From an uncultured Gemmatimonadales bacterium (GTDB taxonomy: Bacteria > Gemmatimonadota > Gemmatimonadetes > Gemmatimonadales > GWC2-71-9), in the NCBI GenBank assembly GCA_963828735.1, contig CAWHFW010000002.1:480001-544000 (forward strand): a stretch of DNA of 64,000 nt, in the 5' to 3' direction. A program made the position numbers and the translations under genes. The notes under the pieces were generated by a model. That model was not told where the DNA came from and did no database searches. It was given only the letters and a program-made list of their open reading frames with translations. Shown here piece after piece: positions 1-64,000 of the stretch (position 1 is its first letter; each line of letters opens with the position of its first letter).

Positions 1-449
1 GACGTCCGCCATGGGGACGAGTGGCGCGCCCTGGCCGCCTGCCGCGAGATCGCGCGAGCGGAAGTTGCTCACGACGCGGATCCCGAACCGCTCGGCCAGC
101 ACCGCGGGTTCGCCGAGCTGCCACGTGACGATCGGCGGCTCATGCCAGATGGTCTGGCCGTGGAAGGCGATGAGCGCCACCTCGGACGCGGGCACCTGCG
201 CCTGCACGAGCAAAGTCTCCACCGCGTCGGCGGCCCACTCCGCGAGGCGCACGTGCAGCCGCGCCAGCGACGTGGTGTCGCCGCCGGTGATCGCGTGGCG
301 CAGCGCGCCACGCTCCTCCGCCGAGTATGGACGGGTGACGAAGTTGAGCAGCTCGGCATGGGAGGGGCCGGTGAGACGGACCAGGGCGGCGTCCATGCCG
401 TCGAGCGATGTGCCGGACATGAGTCCGATGGCCAGCGTCGGGCGCTCGT

Positions 450-453
<4 letters not shown>
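1..453 (-). CDS. anmK: Anhydro-N-acetylmuramic acid kinase (runs off window start)
   Basis: Manual translation from ATG at 453 gives MNERPTLAIGLMSGTSLDGMDAA...FHGQTIWH...QLGEP...RDLAAGGQGAPLVP, the AnmK signature motifs. ATGA overlap with murQ. Confidence 0.95.
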
Positions 454-1380
<927 letters not shown>

Positions 1381-1451
1381 GGCTAAATTAGAGCCCGTGC
1401 GTCGCCCGGGGCAACCTCCCCGACACATTCCTTCCTTCCACGAGGATCCGT

Positions 1452-3190
1452 GTGCGCCTGCATCGCGTCCTGCTGGTTCGCTCGCCGCTGCTCGCGGCCG
1501 CGGCCTGCGCCCACCACCCGAGCCCGGGCACCCCCGGTCTCGCGACTGGCGTCGCCTCCGACTGGACCTTCGCCGGCCGGGCCAGAGTCACCGAGGGCTC
1601 GCGCGCGATGGTGGTGGCGGGCAGCGGCATCGCCAGCGAGGTGGGGCGAGACATCCTGCAGCACGGTGGCAACGCGGTGGACGCGGCGGTGGCGGTGGGC
1701 TTCGCCCTCGCGGTGGTGCATCCCGAGGCGGGCAACCTGGGCGGGGGCGGATTCATGGTGATCCGACTCAAGGATGGCACGGTCGCAGACGCTCGACTAC
1801 CGCGAGACGGCGCCCGGCTCGCGTGCCACACGCGACATGTACCTCGACGAGCACGGGCGAACCGACCGATCGCAGCCTGACACGGGCACCTCGCCGCCGG
1901 CGTGCCTGGAGCGGTCGCGGGCCTGACCGAGGCGCCTGCACCGGTACGGCACGCTCCCGCTCGCGACGGTGATCGCGCCGGCCATCCGGCTGGCGCGCGA
2001 CGGATTCGTCGTCGACGAATACCGCAGCAGGTCCATCGGAGGCGACAGTGCTCGACTCGTCCTGTTCCCCGCCTCGCGTGCGAGCTTCCTCCCCAACGGC
2101 GCGCCGCCGGTCCCCGGCACAGTGCTCCGGCAGCCCGATCTGGCCACGACGCTCGAGGCGATCCGCGATCGCGGGCGCCGACGGGTTCTACCGGGGCCCG
2201 GTCGCGGACCTGATGGTCGCCGAGATGGACCGCGGCGGCGGCCTCATCTCGCATGACGACCTGGCGGGATATCACGCGATCTGGCGCGATCCGATCAAGG
2301 TCCGCTACCGCGGCTACACCATCTACTCGATGCCGCCCGCGTCCTCCGGCGGCGTGACGATGGGCGAGATCTTGAACATCATGGAGGGGTACGATCCGCT
2401 GCCTCCGTTCGGCACGCCAGCGCTGGTCCATCTCGAGGCGGAGGCGATGCGCCGAGCGTTTACCGATCGGAACAGGTACCTGGGCGACCCGGCCTTCGTG
2501 CAGAACCCGACGGACCGACTGCTGTCAAAGGCCTACGCCGCCGAGCTGCGCAGGGGCATCGGCGAGCGCGCCACGCCGACCGCGACGTTCACGCCGGCGG
2601 TCCGTGCCGGCGCCTCGACGACCCACTACTCGGTGGTAGACCAAGACGGCGTAGCCGTGAGCTGCACTACGACGCTCAACGACAGCTACGGCAGCGCGGT
2701 AACCGTCACCGGCGCGGGCTTCCTCCTCAACGACGAGATGGACGATTTCGCGACCGCGCCCGGCAAGCCCAACATGTATGGCCTGGTCCAGGGCGAGGCG
2801 AACGCCATCGCGCCGGGCAAGCGCATGCTCTCCGCCATGACGCCGAGCCTGGTGCTCGACCCGGAGGGCCGGCTCCTCATGGTCGTGGGAACGCCGGGCG
2901 GTCCGCGCATCATCACGATGGTGTACCACGTGATCTCCAACGTCATCGATCACCACATGCCGCTGGCGCAGGCAGTCGAGATGCCGCGCATGCACCACCA
3001 GGGATTGCCGGACACGCTCAAGGTCGAGCAGGGCGGCTTTCCGCCGGCGACCATGGACAGCCTTCGAGCCCGCGGGCACGCGATCGGGATCGGGGGCTAC
3101 TGGGGTGACGTCGAGGCGATCATGCGGACCCCAAAGGGTTGGGAGGGCGTGAGCGATCCGCGGCGCGGAGGCGGAGGGGCGGGCTACTAG
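1452..3190 (+). CDS. ggt: Gamma-glutamyltransferase (several frameshifts at about 1790-2180)
   Basis: [26 protein letters not shown], catalytic [33 protein letters not shown]. Spread over ORFs 1452, 1969 and 2048. Confidence 0.93.
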
Positions 3191-3213
3191 CACCCATGAT
3201 CGGGGGCGGAAAT

Positions 3214-3270
3214 GAGCGAGGGATCTCCTCCGACACTGGCTCGCGCCAGTCCGGAGCAGATCCCTCGCTC
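3214..3270. repeat. REP-like long stem-loop between convergent genes
   Basis: GAGCGAGGGATCT...ACTGGC-TCGC-GCCAGT...AGATCCCTCGCTC, with 13-bp perfect outer arms. Confidence 0.75.
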
Positions 3271-3290
3271 GCTGGTCAGGAAGCGGGGGG

Positions 3291-4130
3291 CTAGGTGCCG
3301 GCCAGCAGCTGCTGGTCCAGCGTCAGCGTGACCTGCGTGCCCGAGGGCAGGACGACGTCGCGGTCCTTCGTCTCGACCGCCCGCTGAGCGCCGACCGCGC
3401 CGCCGAGAACGCCGCCGATGATGGCGCCCTTGCTGCTGCCGCCGATGATCCGCCCGATAATGGCGCCGGCCGCGGTGCCCGCGCCGACCTTGGCGATATC
3501 GCCGCCACCGGTCTTGCGACCCTGCAGTGTGGTCTTCACGCCCGAGATCGATGCCGAGAGGGGCTTCGTCCCGCCGGCCATCGCGATCGAGGTTGGCTTG
3601 AGAGTGAGCGTACCGGTGCTATCGCCCTTGTTCTCGGATTCTTTGATCGCGGTCACCTCCAGGGTGACCTTGGAGCCCGCCGGGATCACGACCTGGCCCG
3701 CGGCGTTCTTCACATCGGCCGCGACGGTGGCGGTCACCGTATCGCCGACCTTGTTCTTGCCCGAGCGCACTTCGGCGTCCATCGTGGCCGAGAACGACGC
3801 CCCGGCATCGAGGGCGCTGGGAGCTGCGGGCGCCGGCGCAGGCGCGGCGGGCGCCGGAGCCGCCGCCGCGGGCGGAGCGGCCGGCTTGGGCGTCGGCTTG
3901 GGCTTCGGCGCCGCCGGCTTGGGAGTCGGTGGTGGCGTCGGCGCGGGCGCCGGAGCGGCGGCGGGGGCGGTGTCCGCGGCCGGCCGGTCGTTCAGCGTCG
4001 CGGTCGTGTCCACGGGCGCGAGCTGCAGGTCACGGCTCAGGCTGTCGGCGGACGCGACATCACGCTTGTCGCCCCGACCGCACGCGGCGGCCGCGAGCAG
4101 CGTGAGCGCGGCCAGCATGGTTCTCGACAT
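3291..4130 (-). CDS. Lipoprotein with Pro/Ala-rich linker, beta-rich domain and glycine-zipper motif
   Basis: GAGGAG RBS; signal peptide LLAAAA-C; PAPAP linker; GAGTAAGAIIGRIIGGSSKGAIIGGVLGGAVG. Confidence 0.8.
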   Translation of the reverse strand: MSRTMLAALTLLAAAACGRGDKRDVASADSLSRDLQLAPVDTTATLNDRPAADTAPAAAPAPAPTPPPTPKPAAPKPKPTPKPAAPPAAAAPAPAAPAPAPAAPSALDAGASFSATMDAEVRSGKNKVGDTVTATVAADVKNAAGQVVIPAGSKVTLEVTAIKESENKGDSTGTLTLKPTSIAMAGGTKPLSASISGVKTTLQGRKTGGGDIAKVGAGTAAGAIIGRIIGGSSKGAIIGGVLGGAVGAQRAVETKDRDVVLPSGTQVTLTLDQQLLAGT

Positions 4131-4191
4131 CGTCTCCTCCTCGGTGATGTGACTTGCCGGGGTCAGGCGCCACGGTGACATTCCACCGATC

Positions 4192-5967
4192 ATGACTGAA
4201 CTGCGGGCTCTGCTCCCCTATCTGCGGCCCTACCGGCGCGACTACGCGATCGGCATGGCGATGGTCGTCCTGTCCAACGCCTTCGTGACGCGCGGAGTCA
4301 AGTACATCGAACAGGCCATCGACGCGCTACGGACCGGCGCCGGGTTCCCGGCGGTTCAGCGCGCCATCTGGCTGCTTCTGGCGGTCGCGCTGGTCGGCGG
4401 GGTCGCCCGGTACGGCATGCGCGAACTCTTGAACAGTGGCAGCCGCCGCGTCGAGACGGACCTGCGCGACCACCTGTACAGACATTTGCAGCGGATGTCG
4501 GCCGAATTCTACGACCGATACCCGACCGGCGATGTGATGGCCCGCACCACCAACGACCTGCTCGCCGTCCGGATGGTGGCGGGCCCGGCCGTCATGTACA
4601 TAGTGGATACTACCATCCGCACTCTGCTAATTGCACCCGCGATGGTGGGGATCAATCCTCGCCTCACGCTACTCGCGCTCGTCCCCTTGCTCGGACTTCC
4701 GGTGGCCATGGTGTCGCTCGGGCAGCGGATTCATCGGCGTAGCCAGGCCATCCAGGAACAGTTCAGCGATCTCACCACGCAGGCGCACGAGAACCTGAGC
4801 GGCGTTCGGGTGGTGCGGGCGTATCGGCAGGAGCACGCCGAGATCGAGGCCTTCCGCCGCCTGAGCGACGAGTACCTCGGGCGCAACGTGGAGCTGGCCA
4901 GGATCCAGGGCGTCTTCTTCCCCCTTCTGACGCTCCTCGGCGGCCTGAGCGCGCTGGTGGTGCTCTACGTCGGTGGACGCCTGGTCATGACTGGCACGAT
5001 CACGGTCGGGGCCTTCGTTGCCTTCGGCGTGTACCTCGCGATGCTGGTCTGGCCGATGATCGCGCTGGGCTGGGCGGTCAATCTGGTGCAGCGCGGAGCC
5101 GCATCGATGGGCCGGATCAACCAGCTCTTCCGGGAGCGCGAGGCGATCGCCGAGCCCGCGGCGCCGCTCGCGCTGCCGCCGGCACACGGGGGCCGCGTCG
5201 TCGAGTTCCGGAGCGTCTCGTTCACCTATCCCGGGGCGCGTGACCGCGGAGCAGTGCTGCACGACATCTCCTTCAGGGTGGACGCGGGGCGGTCGCTCGC
5301 CATCGTCGGCGCCACTGGCGCCGGCAAGTCGACGCTGGTGGACCTGATCGTGCGCGCATACGACCCGGAGGCGGGCGCCGTCCTGCTCGATGGTGTGGAC
5401 ATTCGTCGCCTGCAACTCGCGGAGCTCCGCGAGGCGGTCGGCTTCGTCCCCCAGGAGACCTTCCTCTTCAGCGAGACGCTCCGGGACAACGTGCTACTCG
5501 GCGCGCCCGACGACGGCCGGCTGGAGCGGGTGTCGGACGTGGCCCAGCTCACCGAGGCCCTGCCCGCCCTGCCCAAAGGCTTCGATACGATGCTGGGCGA
5601 GCGCGGCATCAATCTGAGCGGCGGCCAGAAGCAGCGGAGCGCCATCGCCCGGGCGTTGGCGCAGGACCCGCCGGTGTTCGTGCTGGACGACGCGCTGAGC
5701 GCGGTAGATGCGCAGACGGAGGCCAAGATCCTTCGCGCCCTGCGAGGCGCGCTGGTCGGGCGCACCAGCATCATCGTGTCCCACCGTCTCGCGGCCGTGC
5801 GCGACGCGGACTGGATTCTGGTGCTGGAACAGGGCCGGGTCGTGGAGGAGGGGCGCCACACCGATCTGATTGCGCGCGGCGGACGCTACTGGGAGCTGCT
5901 GAGGCGCCAGCAGCTCGAAGAGGAGCTCGAGGAAACCGACGCCGCCGAAGTGGCGCCGACGGTCTGA
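4192..5967 (+). CDS. ABC exporter, fused permease/ATPase (MdlA/MsbA-like)
   Basis: TM domain, Walker A GATGAGKS, LSGGQKQR, VLDD, SHRL. Confidence 0.93.
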   Translation: MTELRALLPYLRPYRRDYAIGMAMVVLSNAFVTRGVKYIEQAIDALRTGAGFPAVQRAIWLLLAVALVGGVARYGMRELLNSGSRRVETDLRDHLYRHLQRMSAEFYDRYPTGDVMARTTNDLLAVRMVAGPAVMYIVDTTIRTLLIAPAMVGINPRLTLLALVPLLGLPVAMVSLGQRIHRRSQAIQEQFSDLTTQAHENLSGVRVVRAYRQEHAEIEAFRRLSDEYLGRNVELARIQGVFFPLLTLLGGLSALVVLYVGGRLVMTGTITVGAFVAFGVYLAMLVWPMIALGWAVNLVQRGAASMGRINQLFREREAIAEPAAPLALPPAHGGRVVEFRSVSFTYPGARDRGAVLHDISFRVDAGRSLAIVGATGAGKSTLVDLIVRAYDPEAGAVLLDGVDIRRLQLAELREAVGFVPQETFLFSETLRDNVLLGAPDDGRLERVSDVAQLTEALPALPKGFDTMLGERGINLSGGQKQRSAIARALAQDPPVFVLDDALSAVDAQTEAKILRALRGALVGRTSIIVSHRLAAVRDADWILVLEQGRVVEEGRHTDLIARGGRYWELLRRQQLEEELEETDAAEVAPTV

Positions 5968-6071
5968 GGGGACGAACTAGTCGGGCGGCGCGGCCCCAGA
6001 GGCACTGAGGAGCGGGGAACGGCACCTTGCGCCGCTCCCCACCCCTGCGCGCCTTGGGCCCCTCCGGGTCC

Positions 6072-6800
6072 CTAGATTTTTTCCCGGAGGACGTCGGGCG
6101 TGAACTGCTGCAGCCAGCCTGCCAATCTGGTGAACTCCCCCGTGGTCATCAGGATTCCCACGAAGATGAGCAACGCACCGCTCACCCGCATCACCCACGG
6201 CAGATAGCGCCGGAAGCGCTGGAACCAGTCCAGAAACGCGTCCAACGCCACGGCGGCCAGCAGGAACGGGACCGCCAGACCCGCCGAGTACACGGCGAGA
6301 AGAAGCAGGCCCCGCGTGAGGTCGTGCGATGTCGCCGCGAGCCCGAGGATCGCGCCCAGCACGGGCCCGATGCATGGCGTCCAACCGGCCCCGAAGGCCA
6401 TGCCGACCAGCGCCGATCCGAGGTATCCCACTGGCTTCTGGTCCACCTGGAGCCGACGCTCCTGGTTCAGGAACGGCGCCTTGACGACGCCCAGACAGAT
6501 CAGCCCGAACAGGATGATCAGGGCGCCGCCGATGCGCTGGAGCCATTGCTGGTAGTAGTTGAGCGCGCGGCCGAGGGCAGTGGCGCTGGCGCCGAGCACC
6601 ATGAAGACCAGCGTGAAGCCGAGCACGAACAGGAGCGCGTGCCCGAGTGCCACGCGGCGCCGAGCCGCCACCTCCGGCAGGCTCATCCCGGTGAGAAACC
6701 CGATGTAGGACGGCACCAGCGGCAACACGCACGGCGAGAGGAAGCTCAACAGCCCGGCCGCGAACGCGACGAACAGCCCGAGGGTGGCGGGCTCGCTCAC
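6072..6800 (-). CDS. ccdA: Cytochrome c biogenesis protein CcdA
   Basis: SFLSPCVLPLVPSY and GWTPCIGP motifs. Confidence 0.93.
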   Translation of the reverse strand: MSEPATLGLFVAFAAGLLSFLSPCVLPLVPSYIGFLTGMSLPEVAARRRVALGHALLFVLGFTLVFMVLGASATALGRALNYYQQWLQRIGGALIILFGLICLGVVKAPFLNQERRLQVDQKPVGYLGSALVGMAFGAGWTPCIGPVLGAILGLAATSHDLTRGLLLLAVYSAGLAVPFLLAAVALDAFLDWFQRFRRYLPWVMRVSGALLIFVGILMTTGEFTRLAGWLQQFTPDVLREKI

Positions 6801-7267
6801 AGCGCGCCCAGCTCCTGCTGCCGGCACTGCCGGCAGACCCCGTAGATCTCGACCCGGTGGCGGCCATGCTGGAACGCGTGCTCATCAGCGATGATCGGGA
6901 GCATCCGCTCGAGCCGCTCGTTCTGAAACTCCACGACGCGTCCGCAGCGCTCGCAGATCAGGTGCTCGTGGTGCGCCTGCGCCGGCATCGGCTCGTAGCG
7001 CTTGAAGCCCTCGCCGAAGTCGTGCGCGCGCACGAGGCCGCTCTCGACCAGCACGTCGAGTGTGCGATACACGGTGGCGGTGCCGACGTGCTCGCCGCGC
7101 TCCTTGAGCGCGCGGCGAATGCCTTCGACCGACGGATGGTCATCCGACAGGAGGACGATCTGCGCGACCAGGTCGCGCTGGCGGGTGACAGGCTGGCGGT
7201 GCTCGCGGAGATAGCGCCGAAAGCGCTCGAGGAGGGCCGCGCCCTCGCCGCTAGCGAGGCTGGGCAT
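6797..7267 (-). CDS. fur: Fur-family transcriptional regulator
   Basis: TRQR, ATVYRTL, HHEHLICERCG, YGVCRQC. Confidence 0.9.
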   Translation of the reverse strand: MPSLASGEGAALLERFRRYLREHRQPVTRQRDLVAQIVLLSDDHPSVEGIRRALKERGEHVGTATVYRTLDVLVESGLVRAHDFGEGFKRYEPMPAQAHHEHLICERCGRVVEFQNERLERMLPIIADEHAFQHGRHRVEIYGVCRQCRQQELGAL

Positions 7268-7613
7268 CGGCGGCCGCCGCGAAGAACTCCTCGGGCGGCA
7301 CGGGCACCGGCGGCTGCTCGTCGTCGATGCGGCGCTGCGCGTCGTTGAGCAGCTGGGCCAGGGCCTCGACCGGTCCGCTTCCCACCTCGGCCACCGACGC
7401 CTCGAACTTGCCACGCTCCTTGCCCTTGATGGCCAGCATGTAGCGAGCCGTGTAGATCCGGCGCCGCTCGCCATCCACCCGCGACAGGATCGCGGTGCCC
7501 CACTCGCGGCCCTCGTGACGCAGGGTCGTGAACACCCAGACGCCGTCCACCTCGGCCGGCGGCACCTGCTCCGCCACCGCGGCCGCAAGCCGGGGCCAGC
7601 CAAGCCCGGTCAT
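7251..7613 (-). CDS. Conserved hypothetical protein (120 aa)
   Basis: Overlaps both neighbours; globular composition (MTGLGWPRLAAAVAEQ...). Confidence 0.75.
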   Translation of the reverse strand: MTGLGWPRLAAAVAEQVPPAEVDGVWVFTTLRHEGREWGTAILSRVDGERRRIYTARYMLAIKGKERGKFEASVAEVGSGPVEALAQLLNDAQRRIDDEQPPVPVPPEEFFAAAADAQPR

Positions 7614-8701
7614 GTGCCGCTCTGCTCCCATCGCTCCGTGTAGAATCGCAACACGTGCATGAAGTCCTGGGCATTGGTCACGACCCCGTAGGCCTGGTGA
7701 GTGCCCCGGTCCTTGAGCTTGTTCACCACGAACTCGGTCTGATCGACGCAAATGGTCATGAGCGGCGCCGGGCCCTGATCGCCGAGGTAGAACGCCGGCA
7801 GCATGTTGCCCACCGCGATCGCGTGCAGCGCCGTCGCCACAAAGATGGCACCCGTCGCCTTGACCGTGTGCTCGCGCATCGCATCCTGCGCGGCCAGCGT
7901 CTCGCTGTAAACGCCGGGCAACGGGCCGTCATCGCGAATGGACCCCGCCAGCACGTAGGGCACGTGCTGCGACACGAGCGCATGCATGATCCCGCTCTTG
8001 ATGAGGCCCGTCTCGACGGCGCGCTCGATCGAGCCGGCGGCCCGCACGCGGTTGATCGCCCGCATGTGGAGGCCGTGGCCGCCTTCGGTCGGCTGCCCGG
8101 TGTTGGTCATCCCGAGGGTAGTGCCGAAGATCGCCGCCTCGATGTCGTGCACCGCGACCGCGTTGCCCGCGAGCACCGCCTGCACGTACCCCTGCCGGAT
8201 GAACCACTCGAAATCCGCCCGGGCGCGCGAGTGCACCAGCGCCGGCCCGACGACCCAGACGAGGTACCCGCCGCGACGCTTCTCCTCGCCGACGCGCGCG
8301 GCCAGCTCCTCGTAATTGACCGGCCGCTCGCGGCTCACCTCGGTGGACATGAAACGGAATTCATTGGCCCCGTGACCGCCGCCCAGGAACCCTTCCGAGT
8401 GGACCACGATGCCGTCGGTACCGTCCTCGGCTTCGCCCATGGCCACGAGGTCACCCTTCCGCAGCCGGCGCGGCTCGATGGTCTCGATTGCACGGTCGCG
8501 TTTCACCAGGACGCAGTCCATCCGCGGCCGCGTCGGGGCGAGCCAGCGCCCGTCCACGTGAACGTACGTCGGAAGGTTGGACGTCGAGAAGAAGCCTTCG
8601 GGCAGGACGCCGTCGGCCGGAAGGGGGGCAAACCGAGCCTCCGGCGAGCCCGCGAACGGAGGCCGCGCGAAGTCCGGCAGCGCCTTGTGAGTCGTGGTCA
8701 T
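7610..8701 (-). CDS. TIGR00300 / LOR-SDH-domain protein (ArgZ C-terminal-like ornithine cyclodeaminase family)
   Basis: PEGFFSTSNLPT, FRFMSTEVSRE, GNAVAVHDIE, LAGSIRDDGPLP, LHAIAVGNMLP, KLKDRG. Confidence 0.85.
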   Translation of the reverse strand: MTTTHKALPDFARPPFAGSPEARFAPLPADGVLPEGFFSTSNLPTYVHVDGRWLAPTRPRMDCVLVKRDRAIETIEPRRLRKGDLVAMGEAEDGTDGIVVHSEGFLGGGHGANEFRFMSTEVSRERPVNYEELAARVGEEKRRGGYLVWVVGPALVHSRARADFEWFIRQGYVQAVLAGNAVAVHDIEAAIFGTTLGMTNTGQPTEGGHGLHMRAINRVRAAGSIERAVETGLIKSGIMHALVSQHVPYVLAGSIRDDGPLPGVYSETLAAQDAMREHTVKATGAIFVATALHAIAVGNMLPAFYLGDQGPAPLMTICVDQTEFVVNKLKDRGTHQAYGVVTNAQDFMHVLRFYTERWEQSGT

Positions 8702-8796
8702 TTGCGGGAGGAAACTAGAGGGGGCGAAGGGGGGATACAAGCACCGCGCATGGCACTCGGGGCCGTTTAGGTTTCACGCCAACCCGAGGAGACCTC

Positions 8797-10918
8797 ATGC
8801 GCCAATTCGCCCAGATGTTGATCGCAGTCCTCGTCGCCCCCTCCCTCGCCGCCCAGGTGCCGGCACCCGCCGATACCACTCGCCGCGACACCACGCACGT
8901 CACCGAGCTCCCGGAGCTCAACGTGACCGTGACGCGGACGACCGAGCCGTTGACGCGCGTGCCGTTCGCGACCGGCGTCCTCGATCGCACGGCGCTGCAG
9001 CGAGGCCAACAGACGGTCGGCATCGACGAGGCGCTCAACAACATCCCGGGTGTGGTCGTCTCGAACCGGTACAACTATTCGCTCGACCAGCGCATCTCCA
9101 TCCGCGGCTTCGGGAGCCGCTCCAATTTCGGCGTGCGCGGGCTCAAGATCCTGGTGGATGGAGTTCCGCAGACGCTTCCCGACGGCCAAAGCCAGCTCAC
9201 CAACGTGGACTTCGGAAACCTCGAGCGTGCCGAAGTCCTCCGCGGCTCCGCCTCGTCGCTCTACGGGAACGCGTCCGGCGGCGTCATCTCGTTCGAGACC
9301 ATGGGCGCCGCGCAGGCGCCGATCGCCCAGCGCGTGCGGTTTCAGGGCGGAGGCGGCGAGCGGGACGGCGACGGTTTCTACAAGTGGCAGAGCTGGACAT
9401 CCGCTCGGTCGGGCAGCGCGAGCGGGACGCTGTCGATCTCGCAATTCAAGGCCGACGGCTTCCGGCAGCACAGCGCCGGGGAGACCCGACAGCTCAACGC
9501 CGGCGTGGACTACGCCTTCAGCGGCACGACGCTCGGTCGGGTCCGACTGAGCCTGGCGGACAACCCGGAGGCGCAAAATCCGGGAGCGCTGACACGCAAC
9601 GAGTATGTCGCCAATCGGGATTCGGCCGCGGCCTCCAACATCCTCCGCGGCGCCGATAAGGACGTTCAGCAGCAGCAGCTCTCGCTCGGCCTTCAGCATT
9701 TCGACGCCGCGGGCAACGAATACGAGGTGACGGTGTTCGGCGTGCTTCGCAATCTGGCCAATCCGCTCGCGGCGCCGCCCGACATCAATCCGGGACCGAC
9801 GGCAGGCACCTTCGTCACCATCGACCGTGCCGTGGCGGGGCTTCGGCTGAGCGGCAGCCGACGGCTCGGCACGGGCGAGATGGCACCCCGGCTGGTGGCC
9901 GGCGCTGACCTGCAAGGCCTGCGGGACGATCGGACGAACGCCGTATCGGATGCCGGGACGCCGACGGACCAGATCTTTCTCGACCAGCGGGAAAGGGTCA
10001 CCGAGCTCGGCCCGTTCGCCCAGCTCCAATGGAGCCCACACGCAGCAGCTCCTGCTGAACGGCGGCGCGCGCTACGACTGGGTCCACTTCTCCGTGGAGG
10101 ACCACTACCTGGGCGACGGATCCGACGACAGCGGCGCGCGCACGATGTCGTCGCTGAGCGGGAACGTGGGGGCCAGCTGGTCGTTCGGCGACCCGTTCGT
10201 GCCTTACGTGAACGTCTCCACGTCCTTCGAGACCCCGACCACCACGGAGCTCGCGAACCAGCCGGACGGCTCGGGCGGCTTCAATCCGGATCTGGGTCCG
10301 CAACGCGCCGTCAACTACGAGATCGGGGCACGAGGGCAGGCCGCGCCCGGGGTCACCTATTCCGTGGCCCTGTTCCTGGGCCGGATCACGGATGCGATCG
10401 TCCAGGTCGGTGAGATCGGGGGCCGCGCGTTCTTCGGCAACACAGGGAAGACGCACAACGACGGGGCCGAGATCGGGCTCACCGTCACGCCCACGGCGGG
10501 TGTCACCCTGAGCGGTGCCTACACCTACGCGCATTACCGCTTCGCGAGCGGCGACTTCGACGGCAACAAGCTTCCCGGCGTGCCGGATAATTTCGTGCGG
10601 ATCGGGCTCCGGACCTCCCTGCCCCGCGGGTTCTTCCTCGATGCCGACCAGACGATCAGCTCGTCGGTGCCCGCCGACGACGCCAACACGATCATCATCG
10701 ACTCGTGGGACGCGGGAGTCACCAATGCCCGGCTCGGCTGGCAGGGTGTCGCGGGCACCCTGCAACTCGGCCCGTTTCTGGGCGTGAACAACCTGTGGGA
10801 TCGGCAGTACGTCGGGTCGGTGACGCTCAACGGCATCGGCGGGCGCGTGTTCGAGCCCGCACCGAGGCGGGTGATCTATCTGGGAGCGGAGATCGGATAT
10901 CGGACGGCGGGCGAGTAG
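8797..10918 (+). CDS. TonB-dependent receptor (YncD-like; frameshift at about 10040)
   Basis: Signal peptide; plug motifs ISIRGFG..FGVRG..ILVDG and EVLRGSASSLYGNASGGVI; FETPT; C-terminal FEPAPRR beta strand. Confidence 0.9.
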
Positions 10919-10946
10919 AGGGGTCGGACAATCGTGGCCTTCACCG

Positions 10947-13362
10947 TCACAGCAACGACACCGGATCCCGATCGATCACGACCCGCACCTCCCCCGCGCG
11001 CGCCAACCGCGGCGCCGCGTACCGCACGATGCGGCCCAGCACCTCCGAGGAGCCCTTGAGCAGCAGGTGCCAGCGCCACCGGTCCTTGATGCGAGCGAGG
11101 GGGCACGGCGCGGGCCCCAGGAGCATGACCGGCAAGGCGTACTTCTCGAGCAGTCCCGCGCACCAGTCCGCGAGCTCCGTGGCGCGCCCGCTGACGGCGG
11201 GCTCGTCCGGGCCGGAGATGACGAAGTTCACCAGCGACGTCACCGGCGGGTACGGCGGCGACTCCCGGAGCGCGCGCTCTTCCCGGAGAAACCCCTCGGT
11301 GTCGTGGCGGGCCGACCAGACCAGGGCATGGTGGGTCGGGTGCCGGGTCTGCACGAGTACGCGCCCGCCCTTCGGCCCCCGACCCGCGCGTCCCGCGACC
11401 TGCGCCAGCAGCTGGAAGGTGCGCTCCGCCGCCCGAAAATCGGGCAGGTAGAGGCCGGTGTCGGCGTCCACCACCCCGACCAAGGTCACGTTGGGGAAGT
11501 CGAGCCCCTTGGCGATCATCTGCGTCCCGAGCAGCAGATCCACCTCGCCCGATTCGACCGCGGCAAGGATCCGCTGGTGCGACCACTTGGTGCTCGTCGT
11601 GTCCAGGTCCATGCGCGCCAGCCGGGCCTCGGGATAGCGCTCGGCGAGCAGCCGCTCCAGCTGTTGGGTGCCGAAACCGCGCATCTGCTGCACCGGGCTC
11701 GCGCAGGCGCGGCAGGTGAACGGCAGCGGCTCCTCGTGGCCGCAGTAGTGACAGCGCAGACCCGGCGGCGCCGTGTGCACCGTGAGCGAGATGGTGCAGC
11801 GTGGACACTGCCATACCTCGCCGCAGTCGGGGCACTGGAGGAAAGCGGCGTACCCCCGGCGGTTGAGGAGCAGCAGTCCCTGCTCCTTCCGCGCGAGCGT
11901 CGCCGAGGATCGCCTCGTCGAGCGCTTCGGACCAGGCGACCGCCCCCGTCCCGCTCACCTTGGGCGCGACCCGCAGGTCCACCAGCTCGACCGGCGGCAG
12001 GGGTCGCGCGCCGATCCGTTCGGGAAGTCGCAGCAGCCGGAGCCGCCCCTCCGCCAGTGCCATGGTCTCGAGGGATGGCGTCGCGCTGCCGAGGACCAGG
12101 CCGGCGCCTTCGATCCGCGCGCGGACGGCCGCCACGTCGCGGGCGTGGTATCGCGGCGTCTCGCCGTTCTTGTAGCTGGCCTCGTGCTCCTCGTCGAGCA
12201 CGATCATCCCGAGATCCTGGACCGGCGCGAACACGGCCGAGCGCGCGCCGACGGCCACCCGGCGCTGGCCTCGGCGCAGGAGCCGCCAGGCATCGGCTCG
12301 CTCGCCGTCGGACAGCGCGCTGTGGAGGACGGCGACCTGATCGCCGAAGGCGCCGCGGAGACGGCTCACCGTCTGCGGCGTGAGCCCGATCTCCGGCACC
12401 AGCACGATCGCCCCCCGGCCTGCGGCGAGCATCCGGCGAACGGCCTCGAGATACACGAGCGTCTTACCGCTACCGGTGACGCCGAACAGCACGGCGCCCT
12501 CGCCGGGCCCGAGCGACTGGACGGCCGCCAAGGCCGTCTGTTGATCGGCCGTCAGGCTGGTCGGCGGTGGTATCACGGGAAAGTCGGCGAACGGGTCGCG
12601 CAGGCGCTCGGCGCGGCCGATGCGAACGAGCCCGCGTCGCTCCAGCGCCCGAAGCACGCCCATCGCGAAGCCGAGCTGGCCGGTGACATGGCTGACCAGC
12701 ACGCTGCCGCCGAGTTGTTCGAGCGCCTCGTACAGGCGTCGCTGCTTGACCGCCCGCCGAAAGAGCGTGTCGCGCTCGAGCAGGGTCGGCGGATCGCCCG
12801 CCACGCTCGCGACGCGCTCGGTGAGCGCCGCCGCCTCGGTGTCCGGCGGCTCCACCCGCAGCGACACCGCGCCGACTCGCGCCAGCCGATCCAGCACGTC
12901 CCACACCGGCCGCTTGAGCGCCCGGGCCGCCGTGGCGACCGGCGCCTCGCCGCCGCGCTTCTCGAGCCACGCCACCACGTCCCCGGCGAGCCCGCCGGGC
13001 ACACGGGACCCCCGGACGAGCGATGCGACGACGTGCGACTCCCCCCACAGGCCTCCCGGGAGCATGCTCTTGAGGGTGAGGCCGAGGGGCGCGCCATAGT
13101 AGCCGGCCATCCAGCGGGCCGTTTCGAGCAGCCCGGCTGGGACCGCGGTGTCGACGTCCGGGGCGGCGAGGACGTCTCGGGGCGCGGCCGCAGGCGCGGG
13201 CGCGTCCGTCGCGACGACGATGCCGATCAGCTCCCGCCGGCGGACCGGAACGACGACGCGGGCGCCGGCGACCACCCGGTCGCCCAGCGTCTCGGGAATG
13301 CGGTAGGTGTACGAGGAGGCGAGCGGAAGCGGGAGGGCGACCTGAGCGAAGCGCTCGGTCAT
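10947..13362 (-). CDS. priA: Primosomal protein N' (frameshift at about 11905)
   Basis: GVTGSGKT, VPEIGLTPQ, DEEHE, SATPS, zinc-finger Cys pairs, GTQMIAKGLDFP, QVAGRAGR. Confidence 0.95.
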
Positions 13363-14384
13363 CTCGCCCGGACGCCGAGCCCGGGTCCGTCGGGCAGCGT
13401 CACCTGGCCACCGGCGATGCTCGCGCCGACGAACGGATCACTGGCGAGCAGCGCGGCACCGTCGAGATCCACGATGTCCACCAGCGGAGTGAAATGGGCG
13501 GCAGCCGTGATGCCGAGCGAGCTCTCGATCATGCACCCGACCATGACCATCATCCCGTGCGCCCGCGCGATCGCGATCATGCGGAGCGCCTCGCGAAGGC
13601 TGCCGCACTTGGCCAGCTTGATGTTGATGCCGTCCACGGCGCCGACCAGCGGCGGGATGTCGGCCGAGGTGCGGCAGCTCTCATCGGCGATCACCGGTAT
13701 GGTGGCGCGGCGGCTGATCTCCGCAAGGCCGGCGATCTGGTCGGGGGGGAGCGGCTGCTCGAGCACGGTGACGCCGAACTCCTGGAGCACGGGGAGCATC
13801 GCGATGGCCTGCTTCACCGTCCAGCCGCAGTTGGCGTCGACCCGGATCTCGCGGTCGGTCGTGTCGCGGATCGTGCGCAGGATCTCCACGTCCCGGTCGG
13901 TGCCGAGCTTGATCTTGAGGATCGGATACTCGGCGGCTTCCCGCACCTTCATCCGGATGCGCTCGGGCGTATCGAGGCCGATGGTGAACGTGGAACGCGG
14001 CGCCTTCCCCGGATCGAGGCCCCACAGGCGATATACGGGAACTCCCAGCCGCTTGCCGACGAGATCGTGGAGCGCGCCGGACAGCGCCGCCCGCGCCGAG
14101 GCGTTGATGCGGAGCATCGACTCCCACCGGCGCTCGGTCTCCTCGATGTCGAACGGATCGCACGGCATCCCGCCGACGTACACGTTGAGCGCCGCCAGCA
14201 CCGTCTCCGCCGTCTCCCCGTAGAACCGCGAGGGCGTCGCCTCGCCCCAGCCGACGTTGCCGTCGGCATCCCGCAGGCGTACCCAGATGGTCCGGTAGTC
14301 GCTCTGGCCACCCCGCGCGATGATGAACGGGTGCTTGGTGCGCAGCTCGAGATACTCGGCTTCCATGTGGAGTTGCTGGGCCAC
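13359..14384 (-). CDS. L-Ala-D/L-Glu dipeptide epimerase (enolase superfamily)
   Basis: KIKLG, VDANCGW, EQP, ADES, NIKLAKCG, GCMIES, DLDG. Confidence 0.9.
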   Translation of the reverse strand: MAQQLHMEAEYLELRTKHPFIIARGGQSDYRTIWVRLRDADGNVGWGEATPSRFYGETAETVLAALNVYVGGMPCDPFDIEETERRWESMLRINASARAALSGALHDLVGKRLGVPVYRLWGLDPGKAPRSTFTIGLDTPERIRMKVREAAEYPILKIKLGTDRDVEILRTIRDTTDREIRVDANCGWTVKQAIAMLPVLQEFGVTVLEQPLPPDQIAGLAEISRRATIPVIADESCRTSADIPPLVGAVDGINIKLAKCGSLREALRMIAIARAHGMMVMVGCMIESSLGITAAAHFTPLVDIVDLDGAALLASDPFVGASIAGGQVTLPDGPGLGVRAR

Positions 14385-14435
14385 TGGGTCCTCGTTGGTA
14401 GAGACGCGGGAGAGAGCGGACGACGGTCGACCCGG

Positions 14436-14500
14436 TCCGACAAGGGGGTCCGGCCGCCGCGCTTGCGCGCGCAGTCGGGCCGGACCCCCTCGAGGTCGGA
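14436..14500. repeat. Intergenic GC-rich inverted repeat
   Basis: GGGGGTCCGGCC...GGCCGGACCCCC 12-bp arms, flanked by TCCGAC/GTCGGA. Confidence 0.65.
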
Positions 14501-14506
14501 CGGAGT

Positions 14507-15404
14507 TTAGGCGAGCGCGAGCACGTGCGCCAGCACCCCTTCGGCCAGCCGCTCAGGCACGTAGCCCCCCTCGAGCAGCCCGACGACCGGCGCCGCGGGC
14601 AGGCGCTCGCGCAGGCGAAGGGTGAGGTCCTCGTACTGCGCGGGCTCGAGCGTGAATCCGCCCAGGGGATCGCCGAGCATCGCGTCGAAGCCGGCGGAGA
14701 CGAGCACCAGGTCGGGCACCCAGCCCGTCGTCGCCGCGGCGATTGCCGCCCAGAGGTCATCGACGTAGCGCGAGGGCGGAGCGCCCGGGCCGCGGGGCAC
14801 GTTGAACACGTTGCCCACGCCGCGCTCGTCGGCCATGCCGGTCCCGGGATACCACGGGTGCTGATGCAGCGACACGTACCGGACCGTCTCATCGTGCTCG
14901 ATCAGCGCCTGGGTGCCGTTGCCGTGATGAACGTCCCAGTCCACGATCAGCACCCGGTGTCGCCCGGCCCGCTGCGCGTGGCGGGCCGCGATGACCGCGT
15001 TCGCCACGAGGCAGAATCCCATGGCACGCGACGCGAGCGCGTGGTGTCCGGGCGGCCGCACCGCGGCGAAGGCGTTGCCATGGCCGGCGTGCGCGTGATC
15101 CACGGCGGCGAGCACGGCACCGACCGCCCCCAATGCCGCGGACCAGCTCGCGTCGTTCACGATGGTGTCGAGGAAGAGGGCCCCGCCGCCCCGCGCACTC
15201 GCGGCCGCGAGACTCTCGAGGTACTGGCGGGGATGGACGGTCAGCATCGGCTCGATCGAGGCGGCGCGATGCGTCGCGGACGTCGACACCGACCGCAGCT
15301 CGCGCCCGCTCGAGCAGAACGCGCAGCCGCGAGGGGGTTTCAGGATGATCCGGCCCGGGGTCGTGGCGGAGGCAATCCGGGTGGGTGAAGACGGAGATGG
15401 TCAC
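14507..15404 (-). CDS. Histone deacetylase-family protein (frameshift at about 15270)
   Basis: HPETPSRL, RPPGHHA, GFC, DWDVHHGNGTQ, SAGFD, LEGGY. Confidence 0.92.
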
Positions 15405-15420
15405 GAGCGCGAAACCACCG

Positions 15421-15681
15421 TTATCGGACCGGCCTCCGCCGCTTGGAAAGGACGATCAGGGCGCCGTTGGGCACGACGCCGGCGTCGGCCAGCGATCGCG
15501 ATTCGTCCTGCAGCTCGGCACCGCGGAACTTGAGCACGTACGCGGCGGGGTCCCGGATCACGCGCGTGGCCTCGAGGGCCCGGCGCTTGACCTCGGTCAG
15601 CGGCGTGGAACTCGGGAGATCCAGGCGGACCTCGTCCCACGCGTCTTGCACCATCACCCGGACGGGGAGTGTGTCGCTCAT
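15421..15681 (-). CDS. Ubiquitin-like (beta-grasp) small protein
   Basis: Pattern VK...[20 protein letters not shown]...LIVL resembles ubiquitin and YukD by eye. ATGA-coupled to the upstream gene. Confidence 0.75.
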   Translation of the reverse strand: [86 protein letters not shown]

Positions 15682-15950
15682 GCGGACAGCGCCGTGGCGG
15701 ACGGCAGCGTCGACAGGAACCGGTCCACCGCCTGATCAAACAGCAGCGTCGAGGCGCGCACGCGGGTGCCGCCCGGCGCCGGCACTACCGCCAGCGCGAT
15801 CTCTTCCCCACCCTGGCCTCGAAGCGCCAGGTACGTCGGACCCTCCTTCTCGGGGAACGCCGCCTGCAACGGCACGCGCTCGGCGAAAAACCGCTTTGCG
15901 CGGCGCAGGACTTCCGCGCCCTCGAGGGCAGTCACGACTTCGTACACCAT
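15678..15950 (-). CDS. Small hypothetical protein (90 aa)
   Basis: MVYEVVTALEGAEVLRRAKRFF...; stop overlaps the start of the next gene. Confidence 0.75.
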   Translation of the reverse strand: MVYEVVTALEGAEVLRRAKRFFAERVPLQAAFPEKEGPTYLALRGQGGEEIALAVVPAPGGTRVRASTLLFDQAVDRFLSTLPSATALSA

Positions 15951-15978
15951 GAGCGTTCCGTTGAAGTAGGGTGAGCCG

Positions 15979-16695
15979 TCACGGCGAGCCGGGAAGATAA
16001 TCGGTAGGCTCGACCACCCGCACCGCGGCGTGATAGGTCTTGGCCGGCCGGAGCAGCGCCAGAACACCAGGCTTTCGCCGAAGCACCAGCAGAACCTCTC
16101 CCGGCGGGCCGTCCGCGAGCCCTTCGAGCACGAGAAAGGACGGCAGTGTGGCATCGGGCGGGATCGCCACGTCGTAGTCGCGGCCGGCCCAATGCACCGG
16201 AACCGTCGCCGGCACTTCGCGGACGATGCGATCGAGAAACACGTCGTCCTCGACGCGCCACGCGTCGTCTCCCACGGGAGCACCGGCCAGGAAGAACGCC
16301 GGGTCGAACGCCTCCCCGTCCTGGCGGGCGTAGTTCTGCTCGACCGCCCAGTCGAACTCCTCGAGATCCGGCGCCCGCGCCCGCCACTCCAGGTGGTGGC
16401 GGAGCTCGTGGGTGAGGGTCTCGAACGCCTCTTCCCGCCAGTCGAAGCCGGGCGTGACCCGCGCGAGCGCCTTGAAGGATCCGTGATAGAGCACGACCCG
16501 GCTCTGGATACCCTCGGTCCCGGCGGCCTCGCCCACCGGCAAGGGAATGCATTCCCCCAGGGTGAAAATGCCCGGCCGCTCGGGATGCGGCACCGTTCGC
16601 GGGGAGACGACGATCTCGGCCACGCCGTCAAGGAACTCGCGGGGCACCTCGCCGGCCATCCGCACCACCATCGCTTCGAAGTCGGCCAGGCGCAT
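15979..16695 (-). CDS. Minimal zincin-like metallopeptidase with C-terminal extension
   Basis: FEAMV..M..EVP..FL, VVLYHGSF, HELRHH (HExxH). Confidence 0.85.
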   Translation of the reverse strand: MRLADFEAMVVRMAGEVPREFLDGVAEIVVSPRTVPHPERPGIFTLGECIPLPVGEAAGTEGIQSRVVLYHGSFKALARVTPGFDWREEAFETLTHELRHHLEWRARAPDLEEFDWAVEQNYARQDGEAFDPAFFLAGAPVGDDAWRVEDDVFLDRIVREVPATVPVHWAGRDYDVAIPPDATLPSFLVLEGLADGPPGEVLLVLRRKPGVLALLRPAKTYHAAVRVVEPTDYLPGSP

Positions 16696-16711
16696 GCGCT
16701 CCCCCCAACCG

Positions 16712-18049
16712 TCATTCGCCGCCGATGCGCTCCGCGACGTAGGCCGCGACCTGGTCGACCCCGACCCGCTCCTGCTGCATCGAGTCCCGGTGCCGCACGG
16801 TCACGGTCCGCTGTGCTGCCGTGTCGCCGTCGACCGTGATGCCGAACGGCGTTCCGGCCTCGTCCATCCGGCGGTAGCGCCGCCCGATGGCGCCGCTGTC
16901 GTCATAGAACGCGGGGAAGCGTCGCTTGAGATCGTGATACAGCGCCGTAGCGAGCTCCGGCATGCCGTCTTTCTTGACCAGCGGGAACACACCCGCCTTG
17001 ATGGGCGCCACCGCGGGGTGAAAGCCGAGCACGACGCGGGTCTCCCCCTCGACCGTTTCCTCCCGGTACGCATCCACCAGGAGCGTGAGGGCCACGCGGT
17101 CCGCCCCGGCCGAGGTCTCGACGATGTACGGCAGGTAGCGCTCGTTCGCCGCCTGATCGAAGTATTCGAGCTTCTTGCCCGAAAACTCCTGGTGCCGGCC
17201 GAGGTCGAAGTCGCCGCGGTTGTGGATGCCCTCGATCTCCTGCCAGCCGAACGGGAACTCGTACTGGATGTCGAACGCCGCGCGCGCGTAGTGGGCCAGC
17301 TCGTCCTTCCCGTGCTGATGCCACTGGAGCTTCGCGGGCGTGAGGCCGAGATCCGTGTGCCACCGCATGCGCCACTCGCGCCAGCGCTCGAACCAGTCGG
17401 CGTCGGTGCCCGGCTTCACGAAGAACTGCATCTCCATCTGCTCGAACTCGCGGGTCCGGAAGATGAAGTTGCCCGGCGTGATCTCGTTCCGGAACGCCTT
17501 GCCGATCTGCGCGATGCCGAACGGAATCCGCTGCCGCGAGCTCTGCAGGACGTTGAGGTAGTTGACGTAGATGCCCTGCGCCGTCTCGGGCCGGAGATAC
17601 ACCACGGCCGCCTGCTCCTCGACCGGCCCCATGAACGTCTTGAACATCAGATTGAAGAGGCGCGGCTCGGTGAGCGTCCCCTTGCTGCCGCACACGGGAC
17701 ACTGGGCGTCCGGCTGGCCGGGCGTTCCCTTGATGCGTGGGTCGTCGGCGCGAAAGCGGTTCTTGCACTGGCGGCAATCCACCAGCGGATCGGTGAAGCC
17801 GGCGACGTGGCCCGACGCCTCCCACACCCGCGGGTGCATCAGGATGGCGGCATCGAGCCCCTCGATGTCGTCGCGCGCGTGGACCATCGCACGCCACCAG
17901 CGGTCCTTCACGTTCTTCTTGAGCTCGACGCCGAGGGGACCGTAGTCCCAGACCGAGCCCAGTCCGCCATAGATCTCGGAGGACTGGAAGACGAAGCCTC
18001 GGCGCTTGCAGAGGGAGACCAGCTTGTCCATCAGGGTGGTATCGGCCAT
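16712..18049 (-). CDS. glyQS: Glycine--tRNA ligase (alpha2 type)
   Basis: [48 protein letters not shown]. Confidence 0.97.
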
Positions 18050-18134
18050 GGAGCGCGTCGCTGTCGAGAGAGGGGGCGAGGCGAGCGAGGAAAATAGGCC
18101 GGGCCGGAGCGGTAAGGAAGCGCCAGCCGGTCTC

Positions 18135-18163
18135 TTGCGGGGCCAAAATCCCATAGATAGCTT
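18135..18163 (+). promoter_or_regulatory. Putative sigma70 promoter giving a leaderless mRNA for the PqqD-like gene
   Basis: TTGCGG-N17-TAGCTT, 6 nt before GTG at 18170. Confidence 0.5.
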
Positions 18164-18169
18164 TGTGAT

Positions 18170-18451
18170 GTGCAAAACTCACTGCGCCGGGCTCGGTATC
18201 CCCACGCCCGCGCCGACCTGACCTTCCGACCCGTCGAGGGGCACTTCGCCCTTACCGACCGCGCCGGTGCACAGACCGAACTGTTGACGCTCGCCGCCGC
18301 CCTCGTCTGGACCTACTGCGATGGCCGCCACGCCCCCGAGGCCATCGCCAAGGCGATCGCGCGCGCGCTCCCCGAGGCGGCCGAGGATGCCTCGGAGCGG
18401 GTGGCGGCCCTGCTGTCCCGGTTCCGCAGCAAGGGGATATTGAGCATCTAG
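18170..18451 (+). CDS. PqqD-family / RiPP recognition element protein
   Basis: [16 protein letters not shown]....IA..I......DV..LL..F...G.L pattern; 93 aa. Confidence 0.75.
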
Positions 18452-18593
18452 AGACTCGGCACCGACTTTGAGAACGCCCGAGCCCTCCTGGCCAGCGCTG
18501 GGAGGGCCTTTCCACGTCTGGCCCGAAGGTCCGGCTCTTCGGATCTGCCTACCGCCCGCGCTTTCTGCCCCGTCGAGGCTCGTGGTGCCTGAT

Positions 18594-18636
18594 CGTCAAG
18601 ATCAACAGACACAATGAGTTACGGTTGATCTCGACG
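18594..18636. promoter_or_regulatory. Inverted repeat enclosing an IHF-like site upstream of the HEAT/HD-GYP operon
   Basis: CGTCAAGATCAAC-N17-GTTGATCTCGACG (12/13 match); core contains CAATGAGTTA. Confidence 0.55.
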
Positions 18637-18683
18637 TGGCGGAGAACTTGCACGTGCAGATTCGACCCCTCCACCGGCCAGCC

Positions 18684-20759
18684 ATGGGCTCCACGCCAGA
18701 GGGAGGCGACTCCCTCACCCACGCCGCGGGCGCGCGCTCGGTCGCGACCCTGTCCCGGGACTTGGCGGATTTTCTCGTCGAGTTCTCCATCGTGCTGCAC
18801 AAGCGCGCGATGTACCCTCTGGGGCATCCCCACCTCCAGGAATCCACCTCTCGATTCGTCGACCGGCTCGAGTCCCTCCTCTCCCCGAGGGAGTCCCTGG
18901 CCATCGGCATCGCCCGCCAGCAACTCATCGTGGCCGGGACCGCTACCAATCCGCGCAACGCCCTGCTCAGCGACCTCGCCCGACGCTTTCACCGGCACCG
19001 CATCGCGACGGTGCGCTTCGACCGCGGGGTGGGCCTGCAGGAGATCGACGACCTGCTGGCGGGCGTGGCGGCCGATCCGCAGGGCGAGGCCGGGCCGTTC
19101 GGTCTCCGTCCCGGTGTGGGCGCCGCGTGGGTGCACCTTCGGATCCAGCCGCCCGAGCTCACCCGCATGTTCCTGCAGGACGACGACGAGCCTGCCGAGC
19201 GGCCGGAGACGCCGGCCGGCGCGCTCTGGCTCGGCCTCGCTCACCTCGCGCTGTCGGGGGACGGTAGCCCGACGGACGACGCCGAGGATCCCCTGCTCGT
19301 CGCCCGCGCCATCGACGCCCAGCCGGAGCAGGTGGCGTACGACCGGGTGGTGCTCGACTACCTGAACCAGATCGCCGACGAGATGTCCGGTCGCCACGGC
19401 GCATGGGAGCCGCGGATTCGCGAGCGGGTCTCGCGATTGGTCACCTCGCTCAAGCCCGAAACGCTTCGCCGCGTGCTGGAGGCCGCTACCAACGACGACG
19501 AGCGCCGCCAGTTCGCGCTCACCGCCTCACAGGTTCTGGCCGTCGAGGCGGTTATCGAGGTCGTAGAGGCCGCGGCGGCCACGAGCGGGCAGACGATCTC
19601 GCACCAGCTGTTGCGCCTGCTGCACAAGTTCGCCCAACACGCCGAGAGCGGCCCGGAAGGCGTGCGCGCGGAGGCGGAATCCACGCTTCGCGAGAACGTC
19701 GCGCAGCTGCTCAAGGGGTGGGCGCTGGAAGACCCGAATCCGGGCGCCTACACGGCCGTCCTCGAGGGCATGGTGCGGCAGTCCCCCCAGACACACACCG
19801 CGGCGGACGGGCAGCTCGACTGCGAGCCCGACACGCTGCTGCAGCTGGCTCTGGAGCTGGACTGCGTGGGACCGCGGGTCGAGCATGCGCTCGACATGCT
19901 GATCGAGACCAATCGGGTCCCCGCCGCGCTCGACCTGCTTCGCGCAGCGCCCGCCGAGGCGAGCGCGACCGCGGAAACGCTGTGGCGTCGCCTGGCGACG
20001 CCGGGCCGACTCGAGGCGGCGATCGGCGCCGACCAACCGGACTTCGCGACGATCGAGGGGCTGGTGGCTCGACTCGGCCCGATGGCGACCGAGCCGCTGC
20101 TCGACCTGCTCGAGCGGGCGACGATCAGCTCGGTCCGTGGCCGCGCGCTCCGCCTGCTGGTCGAGATCGGCCCATCGGTGGCGCCGGCCGCCGTGGCTCG
20201 GCTCAAGGACGCCCCCTGGTACGTGCAACGCAACGTGCTGGCCCTGCTCCGCACCCTGCACGTCTGGCCACCGGACTTCTCGGCTGTGTCGTACGCGCGA
20301 CATCCCGAGCCTCGGCTGCGCCGGGAGGCCTACCGCCTGCTGCTCGACTTTCCACCCCACCGGGCATCCGCCATCGCGCACGGCCTGGACGACTCCAGCG
20401 CCGACATTGTGACCCTCGTGCTGCGCGCCGCCGTGGACGACTGTCCGCGTGAGGCTCTGCGAGCCCTCGAGCGATTCACCGAGGACCGTCGCCGCCCGGC
20501 CGAGCTTCGCGCGCTCGCGGTTCGCGCAGTCGCCCGCGATGGGGGCGTGCAGGCCGTGCCCAGGCTGTTGCAGCTCGCCGGGGCCCGCCGCTCCTTCTTC
20601 GGGTGGCGGTTGGACGCCAGCACGCCCGTCGCCCTCGCCGCCGTCTCGGCGCTCGCACGGTACTTCGGCGCCGATCCGCACGTGGCGGGGTTGCTCCAGG
20701 CCGCGCGCGAGCACAGTAACGCGGACATCCGTCTCGCCGCGCGGATGCGTTCCGCATGA
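18684..20759 (+). CDS. HEAT-repeat protein
   Basis: Helical repeats, LKDAPWYVQRNVLALL, HPEPRLRREA; N-terminal YPLGHP domain. Confidence 0.85.
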   Translation: MGSTPEGGDSLTHAAGARSVATLSRDLADFLVEFSIVLHKRAMYPLGHPHLQESTSRFVDRLESLLSPRESLAIGIARQQLIVAGTATNPRNALLSDLARRFHRHRIATVRFDRGVGLQEIDDLLAGVAADPQGEAGPFGLRPGVGAAWVHLRIQPPELTRMFLQDDDEPAERPETPAGALWLGLAHLALSGDGSPTDDAEDPLLVARAIDAQPEQVAYDRVVLDYLNQIADEMSGRHGAWEPRIRERVSRLVTSLKPETLRRVLEAATNDDERRQFALTASQVLAVEAVIEVVEAAAATSGQTISHQLLRLLHKFAQHAESGPEGVRAEAESTLRENVAQLLKGWALEDPNPGAYTAVLEGMVRQSPQTHTAADGQLDCEPDTLLQLALELDCVGPRVEHALDMLIETNRVPAALDLLRAAPAEASATAETLWRRLATPGRLEAAIGADQPDFATIEGLVARLGPMATEPLLDLLERATISSVRGRALRLLVEIGPSVAPAAVARLKDAPWYVQRNVLALLRTLHVWPPDFSAVSYARHPEPRLRREAYRLLLDFPPHRASAIAHGLDDSSADIVTLVLRAAVDDCPREALRALERFTEDRRRPAELRALAVRAVARDGGVQAVPRLLQLAGARRSFFGWRLDASTPVALAAVSALARYFGADPHVAGLLQAAREHSNADIRLAARMRSA

Positions 20760-21907
20760 GCGAGCCGGTCCGCTTCCTCACCTCCCTCTCGCAGGCGCTC
20801 TCGACGCTCGCCCTCTATGGCGAGGGTCACCCCGCCGTCCGCCGCGCGACGGACAGCGCCTACCGCCATCTCGCCGACCTGCAGGCCGGCGGCGGCGCCC
20901 TGGTGTTCACGTTTCTGCCCGAAGAGGTGCTGTTCGGGCGCGACCTCCTGCCCGATCTCGAGCGGTGGGAGTGGAGCAACCGGTTTGCGCAGGGCGGCGT
21001 GGAACGGCTCGAGATCGACGGCGCGGTGTCGGAGCCGCAGTTCGACCGCTTCCTCGGTCATCTCGCCGCGGTGGTCGGGTTGGCGGGTGACGCCCGCTCG
21101 GACCTGTGGCAGGACGGCCCCGAAGGCATCCGCTTCGGGCGCGTCCGGCTGGACGCCGGCGGCCCGGCACCGGCTCAACCTCTGCCCGTCGCCAAGCTGG
21201 CCTACTCACTCAGAGAGGAGCGCGACGCCGTGGGCTGGATGCACCAGGAGGTGAGCGCAGGCCACTCCCTTCCGTTGCTCGAGGCCTACGGCGTGGTCCG
21301 CTCGCTGTCGCTCGCGATGCACGGCGGCCAGGCGATGGTGATGCCGCTCCTCCAGCTCAAGGAGTTCGACCAGTACACCACGACCCACTCCATGAACGTC
21401 TCGGTCCTGGCGATGTCCCTGGGCGAATTCCTCGGCGCGGCGCCCACGGCAGTGCGGAGCTTTGGACTCGCCGGGTTGCTCCACGATCTGGGCAAGGTGA
21501 GGATCCCGCGGGAGATTCTGGCAAAACCAGGGAAGCTCACGCCCGAGGAGCGGACGGTGGTCGAGGCGCATCCCTCGGATGGAGCCCGGCTCATCCTTCG
21601 CGGTGACGAGCCGCTGGACCTGGCCGCGGTCGTGGCCTACGAGCATCACCGTTACCACGATGGCGGCGGATATCCCCGGGTCCATTACGACCGCGCGGCC
21701 CACCACGCCAGCCGCCTGGTCCACGTCTGCGACGTGTACGACGCCCTCCGCACCCGCCGTCCCTATCGCGACGCCTGGTCGTCCACCGAGGCGCTCACCT
21801 ACATCCATGACCGGGCCGGCTCGGAGTTCGACCCCGCGATGGCCGCCACGTTCATCGAGATGATGCGGCGATGGGACGACCGCATTGCCCTCCAGGAAAT
21901 CGCCTGA
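20756..21907 (+). CDS. HD-GYP phosphodiesterase
   Basis: YTTTHSMNV, LLHDLGK, HH..DGGGYP, VCDVYDAL..RPYR, FDP. Confidence 0.92.
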   Translation: MSEPVRFLTSLSQALSTLALYGEGHPAVRRATDSAYRHLADLQAGGGALVFTFLPEEVLFGRDLLPDLERWEWSNRFAQGGVERLEIDGAVSEPQFDRFLGHLAAVVGLAGDARSDLWQDGPEGIRFGRVRLDAGGPAPAQPLPVAKLAYSLREERDAVGWMHQEVSAGHSLPLLEAYGVVRSLSLAMHGGQAMVMPLLQLKEFDQYTTTHSMNVSVLAMSLGEFLGAAPTAVRSFGLAGLLHDLGKVRIPREILAKPGKLTPEERTVVEAHPSDGARLILRGDEPLDLAAVVAYEHHRYHDGGGYPRVHYDRAAHHASRLVHVCDVYDALRTRRPYRDAWSSTEALTYIHDRAGSEFDPAMAATFIEMMRRWDDRIALQEIA

Positions 21908-21955
21908 CGCTTTTCCAGGACAACCGAGCGACCGGAAGTGTGTCGTGCTCTCGCG

Positions 21956-22978
21956 CTACCCCGCCGCGATCCGGCTGCTGCGGGGCGCGTTGGACCGGCG
22001 CCGCGCGACGATGTCGCTCACGATGAGCTCGCCGTGGCCCCGTGCGTTCTCGATGAACAGCCGGTTCGCGTCGTTGCCGCTCGCGATCACCCCGGCGAGG
22101 TAGACGCCCTCGACCGGCGTGCCCATCGAGCGCTCGTCATGCGCCGGCACGCCGGTCGCCTCATCCACCGGAACGCCGAGCCGGCGAAGCAGCGTCGTGT
22201 CGGCGTGGTAGCCCGTCATGGCGAGCACGGCGTCACACGGCAGGCACTCGACGGCGCCGGCCTCCGAAACGAGCTCCACCTCGGTCGGAGTGACGGCCCG
22301 GACCCGGGTTCGCCAGCGCACCGCGATGCTCCCTTCCTTCACCCGGTTGGTGATGTCAGGCAGCACCCACGCCTTGACGGTCCGGTCGAAGCCATCGCCG
22401 AAGTGGACCAAGGTCACCGTCGCCCCGGCTCTCCAGCATTCGAGCGCCGCGTCCACGCTGCTGTTCCCCGCGCCGATCACCAGGACCCGCCGATGCCAGT
22501 ATGGGTGCCCTTCGAGGAAGTAGTGAGTGACGTGCGGCAGCTCTTCGCCGGGAATGCCGAGGAAATTGGGGTTGTCGTAGTACCCGGTGGCGAACACGAC
22601 GTTGGCCGCACGATATCGCTTGGCGTCGTGGGGGCGCTGGACGTCCAGGGTGAAGCCCCCATCCCCCTCCTGACGGACGTCCACCACCTCCTCACCGGGC
22701 CGGATGTCGAGTCGGTAGTGCTCCGCCACGCGCCGGTAGTAGATGAGGCCGTCGGCGCGTGTCGGCTTCTCATGGCTCGCGATGAACGGAATCCCGCCGA
22801 TCTCGATGCGCTCGGGCGTGGAGAAGAAGGTCATCTGGAGCGGGTAACGCTCGATCGTCGAGACGATCGTGCGCCGGTCCAGCACCACGCAGCCAAGCCC
22901 TGCCCGGGCCGCGGCGATGGCGGCGGCGAGGCCGCAGGGCCCCGCTCCGATGACGATGAGATCCGCCGTCTCGGTCAT
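21956..22978 (-). CDS. ypdA: YpdA-family putative bacillithiol disulfide reductase
   Basis: GAGPCGL, YPLQMTFFST, KPTR....YY, ATGYYD.P, GAGNS.VDAALE, WVLPDI.NR, FIENAR.H. Confidence 0.88.
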   Translation of the reverse strand: MTETADLIVIGAGPCGLAAAIAAARAGLGCVVLDRRTIVSTIERYPLQMTFFSTPERIEIGGIPFIASHEKPTRADGLIYYRRVAEHYRLDIRPGEEVVDVRQEGDGGFTLDVQRPHDAKRYRAANVVFATGYYDNPNFLGIPGEELPHVTHYFLEGHPYWHRRVLVIGAGNSSVDAALECWRAGATVTLVHFGDGFDRTVKAWVLPDITNRVKEGSIAVRWRTRVRAVTPTEVELVSEAGAVECLPCDAVLAMTGYHADTTLLRRLGVPVDEATGVPAHDERSMGTPVEGVYLAGVIASGNDANRLFIENARGHGELIVSDIVARRRSNAPRSSRIAAG

Positions 22979-24255
22979 ACCTCGATGATCTGATCGCGGC
23001 GGGTGCCCACGCTGACGTAGCGCACGGGCGCGCCGGACAACGTTTCGAGGCGGTCGAGATAGGCCCGCGCCCCCTTGGGCAGGTCGGCGAGGCGCCGAGC
23101 AGCCCCGGTGGTCTGCTGCCACCCCGGAAGGACCTCGTAAACCGGCTTCACGCGACCGAGCGCATCCGCCATGGCTGGCATCTCCTCGCACGTCTCGTCG
23201 TCGAGACGATACGCGGTGCAGACCGGGATCTCGGCGAACGTATCCAGCACGTCCATCTTGGTGACCGCGAGCCCTGTCAGCCCGTTCACCCGGACCGCGT
23301 ACCGCACCACCGTAGCGTCGAACCATCCACAGCGGCGCGGCCGGCCGGTTACCGACCCGAACTCGCCGCCCAACTCGCGGAGCCGTTCGCCGAACGGGCT
23401 CTCGGCCTCGGTGGGGAGCGGCCCGTTGCCGACCCGCGTGGTATAGGCCTTCACGACGCCGAGCACGCCGTGAATGGCGGTGGGCCCCAGGCCGGCGCCG
23501 ACCGCGGCGCCGCCGGCCGTGGTGTTCGAGGATGTGACGTACGGATACGTGCCGTGGTCCACGTCGAGCAGGGCGCCCTGGGCGCCCTCGAGCAGTACCC
23601 GCTTCCCGTCTCGAAGCGCCCGATGGACCAGCAGGCCGGTGTCGGCCGAGAGCGGCAAGAGGCGAGGGGCGAGGCGGTCGAGCAATTCGGCGTGCTGATC
23701 GAACGAGGCCCGCTCGGGGCTGCCCATGAGCTCCAACAGGCGGTTGGCGCGCGCGACGCGGTCGGCCAGGAGCGGACGGGTGCAGTCGAGGTGCCGCAGG
23801 TCGGCCACGCGAATGCCCCGGCGGCCGTATTTGTCCTCGTACGCCGGGCCGATGCCGCGCCCGGTCGTGCCGATGTTCTGGCTCTTTTCGCTCGCGGCGT
23901 CGAGCAGCTTGTGGAACGGAAGGACGAGGTGCGCGCGGTCGGAGACGAACATCCGGCCGGCGGTGTCGACCCCCCGTCCAGCCAGCTGATCCAGCTCCCC
24001 GAAGAACGTCTCAGGCTCCAGCACGACACCGTTCCCGACGATGCACGTCACGTTGGGATGCAGGATGCCGGACGGGATCTGACGAAGGATGAAATGCGAG
24101 TCGCCGATGACGACCGTGTGGCCGGCATTGGCGCCTCCCTGGTAACGGACGACATAGTCGGCTCGCTCGGCGAGGACGTCGACCAGCTTCCCCTTCCCTT
24201 CGTCACCCCACTGAGCACCCACGACCACCACGCAGGCGGTCTTGGCGTCGAACAT
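22975..24255 (-). CDS. purA: Adenylosuccinate synthetase
   Basis: GAQWGDEGKGK, GGANAGHT, GTTGRGIGPAY, EGAQG, VTGRPRRCGW. Confidence 0.98.
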   Translation of the reverse strand: MFDAKTACVVVVGAQWGDEGKGKLVDVLAERADYVVRYQGGANAGHTVVIGDSHFILRQIPSGILHPNVTCIVGNGVVLEPETFFGELDQLAGRGVDTAGRMFVSDRAHLVLPFHKLLDAASEKSQNIGTTGRGIGPAYEDKYGRRGIRVADLRHLDCTRPLLADRVARANRLLELMGSPERASFDQHAELLDRLAPRLLPLSADTGLLVHRALRDGKRVLLEGAQGALLDVDHGTYPYVTSSNTTAGGAAVGAGLGPTAIHGVLGVVKAYTTRVGNGPLPTEAESPFGERLRELGGEFGSVTGRPRRCGWFDATVVRYAVRVNGLTGLAVTKMDVLDTFAEIPVCTAYRLDDETCEEMPAMADALGRVKPVYEVLPGWQQTTGAARRLADLPKGARAYLDRLETLSGAPVRYVSVGTRRDQIIEV

Positions 24256-24279
24256 GGCGTATCTCCCGATCGCCCAATG

Positions 24280-24302
24280 AAAAAGAGCCCCTCGCGGGGC
24301 TC
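24280..24302 (-). terminator. Intrinsic terminator about 25 nt upstream of the purA start
   Basis: Minus strand GAGCCCC-GCGA-GGGGCTC-TTTTT. Confidence 0.7.
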
Positions 24303-24342
24303 CAGCATCCTCGGGCAAACGTATCCGATGGTCAGCCAACAG

Positions 24343-25422
24343 TCAATTCACCGCGAGCGCCCGTCCCACCCGTTCGGCCATCTCCAGTGAGAGGCCGTCG
24401 GCGGTGTCGGCCGGGGTGTGGATGGTGCGAAGCGTCCGCCAGGTGAGCCGACCGATGGTCACCGCTGGGATTCCGCGCCGAGCGAAAGGCAGGCTGTCCG
24501 TCAGGATGCCGAGCGGGAGGCGCCGAATCCGCGCGTCAAGCCCGGCGCGGGCGAGCATCGGCGCAAGCCTCCGGGCGAGCTCGGTGCCGCGCGGATCGTG
24601 GCTCACCAGCGCGAGCTCCCCTTCCTGATCGATGGTGTCGAGGTTCACGATGACAACGTCGCGCAGGTCTGCTGCTCGCTGGGCCGCGAAGATCCGAGCG
24701 CCCACCAGCCCGAACTCCTCCGCGCCCGTGATCAGGATGCCGGTCCCATCGCCTGGCCAGCCCTCGGCCGCGGCGAGCGCGGCGGCGACGCCGGTGCCGT
24801 TGTCGCGCGCGCCGGGAGATGTACCCCGGAGCCGACCGCGCCCGGCGAGCGCCCCGGCGACGACCGCGAGACCCGCCCCCGCGGCCGCCGTAGCGAGCCC
24901 GACCGGAGCGCGAAGCCGGGCAACCGCCAGCGCCATCAGGACCATTACGGCGAGGCCCACCACCCACACCGCCACCAAGCGGCCGGCCATGGACTGCGCC
25001 TGCGCCTTCGTATCGAGGTGAGCCACGATCCAACGCCGCACAGGCCCCGGACCGCGCGTTGCGATCAGGTTGGCGTCCTCGCGCGCAGCTCCGCCGAGAG
25101 GGACCCAGCCGAGCCCGACGCCGACGGAGAGAAGCAGGATCACCGCGATGCCACCGGCCAGGAGCAGCAGGGCCGCCCAACCCGGGGGCGCCGAGGCGGT
25201 CAGCGCCGGGAAGAGGACAAGCGCCAGCGCTCCGAGACCCGCGCCGAACAGCGGCAGCCCCAGCGGGGCCGAGGGCGCGAAGGCGAACGGCTGGCGTTCC
25301 ACGCGGTAGCCCAGCGCTTCAAGATGCGCCGCGACAAGGTCACGGGCCGCGTGCGCGGCCGGGGTTCCGGCCTCTCGCGGCCCGTCGAGCAGGCGTCGCA
25401 TGGTGTCGTGCAGCGCGGGCAC
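24343..25422 (-). CDS. Membrane-associated M28 family peptidase
   Basis: AHLD, GARDNGTG, GAEEFGL, NLD, HTPADT, with inserted hydrophobic helices. Confidence 0.85.
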   Translation of the reverse strand: MPALHDTMRRLLDGPREAGTPAAHAARDLVAAHLEALGYRVERQPFAFAPSAPLGLPLFGAGLGALALVLFPALTASAPPGWAALLLLAGGIAVILLLSVGVGLGWVPLGGAAREDANLIATRGPGPVRRWIVAHLDTKAQAQSMAGRLVAVWVVGLAVMVLMALAVARLRAPVGLATAAAGAGLAVVAGALAGRGRLRGTSPGARDNGTGVAAALAAAEGWPGDGTGILITGAEEFGLVGARIFAAQRAADLRDVVIVNLDTIDQEGELALVSHDPRGTELARRLAPMLARAGLDARIRRLPLGILTDSLPFARRGIPAVTIGRLTWRTLRTIHTPADTADGLSLEMAERVGRALAVN

Positions 25423-25432
25423 GTGGATTGGC

Positions 25433-26515
25433 TCAGGCCGAGGCGGCCTGCTTGGAGCCCTTCTTGGCGGATGCAGAGCCGGACGTCGTGAGCGAGAGCG
25501 CGGCCTTCGCGGTCTCCTGCGTGATGAGGCCCGCGTCGACGAGGTCGCTCACATGCTGCTCGAACGTCTGGGTACCGAGCGGCTTGCGGCCGTCGGCCAT
25601 GTGCTTGCGGAGCTCGCCGGTGCGAGCTGCGTCCTTGAGCGTCTCGCGCACCGCGGGCGTTGCGACCAACACCTCGACGGCGGCCACGCGCCCCTTGTCG
25701 TCCTTCTGCGGCAGGAGCTGCTGCGAGACGACGGCCCGGAGCGCCTCGGAGAGCCGCATGCGCCCGATCTCACGCTCCTCGCGCGGCAGCGTGGTGAGGA
25801 TGCGGTCGATCGTGGCGGTGACGTCGGGCGTCGGCATGGTCGCGATGACGAGGTGCCCCGTCTCGGCGCCCTTGATCGCCGTGTCGATCGTGTCGGCATC
25901 CGCGATCTCCCCGAGCACCACGACGTCCGGGTCCTGCCGCAGCGCGGCTCGCAGGCCGATCGTGAGATTCTCGGTGTCCACGCCGACCTCGCGCTGCGTG
26001 ATGGAGCAGCTCAGGTCGCGGTGCAGAAACTCGATCGGGTTCTCGATGGTGACGACGTGCTTCTGCTGGGTGCGGTTGATGTGGTGCACCATGGCGGCCA
26101 CCGTCGAGCTCTTGCCGCTGCCGCTCACCCCGGTCACGAGCACGAGGCCCCGGTCCGACTCCGCGATCGGCGCCAGAATCGCGGGCAGCCGCAGCGATTC
26201 AATAGTCGGTACCGTAAAGGGAATCACGCGCATGACGATCATGAAGGACGAGCGCTGCCGCAGCACGTTGACGCGAAAGCGCCCCACGCCGGGCATGCCC
26301 CACGAGCAGTCGAAGTCGCGCAGGCGGTCGATTTTCGACCGGTCCTCGTCGCTGCTGATCAGCTTGAGCGCGATCGCCCGGGTCTGGTCGGGGGTGAGGC
26401 GCTGCTTGGTGAGCGGCACCAGCTTGCCGTTGATCCGGGCGCGGAAGACGTCACCCGCCTTGATGTGGAGGTCGGAGGCCCCGCGCTCGACAGCCGCTTT
26501 AATGATCTTTTCCAT
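25433..26515 (-). CDS. pilT: PilT/PilU family type IV pilus ATPase
   Basis: ASDLHI, GRFRVN, GVSGSGKS, QREVG, ALRQDPD, ETGHLV. Confidence 0.88.
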   Translation of the reverse strand: MEKIIKAAVERGASDLHIKAGDVFRARINGKLVPLTKQRLTPDQTRAIALKLISSDEDRSKIDRLRDFDCSWGMPGVGRFRVNVLRQRSSFMIVMRVIPFTVPTIESLRLPAILAPIAESDRGLVLVTGVSGSGKSSTVAAMVHHINRTQQKHVVTIENPIEFLHRDLSCSITQREVGVDTENLTIGLRAALRQDPDVVVLGEIADADTIDTAIKGAETGHLVIATMPTPDVTATIDRILTTLPREEREIGRMRLSEALRAVVSQQLLPQKDDKGRVAAVEVLVATPAVRETLKDAARTGELRKHMADGRKPLGTQTFEQHVSDLVDAGLITQETAKAALSLTTSGSASAKKGSKQAASA

Positions 26516-26586
26516 GGACGCCTGCCAGAGAAGTCCCGAATCCGTGACCGCCGCCCACTCGAGCCGGCGATCGTACGACCGGCGCG

Positions 26587-27582
26587 CTATGACGTGCACG
26601 CCGGCAAGAAGCCCATCCGTGCGCGGACCTCGGCCATCGTCTCGCCCGCGAGGCGGCGGGCGGTGGCCGCGCCGTCGCCAAGGATCTGGTCCACCCGCGT
26701 TGGCTGCGCCTGAAGCTCGAGGGCGCGCGCGCGAATCGGGGCGAGCGTCGCGATCATGTTGTCGGCGAGAACACGCTTGCAGTCCAGGCAGCCCCATCGG
26801 GCGCCACGGCAATTCTCGGCCACCAGCTCCACCGTCTCCGGCGGCGAGAAGTACTTGTGCAGGTGATAGAGGTTGCAGATCTCGGGAGTCCCGGGATCCT
26901 TCTTGGTCACCCGCGCGGGATCGGTCTTGGCCGGGCGCAGCTTCTGCCAGATCTCGTCGGGCGTGTCCAGCAGGCCGATGGTGTTGCCCAGGCTCTTCGA
27001 CATCTTGGCCTGACCGTCGAGCCCCATGATCCGCTTGGCCTCGGTGAGAAGCGGCTTGGGCTCGGGAAACCAGTCCTCCCCGCCACCGAACTCCGCGTTC
27101 CACTTGCGCGCGACCTCACGGGCGAGCTCGAGATGCTGCGTCTGGTCCTCGCCGACCGGCACCAGGTCGGCGCGATAGAGCAGGATGTCGGCCGCCATCA
27201 GCACGGGGTAGTTGAGCAGCCCGGCCGGGACACTTTCGAAACGTTGAGACTTATCTTTGAACTGCGTCATCCGCTCCAGCTCGCCGATCGGCGTGATCGT
27301 ATTGAGCAGCCACTGGAGCTCGGAGTGCGCCGGCACGTGGGACTGCACGAACAGGACCGCCCGATCGGGATCGATCCCCGAGGCCAGCAACCCAATGGCC
27401 ATGTCGCGGGTGCGCTGGGCCAGCGTTTCCTGCTCGTACTTCCCGGTAATCGCGTGCAGGTCCACCACGCAGTAGATACAGTCGTAGCTCTGCTGCAGCG
27501 TGACCCAATTCTGCACCGCGCCAAGCCAGTTGCCGATGTGCAGCTCGCCGGACGGCTGGATTCCCGAGAATATGCGTGGCAT
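26587..27582 (-). CDS. trpS: Tryptophan--tRNA ligase
   Basis: SGIQPSG, HIGN, YPVLMAADIL, VGEDQ, KMSKS. Confidence 0.98.
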   Translation of the reverse strand: MPRIFSGIQPSGELHIGNWLGAVQNWVTLQQSYDCIYCVVDLHAITGKYEQETLAQRTRDMAIGLLASGIDPDRAVLFVQSHVPAHSELQWLLNTITPIGELERMTQFKDKSQRFESVPAGLLNYPVLMAADILLYRADLVPVGEDQTQHLELAREVARKWNAEFGGGEDWFPEPKPLLTEAKRIMGLDGQAKMSKSLGNTIGLLDTPDEIWQKLRPAKTDPARVTKKDPGTPEICNLYHLHKYFSPPETVELVAENCRGARWGCLDCKRVLADNMIATLAPIRARALELQAQPTRVDQILGDGAATARRLAGETMAEVRARMGFLPACTS

Positions 27583-27621
27583 CGGCGGAAGTTACCCGGT
27601 TCAACGGAGGGCAGCAAGACA

Positions 27622-28403
27622 GTGTCGGCGTTGGACTTACTTCACCTCGCCAAACTCGCCGCCGAGCGGGCCGGCGGCTACCTCCGTGCCGTCGAGCGGC
27701 CGGCGGATCCGACCGCCTGGACTCTCAAGGGAAGTCGCGACTTCGTGACCGAGGTGGATCGCGCGGCCGAGCGGATCATCGCCGACGTACTGCTCGCCGC
27801 CGAGCCGGGCAGCCGGATCGTGGGTGAGGAGCTGAGCCCCGACGTGGTCAGCGAAGGACTCGTGTGGATCGTGGATCCGCTGGATGGGACCACTAATTTT
27901 TTGCACGATTTTCCGAGCTATGCGGTATCGATCGCCGCGGCGGTGGACGGGGCGCTCGAGGCGGCCGTCGTGCTGCAGGTGCCGCGCCAGGAGTGCTACA
28001 CGGCGGCCCGGGGGCCGGCGCGTGGCGAGGCGACCACCGGCTATCGGTCTCTCCCATCACCGACCCCGCGTTCGCGCTCATCGGCACAGGCTTTCCGTTC
28101 AAGGATACCTCGTCGCTGGGCGAGTACCTGTCCCAGTTCGCGCGGGTGGCAGCACAAACCAGCGGGATCCGCCGGCCGGGGTCCGCGGCGCTCGATCTCG
28201 CGGACGTCGCGGCCGGCCGGTTCGACGGCTTCTGGGAGCAGCGGCTCTCGGCGTGGGACCTGGCCGCGGGCGCACTGCTGGTCAGGGAGGCCGGCGGCAT
28301 CGTCACGGATTTCTCCGGACGCGACATCGGGGCGGAGCATACGGCGGTCGTCGCGGGGAATCCGGCGATTCACGCGTGGCTGCTGGAGATCGTCGGCGCC
28401 TAG
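27622..28403 (+). CDS. suhB: Inositol monophosphatase family (frameshift at about 28010)
   Basis: DFVTEVD, GEE, WIVDPLDGTTNF, GSAALDL, WDLAAG..LVREAGG. Confidence 0.92.
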
Positions 28404-28447
28404 ACTTCACCAGACCATCGCAGGCAAGCAGAGAGGGTGCGCACACG

Positions 28448-29083
28448 ATGCCGATTCCGGAACCCGACGCCTCGCTCAAGCATTGGCTCGACGCCGTGGC
28501 CGCGCCGACGGCCGCGCCGGGAGGCGGTGCCGCGGCGGCCGTGGCCGGCGCGCTCGGCGCTGCGCTCGTGCAGATGGTTGCCGGCCTCACCGGCGCCCGC
28601 GAGAAGTACGCCCCCGTGCACGACATGGCCGCGCGCGCGGGCGTGAAGGCGGAGCGGCTGCGCGATGGGATGCTGAGCCTGGCGGCCCGCGATGCCCGCG
28701 CGTTCGACGGGTTCACCCGCGCGCTCGCGCTGCCAGCGACCACCTCGGACGAGCGCGAGCGGCGCGCGCGCGCCAAGGCCGATGCGCTCGCCGTCGGGGC
28801 GGCGGTTCAGCTCGAGCTGCTGGCGCACCTGGCGCAGGTCGCCGACCTCTCGCTCGAGATCGCCGAGCAAGGGCTGGCTAGCGCCGTCGGCGACGCCGCG
28901 ACGGCTGCGTTCCTCGCGGTCGGCGCCGCGCGGAGCGCGTACTGGTCGGTGCGGAGCAATCTGGCGGAGGTGGCTGGCGGCGTGGCCGACCGGGAGCGGG
29001 TGGGCGCCGCGACGACGCTGTTGGAGCGGGTGGAGGACGCGGAACGGCGGGTGCGGCACCTGCTGGAGGCGCGAGTTCCCTGA
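28448..29083 (+). CDS. Formiminotetrahydrofolate cyclodeaminase / cyclohydrolase family
   Basis: APGGGAAAA..GALGAAL..MVA.LT, DARAF, D...A, VRSNL. Confidence 0.85.
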   Translation: MPIPEPDASLKHWLDAVAAPTAAPGGGAAAAVAGALGAALVQMVAGLTGAREKYAPVHDMAARAGVKAERLRDGMLSLAARDARAFDGFTRALALPATTSDERERRARAKADALAVGAAVQLELLAHLAQVADLSLEIAEQGLASAVGDAATAAFLAVGAARSAYWSVRSNLAEVAGGVADRERVGAATTLLERVEDAERRVRHLLEARVP

Positions 29084-29086
29084 GGA

Positions 29087-29839
29087 TCAGGCGGCGGTGA
29101 GGATCCGCGGCCCTTCCGGGGTGATCGCGACGGTGTGCTCGAAGTGCGCCGAGAGGCTGCCATCGGCCGTGACGACGGTCCACTTGTCGCCCAGGGTCCG
29201 CGTGACCGGGCTTCCGATCGTGATCATCGGCTCGATGGCGAGTGTCATGCCCTCGAGCAGCCTCGGCCCTCGTTTCGGGTTGCCGTAGTTGGGCACCTGC
29301 GGCTCCTCGTGGAACCGCGTGCCGATCCCGTGCCCCACCAGCTCGCGTACCACGCCGTAGCCGGCGCCTTCCGCGACCTTCTGCACGGCATGCCCGATAT
29401 CCCCCACGTGATTCCCCACGCGCGCCTGCGCGATGCCCGCCGCCAGGCATTCCCGCGTCACGGTGAGCAGTCGCTGGGTCCCGGGGTCGATGGCGCCCAC
29501 CGGGAGGGTCGTCGCCGAGTCGGCGTGAAGCCCCTCGAGGTGCACGCCCACGTCCACGCTGACGATGCTTCCCTCCGCCAGTACCCGTTTGGTGGACGGA
29601 ATGCCGTGCACGATCTCGGTATCGATCGACGTGCAGAGCGTCTTGGGAAACCCGTACAGCCCCTTGAAGGACGGCGTGGCCCCGTCGTGGCTCCGGATGA
29701 ACGACTCCGCCGCCGCGTCGAGATCCTCGGTGGACATCCCCGGACGGAGAATCTCGCCCATGAGGGCGAGCGTCCCCGCGACGATGCGCCCCGCGCGGGC
29801 CATCACCTCGATCTCCCGAGGGGACTTGAGCGTGATCAT
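29087..29839 (-). CDS. map: Methionine aminopeptidase type I
   Basis: HGIP, D.G......DSA, GHGIG..FHEEP, IEPM, SAHFEHT. Confidence 0.97.
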   Translation of the reverse strand: MITLKSPREIEVMARAGRIVAGTLALMGEILRPGMSTEDLDAAAESFIRSHDGATPSFKGLYGFPKTLCTSIDTEIVHGIPSTKRVLAEGSIVSVDVGVHLEGLHADSATTLPVGAIDPGTQRLLTVTRECLAAGIAQARVGNHVGDIGHAVQKVAEGAGYGVVRELVGHGIGTRFHEEPQVPNYGNPKRGPRLLEGMTLAIEPMITIGSPVTRTLGDKWTVVTADGSLSAHFEHTVAITPEGPRILTAA

Positions 29840-29840
29840 G

Positions 29841-30404
29841 TCAGCGGCCAAGGGCCCCGCGCACGCGGCCGGCGATGTCCTCGACGGTACCGACCGCGGG
29901 GATGCGGCGCACCTGCTGCCGCGCGTCGTACCAGGCAAGCAGCGGCGCCGTCTGCTCGCGATAGGCCCGGAGGCGCGTCGCGACGGCGGCGGGATCGTCA
30001 TCGGCGCGGTGCTCCACCGTCCGGCGCCGGTCGAGCCGGGCCAGGATCTCGTCGTCGGTGACGTCGAAGAAGAGCACCGCGTCCAGCCCCCTCCCCTTCT
30101 CGGCCAGAATGCGCTCCATCCCCTCGGCCTGGGGAATCGTGCGGACCACGCCGTCGAAGATCACGCCCTTCTGCGCCTGGGGCTTGGCCAGCTCCTCACG
30201 CACGACGCCGAGAATGATGTCGTCGCTCACGAGGTGCCCTGCCTCCATCACCGCCTTGGCCTGGAGCCCGAGTGGCGTGGCGCGCTTCACCGCGTCCCGG
30301 AGCAGGTCGCCCGTGGCGAATTTCGGCAGGCCGAGCGATTCGGCCAGGAGCGCGCCCTGTGTGCCCTTGCCGGCGCCGGGCGGACCCATGAGGAGAATGT
30401 CCAT
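29841..30404 (-). CDS. adk: Adenylate kinase, short form without LID
   Basis: GPPGAGKGTQ, TGDLLR, FDG..R, RADD. Confidence 0.96.
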   Translation of the reverse strand: MDILLMGPPGAGKGTQGALLAESLGLPKFATGDLLRDAVKRATPLGLQAKAVMEAGHLVSDDIILGVVREELAKPQAQKGVIFDGVVRTIPQAEGMERILAEKGRGLDAVLFFDVTDDEILARLDRRRTVEHRADDDPAAVATRLRAYREQTAPLLAWYDARQQVRRIPAVGTVEDIAGRVRGALGR

Positions 30405-30452
30405 GTCGTCTGCGCGTCGTCCTGAATCGTGAGTGTGGTGGCCCAAGCGTCG

Positions 30453-30532
30453 GAAGTCGTAGGTCGCAGGTCGCGCGTGCTGCCGGTGGCCTGACGGCCC
30501 CCGGAGACGTACGGCCTACGACCTACGACTTC
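30453..30532. repeat. Heptamer-based intergenic inverted repeat between secY and adk
   Basis: GAAGTCGTAGGTCG...CGACCTACGACTTC perfect 14-bp arms built from GTCG(T/C)AG units. Confidence 0.75.
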
Positions 30533-30543
30533 TGACCAGCTCG

Positions 30544-31860
30544 TTACATGTACCGCTGCTGGCGTCCCCGGAACTTCACCCGGCCGGTCTTCATGAAGCC
30601 GTCGTACTTCCGCAGCGTCCGGTGCTGCTCGATCTGGGCGATCGTGTCCAGCAGCACGCCGACGACGATCAGGACCGACGTCCCCCCGAAGCCCTGATTG
30701 GGAATGCCCAGGCCCTTGGAGACCAGGATCGGCAGGAGCGCGATGCCGGCCAGGAAGAGGCCGCCCGGCAAGGTGATCCGCGCCAGCACCCCGTCGATGT
30801 AGTCGGCGGTGCTCGCGCCCGGCTTCACGCCGGGAATGAACCCGCCCTGCTTCTTCAGGTTCTCCGCCAGGTCCACCGAGTTGAAGATGATGGACGTATA
30901 GAAGTAGCTGAACAGCAGGATCAGCACCGCGAACGTGAGATCGTAAGGCAGGTCGCCGGGCTGGAAGAAGCTGGCGATGTCCGTCAGGACCGGGTTCTTG
31001 GTGAAGCTCGCGATGGTGCCCGGGACGATGATGATCGTCTGGGCGAAGATGATCGGCATCACGCCGGCGGTGATCAGCCGGATCGGGATGAAGGTCTTCT
31101 GTCCCTCGCGAATCCGCCCGCGGCCCATCACCTTGCGGGGGATCTGGATCGGGATGCGCCGCGCGGCGATCGTCATGGCCACGACGGCGGCGATGACCGC
31201 CACCAGGATGACCAGGAACAGCACCACGCCCGGGGCGCTGACCACGCCGCTCTTGATGTACTGGACCAGGTGGATGGCCGCCGGCCAGAGCCGCTCGAGG
31301 ATCGAGAACGTGATGAGGAGGCTCATCCCGTTGCCGATGCCGCGCTCGGTGATCTGCTCGCCCAGCCACATCACGAAGATGGCGCCCGTGGTGAGCGTCA
31401 CCACCATGATGAGGCGCGAGGCGAGTCCCGGCGAATCGATGGCGCCGGGGATTGATTCGGTGAACAGCGCGAACGTATAGGCCTGCGACAGCGCGATGAA
31501 CACGGTGAGGTACCGGGTCCACTGCGTGATCTTCTTCTTGCCCTCCTCGTCCTTCTGCATCTTGCCGATCGAGGGCGCGACGCCGCCGGCCAGCTGGAAG
31601 ATGATGGACGCGGAGATGTAGGGCATGATGCCGAGCGCGAAGACCGTGGCCCGGCTGAGGCCGCCGCCCAGAGCGTCATACAGTCCGAAGAACCCGGCGG
31701 CGGCGGAGTTCCGGATGAAGTCGGCCAGCGCGGTGACGTTCACCCCGGGGGCGGCGATATGGGCGCCGACCCGGTAGATGACCAGCGCGAGCAGCGTGAA
31801 CAGCAGCTTGCGCTTGAGCTCGTCGTCGATGGCCAGCGCGGGGACGCGGGGTGTGGTCAC
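30544..31860 (-). CDS. secY: Preprotein translocase SecY
   Basis: LGIMPYISASII, WLGEQITERGIGNG, GGTSVLIVVGV. Confidence 0.98.
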   Translation of the reverse strand: MTTPRVPALAIDDELKRKLLFTLLALVIYRVGAHIAAPGVNVTALADFIRNSAAAGFFGLYDALGGGLSRATVFALGIMPYISASIIFQLAGGVAPSIGKMQKDEEGKKKITQWTRYLTVFIALSQAYTFALFTESIPGAIDSPGLASRLIMVVTLTTGAIFVMWLGEQITERGIGNGMSLLITFSILERLWPAAIHLVQYIKSGVVSAPGVVLFLVILVAVIAAVVAMTIAARRIPIQIPRKVMGRGRIREGQKTFIPIRLITAGVMPIIFAQTIIIVPGTIASFTKNPVLTDIASFFQPGDLPYDLTFAVLILLFSYFYTSIIFNSVDLAENLKKQGGFIPGVKPGASTADYIDGVLARITLPGGLFLAGIALLPILVSKGLGIPNQGFGGTSVLIVVGVLLDTIAQIEQHRTLRKYDGFMKTGRVKFRGRQQRYM

Positions 31861-32307
31861 TTACCCCTCGATCTTGCCGCCGGCCGCCTCGATCTTCGCG
31901 CGCGCCGACGCGGAAAGGGACACGCCACGAACGGTGTAGGCTCGGTCGGCGTCACCGGTGCCCAGGAGCTTCACGGGGGCGTCCGGCCGCCCGATGAGGC
32001 CCGCGGAGTACAACGTCTCGGGGCTCACTTCGGTCGCGCTCACCTTCTTGAGCTGCGCCAGGTTGACCGGCTGGTTCTCGACGCGGAACGGGTTGGTGAA
32101 CCCGCGCTTCGGCAGCCGCCGGTACATCGGCATCTGGCCGCCCTCGAAGCCCGGGTTGGTGCCGCCGCCGGTCCGCGCCTTGTGACCCTTGTGCCCCTTG
32201 CCCGCGGTCTTACCGAGGCCCGACCCCGGGCCGCGACCGACCCGCTTGCGCGCCTGATGGGAGCCCGGCGCGGGCGCGAGATTGGACAGGGTGATCTTGT
32301 CAGCCAT
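31861..32307 (-). CDS. rplO: 50S ribosomal protein uL15
   Basis: RVGRGPGSG.GKT, FEGGQMP. Confidence 0.98.
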   Translation of the reverse strand: MADKITLSNLAPAPGSHQARKRVGRGPGSGLGKTAGKGHKGHKARTGGGTNPGFEGGQMPMYRRLPKRGFTNPFRVENQPVNLAQLKKVSATEVSPETLYSAGLIGRPDAPVKLLGTGDADRAYTVRGVSLSASARAKIEAAGGKIEG

Positions 32308-32326
32308 GCGTGACTCCCAAAAGACA

Positions 32327-32371
32327 GTGAGCGGTGAACCGTGAGCGGTGAGCGGGCTTACCGCTCACCGC
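32327..32371. repeat. Heptamer tandem repeat with inverted arm
   Basis: GTGAGCG GTGAACC GTGAGCG GTGAGCG followed by CCGCTCACCGC. Confidence 0.7.
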
Positions 32372-32631
32372 GTCCCGCTCTCCGCAGGCCGCACCTCGAC
32401 GAGGTGCCGCACCTTGTAGATCATGCCCCGCGCGGATGCCGTGTTCTTGAGCGTCACGGTCTGCTGGTGATGCCTCAGGCCCAGCGCGAGGAGCGTCCGC
32501 CGCATGGTCTCCGAATGTCCGATCGCCGAGCGGATCTGCTTCACGGCGATCGTGCCGGCCTGCTGCTCGGTCGGGACGGCGGCCGCATGATACTCGGGGC
32601 CCTGTCGGCCCACGACGGGATTGCGGCCCAT
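32365..32631 (-). CDS. rpmD: 50S ribosomal protein uL30 (N-terminal extension)
   Basis: KQIRSAIG..LGLR..GMIYKVRHLV; operon position. Confidence 0.93.
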   Translation of the reverse strand: MGRNPVVGRQGPEYHAAAVPTEQQAGTIAVKQIRSAIGHSETMRRTLLALGLRHHQQTVTLKNTASARGMIYKVRHLVEVRPAESGTR

Positions 32632-32632
32632 G

Positions 32633-33313
32633 TCAGCCCTCCTGCCGCGGCTTGTAGGCGATCTGGTCCAGCTCGACGCCGCGCTCGCGCGCGATCTGCC
32701 GAGCGCTCACCAGCTGGCTCAGGCCGTCCATCGTGGCGCGTACCATGTTGTGCGCGTTGGACGAGCCCAGGCTCTTGGTGAGGATGTCGGTGATGCCGGC
32801 GCACTCGAGCACCGCGCGCACCGGACCGCCGGCAATGACGCCGGTCCCGGTGGCGGCGGGCTTGAGCAGGACCCGGCCGGCTCCGTGCCGGCCCACGACC
32901 TCGTGGGGAATGGTGGAGCCGGTCTTGGGCAGCTCGACCATCGACCGCTTGGCGGCGTCGACGGCCTTGCGAACCGCCTCGCTCACCTCGTTGGCCTTAC
33001 CGGTCGCGATGCCGACCTTGGTCTTGCCGTCGCCCACCGCCACGAGGGCGTTGAACGAGAACCGCCGGCCGCCCTTCACGACCTTGGCCACCCGGTTGAT
33101 GGCGATGACGTTCTCGACGTGGTCGCTCTGATGCTCGCGGTCGCCGCGATCGCGACGCGGCCCACCGCGCCCGCCACGGTCCCCGCCGCCGCGACCGCCG
33201 CGCCCGCGAGACCGGTCGCCGGCGGGCCGCTGCTCGGCACTCGCCGGGGCCTCGGGCGTCTGGGCGGGCGCCTGCGCGGGCGTCTGTTCGCTGCCTGTCG
33301 TCTCGTCAGCCAT
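32633..33313 (-). CDS. rpsE: 30S ribosomal protein uS5
   Basis: [24 protein letters not shown]. Confidence 0.98.
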
Positions 33314-33685
33314 TTAGAACTCCAGTCCGCCTTCGCGCGCGCCGTCGGCGACGGCCTGCACGCGACCATGGTAACGGTAGCCGGCGCGGTCGAACACCAC
33401 CCGGGTCACTCCCGCCGCCTTGGCCTTCTCGGCCAGCAGCTTTCCCACCGCCTTGCCGCGGGCCACCTTGCCCTTGCCGTCGATCTGCACACCCTCGGTC
33501 GTGTCGCCCACGCCGAGCAGGGTGACGCCGAGATCGTCGTTGACGAGCTGGGCGTAGATGTGCTTGAGCGAGCGGAAGACGACCAGCCGCGGACGCTCCG
33601 CGGTCCCGGTCACCCGCTGGCGAACCCGGAGGTGCCGGCGGTAGCGTAACTGGCTGCGAGTCTTCGGCGCGTGAATGGTGCGCAT
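33314..33685 (-). CDS. rplR: 50S ribosomal protein uL18
   Basis: [29 protein letters not shown]. Confidence 0.98.
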
Positions 33686-33688
33686 GGC

Positions 33689-34228
33689 TTACTTGGCTCC
33701 TGTCTTGCCGGCCTTGCGGCGGACCTGCTCGCCCTGGTAGCGCACGCCCTTGCCCTTGTACGGCTCCGGCGGCCGCACCGCGCGCAGCTCGGCCGCGACC
33801 TGGCCGACGATCTCCTTGTCGGCGCCCTCGATCTTCACAACCGTGTTGTTCTCGACCGAGATCTTGATGCCCTTGGGGGCCTCGTACTTCACCGGGTGCG
33901 AGAACCCGACGATGAGGTTGACGCCGTAGGGCTTGGCCTCGGCCTTGTAGCCGACGCCCTGGATCTCCAGGGTCTTGCTGAACCCCTTGGTCACCCCGTC
34001 GACCATGTTCTGGACGAGGGTGCGCGAGAGCCCGTGCAGGGCCTTATGCCTGGGCTCGTCGTCGGGCCGGGTCACCGTGAAGTTCCCGTCGGCCAGCGCC
34101 AGCTTCATGGAGGGGTGCAGCGTGCGCCGGAGCTCGCCCTTGGGGCCCTTCACCGCGACCGTGTTGCCCTGCAGGTCGAAGGTGACGCCCTGGGGAACGG
34201 CCACCGGCTTCTTGCCGATTCGCGACAT
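33689..34228 (-). CDS. rplF: 50S ribosomal protein uL6
   Basis: MSRIGK, PEPYKGKG. Confidence 0.98.
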   Translation of the reverse strand: MSRIGKKPVAVPQGVTFDLQGNTVAVKGPKGELRRTLHPSMKLALADGNFTVTRPDDEPRHKALHGLSRTLVQNMVDGVTKGFSKTLEIQGVGYKAEAKPYGVNLIVGFSHPVKYEAPKGIKISVENNTVVKIEGADKEIVGQVAAELRAVRPPEPYKGKGVRYQGEQVRRKAGKTGAK

Positions 34229-34236
34229 CGCCCCTC

Positions 34237-34632
34237 CTACCAGACCACGGCGAGGAGCTCGCCGCCGAGGTTGGCGCTCCGGGCCTCGCGGTCGGTCATC
34301 AACCCCTTCGGGGTCGAGACGATCGCCATGCCGAGACCGTTCTTGACTCGCGGCAGCTCGCGGCACTTCACGTAGCGCCGCAGGCCGGGCGTCGAGACGC
34401 GCCGGAGCTCACGAATGACCGGGAGCTCGTTGTGATACTTCAGGTACAACCGCAGCACGCCGTGCGCGCCGTCATCGAGAATCTTGTAGTCCGCGATGTA
34501 GTGGTTGTCCCGGAGCAACCGGGCCACCTCGCTCTTGAGCTTGCTCACCGGCATGTCGACGCGCCGATGGCCCGCCGAGCAGGCGTTCCGGATGCGGGTC
34601 AGCATATCCGCGACGGGATCTGTCAGGCTCAT
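34237..34632 (-). CDS. rpsH: 30S ribosomal protein uS8
   Basis: DPVADMLTRIRNA, STPGLRRY, GGE. Confidence 0.98.
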   Translation of the reverse strand: MSLTDPVADMLTRIRNACSAGHRRVDMPVSKLKSEVARLLRDNHYIADYKILDDGAHGVLRLYLKYHNELPVIRELRRVSTPGLRRYVKCRELPRVKNGLGMAIVSTPKGLMTDREARSANLGGELLAVVW

Positions 34633-34645
34633 TCCCTCGTTCCCC

Positions 34646-34831
34646 TTACCAGCTGGCCTTGCGCACGCCCGGGATTTCCCCCTTGAGGGCGAGCTCACGG
34701 AAACAAATACGGCAGAGGCCGAACTTCCGCAGCACGGCGCGGCTGCGACCGCAGCGCTGGCAGCGGCGCACCCTGCGCACCTTGAACTTCGGAGTACGCT
34801 TGGCTCTCTCGATCCAAGAAGTCTTTGCCAT
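34646..34831 (-). CDS. rpsN: 30S ribosomal protein uS14, zinc-binding (type Z)
   Basis: RCQRCGR...LCRICFR...KASW. Confidence 0.97.
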
Positions 34832-35527
34832 TTACGCAACCCTCTGAGGAGTCTCGCCCCGGAACGGCCATCCGAGCTCACGCAGGAGCGCCATCGCCAG
34901 GTCGTCCCGGTCGGTCGAGGTCACGATCGTGATGTCCATCCCGTGGATCTTCTCGACCTTGTCGTAGTTGATCTCCGGGAAGATCATCTGCTCCTTGATC
35001 CCGAACGTGTAGTTCCCGCGTCCATCGAAGCTCCGGTTGGGGAGCCCGCGGAAGTCGCGGATCCGGGGGATCGCCAGCGTGATGAAGCGATCCAGGAACT
35101 CGTACATCCGGGCCTTGCGGAGCGTCACCGTGCAGCCGACCGGCATGCCCGCCCGGAGGCCGAAGTTGGCGATCGCCTTCTTGGCCCGGGTCACCGTGGC
35201 GTGCTGACCGGTGATGAGGCCCAGCTCCTCGACGGCGGCCTCGAGCTGCTTCGGGTTCTTCCCCGCGTCGCCCATGCCGATGTTGAGCACGACCTTTTCC
35301 AGGTGCGGGACCTGGTGGCGGTTCGGGAGCCCGAAGTCCTTCTGAAGCTTGGCCCGGACCGTCTTCTCGTAGTACTCCTGCAACCGCGGTATCCCCTCCG
35401 CCGCCTTGGGCGCGTGGTCCACCGCGCCGGCCGGCGCCTTCTCCTTCTTGCCTTTGCTCGGCGCGCCCTCGGGGGCGCTCTTCTTGGGCGCCTTTTCCTT
35501 CGGCGCCTTCTCTTGCGTCTCGGCCAT
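34832..35527 (-). CDS. rplE: 50S ribosomal protein uL5 (N-terminal extension)
   Basis: [22 protein letters not shown]. Confidence 0.98.
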
Positions 35528-35529
35528 CG

Positions 35530-35910
35530 TTACCGGTTCCTCGGGATCGACTGATCCGACTTCACGGCGATCCGCTCCACCGTCCCGTCGGCGTCCTTCC
35601 GCCGGCGCACGCGCGTGGGCTCACCGCTCTTCGGATCCAGCAGCATCACCTTCGAGTGATGGATCGGGGCCTCGCGCTCGATGATCCCCGCCTCCGCCGT
35701 CTGGGTCTGGCGCTGATGGCGCTTGATCATGTTCACGCCCTGCACCGTGACCCGGCCCGTCTTGGGGTCCACGCGGAGCACCGCTCCGCGCTTGCCCTTG
35801 TCGTCGCCCGAGATCACCTGGACGGTGTCGCCCTTGGTGACGTGCAGGCGCATCCGCACGGGCGCCTGGTGGCGCACCCGCTTCGCCTTCTTGTACACGA
35901 GCGGCTTCAT
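35530..35910 (-). CDS. rplX: 50S ribosomal protein uL24
   Basis: [24 protein letters not shown]. Confidence 0.97.
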
Positions 35911-35911
35911 G

Positions 35912-36280
35912 CTACAGCACCTCCGGCGCGAGCGAGACGATCTTCATGTACCGCTTCTCGCGCAGCTCGCGGGCGACCGGGCCGAAGATGCGGGTGGCCC
36001 GGGGCTCGCCGTTGTCGGTAATGAGGACCGCGGCGTTCTCATCGAACCGGATGTAGGAGCCGTCCTTGCGACGGGTCTCCTTGGCCGTCCGCACGATGAC
36101 CGCCTTGGCCACGTCGCCCTTCTTCACCTGGCCCGTCGGGATGGCGTCCTTGATGGCCACCACCACGATGTCGCCGAGCCCGGCGTAGCGACGCTTGCTG
36201 CCGCCGAGCACGCGGATGACGAGCGCGCGCCGGGCGCCCGAGTTGTCCGCGATGCGGAGAATGGATTCCTGTTGGACCAT
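35912..36280 (-). CDS. rplN: 50S ribosomal protein uL14
   Basis: [20 protein letters not shown]. Confidence 0.98.
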
Positions 36281-36281
36281 G

Positions 36282-36569
36282 TTACTTCGCCCTTTCGACG
36301 ACCTCGGTCACCCGCCAGCGGACCGTCTTCGCGAGCGGCCGCGTCTCCATGATGCGCACGGTGTCGCCGGCGTGGGCGGCGCCCTCACCCTCGACGTTCC
36401 GCGCCTTCACCTTCTTCGTCCGGGTCACCTGCTTGCCGTAGACGGGATGGGCGTAGCGGCGCACCAACGAGACGGTGACCGTCTTGGTCATCTTGTCGCT
36501 GGTCACGACGCCCGTACGGGTCTTGCGGCGGGCCCGGCCCGCGGTCTGGGTCTGCTGCTGCTCAGCCAT
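36282..36569 (-). CDS. rpsQ: 30S ribosomal protein uS17
   Basis: [17 protein letters not shown]. Confidence 0.97.
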
Positions 36570-36759
36570 TGCCCACGTCCTTGTCCCCGAGGATCGTCTT
36601 CAGCCGCGCGATGTCGCGCCGGAGCGCGCGGAACCGCATGGGGTTCTCGATCGACTCGGTGGCGGAGCGAAAGCGCAGGTTGAAGCGCTCGGTCACGAGC
36701 TCCTCCAGCTTGGCCTTGATGTCCTCCACCGACATCTCCCGGATTTCGTTCGCCTTCAT
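36562..36759 (-). CDS. rpmC: 50S ribosomal protein uL29
   Basis: MKANEIR, FNLRF, RRDIARLKT. Confidence 0.97.
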   Translation of the reverse strand: MKANEIREMSVEDIKAKLEELVTERFNLRFRSATESIENPMRFRALRRDIARLKTILGDKDVGNG

Positions 36760-36762
36760 CGC

Positions 36763-37176
36763 TCAGGTCTCCTCGCGCTTCACGAAGCGCGTCTTCACCG
36801 GCAGCTTGGCGGAGGCCAGCGCCATGGCCTTCTTGGCCAGGTCCTCGCTGATGCCCTCGATCTCGAACATCACGCGGCCGGGCTTCACCACGGCCACCCA
36901 GCCCTCCGGGTTGCCCTTGCCCTTCCCCATGCGGGTCTCGGCCGGCTTCTTCGTGATCGGCTTGTCCGGGAAGATCCGGATCCACACCTTGCCGCCGCGC
37001 TTCATCTCGCGGGTCATCGCGACGCGCGAGGCCTCGATCTGGCGGTTGGTCACCCAGCCCGGCTCCAGGCTCATGAGGCCGAACTCGCCGAACGCGACGG
37101 TGTTGCCCCGGCCGGCGATACCGCGGGTGCGACCCTTGAACTGCTTGCGGAACTTGATTCGCTTGGGCGCGAGCAT
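36763..37176 (-). CDS. rplP: 50S ribosomal protein uL16
   Basis: MLAPKR, RMGKGKG. Confidence 0.98.
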
Positions 37177-37181
37177 CGGCC

Positions 37182-37841
37182 TCAGGCCCCCGTGCTATAG
37201 GTGCGGCCGGACATGTCCTCGATCACCTCGCCCTTGAAGATCCAGACCTTGATCCCGATCGTGCCGTAGGTCGTCTTCGCGGTGCTGGTGGCGTAGTCGA
37301 TGTCCGCCCGCAGCGTGTGCAGGGGCACCCGCCCCTCGTGATAGCCCTCGGTGCGCGCGATCTCCGCGCCGCCCAGGCGGCCGGCCGCGCGGACCTTGAT
37401 GCCCTGCGCGCCCATCCGCATGGCGCTCTGCACCGCGCGCTTCATGGCGCGGCGGAACGAGATGCGCTGGGTGAGCTGGTGCGCGATGTTGTCGCCCACC
37501 AGCTGGGCCGAGAGCTCGGGCCGCTTGATCTCTTCCACGTTGATGGCGGCTTCCTTGCCGGTGAGCTGGGCCAGCTCGTCGCGCAGCTTGTCCACCTCGG
37601 CGCCGCGCTTCCCGATGACCACGCCCGGCCGCCCGGTGTGCACCGTGATGGTGACCTTGCCGGGGCGGCGCTCGATGTCGATCTGGGCGATCGCCGCGTG
37701 GCCCAGCCGGGTCTTCAGGTACTTCCGGACGAGCTCGTCCTCCTTGAGCAGCGCCGGCATGTCCTTGTCCGCGTACCAGCGTGACGAGGACTGCTTGACG
37801 ATGCCGAGCCGGAGCCCGATCGGATGCGTCTTCTGGCCCAT
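37182..37841 (-). CDS. rpsC: 30S ribosomal protein uS3
   Basis: [28 protein letters not shown]. Confidence 0.98.
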
Positions 37842-37842
37842 G

Positions 37843-38199
37843 TTACTCGCTCTCCTTGCTGTCCACGTGGATCTCCACGTGGCTGGTGCGCTTCCGGATC
37901 GGCGTCGCCCGGCCCTGGGCCGCGGCGGTGAACCGCTTGAGCGGCTGGCCGCCGTTCACGATCGCCTTGCTGACGACGAGCGCGTCCGGATCGAACCGCT
38001 CGTTGTCCTTGAGCGCCTTCTGCTCCGCGTTGGCGACCGCCGACTTGAGCGTCTTGGCGATCTGCTTGGCCGCGAGCTTCTTGTTGAACTTGAGGATCGC
38101 GTACGCCTCGTTCACGTCCTTGCCGCGAATGAGGTCGATCACGAGCCGCATCTTCCGGGGCGACTGGCGCACCAGCCGCTGAATCGCATGGCCGCTCAT
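37843..38199 (-). CDS. rplV: 50S ribosomal protein uL22
   Basis: [21 protein letters not shown]. Confidence 0.97.
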
Positions 38200-38201
38200 G
38201 G

Positions 38202-38492
38202 TTACTCCGGCTTGGCCTTCTTGTCGGCCACGATCTTCCCGCTGTGCCCGCGGAAGAGTCGGGTGGGCGCGAACTCGCCCAGCTTGTGGCCCACCATGTT
38301 CTCGGTGACGTACACCGGGACGAACTTGTTCCCGTTGTGCACCGCGAAGGTGTGGCCCACGAACTCGGGCAGGATGGTGCTCGCCCGGCTCCACGTCTTG
38401 ACCACGCGCTTCTCGTTCTTGCTGTTCAGGACCATCACCTTCGTCATCAGCGACTCCTGGACGAAGGGGCCCTTCTTCACGCTGCGCGCCAT
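38202..38492 (-). CDS. rpsS: 30S ribosomal protein uS19
   Basis: [25 protein letters not shown]. Confidence 0.98.
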
Positions 38493-39331
38493 TACTGGGT
38501 CGCCTTCCCGCGCTTCCGACCGCGCACGATGAGCTTGGTGGACTGCTTCTTCCGGTGTCGGGTCTTCCGGCCTTCGACCTTGCCCCACGGGCTCGTCGGC
38601 GGACGGCCGCCCGAGCTCTTGCCCTCACCACCGCCGAGCGGGTGATCCACCGGGTTCATGGCCACGCCGCGGACCTTGGGCCGCTTGCCGAGCCAGCGGG
38701 ACTTGCCGGCCTTGCCGACCGAGAGCAGCTCGTGCTCGGCGTTCCCCACCTCGCCGATCGTGGCGAGGCAGCGACCGTGCACCAGGCGCATCTCGGTGGA
38801 GCGGAGCCGCAGCGTGACGTACTCGCCTTCCTTGGCGACCACCTGCGCGCTGGAGCCGGCGGTCCGGGCGAGCTGGCCGCCCTTCCCGATCTTGAGCTCG
38901 ATATTGTGCACCGACGTGCCGAGCGGTACCTCGGACAGCGGCAGCGCGTTCCCGGTCCGGCTGTCCGACCCCGGCCCCGAGACGACCACGTCGCCCTGGT
39001 TCAGCCCCTTGGGATGCAGGATGTACCGCTTCTCGCCGTCGGCATACACGATGAGGGCGATGCGCGCGCTCCGGTTCGGATCGTACTCGATCTCGGCGAC
39101 CTTCCCGGGGATCCCGAACTTGTTGCGCTTGAAGTCGATCTTCCGGTACTGCCGCTTGTGCCCGCCGCCCCGGTGCCGCGACGTCAGGTGGCCGAGGTTG
39201 TTGCGGCCGCCGGACTTCTTCATCGGCTCGAGGAGCGACTTCTCGGGCGTGGCGCGGGTGATCTCGTCGAACCCGCTGACCGACTTGAAGCGCGTGGCGG
39301 CCGTCATCGGCCGGAATTGACGGATGCTCAT
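38492..39331 (-). CDS. rplB: 50S ribosomal protein uL2
   Basis: [21 protein letters not shown]. Confidence 0.99.
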
Positions 39332-39332
39332 C

Positions 39333-39620
39333 TCAGCCCTCGAACACGGCGATCGAGTCGCCGTCCTTGAGCGTGACCACGGCCTTCTTCCAGCGCGCCG
39401 TCGTCCCGCGGGTGCGGCCGCGCGTGACGGCGTGGCGGCGCATCTGCATGGTGCGGACGCCGGTGGCCGTGACGCCGAACAGCTTCTGCAGCGCGTCGCG
39501 GATCTGGTACTTGTTCGCGTCGGGGTGCACCTCGAAGGTGTACACCTTGCCCGTCTGGTACGCGGCCGAGCTCTTCTCGGTGACCACTGGGCGGACGATG
39601 ATCTCGTGCAGGGCGGGCAT
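39333..39620 (-). CDS. rplW: 50S ribosomal protein uL23
   Basis: [15 protein letters not shown]. Confidence 0.97.
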
Positions 39621-40489
39621 TACTTGTCCCCCTTCTTCCTCTTCGGCGCGGCCTTCTTCGCGCTCTTGGCCGTGCTCTTCTTGGCCGCCTTCGGCGCGGC
39701 CTTCTTGGCGGCCTTGGCGGTGCTCTTCTTGGCGGCCTTCGCCGCCTTGGCGGACTTGGTCGCCGCCGCCTTCGCGGTCTTCTTGGCCGCCTTCGCCGTC
39801 TTGGGCCGAGCCGCGGAGGGCGCGCGCTTCTGCCGCTCCTCGAGGCCCGGTAGCTCCTCGCCGTCCAGCTCGCGGGTTTCCCCCGTGAAGGCGCCCTCCT
39901 CGACCACCACGGCGTCAGCCCAGAGGACATCGTACGCCGCGGCCTGCGCGTAGGGCATCACTGCGACCGACGGGAGATTGCGCCCACTCAGGTAGAGGGC
40001 CTCGTTGGCCGCAGCGCTCAGCACCAGCACCTTCCGGTCGGCCAGGCCAAGGCTCGCCAGCAACGCCGCGAGCCGCGCGGTCTTGGGCGTCCGGAACGCG
40101 AACTGCTCAACCACGTGCAGGGCGCCTTCGCGAGCGCGCGCGTTGAGCGCGCTTTTCCGCGCGAGCTGCTTCACCTTCCGCGGGATGTCCGTGCGGTAGT
40201 CGCGTGGAATCGGGCCGAACACGATGCCGCCGCCACGCCAATGCGGAGCGCGGGTGGAGCCTTGCCGGGCGCGGCCGGTGCCCTTCTGCTTCCAGGGCTT
40301 CTGGTTGCCGCCCGAGACGAAGCTCCGGGTCTTGGTCTTCGCGGTGCCCTGACGCTGGTTGTTCAGGAACACCTTGACCGCCTGGTGCAGCACCGGCTCG
40401 TTCACGGTGCCGTCGAAGGTGTCGGCCGGGAGCGCGAACGATCCGTCGCGCCTGGCGCCGGCCGGCGTGTAGTGCGGGGCCTCAATCAT
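39620..40489 (-). CDS. rplD: 50S ribosomal protein uL4 with Lys/Ala-rich C-terminal tail
   Basis: KPWKQKGTGRARQGS, GGGIVFGP; tail AKAAKK repeats. Confidence 0.97.
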   Translation of the reverse strand: MIEAPHYTPAGARRDGSFALPADTFDGTVNEPVLHQAVKVFLNNQRQGTAKTKTRSFVSGGNQKPWKQKGTGRARQGSTRAPHWRGGGIVFGPIPRDYRTDIPRKVKQLARKSALNARAREGALHVVEQFAFRTPKTARLAALLASLGLADRKVLVLSAAANEALYLSGRNLPSVAVMPYAQAAAYDVLWADAVVVEEGAFTGETRELDGEELPGLEERQKRAPSAARPKTAKAAKKTAKAAATKSAKAAKAAKKSTAKAAKKAAPKAAKKSTAKSAKKAAPKRKKGDK

Positions 40490-41105
40490 GACGGCTCGGG
40501 CCTCCCTGCTTGGCCACGGTGACGATCCCGTTCTTGGCGCCCGGGATGGCGCCCCGGACGAACAGGAGATTGCGCTCGGCATCCACCTTGACCACGGTGA
40601 GCCCGAGCTCGGTGTGGCGCGCGGCGCCCATGTGGCCCGGCATCCGCTTGCCCTTGATGACGCGCGACGGGTCGGTGCCGGGGCTGATCGAGCCGGGCTT
40701 CCGGTGCCGCGTGTTGCCGTGGGTGGCCGGACCGCCGCCGAAGCCGTGGCGATGCACCACACCCTGGAACCCGCGGCCCTTGGTGGTGCCGGTGACCTTC
40801 ACCAGCTCGCCGGCGGCGAAGATGTCGACCTTGACCTCGGCGCCGGGCGTGGGCGCGTCGCCCGCGGTGGCGAAGGTGCGGAGCACCTGGGGCGCCGCCT
40901 CGAGCCCCGCCTTCTTGGCGTGGCCCAGCTCGGCCTTCGTCGTGCGCGTGGCCCGCCGCGCGCCGAAGCCCAGCTGCACGCCGCCGTTCCGCACCTGGAC
41001 GACGCGGCAGGGGCCGGCCTCGATCACCGTTACCGGCACCGCGGTGCCGTCTTCCGCGAAGACCCGGGTCATCCCGAGCTTGCGGCCGATCAATCCGTTC
41101 GTCAT
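40482..41105 (-). CDS. rplC: 50S ribosomal protein uL3
   Basis: [20 protein letters not shown]. Confidence 0.98.
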
Positions 41106-41118
41106 CGCTGGGATCCGC

Positions 41119-41427
41119 CTATTCGACCTTGATCTCGACATCGACCCCCGCCGGGAGGTCGAGCTTCGTCAGCGCGTCCATCGTCTGCGGACGGGAATCG
41201 TTGATGTCCAGGAGCCGCTTGTGCGTGCGCAGCTCGAACTGCTCCCGGCTCTTCTTGTCGACGTGCGGGCTCCGGAGCACCGTCCACCGCTCGGTCTTGA
41301 CCGGCAGCGGGATCGGTCCCGACACCTGCGCGCCGGTCTTCTCGGCGGTGCGCACGATGTCCGCGGCAGCCTGGTCGAGCACGACGTGGTCGAAGGCCTT
41401 CAAGCGGATGCGAATCTTTTGAGCCAT
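41119..41427 (-). CDS. rpsJ: 30S ribosomal protein uS10
   Basis: [21 protein letters not shown]. Confidence 0.98.
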
Positions 41428-41452
41428 CTCGGTCCTCTCCGGTCGGTCCGGC

Positions 41453-42655
<1,203 letters not shown>

Positions 42656-42692
42656 GGTCGCGTTGCCCCGGTGTCCTGTTGGGTGCCTGGTT

Positions 42693-42759
42693 CAGGCGGT
42701 GGACGGTCAGCGGGTCCGATGGCCGGTACCTTCCGACCGTCCTCCCTGTCGACCGCCTG
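42693..42759. repeat. Intergenic inverted repeat between fusA and tuf
   Basis: CAGGCGGT GGACGGTC ... GACCGTCC ... ACCGCCTG. Confidence 0.6.
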
Positions 42760-42764
42760 CCCGC

Positions 42765-44861
<2,097 letters not shown>

Positions 44862-44888
44862 ATGTCGATGTGTATCCCAGTGCTAACG

Positions 44889-44961
44889 AAAAAGCGGGGC
44901 GACCGACCCGGCCGCAGCCGGTGGTATCGCTCCGCGCACATCCGGGCTGTCGCCCAGGATG
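44889..44961 (-). terminator. Two hairpins in the fusA leader, the second terminator-like
   Basis: Minus strand CATCC-T-GGGC-GACA-GCCC-GGATG, then GCGG...CCGGC-TGCG-GCCGG...CCGC-TTTTT, 27 nt before the ATG. Confidence 0.6.
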
Positions 44962-45078
44962 AGGGGTGCCAGTGGTGCCCCACGCGTTGTCTTCGGAGGA
45001 CCAGAGATGGCGGCCCCGCCGGAGCGGGTCGTCACATGATCCGATGTCGCGAAGCGGCCAAAACCGCCAAGCCCGGTT

Positions 45079-45106
45079 AAAGTAGCGGCTTAGCTCACGA
45101 TGTCAA
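45079..45106 (-). promoter_or_regulatory. Sigma70-type promoter for fusA-tuf-S10-spc
   Basis: Minus strand TTGACA-N16-TACTTT. Confidence 0.65.
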
Positions 45107-45272
45107 CCCATCGTGCGCGCGTAGGGGCCGGCGTGCGAGACCGGTCCGGCCAGCGCGCGCTGGATCGGTGGGGGCCGTGCTAGGCGACCTCGACGCGCCC
45201 GCGGAGCCTTGCCTCCTCGGCCAGGTTGCGGCTTCACTTCCCAAGCGACTGCGCACCAAGAGCTTGTGGCGA

Positions 45273-45300
45273 TGTCGAAAACCCGGGCCTGGCTCCGACT
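45273..45300 (+). promoter_or_regulatory. ECF42-type promoter
   Basis: TGTCGA-N17-CGACT upstream of the DGPF gene, matching the ECF42 consensus as I recall it (TGTCGA / CGA-TC). Confidence 0.65.
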
Positions 45301-45348
45301 TCTCTCTGCCGGCGCCGATGAAGGCGCCCCAACCGACAGGAGAGGACC

Positions 45349-45750
45349 ATGCGGTACATGCTGATGATGCACGCTCCACGCGGAAACTCAGGCGAGTACC
45401 AGATCAACAACTGGGCTCCCGAGGACTTCAAGGCCCACATCGCCTTCATGCATCGGTTCAACCAGGAGCTGACCGAGGCCGGTGAGTTCGTTGGCGCCGA
45501 GGGGCTGGCGCCCCCGGGCCAGGCCCGGGTCGTCCGCGCCGGGAAGCAGGGGGCCCCGGCGGTCACCGACGGACCGTTTCCGGAGGCGAAGGAGTTCCTC
45601 GCCGGTTACTGGATCGTCGAGGTCGACCGGCCCGAGCGCGCGTACGAGATCGCCGCCAAGGCCTCGGCGGCACCGGGGCCGGGCGGGAAGCCACTCATCA
45701 TTCCGATCGAGGTGCGCCAGGTCATGAGCGCGCCGCCGGACCAGGGGTGA
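45349..45750 (+). CDS. DGPF / YciI-family protein
   Basis: TDGPFPEAKEFLAGYWIV, IEVR. Confidence 0.93.
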   Translation: MRYMLMMHAPRGNSGEYQINNWAPEDFKAHIAFMHRFNQELTEAGEFVGAEGLAPPGQARVVRAGKQGAPAVTDGPFPEAKEFLAGYWIVEVDRPERAYEIAAKASAAPGPGGKPLIIPIEVRQVMSAPPDQG

Positions 45751-47024
45751 CCCCGCCGGTCACCGACGCCTCCGTCGGGCACCTGCTGCGCGAACTCGCG
45801 CCGCGGGTGCTCGGCGCCGTCGCGCGGCGCCACGAGGACTTCGCGGCCGCGGAGGACGCGGTGCAGGAAGCGCTGATCGCGGCGGCCAGGCAGTGGCCGC
45901 AGACCGGACTGCCGGACAACCCGCGCGGCTGGCTCTACCGGGTCGCGGTACGGCGTCTTGCCGATCACGTGCGCCGCGAGCGCGCGCGCCGACGCCGCGA
46001 AGATCTCGTGGCGAGCGACCCCTCCGTCGAGGAGGCCGCGCTTGCCGAGGCCGAGGAGGACGCCGGGACAGACTCGGACGATACGCTCATCCTCCTCTTC
46101 ATGTGCTGCCATCCGGCGCTCACGCCGCCGACGGCGATCGCACTGACCCTCCGCGCCGTGGGCGGACTCACGACGGCCGAGATCGCCACTGCCTTCCTGG
46201 TCCCCGAGACCACGATGGCGCAGCGGATCAGCCGGGCCAAACAGAGCATCAAGACCTCCGGCATCCCGTTCCGCCTGCCCAATGCGGAGGAGCGTGCCGA
46301 TCGGCTGCGTGCGGTGCTCCACGTGCTGTATCTGATTTTCAGCGAGGGATACTCCTCCAGCGCGGGTCCGGCGCTGCACCGTGCCGATCTGTCCGACGAG
46401 GCGATCCGCCTCGCCCGCACCGCGCACGCGCTGCTCCCGGGCGATGGAGAGGTCGCGGGTCTCCTCGCGCTCATGCTCCTCACCGATGCGCGCCGCCCAG
46501 CGCGCACCGGCCCGCACGGCGAGCTGATCCCCCTCGATGAGCAGGACCGGTCGCGCTGGGATCAGGGGCTCATCGCGGAAGGGATCGCACTCGTCACGGC
46601 CGCGCTCTCGAGCGGCTCGATCGGATTCTATCAGCTCCAGGCCGCGATCGCGGCGGTCCATGACGAGGCCGCGCGCAGCGAGGACACCGACTGGCCGCAG
46701 ATCCTCGCCCTGTATGGTTTGCTTGGGGGAATGTCGGACAATCCGATGGTCGCGCTCAACCACGCCATCGCGGTGGCCATGGTGCACGGTCCCGAGGCAG
46801 GTCTCGAGCTGCTGACCCCCCTCGATAGCGACCCGCGCCTGAGCGGCCACTACCGTCTCGACGCGGTCCGGGCCCACCTCTTCGAGATGGCCGGTGACTG
46901 TCACCGCGCCCTGGATCACTATCGCGCCGCCGCCGAACGGACGTTGAGCCTGCCCGAGCGAGACTATCTGACGGGCAAGGCGGCGCGACTCGCCGCGCGC
47001 CCGACGGATTCCTCCAAGGGCTGA
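45747..47024 (+). CDS. ECF sigma factor, ECF42 type (C-terminal TPR-like extension)
   Basis: AEDAVQEA, LFMCCHPAL, MAQRISRAK, LYLIFSEGY, YQLQAAIAAVH, TDWPQI; coupled to the DGPF gene. Confidence 0.92.
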   Translation: MTPPVTDASVGHLLRELAPRVLGAVARRHEDFAAAEDAVQEALIAAARQWPQTGLPDNPRGWLYRVAVRRLADHVRRERARRRREDLVASDPSVEEAALAEAEEDAGTDSDDTLILLFMCCHPALTPPTAIALTLRAVGGLTTAEIATAFLVPETTMAQRISRAKQSIKTSGIPFRLPNAEERADRLRAVLHVLYLIFSEGYSSSAGPALHRADLSDEAIRLARTAHALLPGDGEVAGLLALMLLTDARRPARTGPHGELIPLDEQDRSRWDQGLIAEGIALVTAALSSGSIGFYQLQAAIAAVHDEAARSEDTDWPQILALYGLLGGMSDNPMVALNHAIAVAMVHGPEAGLELLTPLDSDPRLSGHYRLDAVRAHLFEMAGDCHRALDHYRAAAERTLSLPERDYLTGKAARLAARPTDSSKG

Positions 47025-47038
47025 GGTTCCCAATGCAC

Positions 47039-47077
47039 GAAGGGCGGGGACGCCGGTCGGCATCCCCGCCCTTCTTT
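47039..47077. terminator. Hairpin terminator between the convergent ECF gene and rpsG
   Basis: GAAGGGCGGGGA...TCCCCGCCCTTC followed by TTT. Confidence 0.75.
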
Positions 47078-47096
47078 ACCCGCCCTCGCGCGCCGG

Positions 47097-47566
47097 CTAC
47101 CAGCGATAGTGCGCGAACGCCCGGTTGGCCTCGGCCATCCGGTGGGTGTCTTCCTTCTTCTTGATCGTGTTCCCCTCACCCTTGCTCGCGAGGATCAGCT
47201 CCGCGGCCAGACGCTCGGACATGGTCTTCTCGGTCCGGGCGCGCGCGAAGGAGATGAGCCAGCGCATGGCGAGAGCGGTGCGGCGATCGGGACGGACTTC
47301 GACCGGGACCTGGAGCGAGGCTCCGCCGACACGGCGGCTCTTCACCTCGAGGGTGGGCTTGGCGTTGTTCACCGCCTGCTTGAAGACCGACACCCCGGGC
47401 TGGCCGGTGCGCTCCTCGATCATGTCCATCGCGGAGTAGAAGATGCCTTCGGCGACGCTCTTCTTCCCCTCGAACATCAGGTTGTTCACGAACTTGGAGA
47501 CGGTCTGGCTGTCGTACCGCGGGTCGGGCGGCACCGGCCGCTTGACGGCCTTGTTGCGGCGGCTCA

Positions 47567-47567
<1 letters not shown>
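47097..47567 (-). CDS. rpsG: 30S ribosomal protein uS7
   Basis: [25 protein letters not shown]. Confidence 0.98.
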
Positions 47568-47974
<407 letters not shown>

Positions 47975-48025
47975 AACCCTGGAGCTTGAGATCCCGAAAG
48001 GCCCCTCATCGGGGACAGACCGGCA

Positions 48026-48054
48026 AATGTAGAGGGGGGCCCGGGTTAGGTCAA
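48026..48054 (-). promoter_or_regulatory. Sigma70 promoter of rpsL-rpsG
   Basis: Minus strand TTGACC-N17-TACATT. Confidence 0.75.
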
Positions 48055-48370
48055 GGCGGCGCGATGGCGCCGACCCGCAACGCGCGGAACGAAAAGGCGC
48101 GCGCCCAACGAGCTGTCATCGCCCACGGTGCGAAGGGTCCATGCCCACCGAACCTGGCTGATGCCTCCGGGTGTCGTGCTCGCCGAGACGCGATGTGGAA
48201 CTGCGGATGACCGTCCTGCTTTTTGCCCCGTCGTTGGCTTTTTGACACGCCCAACCTCCCCAAACCCTGTTGCTACACCCGCTTGACCGTGGTCGCGGCG
48301 CGGCCTCCAACTTGCCCACGTTGCCCGGTCGCCCCCTCCCCCTGCCATTCGCGTCGTCACGGAGCACCGC

Positions 48371-51068
48371 GTGACCCTCGTCCGCTCGACCGCCCTGTGG
48401 CTCCTCGCAGCGCTCGCCGGCTTCGGCCGCGCCGACGCGCAGCGGGGCGATCAGCCGGGCCGGCCGTACGGCGAGGTCACGAAGGGCAGCGAGGTCGGCA
48501 ACGGCATCTTCGCCATTTACTTCAAGCACGACAGCATCTACCTCTCGCTCGCCCCCCGACAGCTCGATCGCGACTACCTGCTCGTCACGCAGATCTCGCA
48601 GGGCATCGGCGAGCTCGGCCTCGACGGCGGTAGCTCCCTGCGCTCCGACCTCGTGCGGTTCCACCGCGAGGGCGACCGGATCGAGCTCTGGGCCGTGAAC
48701 CCGCACGTGGCGGCCGCGCCCGGTTCACCGATGGGGCGGACCGTCGCCTATTCGTTCGGGAACTCGGTGGTCCAGTCGTTCCCCATCGCCGCCGTGCGGG
48801 ACACCAGCGAGATCCTGGTCAACGTCGCACCCTTCTTCCTCTCCGACTGGGCCGACGTGGGCAGCGTGTTCCAGTCGGCCATTGCGCAGCGGAAGCTGAC
48901 CGGCACCGTCTCACTCGACGACAAGCGCTCGAGCCTCCAGTTCCTGCGGCTCTTCGGCACCAATCTCGAAGCCGAGGTGCGGCTCACGTTCCAGACGGCA
49001 CGGAACCTCGGCCTCGAGACCGTGCCGGACTACCGCGCCATCCCGCTCGGGATCCACTACTCGTTGCGCGAGCTTCCGACCGAGCCGATGCGGCCGCGCC
49101 TGGCCGACGACCGGGTCGGCTACTTCATCTCCGCCCTCAAGGACTTCTCGCGTGACACCGCCGAGAGCTACTTCGTCCGCTACGTGAATCGCTGGCGGCT
49201 CGAGAAGCGGAATCCGGGCGCGGCCCTGAGCGAGCCGGTCCAGCCGATCACCTACTACATCGATCGGACCGTCCCGCTCGAGTGGCGGCCCTACGTCCGG
49301 GCCGGGATCCTCGAGTGGAACCGCGCGTTCGAGGACGCGGGGTTTCGGGACGCGATCCGGGTGCTCGATGCGCCCGACGACAGCGCCTGGAGCGCGGCCG
49401 ACACCCGATACTCCACGGTCCGGTGGACCGCGACCAACGGCGCGGTATACGCCATCGGTCCCACCAACGTCGATCCGCGCACGGGCGAGATCCTCAATGC
49501 CGACATCCTGATCTCGGCCGGCGTGGGTGCAGCGCTGGCGGGGGCAGTCAGGGCGGTACGTCGCCCCGCTTGCCGCGGCGCGCGCGGTGCTGGAGACCGA
49601 CTCGCTCGCGCTCGGCCAGGACGGCGACGCGCGCCTCTGCCGCTACGGCGAGGCGATGGGCCAGAGCGGCTCGCTGGTGAGCGCGCTCCTCGCCGCGCGA
49701 GGGGAGATCCCTGCCGGCGCCGAGCCGACGCGCGCCTATGTCGGCCAGGCCCTCAAAGCCCTGGTCATGCACGAGGTCGGACACACGCTCGGTCTGCGTC
49801 ACAACTTCCGCGGATCCGCCGGCGCGAGCGCCGCGCAGCTCGCGAACAGGGGCTGGACTGCCTCGCATGGTTTCGGCGTCTCGGTGATGGATTACACCCC
49901 GCCCGCGCTGGCCCTCGACCCGGCGCGGCAGGGCGACTACTATGCCCCGACCATCGGCAGCTACGATCGCTGGGCGATCACGTACGGGTACGCCGACGTC
50001 GTGACCAGTGCCCCCATCCGCACGACGCCCAAGGGCGCCGGGCCGGAGGCTGGCGCCTGGACTCCCGACATCGAGGTCAACGGGCTGCGGGCCATCGCCT
50101 CGCAGGCGGCGGACCCGGCGCACTTGTACGGCACCGACGAAGACGCGGGCTTCGGCGGCCTCGGACTCGATCCGACCGTCAGCCGGTACGACCAGACGGA
50201 CGACCCGCTCGCCTGGGCGCGCGGACGGGTCGCGCTCATCGACGGCATGTTCGACTCGCTCGAGACCCGGGTGGTGGCGCCAGGCCAGGGATACGGCCGG
50301 CTCCGCGCCGCATTCACCGACCTGCTCAACGACCGCTGGTACGCGCTGCTCGTGACGACCAAGTACCTGGGTGGCGCCACGGTCTCCCGTGACCATCGCG
50401 GAGATCCCGGCGCCCGACCGGCAGTCGTCAACGTCCCCGCCGCGCAGCAGCGCGACGCGCTGGCGTTTCTCGCCGACGCGGCATTCGGCGAGCGTGCCTA
50501 CCGGTTCCCCCCGGCGCTGCTCGGCCAGCTCGCGGCGGACCGGTGGATGCACTGGGGCGCGTCACCGGGCGCGGACGGGCGGCCCGATTTTCCCCTGCAC
50601 GACTGGGCGTTGACGCAACAGGGCTCGCTCCTCGGTCAGCTCCTCGACCCCGTCGTGCTCGCGCGGATCCGGGACGCCGAGCTCCGCGCGGAGCCCGGAG
50701 AGACCACCCTCGGGCTACCGGAGCTGTTCGCCTCCCTCACCGGAGCGATCTGGTCGGAGATCGGCGCGGGGGTTCGCGGGCGCGTGGTGCGCCCGCGCAA
50801 CGTGAGCTCGGTGCGGCGCGACTTCCAGCGATTCTACGTCAATTCGCTGATCCAGACGGCGGTGAGCCCGCCGCCGGGGACACCCGAGGACGCGCGCGCG
50901 CTCGCCCGGGTCACCCTGGCCGGACTCGGCGGCGACCTCGATCGCGCGCTCGGCGTGCCGCGCCCCGAGCTGGACGCCTATACCCGCGCGCATCTCAGCG
51001 ACACGCGCGATCGCATCGCCCGGGCGCTCGACGCCCAAATGATCCAGACCACCACCTTCACGAGGTAG
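48371..51068 (+). CDS. Secreted zinc-dependent metalloprotease (DUF5117/DUF4953 Met-zincin, EcxA-like; frameshift at about 49520)
   Basis: Signal peptide, PRLADDRVGYF, RWRLEK, DPRTGEIL, HEVGHTLGLRHNF, SVMDY, YDRWAI.YGY. Confidence 0.9.
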
Positions 51069-51075
51069 CAGGACG

Positions 51076-51237
51076 ATGCTGCACATTCTCATTGCCTCCG
51101 AGCCGTCACCGCTCATGCAGACTGCCGTGTACATGGGCGGCATCCTCGCCGGCTACCTGCTGCTCACCCGGCCCGAGGAGTGGGAGCGCGTGCGGGAGAC
51201 CGTGCGCGAGGCGTGGGCGCGGCGTCGCGGCGAGTAG
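51076..51237 (+). CDS. Small membrane-anchored protein (53 aa, below ORF-track cutoff)
   Basis: AGGA RBS; MLHILIASEPSPLMQTAVYMGGILAGYLLLTRPEEWERVRETVREAWARRRGE. Confidence 0.55.
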   Translation: MLHILIASEPSPLMQTAVYMGGILAGYLLLTRPEEWERVRETVREAWARRRGE

Positions 51238-51280
51238 CCGGGCGAGGGTGCGGCCCGCGGCCCCCCGTTAGACTTCCCGG

Positions 51281-52222
51281 ATGCCGGGAACCCCCTCCCC
51301 AAACCCGCTCCTGATCCGCCAGCTCCGCAAGTCGTACGGCGACGTGCTCGCCGTGGACGGCATCGACCTGGAGATCCGTCCCGGCGAATGCTTCGGACTC
51401 CTCGGCCCCAACGGCGCCGGGAAGACCACCACCATCGAGATCTGCGAGGGACTCACGCCGCCGGACAGCGGCGAGGTCGTGATCCTCGGCCGCCGGTGGG
51501 GCGAGGACGACCACGCCCTCCGCGAGCTGCTCGGCATCTCGCTCCAGGAGACCCAGTTCTCGGAGAAGCTCACGGTGGCGGAGACGATTCGCCTCTTCCA
51601 CAGCTTCTACCCGCGCGGCCCGTCGGTCGAGGAGGTGACGGACCTCGTGCAGCTCGGCGAGAAGTCCGAGGCACGCGTGGGACAACTCTCGGGCGGCCAG
51701 CGCCAGCGTCTCGCGCTCGCGTGCGCCCTCGTGGGTGATCCGGAGCTTCTGTTCCTCGACGAGCCGACCACCGGGCTCGACCCGCAGTCGCGACGCCAGC
51801 TCTGGGACCTCATCGAGCGATTTCGGGCCGGCGGCCGCTCGATCCTCCTCACGACCCACTACATGGATGAAGCCGAACGCCTGTGCGACCGCGTCGCGAT
51901 CGTGGACCACGGTCGGGTCATCGCGCACGGGACGCCGCGCGAGCTGATCGCGTCCCTGGGGGCGGAGCACGTGCTCGAGTTCGCCGTGGCGGACGGCGCG
52001 CATTTCGACATGGCCGCCCTCGCGGCCGTGGAAGGCATCGGCGCACTCGGACACCAGGACGGCACCTGGCGGCTCGAGGTCTCCGAGCTCCACCAGGCCA
52101 TGCCCGCCCTCCTTGCGGAGCTCCGCCGCCAGGGAGCGCAGCTCTCGGAGCTCCGCACCCACTCGGCGACGCTCGAGGACGTGTTCGTCTCGCTCACGGG
52201 GAGGCAGCTCCGTGACGGGTAG
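51281..52222 (+). CDS. ABC-2 type exporter ATP-binding subunit
   Basis: GPNGAGKT, LSGGQRQR, DEPTTGLDP, TTHYMDEA. Confidence 0.94.
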   Translation: MPGTPSPNPLLIRQLRKSYGDVLAVDGIDLEIRPGECFGLLGPNGAGKTTTIEICEGLTPPDSGEVVILGRRWGEDDHALRELLGISLQETQFSEKLTVAETIRLFHSFYPRGPSVEEVTDLVQLGEKSEARVGQLSGGQRQRLALACALVGDPELLFLDEPTTGLDPQSRRQLWDLIERFRAGGRSILLTTHYMDEAERLCDRVAIVDHGRVIAHGTPRELIASLGAEHVLEFAVADGAHFDMAALAAVEGIGALGHQDGTWRLEVSELHQAMPALLAELRRQGAQLSELRTHSATLEDVFVSLTGRQLRDG

Positions 52223-53258
52223 GCGAGATCGGCCGCTGGTCCAGCTGACCCTGGTCCGGTACCGCGAGTTCTACCGCGAGCCGGAGGCGATCTTCTGGGT
52301 CTTCGTCTTCCCCATCCTGCTCACCGCCGGGCTCGGCATCGCGTTCCGGAGCCGGCCTTCCGATCGAACGCCCGTAGCACTGGTGGCGGACGGTGGGCGA
52401 ACCGACACGCTGGGGCCGCGCCTCGCGCGCGAGGACGGTCTCAAGATCCGCACCCTCGCCGAGCCCGACGCTGCCCAGGCGCTCCGCACGGGCGATGTCG
52501 CACTGGTCGTGGTGCCGAACGACTCCGGCGTCGAGTACCGCTACGACCCCGAGCGCCCGGATGCCCGTGAGGCCCGACTCCGGGTGGACCAGGCGCTGCA
52601 GCGCGCGGCCGGCCGCACCGACCCCGTTCGGGCGAGCGAGCGCACCGTGCGCGAGGCCGGCGCCCGATACGTGGACTTCGTGGTGCCGGGCCTGCTCGGC
52701 ATGAACCTCATGGGGAGCGGCATCTGGGGGATCGGCTTCGCGATCGTGGACGCGAGACGCAAGCACCTCCTCAAGCGCCTCGTGGCGACGCCGATGTCTC
52801 GGACGCAGTATCTGGCGTCCTTTGTTCTTTCCCGTCTCACCTTTCTCGTGATCGAGGTCGCGCTGCTGCTCGGCTTCGCCGCGCTGGTCTTCGGGGTGCC
52901 GCTCCGCGGCTCGCCGGTCCTGCTCGCTGCCCTGTGCCTGTTGTCGGCACTCGCGTTCTCGTCGCTCGGATTGCTGCTGTCGGCGCGCCCGCGCACCGTC
53001 GAAGGCGTGTCCGGACTGATGAACCTCGTGATGCTGCCGATGTGGATCTTTTCGGGGGTCTTCTTCTCGTCCTCGCGATTCCCGGATGCGGTCCAACCGT
53101 TGATCCGAGCCCTTCCGCTCACGGCGGTAATCGACGCGCTCCGGGCCACGATGCTCCGCGGCGCCGGCCTGCCCGAGATCTGGCCGGAGCTGGCCATCAT
53201 CACGGCCTGGCTGGTCGTCAGCTTCATCGTGGCGGTGCGGCTGTTCCGCTGGCGCTAG
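52212..53258 (+). CDS. ABC-2 type exporter permease
   Basis: FWVFVFP, YVDFVVPGLLGM, LKRL.ATP, FSGVFF; GTG overlapping the ATPase gene. Confidence 0.92.
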   Translation: MTGRRDRPLVQLTLVRYREFYREPEAIFWVFVFPILLTAGLGIAFRSRPSDRTPVALVADGGRTDTLGPRLAREDGLKIRTLAEPDAAQALRTGDVALVVVPNDSGVEYRYDPERPDAREARLRVDQALQRAAGRTDPVRASERTVREAGARYVDFVVPGLLGMNLMGSGIWGIGFAIVDARRKHLLKRLVATPMSRTQYLASFVLSRLTFLVIEVALLLGFAALVFGVPLRGSPVLLAALCLLSALAFSSLGLLLSARPRTVEGVSGLMNLVMLPMWIFSGVFFSSSRFPDAVQPLIRALPLTAVIDALRATMLRGAGLPEIWPELAIITAWLVVSFIVAVRLFRWR

Positions 53259-53336
53259 CGCCCTGCCCGCGGTAACGTGGGAGGGCGGTTTGCACACCGC
53301 CGTTCCCTCCCACACGCTCAGACAGAGGTCGGTCTT

Positions 53337-54599
53337 ATGCTCCAACGCCATGCCATGCATGCGCTTGCCGCAGGAATAGTGGTTGTGGCCGCTGCCTGCT
53401 CCGATCAGAATCAGCCGGCCTCGCCGGACCAGCCCGAGGTCGCCGCCAAGGCGATCGGTCAGGGCCCGGTGAACAATCCCAACGCCCTCGGCCGCACCGT
53501 CCGCGGGTTCGGTGGATTCTTCTACGATGCGACCGGCACGCCAACCATGTATCTCAAGGAGGCGGGACAGCGCGGAAACGCCGAGCGGGCGCTCGCGCCC
53601 TACCTCCAGTCACATGGGGTGGCGGCGTCTCGCATCCAGGTGAAGGCGGGCCGGTTCACCTGGGACGAGCTCGAGGCATGGCAGGCGAAGGCTTCGGTCG
53701 AGGCGCTCAAGCTTCCGGGTGCGGTCTTCGTGGACGCCGACGAGGCGGGCAATCAGATCAAGATCGGGGTAGAGCGCGGTAGGGGCGGCCAGGTTCGAGC
53801 CGCGCTCGCGCGTCTGGGCCTGCCGGCAAATGCTGCTGTCGTCGAGGAGACCGAGCCGGTCACGTTTGCGGTCGCCCCCAGGCCCAAACCCGGCAGTGGG
53901 CCCTCGCTCCAAGACCGGGTACGGCCAACCGAAGGCGGGATCCAGATCAACTTCCCGGGCTTCCTCTGCACGCTCGGCTTCAACGCCAAGGACGGCACGC
54001 AGCTGAGCTTCATCACCAACTCCCACTGTACCAAGGTGCAAGGCGGCGTGGACAACACCCCGTACTGGCAGCCGCTTCAGAGCGTCGACAACGTCCAGAT
54101 CGCCACCGAGGTCGAAGATCCGACCTACGGGGCGATCACCGGGTGTCCCGCCGGGCGGCTCTGCCGGCGCGCCGATGCGTCCCGGGCCCGGTATGACGTT
54201 GCCGCGACGAACGTCGCCTTCGGGAAGATCGCCAAGACCGCGCGGCCCTCAAAAGGCTCGCTCGGCATCACCGGCCAGTACTCCATCACCGCGGAAGACG
54301 AGGCCGTGGCCGGCCAGGTCGTGAACAAGGTGGGACGCACCACGGGCTGGTCCCAGGGCCAGGTCACCGCAACCTGCACCAACACCAACGTGAGCGGCAG
54401 CAACATCACCGAGCTGTGCCAGGATTTCGTGAGCGCATCCGTCGGGTCGGGCGACAGTGGCTCGCCCGTGTTCGCGATCTCGGGCGGCGACAACGTCACC
54501 CTCCTGGGCATTCTCTGGGGCGGGAGCGGATCCAGCAGCTTCGTGTTCAGTCCCCTGAGCAACATCAAGGGCGAGATCGGCAACATCACCACGCACTGA
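53337..54599 (+). CDS. Lipoprotein serine protease, chymotrypsin/alpha-lytic (S1) type with prodomain
   Basis: Lipobox AAAC; CTLGF, TNSHC (His), KVGRTTG, GDSGSP (Ser). Confidence 0.88.
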   Translation: MLQRHAMHALAAGIVVVAAACSDQNQPASPDQPEVAAKAIGQGPVNNPNALGRTVRGFGGFFYDATGTPTMYLKEAGQRGNAERALAPYLQSHGVAASRIQVKAGRFTWDELEAWQAKASVEALKLPGAVFVDADEAGNQIKIGVERGRGGQVRAALARLGLPANAAVVEETEPVTFAVAPRPKPGSGPSLQDRVRPTEGGIQINFPGFLCTLGFNAKDGTQLSFITNSHCTKVQGGVDNTPYWQPLQSVDNVQIATEVEDPTYGAITGCPAGRLCRRADASRARYDVAATNVAFGKIAKTARPSKGSLGITGQYSITAEDEAVAGQVVNKVGRTTGWSQGQVTATCTNTNVSGSNITELCQDFVSASVGSGDSGSPVFAISGGDNVTLLGILWGGSGSSSFVFSPLSNIKGEIGNITTH

Positions 54600-54646
54600 G
54601 TTCACGGCCGGCGGCGGCGCTCGTCGCCGCCGGCCACGTCACCCAA

Positions 54647-55084
54647 ATGGGCTTTCCAGTCGCGCTCGTGCTCTACAGCCTGCTGCTCCAGGATTCGGTC
54701 GCCTTCCGCGTGCACGCGCCGCCATCGGTGCGAACCGGCGAGCCCGTGCCCGTCGAGCTCCAGCTCACCAATCGCACCGAGCGCCCCATCACGATCTATT
54801 TGCAGGGGCGGCCGATCGCCTTCGACATCACCGTCCGCCGCGAGGACGGCAGCGTCGTGTGGCGCCGCCTCGAGGGGCAGGTCGTCTCCGCCATCCTCGC
54901 CGTGCGTACGCTGGCCCCCGCCGAGTCGCTCACGTTCGAGGCGGTGTGGGACGGGCGCTTGCCCGGCGGGGCGCCCGCTCCCGCCGGGAGCTACACCATC
55001 ACGGGAACGCTGCCCACCGACACCTCCGAAGGGCTCACCACCGTGCCCACTCCATTGCAGATCCTCGCGGTGCACCCTGAGTAG
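54647..55084 (+). CDS. BsuPI-like (Ig-fold) proteinase-inhibitor domain protein
   Basis: LQLTN......L.....FDITV....G.VVWR......A....TLAP.E...F...WD.......G.Y pattern. Confidence 0.72.
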   Translation: MGFPVALVLYSLLLQDSVAFRVHAPPSVRTGEPVPVELQLTNRTERPITIYLQGRPIAFDITVRREDGSVVWRRLEGQVVSAILAVRTLAPAESLTFEAVWDGRLPGGAPAPAGSYTITGTLPTDTSEGLTTVPTPLQILAVHPE

Positions 55085-56444
55085 CGGGGCCAGCGCCGAG
55101 GCCCGAGCATCCGCGGCTGAGGCGGACTTCGGCGTCGAGCGCCTGCCACGGCGCCTCGGCCCCTGGTCCACGGCGGCCGTCACCGTCGGCATCATGATCG
55201 GAAGCGGCATCTTCCGGGTGCCGGCAGCGGCGGCGGCGCACACCGGCAGCGCCGGGGCCATGCTGCTGGCCTGGGTGGTGGGCGGGATCGTGGCGCTGTG
55301 CGGCGCCCTCGCGCTCGCGGAGGTGGCGGCCTTGTTCCCGCGCGCGGGCGGGATGTACGTCTACCTGCGGGAGGCGTACGGCCCCCTCACGGCCTTCCTG
55401 TTCGGGTGGGTCTATCTCATCATCATCCCCGCGGGCCTGGGCGCGATCGCGCTCGTGTTCGCCGAGTATCTGAGCAGGCTGGTGCCGCTGACGCCGAACC
55501 AGGTGCGAACCGTCGCCGCGGGGCTGATCGTGCTGCTCGCCGCGGCGCAGTATCGCTCGCTCCGCTTCGGCGCCGCCATCCAGAACGCATCCACGCTCGC
55601 CAAGGTCACCGCGATCCTCTCGCTCACCGCCGCGGCGTTCGTGCTCGGCACGCCGGGAGGCGCCTGGGCCGCGGGCGGCCCCGTTCATCCGTCCTCGTGG
55701 GGTGGGTTCGGGCTCGGCGTGGTGACCGTGCTCTGGGCGTACAACGGATGGCAGGACGTCACCTGCCTCTCCGGTGAGGTGCGCGACCCGCAGCGTGCCC
55801 TGCCTCGCGCGCTGGTGGGCGGCACGCTCGCCGTGGTCGCGATCTACCTGCTCGCGAATGCGGCCTACCTCCACGTGCTTCCGCTCGATGCGCTCGCGGC
55901 GTCGCCGCTGGTGGCGGCCGACGTCGCGGTGCGCCTGGTGGGGCCCGCGGGCTCCGCCCTCGTCGCGGCGCTGGTGTGTCTCTCGACCTTTGGCTCGGCC
56001 AACGCCGTGATCATGGCGGTCCCGCGCGTGTTCTGGGCGATGGCGGACGACGGGCTCTTCTTCCGTACAGTGGCGGCGGTGCACCCGCGCTACCGGACAC
56101 CCCACATGGCGATCACCGCGATGGCCGCACTGGCGGTCGCCTACGTCGCCCTGCAGAGCTTCGAGCAACTCATCGAGGCGTTCATCCTGGCGAGCCTCCC
56201 CTTCTGGGCCCTGAGCGTGGGCAGCGTCTTCGTATTCCGGCGGAAGCACCCCGAGGCGGTCCGAGTCTACCGGACACCCGGCTATCCGTTCGTGCCATTG
56301 CTGTTCGTGGTGGCGATGACGGCGCTCGTCATCAACTCGCTCGCCGCGCATCCGGAGGCCACCCTCACGAGCCTGGGGGCGATCGCGGCGGGGATACCGC
56401 TCTATCTCCTCTGGCGGCATCGCGGGCGGACTCTCCCCGACTGA
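55077..56444 (+). CDS. APC-family amino acid permease
   Basis: LPRRLG, GIMIGSGIF, GGMYVYLREAYG, WAYNGW, GYP. The conserved N-terminus lies upstream of ATG 55194; possible CTG start at 55077. Confidence 0.9.
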   Translation: MSSGASAEARASAAEADFGVERLPRRLGPWSTAAVTVGIMIGSGIFRVPAAAAAHTGSAGAMLLAWVVGGIVALCGALALAEVAALFPRAGGMYVYLREAYGPLTAFLFGWVYLIIIPAGLGAIALVFAEYLSRLVPLTPNQVRTVAAGLIVLLAAAQYRSLRFGAAIQNASTLAKVTAILSLTAAAFVLGTPGGAWAAGGPVHPSSWGGFGLGVVTVLWAYNGWQDVTCLSGEVRDPQRALPRALVGGTLAVVAIYLLANAAYLHVLPLDALAASPLVAADVAVRLVGPAGSALVAALVCLSTFGSANAVIMAVPRVFWAMADDGLFFRTVAAVHPRYRTPHMAITAMAALAVAYVALQSFEQLIEAFILASLPFWALSVGSVFVFRRKHPEAVRVYRTPGYPFVPLLFVVAMTALVINSLAAHPEATLTSLGAIAAGIPLYLLWRHRGRTLPD

Positions 56445-56581
56445 GCGGCGGGTGGCCCCTGAGCGGGGCCCTTCGAGCCGCCCCGGCCCGGCATGTCGGG
56501 AGTTTCGCCTGGATTTCGATCTAGATGTGGGCAGGAGTGCCTGGGTGCATTCCGCCCTCTCAGACAACCAGGAGAGTTGGT

Positions 56582-57751
56582 ATGCGCATCAGGAACGGCC
56601 ACGTCGCTCTTTGGGCGCTCGCGTGGTCGGCGGCGATTACGGGCTGCGCCGACGACGGCGCGGATACGGACACGCCGTCTCCCGCGGGTCCCACTATGTC
56701 CGCATCGGTCACGAGTACGCTCGCCGCCGAAGTACGGACCCTGACCGCAGGTCGGGGATCGGCCCCCTCGCCCGGCCCGCACCGGTCCGCCCCGCCCTCG
56801 TCGAGCTCAGCCGGGCGCTGGCGTTCGACAAGATCCTGAGCGGGAACAAGGACATCTCCTGCATGACCTGCCACCTCCCCGGCTTCGCAACCGGCGACGG
56901 TCGCAGCCTGTCCATCGGGCAGGGCGCGACGGGCCTGGGCACCGCGCGGGTCCATCCCCACGGCGATTTCATCCCGCGGAACGCGCCTCCGGCGTTCAAC
57001 CTGTTCGCGAACAAGGCGCTTTTCTGGGACGGCCGGGTCGAGATCGACGGGAAGGGGGCACTCAAGACACCCGCCGGCAACCGCGTCACACCCCATATGG
57101 CGCGGGCCTTCGAGTTCGGCGCGCTCTCGGCGCTGCCCCTGTTCCCGGTGCTCTCGCGTGAGGAGATGCGCGCGGCGGACGGCAACGAGCTCGCCGACAT
57201 CAAGGACAAGCAGCCGCAACAGGTGTGGGAGGCGCTGTGAACCGGCTGGGCAAGATTCCGGAGTACCGTCGGATGTTCGAGGCCGCCTATCCCGGCACTC
57301 GATTCCCCGAGATGACCTTTGGCCACGCGAGCAACGCGATCGCGGGATTCCTGATCGACCAGTTCCCCTTCAACGACTCGCCGTGGGACCGGTTCCTCGC
57401 GGGCAACGACGACGCGATGAGCGAGCTCGAGCTACGCGGCGCGAAGGATTTCATGAGTGCCAGATGCTCGATCTGTCACAACGGGGCCACGTTCTCCGAC
57501 GGCAAGTTCCACAATGCCGCGGTGGCGCAGATCGGACCCGGCAAGGGCGACGGCGCCGACGGTAGGGACGACTTCGGCCGGATGCGCGAGACCGGGGCGG
57601 CGGCTGATCGCTACGCCTTCCGGACCCCCGCGCTTCGGAACGTCGAGTTGACGGTGACGGCATTCATGGTCGCGCTCACGGACCCCGTTGCGCGCGATCT
57701 GGCGCACGCCGTACCCGCGCGAGTACCCAGCGGCCTGCCAATCGACCACTA
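56582..57751 (+). pseudogene. Di-heme cytochrome c peroxidase (MauG/CcP family), frameshifted and apparently internally deleted
   Basis: Lipobox; CMTCH, RNAP, FWDGR, CSICH, FRTPALRNV. Frameshifts at about 56765 and 57238; NVELT runs directly into VTAFMVALTDP. Confidence 0.7.
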
Positions 57752-57783
57752 GGCGCGCGTCTACAGCCGCTTTCGACTCCGGC

Positions 57784-58164
57784 TCACATGCCCGAGCGTG
57801 CGAGGTGCATCAGATGGCGAAATGCCGCTCCCAGCCACGACGGCTCGCCGTCGCCGGGAATCAGGAACGGCATTCGCGGCGGCTCCGGTCCAGGCGGCGC
57901 GCTTGGAGCCTGTGCGTCGCCTTCGCGTGTTGCGCCCCTGAGCGGCGTCCGGAAGCGGGAGCGCAATCGCTGGACGCTCTCCGGCCCCAACTCGGTCTCG
58001 ACCTTTCGATACTCGGGGTGGACGGTGATGGGCAGCCATCGATTGCGGGTCTTATGGAAGATGAGCGCCTGGGGCCCGAGCTCACCACGTCGGATGGCCG
58101 CGCCAAGGGCCTGCGCGGACGGGTACTGACACCGTTGTCCCGATGCGGGCTCCACGAGAAACAT
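57784..58164 (-). CDS. Hypothetical protein with GYF_2-like N-terminus
   Basis: L..AIRRGELGP.ALIFH....RWLPI; TTGACA box upstream. Confidence 0.65.
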   Translation of the reverse strand: MFLVEPASGQRCQYPSAQALGAAIRRGELGPQALIFHKTRNRWLPITVHPEYRKVETELGPESVQRLRSRFRTPLRGATREGDAQAPSAPPGPEPPRMPFLIPGDGEPSWLGAAFRHLMHLARSGM

Positions 58165-58308
58165 GGGAATCTCACGGGTTGAAGTCCCGACACACCTCAC
58201 TGGGTTGCCGGTTCTCCTGGGGCCGGCCGGATGTGTCCTGCAGGGAGTGGTTTCCGTCGATACTGCAAGAACCAGCACCTGTCAAGCAGGCGGGGGCCCC
58301 GAAATGAG

Positions 58309-58860
58309 TTATGTCGGCATGAGGCCACGGAGTCGGAACGGCTCCCGGAAGGGCACCAACCGCACGGTCCGTTCGGCCTGGCGCGGTTCGACGGAATCGG
58401 CTCGGGGCATCGGCTCCTCGACCGCCCGCAGCGTCCGGTAGTCGACCACCACGAACCGCCGCGGGCTCGCCGCCTCGCCCAGCAGCGTAAGACCGCGCCC
58501 GTCCCGCGACACCGTCCACAGGCCTACATAGAGGAAAGAGATCTCCTCGTCGCAGGCCTGGTCACGATGGGTTTGACGGAGGACGAACAGGCTGTCGGGG
58601 TACAGCGTGAGCGAGATGTCGGTGCGCGGGCCGGCCGCGCACGCGGTACCGCTGGCGTATGTCCCGGGCACCGTCAGCCGCCGGTCGGCCACCGGTCGCT
58701 CGCCTGTGAAAGGCGTCGGAGCGGTTGCATCGCTCCGGCTCGTGGCGGGGACGCAACCCAGCACCCCGGCGAGCACCACCGCGCCGACGCGGACCCCCCA
58801 GCGAAAACCCGCGGCGAGCTCAGGCGGGGCGGCTCTCGGCCTGCTTGCTGGGTTCGGCAT
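58309..58860 (-). CDS. Degenerate NlpE N-terminal-like lipoprotein (start uncertain)
   Basis: Lipobox VLGC; PGTY..T.CAAG..ISLTLYPD..F.LRQT..G.W..L.L. Confidence 0.55.
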   Translation of the reverse strand: MPNPASRPRAAPPELAAGFRWGVRVGAVVLAGVLGCVPATSRSDATAPTPFTGERPVADRRLTVPGTYASGTACAAGPRTDISLTLYPDSLFVLRQTHRDQACDEEISFLYVGLWTVSRDGRGLTLLGEAASPRRFVVVDYRTLRAVEEPMPRADSVEPRQAERTVRLVPFREPFRLRGLMPT

Positions 58861-59506
58861 GGAGCTGAATCGGCTCTCGTTCCTGGAGGCCGAAGACGGT
58901 CGCCGCCAGGGCACCACCCGCCAACGGGCCGATGATGTAGAGCCAGAGGTTGGCCATCGTGCCGCCGGACACGGACGCGTCCACCAGGATAGGCCCGATG
59001 CCGACGGCGGGATTGAACGCGCCGCCCGAGATCGGTCCGCCGGCGAACGCCGCGACGACGATGGTGAAGCCGATCGCCAGGCCGTAGAACGAATTGCCGT
59101 GCGTCTTGGCGGACGCCGCCGAGTTGAGGACCACCAGCGCCAGCGCGAACGTATAGAGGATTTCGATCAACAACGCCCGCATCCCCGACGCGTCCGCGGC
59201 GGGAGCGGGCGCGAAGGTCCGACCCGTGACCGCGAGGACCACGAGGGCCGCGACCAGGGCGCCCGCCACCTGGCTCACGATGTACCCGGTGAACTCGGCC
59301 ACCGACGCCATCTTGCCCCGGAGCAGGACGGCCAGCGAGACGGCGGGGTTGTAGTGCCCACCGGACACGTGCCCGCCCATGTACACCATCACCATGAGGG
59401 AGCAGCCGATGGCCAATGGCGCGAGGGCGGTGCCGTTCAGCACCGTGAGCCCGATGGTGAGCACGAGGAAGAACGTCCCGATGAACTCGGTCAGGTAGTT
59501 CCGCAT
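58820..59506 (-). CDS. Aquaporin / MIP channel
   Basis: EFIGTF, SGGHYNPAV, SGGAFNPAV, W.Y..GP.AGG. Confidence 0.95.
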   Translation of the reverse strand: MRNYLTEFIGTFFLVLTIGLTVLNGTALAPLAIGCSLMVMVYMGGHVSGGHYNPAVSLAVLLRGKMASVAEFTGYIVSQVAGALVAALVVLAVTGRTFAPAPAADASGMRALLIEILYTFALALVVLNSAASAKTHGNSFYGLAIGFTIVVAAFAGGPISGGAFNPAVGIGPILVDASVSGGTMANLWLYIIGPLAGGALAATVFGLQEREPIQLHAEPSKQAESRPA

Positions 59507-59521
59507 GAGCTCCGTCCCGGC

Positions 59522-60520
59522 TCAGGCACTCGTGCCGACGTGCGCGTGGTGAACGACGCACCGACCGATGGTCATGTCCAGCCAACGATGGTTCAGCGTC
59601 AGCGATCGCCCGATCAGCACCATCCGGCTGCGCGGCGGCTCCCTGCCCCACAGCGTGTCCCGCTCGAGGGTCCAACGCGAGCCAACGAGGTGGAAGTCGT
59701 ATCGATGCAACGGATCTTCCTCGAGGAAGAGCACACCGGTTCCCCGCAGGATCCCGTCCGGCAGGTTCGCCGCCCACCACCGCACGGCGGCGCCGTCGAG
59801 CGGGTCATCGAAGCCGCAAGCCCAGGAGCCATACTCCGGGTCGCCGAGGATGGGCTCGGCCAGGGTGACGCTCGATGGTGGGGCCGGCCGGGTCGGCTCT
59901 TCCCGTTCCTGCGACAGCACGAGCGGCAGGTGGACGCGCCCGTGCGAGGTCTCGACCAGCCGCGCCGCGGGAACGAACTCCGAGATCCAGTCGCACACCG
60001 CGTTCTTCTCCATCTCCGTGACCTGATCGACCTTGTTGAGGACGATCAGATCGGCCGTAAGGAGCTGCTGCCTGAGCGGTGCGCCGATGATGCGGTCCAG
60101 CGCGTGGGTCCGCACCGCCTCGGCATCCACCACCACGACCGTGCCGTCGAGCCGAAGCCCACCCAGGCCGACGGACTCGGCGATGCGTCGAGGGTTGGAC
60201 ATGCCACTCGCCTCGATCAGGATCTGATCGGGCGGCAACCTGCGGCTTCGAAGCCCCGCGAGCGCGAGGACCAGCTCGGTGGATCGAGCGCAGCAGATGC
60301 AGCCGTCCGCGAGGGTGATGGTGCCCCCGGGTTCGAGCAACTCGGGGTCGAGGTCGGTGCTGCCGAAATCGTTCACGATCACGGCTAGCCGGCGCTCGCG
60401 GCTCTGGGCGAGGACGTGGTTCACGAGCGTGGTTTTGCCCGCGCCGAGATGGCCCGCGATGATGGTCACGGGAATCGCGTCCCTACGGCCGACTTGATGG
60501 TTCAGCATTTTGACCCGCAT
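59522..60520 (-). CDS. CobW / COG0523 G3E GTPase metallochaperone
   Basis: GHLGAGKTT, NDFG, GCICC, IEASG, NKVD. Confidence 0.9.
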   Translation of the reverse strand: MRVKMLNHQVGRRDAIPVTIIAGHLGAGKTTLVNHVLAQSRERRLAVIVNDFGSTDLDPELLEPGGTITLADGCICCARSTELVLALAGLRSRRLPPDQILIEASGMSNPRRIAESVGLGGLRLDGTVVVVDAEAVRTHALDRIIGAPLRQQLLTADLIVLNKVDQVTEMEKNAVCDWISEFVPAARLVETSHGRVHLPLVLSQEREEPTRPAPPSSVTLAEPILGDPEYGSWACGFDDPLDGAAVRWWAANLPDGILRGTGVLFLEEDPLHRYDFHLVGSRWTLERDTLWGREPPRSRMVLIGRSLTLNHRWLDMTIGRCVVHHAHVGTSA

Positions 60521-60534
60521 CAGGGCGAGCTCGA

Positions 60535-61530
60535 TCAGTCGCGTGACGGACGGGCGACGCACCGGAACCCGACGTGGCACGTGGACGTGTCCACTGGCTC
60601 GGGGAAGCGTGCGGCCGGGCGATAGCGACGGCAGTAGTTCGGTGCGCAGAGATGCGAGCCGCCCTTGAGCACCTTGCGCGGTATGCGGATAGCGGGCTGG
60701 GACGGGTCGTAGCTCTCGACCTCTGCGCACCCGCGCGGATTGTGCGGGGCGCAGCAGGCCTTCGGTGGATCGCCCGGATGGCTCGCCCGATACCAGTCGG
60801 TGGTCCACTCCCACACGTTGCCGATCATGTCGAACAACCCGTACCCGTTCTCCGGGAAGGTCCCGACGGGTGAGGTCCCCTCGTAGCCGTCCTCCACTCG
60901 ATTGTGCCAGGGGAACTCACCCTGCCAGGTGTTGGCCATGACGTGGCCCTCTGGCATGAACTGCTCCCCCCAGGCGTAGGTCGCTCCGTCCAGACCACCG
61001 CGGGCCGCAAACTCCCACTCGGCTTCCGTCGGCAGCGCCTTGCCCGCCCATCGGGCGTACGCCTCGGCATCGCTGTAAGCCACGTGCACGACCGGATGCC
61101 GCTCCAGACCCGCGATCGAGCTCCCGGGGCCCTGTGGATGGCGCCAGTCGGCATCCTTCACGTACTGCCACCAGTTGCCGATCTGGCCTCGATCCACCGG
61201 GCCCGCCGGCTTCACGAACACCAGTGAGCCGGCGTAGAGCATCTCCGGCAACGCGCCGGGATAGTCCTCCGGCTTCGGCACGAGCTCCGCGAAGGTGACG
61301 TATCCCGTCTCCTCCACGAAGCGCGCGAACTCCTCATTGGTGACCGGCCGGCGGTCGATCCAGAAGCCATCGACCGAGGCCTGGTGCACCGGGCGCTCCT
61401 CCGGGTAGTGCCGATCGGAACCCATCCGGAAGCCGCCTCCCGCGATCCACACCATCTCCGGATCGGGGGCCGCCGAGCCCAGCGCCTGGGGCGCGAGCTC
61501 GGCGGGTACGGCAGAAGTCTCGTGATTCAT
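60535..61530 (-). CDS. Formylglycine-generating enzyme family protein
   Basis: FRMGS, HPVVHV, LPTEAEWE, GNVWEW, GGSHLCAPNYCRRYRPAAR, GFRC. Confidence 0.93.
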   Translation of the reverse strand: MNHETSAVPAELAPQALGSAAPDPEMVWIAGGGFRMGSDRHYPEERPVHQASVDGFWIDRRPVTNEEFARFVEETGYVTFAELVPKPEDYPGALPEMLYAGSLVFVKPAGPVDRGQIGNWWQYVKDADWRHPQGPGSSIAGLERHPVVHVAYSDAEAYARWAGKALPTEAEWEFAARGGLDGATYAWGEQFMPEGHVMANTWQGEFPWHNRVEDGYEGTSPVGTFPENGYGLFDMIGNVWEWTTDWYRASHPGDPPKACCAPHNPRGCAEVESYDPSQPAIRIPRKVLKGGSHLCAPNYCRRYRPAARFPEPVDTSTCHVGFRCVARPSRD

Positions 61531-61549
61531 CTGCCACCCCTGCTCCAGG

Positions 61550-62920
61550 TCAGTTGAGCCGGGTGAGCTCAACCCGACGATTCTGCGCCCGTCCCTCAGC
61601 CGTCTTGTTGGATGCGATGGGCTTGTCCGGGCCGTAGCCGTGGGACGTGACCTGGCCAGGGGACGCGCCGTTCGCCTCGAGGAAGTCCTCGACCGACTTC
61701 GCACGTGACGCCGAGAGCTTCAGGTTGCTCTTGCGCGATCCGCTGTTGTCGGTGTGACCGGCGACCTCCACCCGGACCTCGGGGTTGGCCGCCAGGGCCT
61801 TGGCGGTTTCAACCAGGGCCGCCTTGCTCTCGTCACTCAGCGTGCTCTTGCCCGACGCGAAGGTCACCCCCGGCAGGACGATGGTCTTGGCCGCTCCCTG
61901 GAACAGCTGGGGGCATCCGGTCGCGTCGACTGCCTGGCCGTTCGGCGTGTCGGGGCACTTGTCCGCCTCGTCGTTCACCCCGTCGGCGTCGGTGTCGGGT
62001 ATGCAGCCCTTGGCGTCCACCTTCGCACCTGCCGGCGTGTCGGCGCACTGGTCCAGATTGTCCTTCACGCCATCGCCGTCGGTGTCCTTCTGGCTGGCGG
62101 AGCATCCGTCGTGATCCGCCGGTTCCCCGGCCGGCGTGTCGGCGCACTTGTCGATGTTGTCGATGACGCCGTCATGGTCCTTGTCGAGCTGCTCCGGGGC
62201 GCACCCGTTCGCGTCCACCTTGGCGCCGGCGGCGGTGTTCGGGCACTTGTCGGCGTTGTCCTTCACGCCGTCCTTGTCGGTGTCCCGCTGGCTCGCCGAG
62301 CAGCCGGAGGCATCCACGGCCTCGCCCACGGGCGTGCCGAGACACTTGTCGCCGCCGTCCTCGACGCCATCCTTGTCGCGATCGTACTTGTTGTTGAGCA
62401 GCAGCAGAGCGCCGGCCTGGACGCCGAGGTTCATGTAGTTGTCAAGCGTCGAGTTCTTCGGGCTCGGCACGTAGTCCAGCGTCCCGTCGACCTGGAGCGC
62501 GAGGACCTTGTTCAGACCGAAGCGGAGGCCCAGCAGGCCGGTGATGCCATCGTCGCTGGCATCCGCATCCTTGCCGAACTTCTCGTGTACGTAGCCCGCA
62601 CCCAACCGAATCGCGCTGGACCAGCCGCGGAGCGGGAGGTGGAGGACGAGGCGACCGCGGATGGGCGTGTCGGAGATGTTCCCGATGTCGTTGGTGTCGC
62701 TGGTGCTGGTGGTCGCCGCCTCGGCCTCGAGCGCCACGTTGCGCGCGAAGAAGATGCCAAGGAAGCCTCCGCCCCCGACTTTGTCTTTGAGGTTGAGGTC
62801 GTTGTCGTAGAAGGAATAGCGGGCGAAGCCGCCGATCTCGAAGGCACCCGGGCTTTGGGCGACACAGGGGGCCGCGACTGCCAGCAGGACTCCGAGGAGG
62901 GATAACGTGCGCGTGACCAT
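61550..62920 (-). CDS. OmpA-family outer membrane protein with thrombospondin type-3 repeats
   Basis: Signal peptide, beta-barrel, about five D.D.DGV.D..D.C..TP repeats, GHTD...NRRVE. Confidence 0.93.
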   Translation of the reverse strand: MVTRTLSLLGVLLAVAAPCVAQSPGAFEIGGFARYSFYDNDLNLKDKVGGGGFLGIFFARNVALEAEAATTSTSDTNDIGNISDTPIRGRLVLHLPLRGWSSAIRLGAGYVHEKFGKDADASDDGITGLLGLRFGLNKVLALQVDGTLDYVPSPKNSTLDNYMNLGVQAGALLLLNNKYDRDKDGVEDGGDKCLGTPVGEAVDASGCSASQRDTDKDGVKDNADKCPNTAAGAKVDANGCAPEQLDKDHDGVIDNIDKCADTPAGEPADHDGCSASQKDTDGDGVKDNLDQCADTPAGAKVDAKGCIPDTDADGVNDEADKCPDTPNGQAVDATGCPQLFQGAAKTIVLPGVTFASGKSTLSDESKAALVETAKALAANPEVRVEVAGHTDNSGSRKSNLKLSASRAKSVEDFLEANGASPGQVTSHGYGPDKPIASNKTAEGRAQNRRVELTRLN

Positions 62921-63002
62921 ACCAGCTCCGCTTAGGGGGGCGACGGCACAGTAGGCGGCCGCCAGAGTGAGCGATACTGAACCTTCGGCTAGGTGCTGAA
63001 GC

Positions 63003-63380
63003 CTAGGGCGCGATCAAGGACCAGATCAAAGCAGCCGCCTGAACCAGGATCAGGACGACCGACATGAGGAATGCCCCGGACTTGCGCGCCGGCGGTGCGC
63101 CGAGCCGCTTGCGCTCGGACACGTACTGAACAGTGGCCCCCGAGAGCGTGAGCAGGCCGAGCGCCATGATGGCGAGCCCCAGCGAGCGCGGCTCCAGATC
63201 CCTGGAGGCCGAGGGGTGGACCGGGTGTTCCTCACGGACGAACTCGAAGAACTTGAGCAGGCTGAAGCCGAAGGTGAGCATCGACAGGCCGGTGCGAACC
63301 CACGCCATCTGGGTGCGCTCGAGGGCCATCATCGTGCGCTCGCGAGCGAGCTCGTCGGAGCTGAGACGGGGAGCCGTCAT
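63003..63380 (-). CDS. DUF202 / YidH inner membrane protein
   Basis: LARERT..ALERT.MAWVRTGLS..FGF. Confidence 0.88.
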   Translation of the reverse strand: MTAPRLSSDELARERTMMALERTQMAWVRTGLSMLTFGFSLLKFFEFVREEHPVHPSASRDLEPRSLGLAIMALGLLTLSGATVQYVSERKRLGAPPARKSGAFLMSVVLILVQAAALIWSLIAP

Positions 63381-63659
63381 CGCGGACAAGTAGAGTGATG
63401 GGGCAACCAGGTCCCAGTCGGCGCCAGCTTCGGGGGCCGCCGAAGTTGAATCGCAGGTTGAGCCGAGCCTCAGCCGCCGAGCGCACAAGAGAACAGCCGG
63501 CTCGTCACACTGCCGCGAGACACCAGACGTGGCCACTGGACCTTCGTACATGCGCGTCCGAAGCGGCTGACCGGCCCGCGTTCGAGCGGCCGCCAAGGCA
63601 CCGCAAGGTTACACCAAAGTTCAAGTTGCGCCGATTCCCCGCTGGGGGGTAATTGGGCA

Positions 63660-64000
63660 ATGGAAGGACAGCTCTTCTCGCAGGTTCTCCGGGATTCGAG
63701 AGTGCCCTTTATCGACGCCGACCGCAGCCCGGGTCGGGCCGTGCCGAGCCAGAGTGCCGCCTCACACGGGGTGGTTGCTTCGGTTGCGCTGTGGGCCGTA
63801 CTGCCCTTCTTCGCCCCTCGGATCTATGCCGGCATCGTCATCCTCATCCAGGGCGCCCTGATCGTGGCGCTCGTCCTCACGGCGCGGCGGCAGGCGCGGG
63901 CGCAGCGCGCCCTCGACGAGCGGCTCCGGTTCGAGCGACTCCTCGGCGAGCTCTCCGCCGACTTCGTCAGCGTGCTGCCCGATCGCGTCGACGAGGAGAT
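63660..64000 (+). CDS. Membrane sensor / regulator, N-terminal part (runs off window)
   Basis: Open from ATG 63660; TM helix, then ERLRFERLLGELSADFV...D.VDEE, typical of GAF-linked kinases and sigma54 activators. Confidence 0.65.
   Translation, partial: MEGQLFSQVLRDSRVPFIDADRSPGRAVPSQSAASHGVVASVALWAVLPFFAPRIYAGIVILIQGALIVALVLTARRQARAQRALDERLRFERLLGELSADFVSVLPDRVDEE

Follow-up and report, generated by a model that had tools for sequence, protein, structure and literature searches.

What does a gene for a small ubiquitin-like protein do in a soil bacterium of the order Gemmatimonadales, and which of its neighbors belong to the same system? In the window, that is, the whole 64-kb stretch of DNA analyzed here, the gene lies on the minus strand in a tightly packed string headed by glyQS (glycyl-tRNA synthetase, 16712–18175; PF00587 and PF03129). 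Downstream follow genes for a 238-aa metallopeptidase-like protein of the Zincin_1 family (zincin, 15979–16695), a 90-aa protein (p90, 15678–15950), the 86-aa ubiquitin-like protein itself (Ubl, 15421–15681) and an HDAC-family deacylase (14507–15404, start codon GTG at 15404), with spacings of 16, 28, −4 and 16 nt. The negative value is an ATGA overlap at 15678–15681, where the junction reads gcATGAgc and the TGA of p90 overlaps the ATG of Ubl, indicative of translational coupling. An earlier note on this DNA had correctly read the string downstream of glyQS, the HExxH zincin preceding the 90-aa ORF, the ATGA coupling, and the HDAC-family gene 16 nt after the Ubl stop, although it overlooked that the frame of the last gene is split. 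It proposed that the zincin, the small partner, the Ubl, and the deacetylase form one unit built around a non-conjugated Ubl, possibly acting in protein processing or deacylation.

The two flanking genes were assigned by family searches. The zincin scored 25.7 bits against PF06262 (cut-off 22.4), and its residues 6–115 matched Thermus thermophilus TTHA0227 (2ejq, E 1.1e-17) including the segment HELRHHLE; the HELRH motif (residues 96–100, 16396–16410) is conserved in this alignment, catalysis is predicted, and the additional C-terminal half has no assigned family. An extra base near 15267 breaks the HDAC gene of the window into two frames (14889–15404 and 14507–15289) and forms one added column against 5/5 same-genus relatives. 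In three DNA runs, each from a different study (X1, X4, and X10), every contig across the site lacks base 15267, so the frameshift is probably an assembly error; a contig from an RNA library leaves out the base at 15270. Omission of base 15267 restores a single frame of 298 aa belonging to PF00850, with E 1.9e-70 and 238 bits for the C-terminal part and 281–291 bits for intact orthologues. An intact orthologue matched the catalytic domains of HDAC6 and the 307-aa "lysine deacylase" 5zmp_A (E 9.6e-58). NCBIfam returned nothing for the C-terminal part of the window HDAC, and the one PADLOC hit of the intact orthologue, to a RecX family (E 0.0037), is at chance level. A promoter and terminator scan of 14200–18500 found nothing above shuffles. 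Contigs from the RNA library span the zincin-p90, p90-Ubl, and Ubl-HDAC junctions, a weak hint that the string is co-transcribed. Neither stretches lacking cover in the sequencing runs nor RNA runs with a small share were given weight for habitat or expression level.

Comparison with related genomes revealed that the invariant core comprises two genes, p90 and Ubl, not four. The p90 gene lies directly upstream of Ubl on the same strand in 36/36 related loci, and a 4-nt A/GTGA stop/start overlap was present in 35/35 of these loci with an evaluable Ubl hit. Ubl was found in 60/61 relatives (35/36 in family f1, 12/12 in f2, and 12/12 in f3), and p90 in 123/125, 69/69, and 3/3, respectively. The zincin adjoins p90 in only 22/36 loci and the HDAC gene is displaced in three, and both are non-obligatory to the p90-Ubl module. 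The neighborhood comparison suggested in the earlier note thus upheld the linkage of the small partner to the Ubl, but not the four-gene unit.

Ubl is a ubiquitin-type beta-grasp protein, outside the ThiS/MoaD group. Its AF2 model (pLDDT 88.7) has strands at residues 4–11, 16–23, 48–52, and 73–79 and a helix at 28–38; for both Ubl and p90, the alignments behind the AF2 models are shallow (23 and 24 rows, respectively). The Ubl model shows the beta-beta-alpha-beta-beta(-beta) grasp fold and superposes on ubiquitin. Foldseek returned at least 500 PDB matches at E≤1e-3, the best of those listed being ubiquitin variants, ISG15, SUMO, and BilA (E ~5e-8, TM 0.74–0.81), and VIA gave Z 13.4 to BilA 8tyx_A, 12.7 to BilA 8tyz_B (rmsd 1.5 Å over 80 residues, 22% identity), and 12.6 to ubiquitin (rmsd 1.2–1.4 Å). 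A PDB search with a profile of 23 Ubl orthologues retrieved 5zmb_A, an 81-aa "ubiquitin-like protein" (E 5.7e-5), ISG15 (1.7e-4), mono-ubiquitin (1.1e-3), and BilA (0.015), so the resemblance to ubiquitin exceeds chance; 5zmb is absent among the Ubl matches listed by Foldseek or VIA. The closer kinship to ubiquitin than to ThiS/MoaD, which the earlier note had judged by eye, was borne out: against six Gemmatimonadota MoaD proteins, hhalign gave only 12.7% and 3.4% probability, and PF02597 (ThiS/MoaD) had no match in the window Ubl, in 23 sequences of its Arg-tailed type (type B), or in 22 of a Gly-ended sister type (type A, described below). By contrast, PF02597 recognizes the genuine MoaD of sister orders at E 1e-16 to 1e-19.

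All Pfam matches of the window Ubl lie below cut-off. PF00240 (ubiquitin) did not match it at E≤0.1 and matched 3/23 orthologues at E≤0.05 (best 4.9e-4); PF10790 (DUF2604) gave 20.5 bits (cut-off 25) and matched 13/23 orthologues at E≤0.05 (best 1.3e-5); and PF08817 (YukD) gave 18.3 bits (cut-off 27), being the most frequent weak match overall (13/23 type-B and 11/22 type-A sequences, best E 4.5e-6). For p90, there was no Pfam match at E≤10, and NCBIfam and PADLOC had none for Ubl, p90, or the zincin. By these searches, Ubl and p90 each appear to fall outside described families, in agreement with the view that the pair had not been described.

The Ubl sequence ends in ...SKRRRPVR without Gly-Gly, as the note had stated, the codons for residues 81–86 (RRRPVR, 15424–15441) directly preceding the stop. 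The seven-residue C-terminal tail and a few core fold residues are the best conserved parts of the Ubl alignment. Across 23 orthologues from three families, R82 and R83 never vary, whereas conservation of R81 and R86 is at least 90%; the consensus RRRRPVR stands at the exact protein end, with four to five consecutive Arg at a free C-terminus, and the tail ends in R in 32/35 loci. The Arg-rich tail is nearly invariant across the order Gemmatimonadales. The profile search against PDB aligned it with R72-L73-R74 and the C-terminus of ubiquitin. Conjugated modifiers such as ubiquitin, SAMP, TtuB, and BilA present a C-terminal Gly, usually Gly-Gly, for adenylation, whereas no Gly occurs in the last 11 residues of the 23 orthologues or the 35 tails.

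Genes for conjugation or secretion were also searched for. Beyond the genes above, 35 of the 61 ORFs called in the window were scanned, covering the window outside a ribosomal-protein stretch at ~31.9–44.9 kb, and none belonged to a ThiF, JAB, E2, or type VII family; to that extent, the claim that the window holds no E1/E2 or type VII genes is correct. No E2 or dedicated E1 was seen at the 36 related and three further loci looked at, no JAB gene in the annotated related loci, and no FtsK/EssC, WXG100, or EccD-like gene, the usual context of YukD, in the 35 window ORFs or in 30 ORFs of related loci. A different contig, C5, carries the sole ThiF E1 of the genome, next to a ThiS-family gene of its own and the only Prok-JAB gene. 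Because Ubl has no C-terminal Gly and no dedicated E1, E2, or protease, the module is probably non-conjugating, covalent chemistry by some other enzyme being still conceivable despite the missing terminal Gly. The candidate Ubl module of the earlier note therefore survives in its ubiquitin fold, its end without Gly-Gly, the lack of E1/E2/JAB genes, and the tight coupling to p90, but not as a unit of four genes.

The partner protein p90 has only 291 cluster representatives at E≤1e-3 in 1.84 billion proteins, and its matches in the ESM Atlas are to Gemmatimonadota hypothetical clusters only. Its AF2 model (pLDDT 90.9, topology beta-alpha-beta4-alpha) predicts a KA1/helix-grip-like fold, reported here for the first time: VIA gave Z 9.9 (rmsd 1.8 Å over 80 residues) to the CIPK regulatory domain 2zfd_B, 9.3 to the Chk1 KA1 domain (5wi2_B), 8.4 to 5iri_B, and 8.4–7.2 to the C-terminal domains of SAD-B, MARK, and AMPK-alpha, and, among SRPBCC/START proteins, 9.2 to Rv2186c. 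The likeness to KA1 domains is one of fold only, as the 7–14% identity amounts to no sequence similarity and p90 is a free-standing protein of 90 aa. The fold check proposed for both small proteins thus returned a beta-grasp for Ubl and a KA1-like fold for p90.

In 24 p90 orthologues, R44, G45, G47, E49, and E50 are invariant. They belong to the motif RGQGGEE (residues 44–50, codons 15801–15821), which in the AF2 model sits in the turn between strands 40–45 and 50–58, and conservation in the two proteins peaks at this hairpin and at the Ubl tail. The motif is swapped for others in p90 relatives linked to MoaD or to type-A Ubl. Searching PDB with the p90 profile retrieved only the LRLRGG-M junctions of poly-ubiquitin; these are chance matches inflated by repeats (i-E ~600 per stretch), so the likeness of RGQGGEE to the LRLRGG of ubiquitin is no evidence. 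A broader p90 profile found only eL38 (E 0.023) and eIF2B-epsilon (0.26), both judged to be chance, and proteins of 444–4830 aa matching p90 positions 48–89 were spurious, consisting of repeats of GxAYxFDATTGNLL. Seven fused or longer forms, each a singleton and with no recurrent fusion, are probably gene-calling or frameshift products.

With moderate confidence, which applies to the explanation as a whole, we propose that p90 and Ubl constitute a translationally coupled two-gene module, inherited vertically as part of the core of the order Gemmatimonadales, whose products form a non-covalent heterodimer with the tail as its working part; gene order alone suggests the binding. The Ubl would not be conjugated and would act by non-covalent binding, most likely in a 1:1 complex with p90. 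Its basic tail would be the working element, docking either on the acidic p90 hairpin or, together with p90, on a third, acidic target. The pairing of tail and hairpin is a guess from charge, and since both are invariant within the order, no covariation can be read. Prediction of a p90-Ubl complex, each protein being supplied as an alignment, scored 0.00 in two runs without controls, and counts neither way.

The strongest rival, which we nevertheless consider unlikely, makes the four genes one system, in which Ubl and p90 would serve the HDAC-family lysine deacylase as a subunit for regulation or targeting and the zincin would trim or mature a component. The short gaps of the string and the RNA-library contigs bridging all three junctions are in its favor. 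In addition, the HDAC gene is adjacent downstream on the same strand in 33/36 loci, and in the remaining three it lies no more than ~7.5 kb away with unchanged orientation, so a functional tie to the deacylase is possible; this adjacency is limited to the Arg-tail Ubl, HDAC being absent at the three type-A (Gly-tail) loci examined. Moreover, the best single-domain sequence matches in PDB are 5zmb for the Ubl profile and 5zmp for HDAC, two entries that may or may not belong together. Against the four-gene system, the zincin was seen in 0/10 loci of family f2, where a zincin protein query found nothing in 5/5 genomes of 98–100% completeness, and 4 to 6 of 20 loci from the genus of the window lack it or have it elsewhere. 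In the three genomes with displaced HDAC, a MoxR/DUF58 block of ~7 kb separates this gene from Ubl, and the Ubl-HDAC spacer reaches ~380 nt within the genus. Furthermore, glyQS (syntenic, but 0.7–5.3 kb from p90 in other families), a dipeptide-epimerase-like gene, and priA also keep their order in this stretch, so that plain synteny explains the neighborhood. The evidence leans against an obligatory role in processing or deacylation, and the zincin and the deacylase are syntenic neighbors, probably co-transcribed with the pair in the source genome.

Relatives of p90 occur next to other beta-grasp genes. A p90 relative lies directly upstream of moaD-moaE-moaA in 5/5 genomes of families f6 and f8, from sister orders, in which the adjacent MoaD belongs to the ThiS family and ends in GG. 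The same position upstream of moaD was found in one Longimicrobiaceae MAG, a related-locus search with a 4-row alignment having yielded four loci. In a tree, the f6 MoaD-linked clade is sister to the p90 clade of the window (support 93/84). A second, divergent p90 relative adjoins the type-A Ubl in 3/3 genomes examined. Type-A sequences have the invariant end ...DHPxPFxG, with Gly last in 22/22, and are homologous to type B (hhalign 99.3%); their profile had no PDB match at E≤0.01. The single locus examined of the p90-family clade G3 (L053) has no beta-grasp neighbor, so the link is not universal, and we infer a general association of the p90 family with beta-grasp proteins. We give little credence to the bolder idea that the family is a dedicated partner of beta-grasp C-terminal tails, of MoaD or of ubiquitin-type Ubl, with the Gly-ended form activated by a MoeZ-type E1 as a carrier or modifier and the Arg-tail form now a purely non-covalent adaptor. 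If true, it would provide a natural example, within one bacterial phylum, of a ubiquitin-type protein shifting between covalent and non-covalent use.

The moaD-adjacent relatives, and the sister position of their f6 clade, would also suit a role of the pair in sulfur-carrier or molybdenum-cofactor metabolism, with p90 as an accessory of MoaD-type carriers and Ubl as a carrier that was replaced or retired where moaD once stood. This seems quite improbable: besides its lack of specific MoaD kinship, Ubl lacks the Gly-Gly on which a thiocarboxylate would be carried, an ordinary moaD-moaE is retained elsewhere in the genome (C1:42179-42756), and p90 has no conserved Cys in the 24-orthologue alignment. 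The p90 model also resembles the non-MoaD domain of the Thermus "MoaD related protein" 1v8c, a MoaD fused to DUF1952. However, the VIA score of Z 7.2 is inside the range of common arrangements, DUF1952 (PF09189) did not match p90, its whole-genome search giving one chance-level hit elsewhere (E 0.24), and 1v8c was not listed at E≤10 in PDB profile searches with p90 alignments.

Even less probably, what the polybasic tail binds is not p90 but an acidic surface or polymer (DNA, RNA or the ribosome, acidic phospholipids, or polyphosphate), with the KA1-like p90 adding membrane or ligand binding. The Arg run at a free C-terminus fits such a role, some KA1 domains bind acidic phospholipids, and KA1 domains are the best structural analogues of p90 (Z 9.9 to 7.4); the locus lies among the housekeeping genes glyQS and priA, and a DbpA-type helicase gene occurs within ~2 kb in two type-A loci. 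However, p90 is not basic (10 Lys/Arg vs 10 Asp/Glu), neither protein matched an RNA-binding family, and P-V-R, kept exactly behind the Arg run, speaks for a shaped pocket and not for bulk charge. Least probable of all is a covalent modifier or activated carrier, the Gly form being adenylated by a single MoeZ-type E1 (ThiF plus rhodanese) and the Arg-tail form attached or processed otherwise, for example after zincin cleavage: the invariant terminal Gly of the homologous type A, a ThiF-rhodanese gene 4 kb from the pair in one f6 genome, and the precedent of Thermus and Haloferax, where one E1 serves several Ubls, are set against the Gly-free end of the window form, the absence of the zincin from a whole family (f2) that keeps the same tail, the lack of E2 or dedicated E1 at the loci, and the pairing of the sole genomic E1 with its own ThiS-family and JAB neighbors.

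To our knowledge, ubiquitin-type beta-grasp proteins, as opposed to those of the ThiS/MoaD type, are rare in bacteria and mostly sporadic, occurring in defense islands and type VII secretion. The gene of the Ubl described here belongs to the core of an entire order abundant in soil and is invariably coupled to that of a partner which appears to lie outside described families. Besides the predicted fold of p90, its relatives upstream of moaD-moaE-moaA and the Gly-ended sister Ubl are new, and the Arg-tail form, the Gly-ended sister, and the moaD-adjacent p90 relatives offer handles on the evolution of Ubl tails and their readers, all three open to simple biochemical tests in a group that can be cultivated. 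Should the pair be only a structural subunit of a housekeeping complex, it would still be a new protein-family pair, albeit of modest reach.

Each of the known systems resembles the pair in part. The KA1 and CIPK-PPI domains of eukaryotic kinases share the predicted p90 fold, but they are kinase tails, whereas p90 is a free-standing bacterial protein, and the common fold shows no shared function. MoaD/ThiS and 1v8c likewise combine a beta-grasp with a small partner, but Ubl falls outside their family and has no Gly-Gly. RatA-RnfH (RatB) of beta/gamma-proteobacteria, described in excerpts from PMC1779556 as a START-domain gene and its neighbor strongly conserved across a large clade, is similar in having a helix-grip-type alpha+beta gene followed by a gene for a small non-conjugated ubiquitin-like protein; however, the 23 type-B and 22 type-A Ubl sequences gave no RnfH family match at E≤0.05, p90 with 90 residues is about two thirds of a START domain and best matches KA1, and there is no smpB neighborhood. 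YukD and the EccD N-terminal domain are, like Ubl, small bacterial beta-grasp domains of ubiquitin type without a Gly-Gly end, and YukD is thought, according to the same excerpts (PMC1779556), to act non-covalently as an assembly factor in type VII (ESAT-6) secretion. What sets Ubl apart from YukD is its conserved Arg-rich tail and its obligatory 90-aa partner; it also belongs to a different phylum, and no ESAT-6, FtsK-like ATPase, or type VII gene was seen among the scanned window ORFs. The closest solved structures are those of BilA from the bacterial E1-E2-JAB (Bil, "ubiquitination-like") operons; the window locus has no E1, E2, or JAB and no PADLOC match, its Ubl has no terminal Gly, and whereas Bil is a sporadic defense island, Ubl is a core gene of an entire order.

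The 86-aa ubiquitin-type ORF (Ubl; 15421-15681, minus strand) lies in an ordered minus-strand string that runs from glyQS (16712-18175) through a gene for a 238-aa HExxH protein of the Zincin_1 family (zincin; 15979-16695), a 90-aa partner ORF (p90; 15678-15950), the Ubl and an HDAC-family deacylase gene (HDAC; 14507-15404) to a dipeptide-epimerase-like gene and then priA. The intergenic gaps from glyQS to HDAC are 16, 28, -4 (gcATGAgc) and 16 nt. The G+C content is about 70%, and the assembly holding the window comprises 4.78 Mb in 7 contigs; the names carried by near-identical proteins assign the source organism to the Gemmatimonadales. Contigs of close relatives (3-25 differences) from a soil RNA library cover 15149-15507, 15617-15868, 15925-16099 and 16135-16426; those bridging the HDAC-Ubl, Ubl-p90 and p90-zincin junctions give only a weak hint of co-transcription, given that the library may hold DNA and that a contig is not a transcript. 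Divergent from glyQS, at 18170-21904 on the plus strand, are genes for a 93-aa PqqD-like protein (PF05402, E 4e-7), a 707-aa protein that Pfam does not recognize and, last, an HD_5/HD-domain protein, which may form a small peptide-chaperone-type module.

The neighborhood was compared across 36 loci, 20 from the window's genus and 16 from two other families; one, L017, comes from an unpublished genome (G003). The p90 gene was directly 5' of the Ubl on the same strand in all 36 loci, and the p90 stop overlapped the in-frame Ubl start by 4 nt in 35/35 loci with a placeable Ubl match, establishing the coupling of the two genes. The Ubl was present in 60 of 61 relatives (35/36 in family f1, 12/12 in f2 and 12/12 in f3), and p90 in 123/125, 69/69 and 3/3, respectively, the p90 tallies taking in the unpublished genomes G106, G198, G221 and G143. 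Omission of the unpublished genomes (G003, G106, G143, G198 and G221) leaves every conclusion as it is. Both proteins carry conserved elements: R82 and R83 of the Ubl are invariant among 23 orthologues, and the p90 hairpin residues R44, G45, G47, E49 and E50 (RGQGGEE) among 24. Of 35 Ubl tails, 32 end in Arg, the exceptions being PVH, PVE and PVRS, and a more distant Gemmatimonadales MAG has the tail RGRQAVR.

The flanking genes were less constant. Zincin matches were found in 22/36 loci (16/20 in the genus, 6/6 in f3, 0/10 in f2), a tally in which two genus matches lie about 1.1 kb away and one locus has too little upstream DNA to judge; searches with the protein as query did not find zincin in any of five f2 genomes (98-100% complete). 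An Hsp20 gene on the opposite strand can separate zincin from p90 in f3, and in 4/5 f2 loci scanned the gene upstream encodes either a GAF histidine kinase or a GAF protein. HDAC was downstream on the same strand in 33/36 loci, with Ubl-HDAC spacers of 16 to about 380 nt; in the remaining three, the Ubl is followed by a MoxR-DUF58 block, and the same strand carries the HDAC orthologue about 7.5 kb beyond. In these f2 loci (L028, L029 and L036; about 6300-8100 in each), the MoxR AAA+ ATPase and DUF58 genes directly after the Ubl mark the start of an insert of about 7 kb, and at L036 the Ubl stop and the MoxR gene share 4 nt. The order of glyQS, the epimerase-like gene and priA was also kept across the stretch. 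Of the four-gene zincin-p90-Ubl-HDAC operon proposed in the earlier note, the p90-Ubl part therefore stands in every locus, and a unit that also takes in zincin and HDAC is not supported as stated: the gene order looks like an invariant pair of genes set in a conserved syntenic neighborhood.

In the window the HDAC gene is split between two frames, having one extra base relative to 5/5 same-genus relatives. Base 15267 is missing from all near-identical contigs of three DNA runs from three studies (0-4 other differences over 423-1853 nt), and a more distant RNA-library contig lacks one base at 15270; omission of base 15267 gives a single 298-aa frame. Further genes in the window are split or truncated, namely gamma-glutamyltranspeptidase (two ORFs, 1452-3187), priA (two frames, 10876-13362), a di-haem cytochrome c peroxidase (two ORFs, 56452-57749) and an inositol monophosphatase (27993-28400), a fragment spanning only profile positions 136-266. 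Because the near-identical contigs lack the base and these other genes are disrupted, the frameshift is probably an assembly error rather than the mark of a pseudogene, and the cases together point to scattered single-base indel errors across the assembly.

The Ubl gave only sub-threshold Pfam matches (DUF2604, 20.5 bits against a cut-off of 25; YukD, 18.3 bits against 27). A profile of the 23 orthologues matched mono-ubiquitin (E 1.1e-3), ISG15 (E 1.7e-4), BilA (E 0.015) and, over its full length, an 81-aa 'ubiquitin-like protein' chain (5zmb_A, E 5.7e-5) in the PDB; the much lower E-values of poly-ubiquitin chains are inflated by repeats. Modelled with AF2 (pLDDT 88.7), the Ubl takes a beta-grasp fold; the model retrieved no fewer than 500 PDB matches (E<=1e-3) in Foldseek, with ubiquitin variants, ISG15, SUMO and BilA at the top, and VIA-align gave Z 13.4 for BilA and Z 12.6 for ubiquitin (rmsd 1.2-1.4 A). 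Compared profile to profile with six MoaD sequences from Gemmatimonadota, the Ubl reached only 12.7% probability. Therefore, the alignment by eye that had placed this protein nearer to ubiquitin than to ThiS/MoaD was correct. Its tail residues R81-R83 align on R72-L73-R74 of ubiquitin, with P-V-R in the Gly-Gly position. Clustered Ubl homologues numbered 1225 (47-151 aa, E<=1e-3). The best single-domain match of the Ubl profile, 5zmb, and a 307-aa 'lysine deacylase' among the best HDAC matches, 5zmp, have entry codes close together.

p90 had no family match in Pfam or NCBIfam, and a search of 1.84 billion proteins yielded just 291 cluster representatives (E<=1e-3); its nearest ESM-Atlas clusters were all from Gemmatimonadota. 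The AF2 model (pLDDT 90.9) is arranged as beta-alpha-beta4-alpha, and comparing it with 48,161 chains in a full scan returned the CIPK regulatory domain 2zfd_B (Z 9.9, 1.8 A over 80 residues), the Chk1 KA1 domain (Z 9.3), an SRPBCC cyclase (Z 9.2) and further KA1, Aha1-C and START-like proteins, the predicted likeness to KA1/SRPBCC/START proteins being at the level of fold only.

Relatives of p90 occur beside other beta-grasp genes. Within the same class, families f6 and f8 have a p90 relative directly upstream of a Gly-Gly-ended ThiS-family moaD, followed by moaE and moaA (5/5 genomes), an arrangement also present in one Longimicrobiaceae MAG. In f5 and f6, a second, very divergent p90 relative adjoins a Gly-ended sister form of the Ubl (3/3 genomes; L050:5676-6256, L051:5479-6112 and L052:5600-6280), which matches the Arg-tailed Ubl with 99.3% hhalign probability over the fold and has the C-terminus ...RP[YF]D[ML]DHPxPFxG, with terminal Gly in 22/22 sequences. 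A ThiF-rhodanese gene lies 4 kb from the sister pair in one genome. Profile searches found no Ubl in f8 (0/3), f7 (0/2), f4 (0/1) or f9 (0/1), and no p90 in f4 (0/6) or f9 (0/3), with only weak p90 matches in f7 (3/47, E about 6e-4 to 8e-4). In a p90-family tree of 48 sequences, midpoint-rooted for drawing only, the window's clade has the MoaD-linked clade of f6 as its sister (support 93/84), and the MoaD-linked clade of f8/Longimicrobiaceae is joined by a further clade, G3, in which the sole locus examined, L053, had no beta-grasp neighbor. The 5/5 count, the tree and the broad p90-family alignment (A7) take in unpublished G143. The p90 hairpin motif and the tail of the neighboring beta-grasp protein vary together between clades. 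Pairing with beta-grasp genes, from two sequence families unrelated to each other, thus recurs in the p90 family but is not universal. The third p90-relative clade, seen at L053:3890-4909, has the motif HxEVGEIVIAA...VRGSASRG and long C-terminal extensions, and there lies beside one Rieske-like gene and one small membrane-protein gene.

The Ubl has no terminal Gly, and a scan of 35 window ORFs found no E1, E2 or JAB-type conjugation genes, in agreement with the earlier note's statement that the window lacks E1 and E2. Genome-wide, there are four ThiS-family genes, one moaD-moaE pair (C1:42179-42756) and a single ThiF E1 (C5:150324-151028) beside ThiS-family and Prok-JAB genes. This tight JAB-ThiS-ThiF string (C5:150324-151762), holding the genome's only ThiF-family E1, is an ordinary CysO/MoaD-type sulfur-carrier cluster, far from the window and unrelated to its Ubl. 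We infer that the Ubl and p90 form a 1:1 non-covalent complex in which the basic Ubl tail would be the working element, with the acidic p90 hairpin, HDAC or an acidic polymer as candidate docking sites.

Literature on Gemmatimonadetes ubiquitin-like proteins, DUF2604, YukD/deacetylase/beta-grasp and bacterial lysine deacylases with Ubl proteins, covered mostly by title and abstract start and thinly for subscription journals, yielded no description of the Ubl-p90 module, and, with the same thin coverage of subscription journals, no relevant paper on 5ZMB or 5ZMP. The closest described cases include YukD, a non-conjugated Ubl of type VII secretion contexts, and the RnfH-START pair of proteobacteria (both PMC1779556); the closest structure is BilA of E1-E2-JAB operons. 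None of the three fits the Ubl module as a family.
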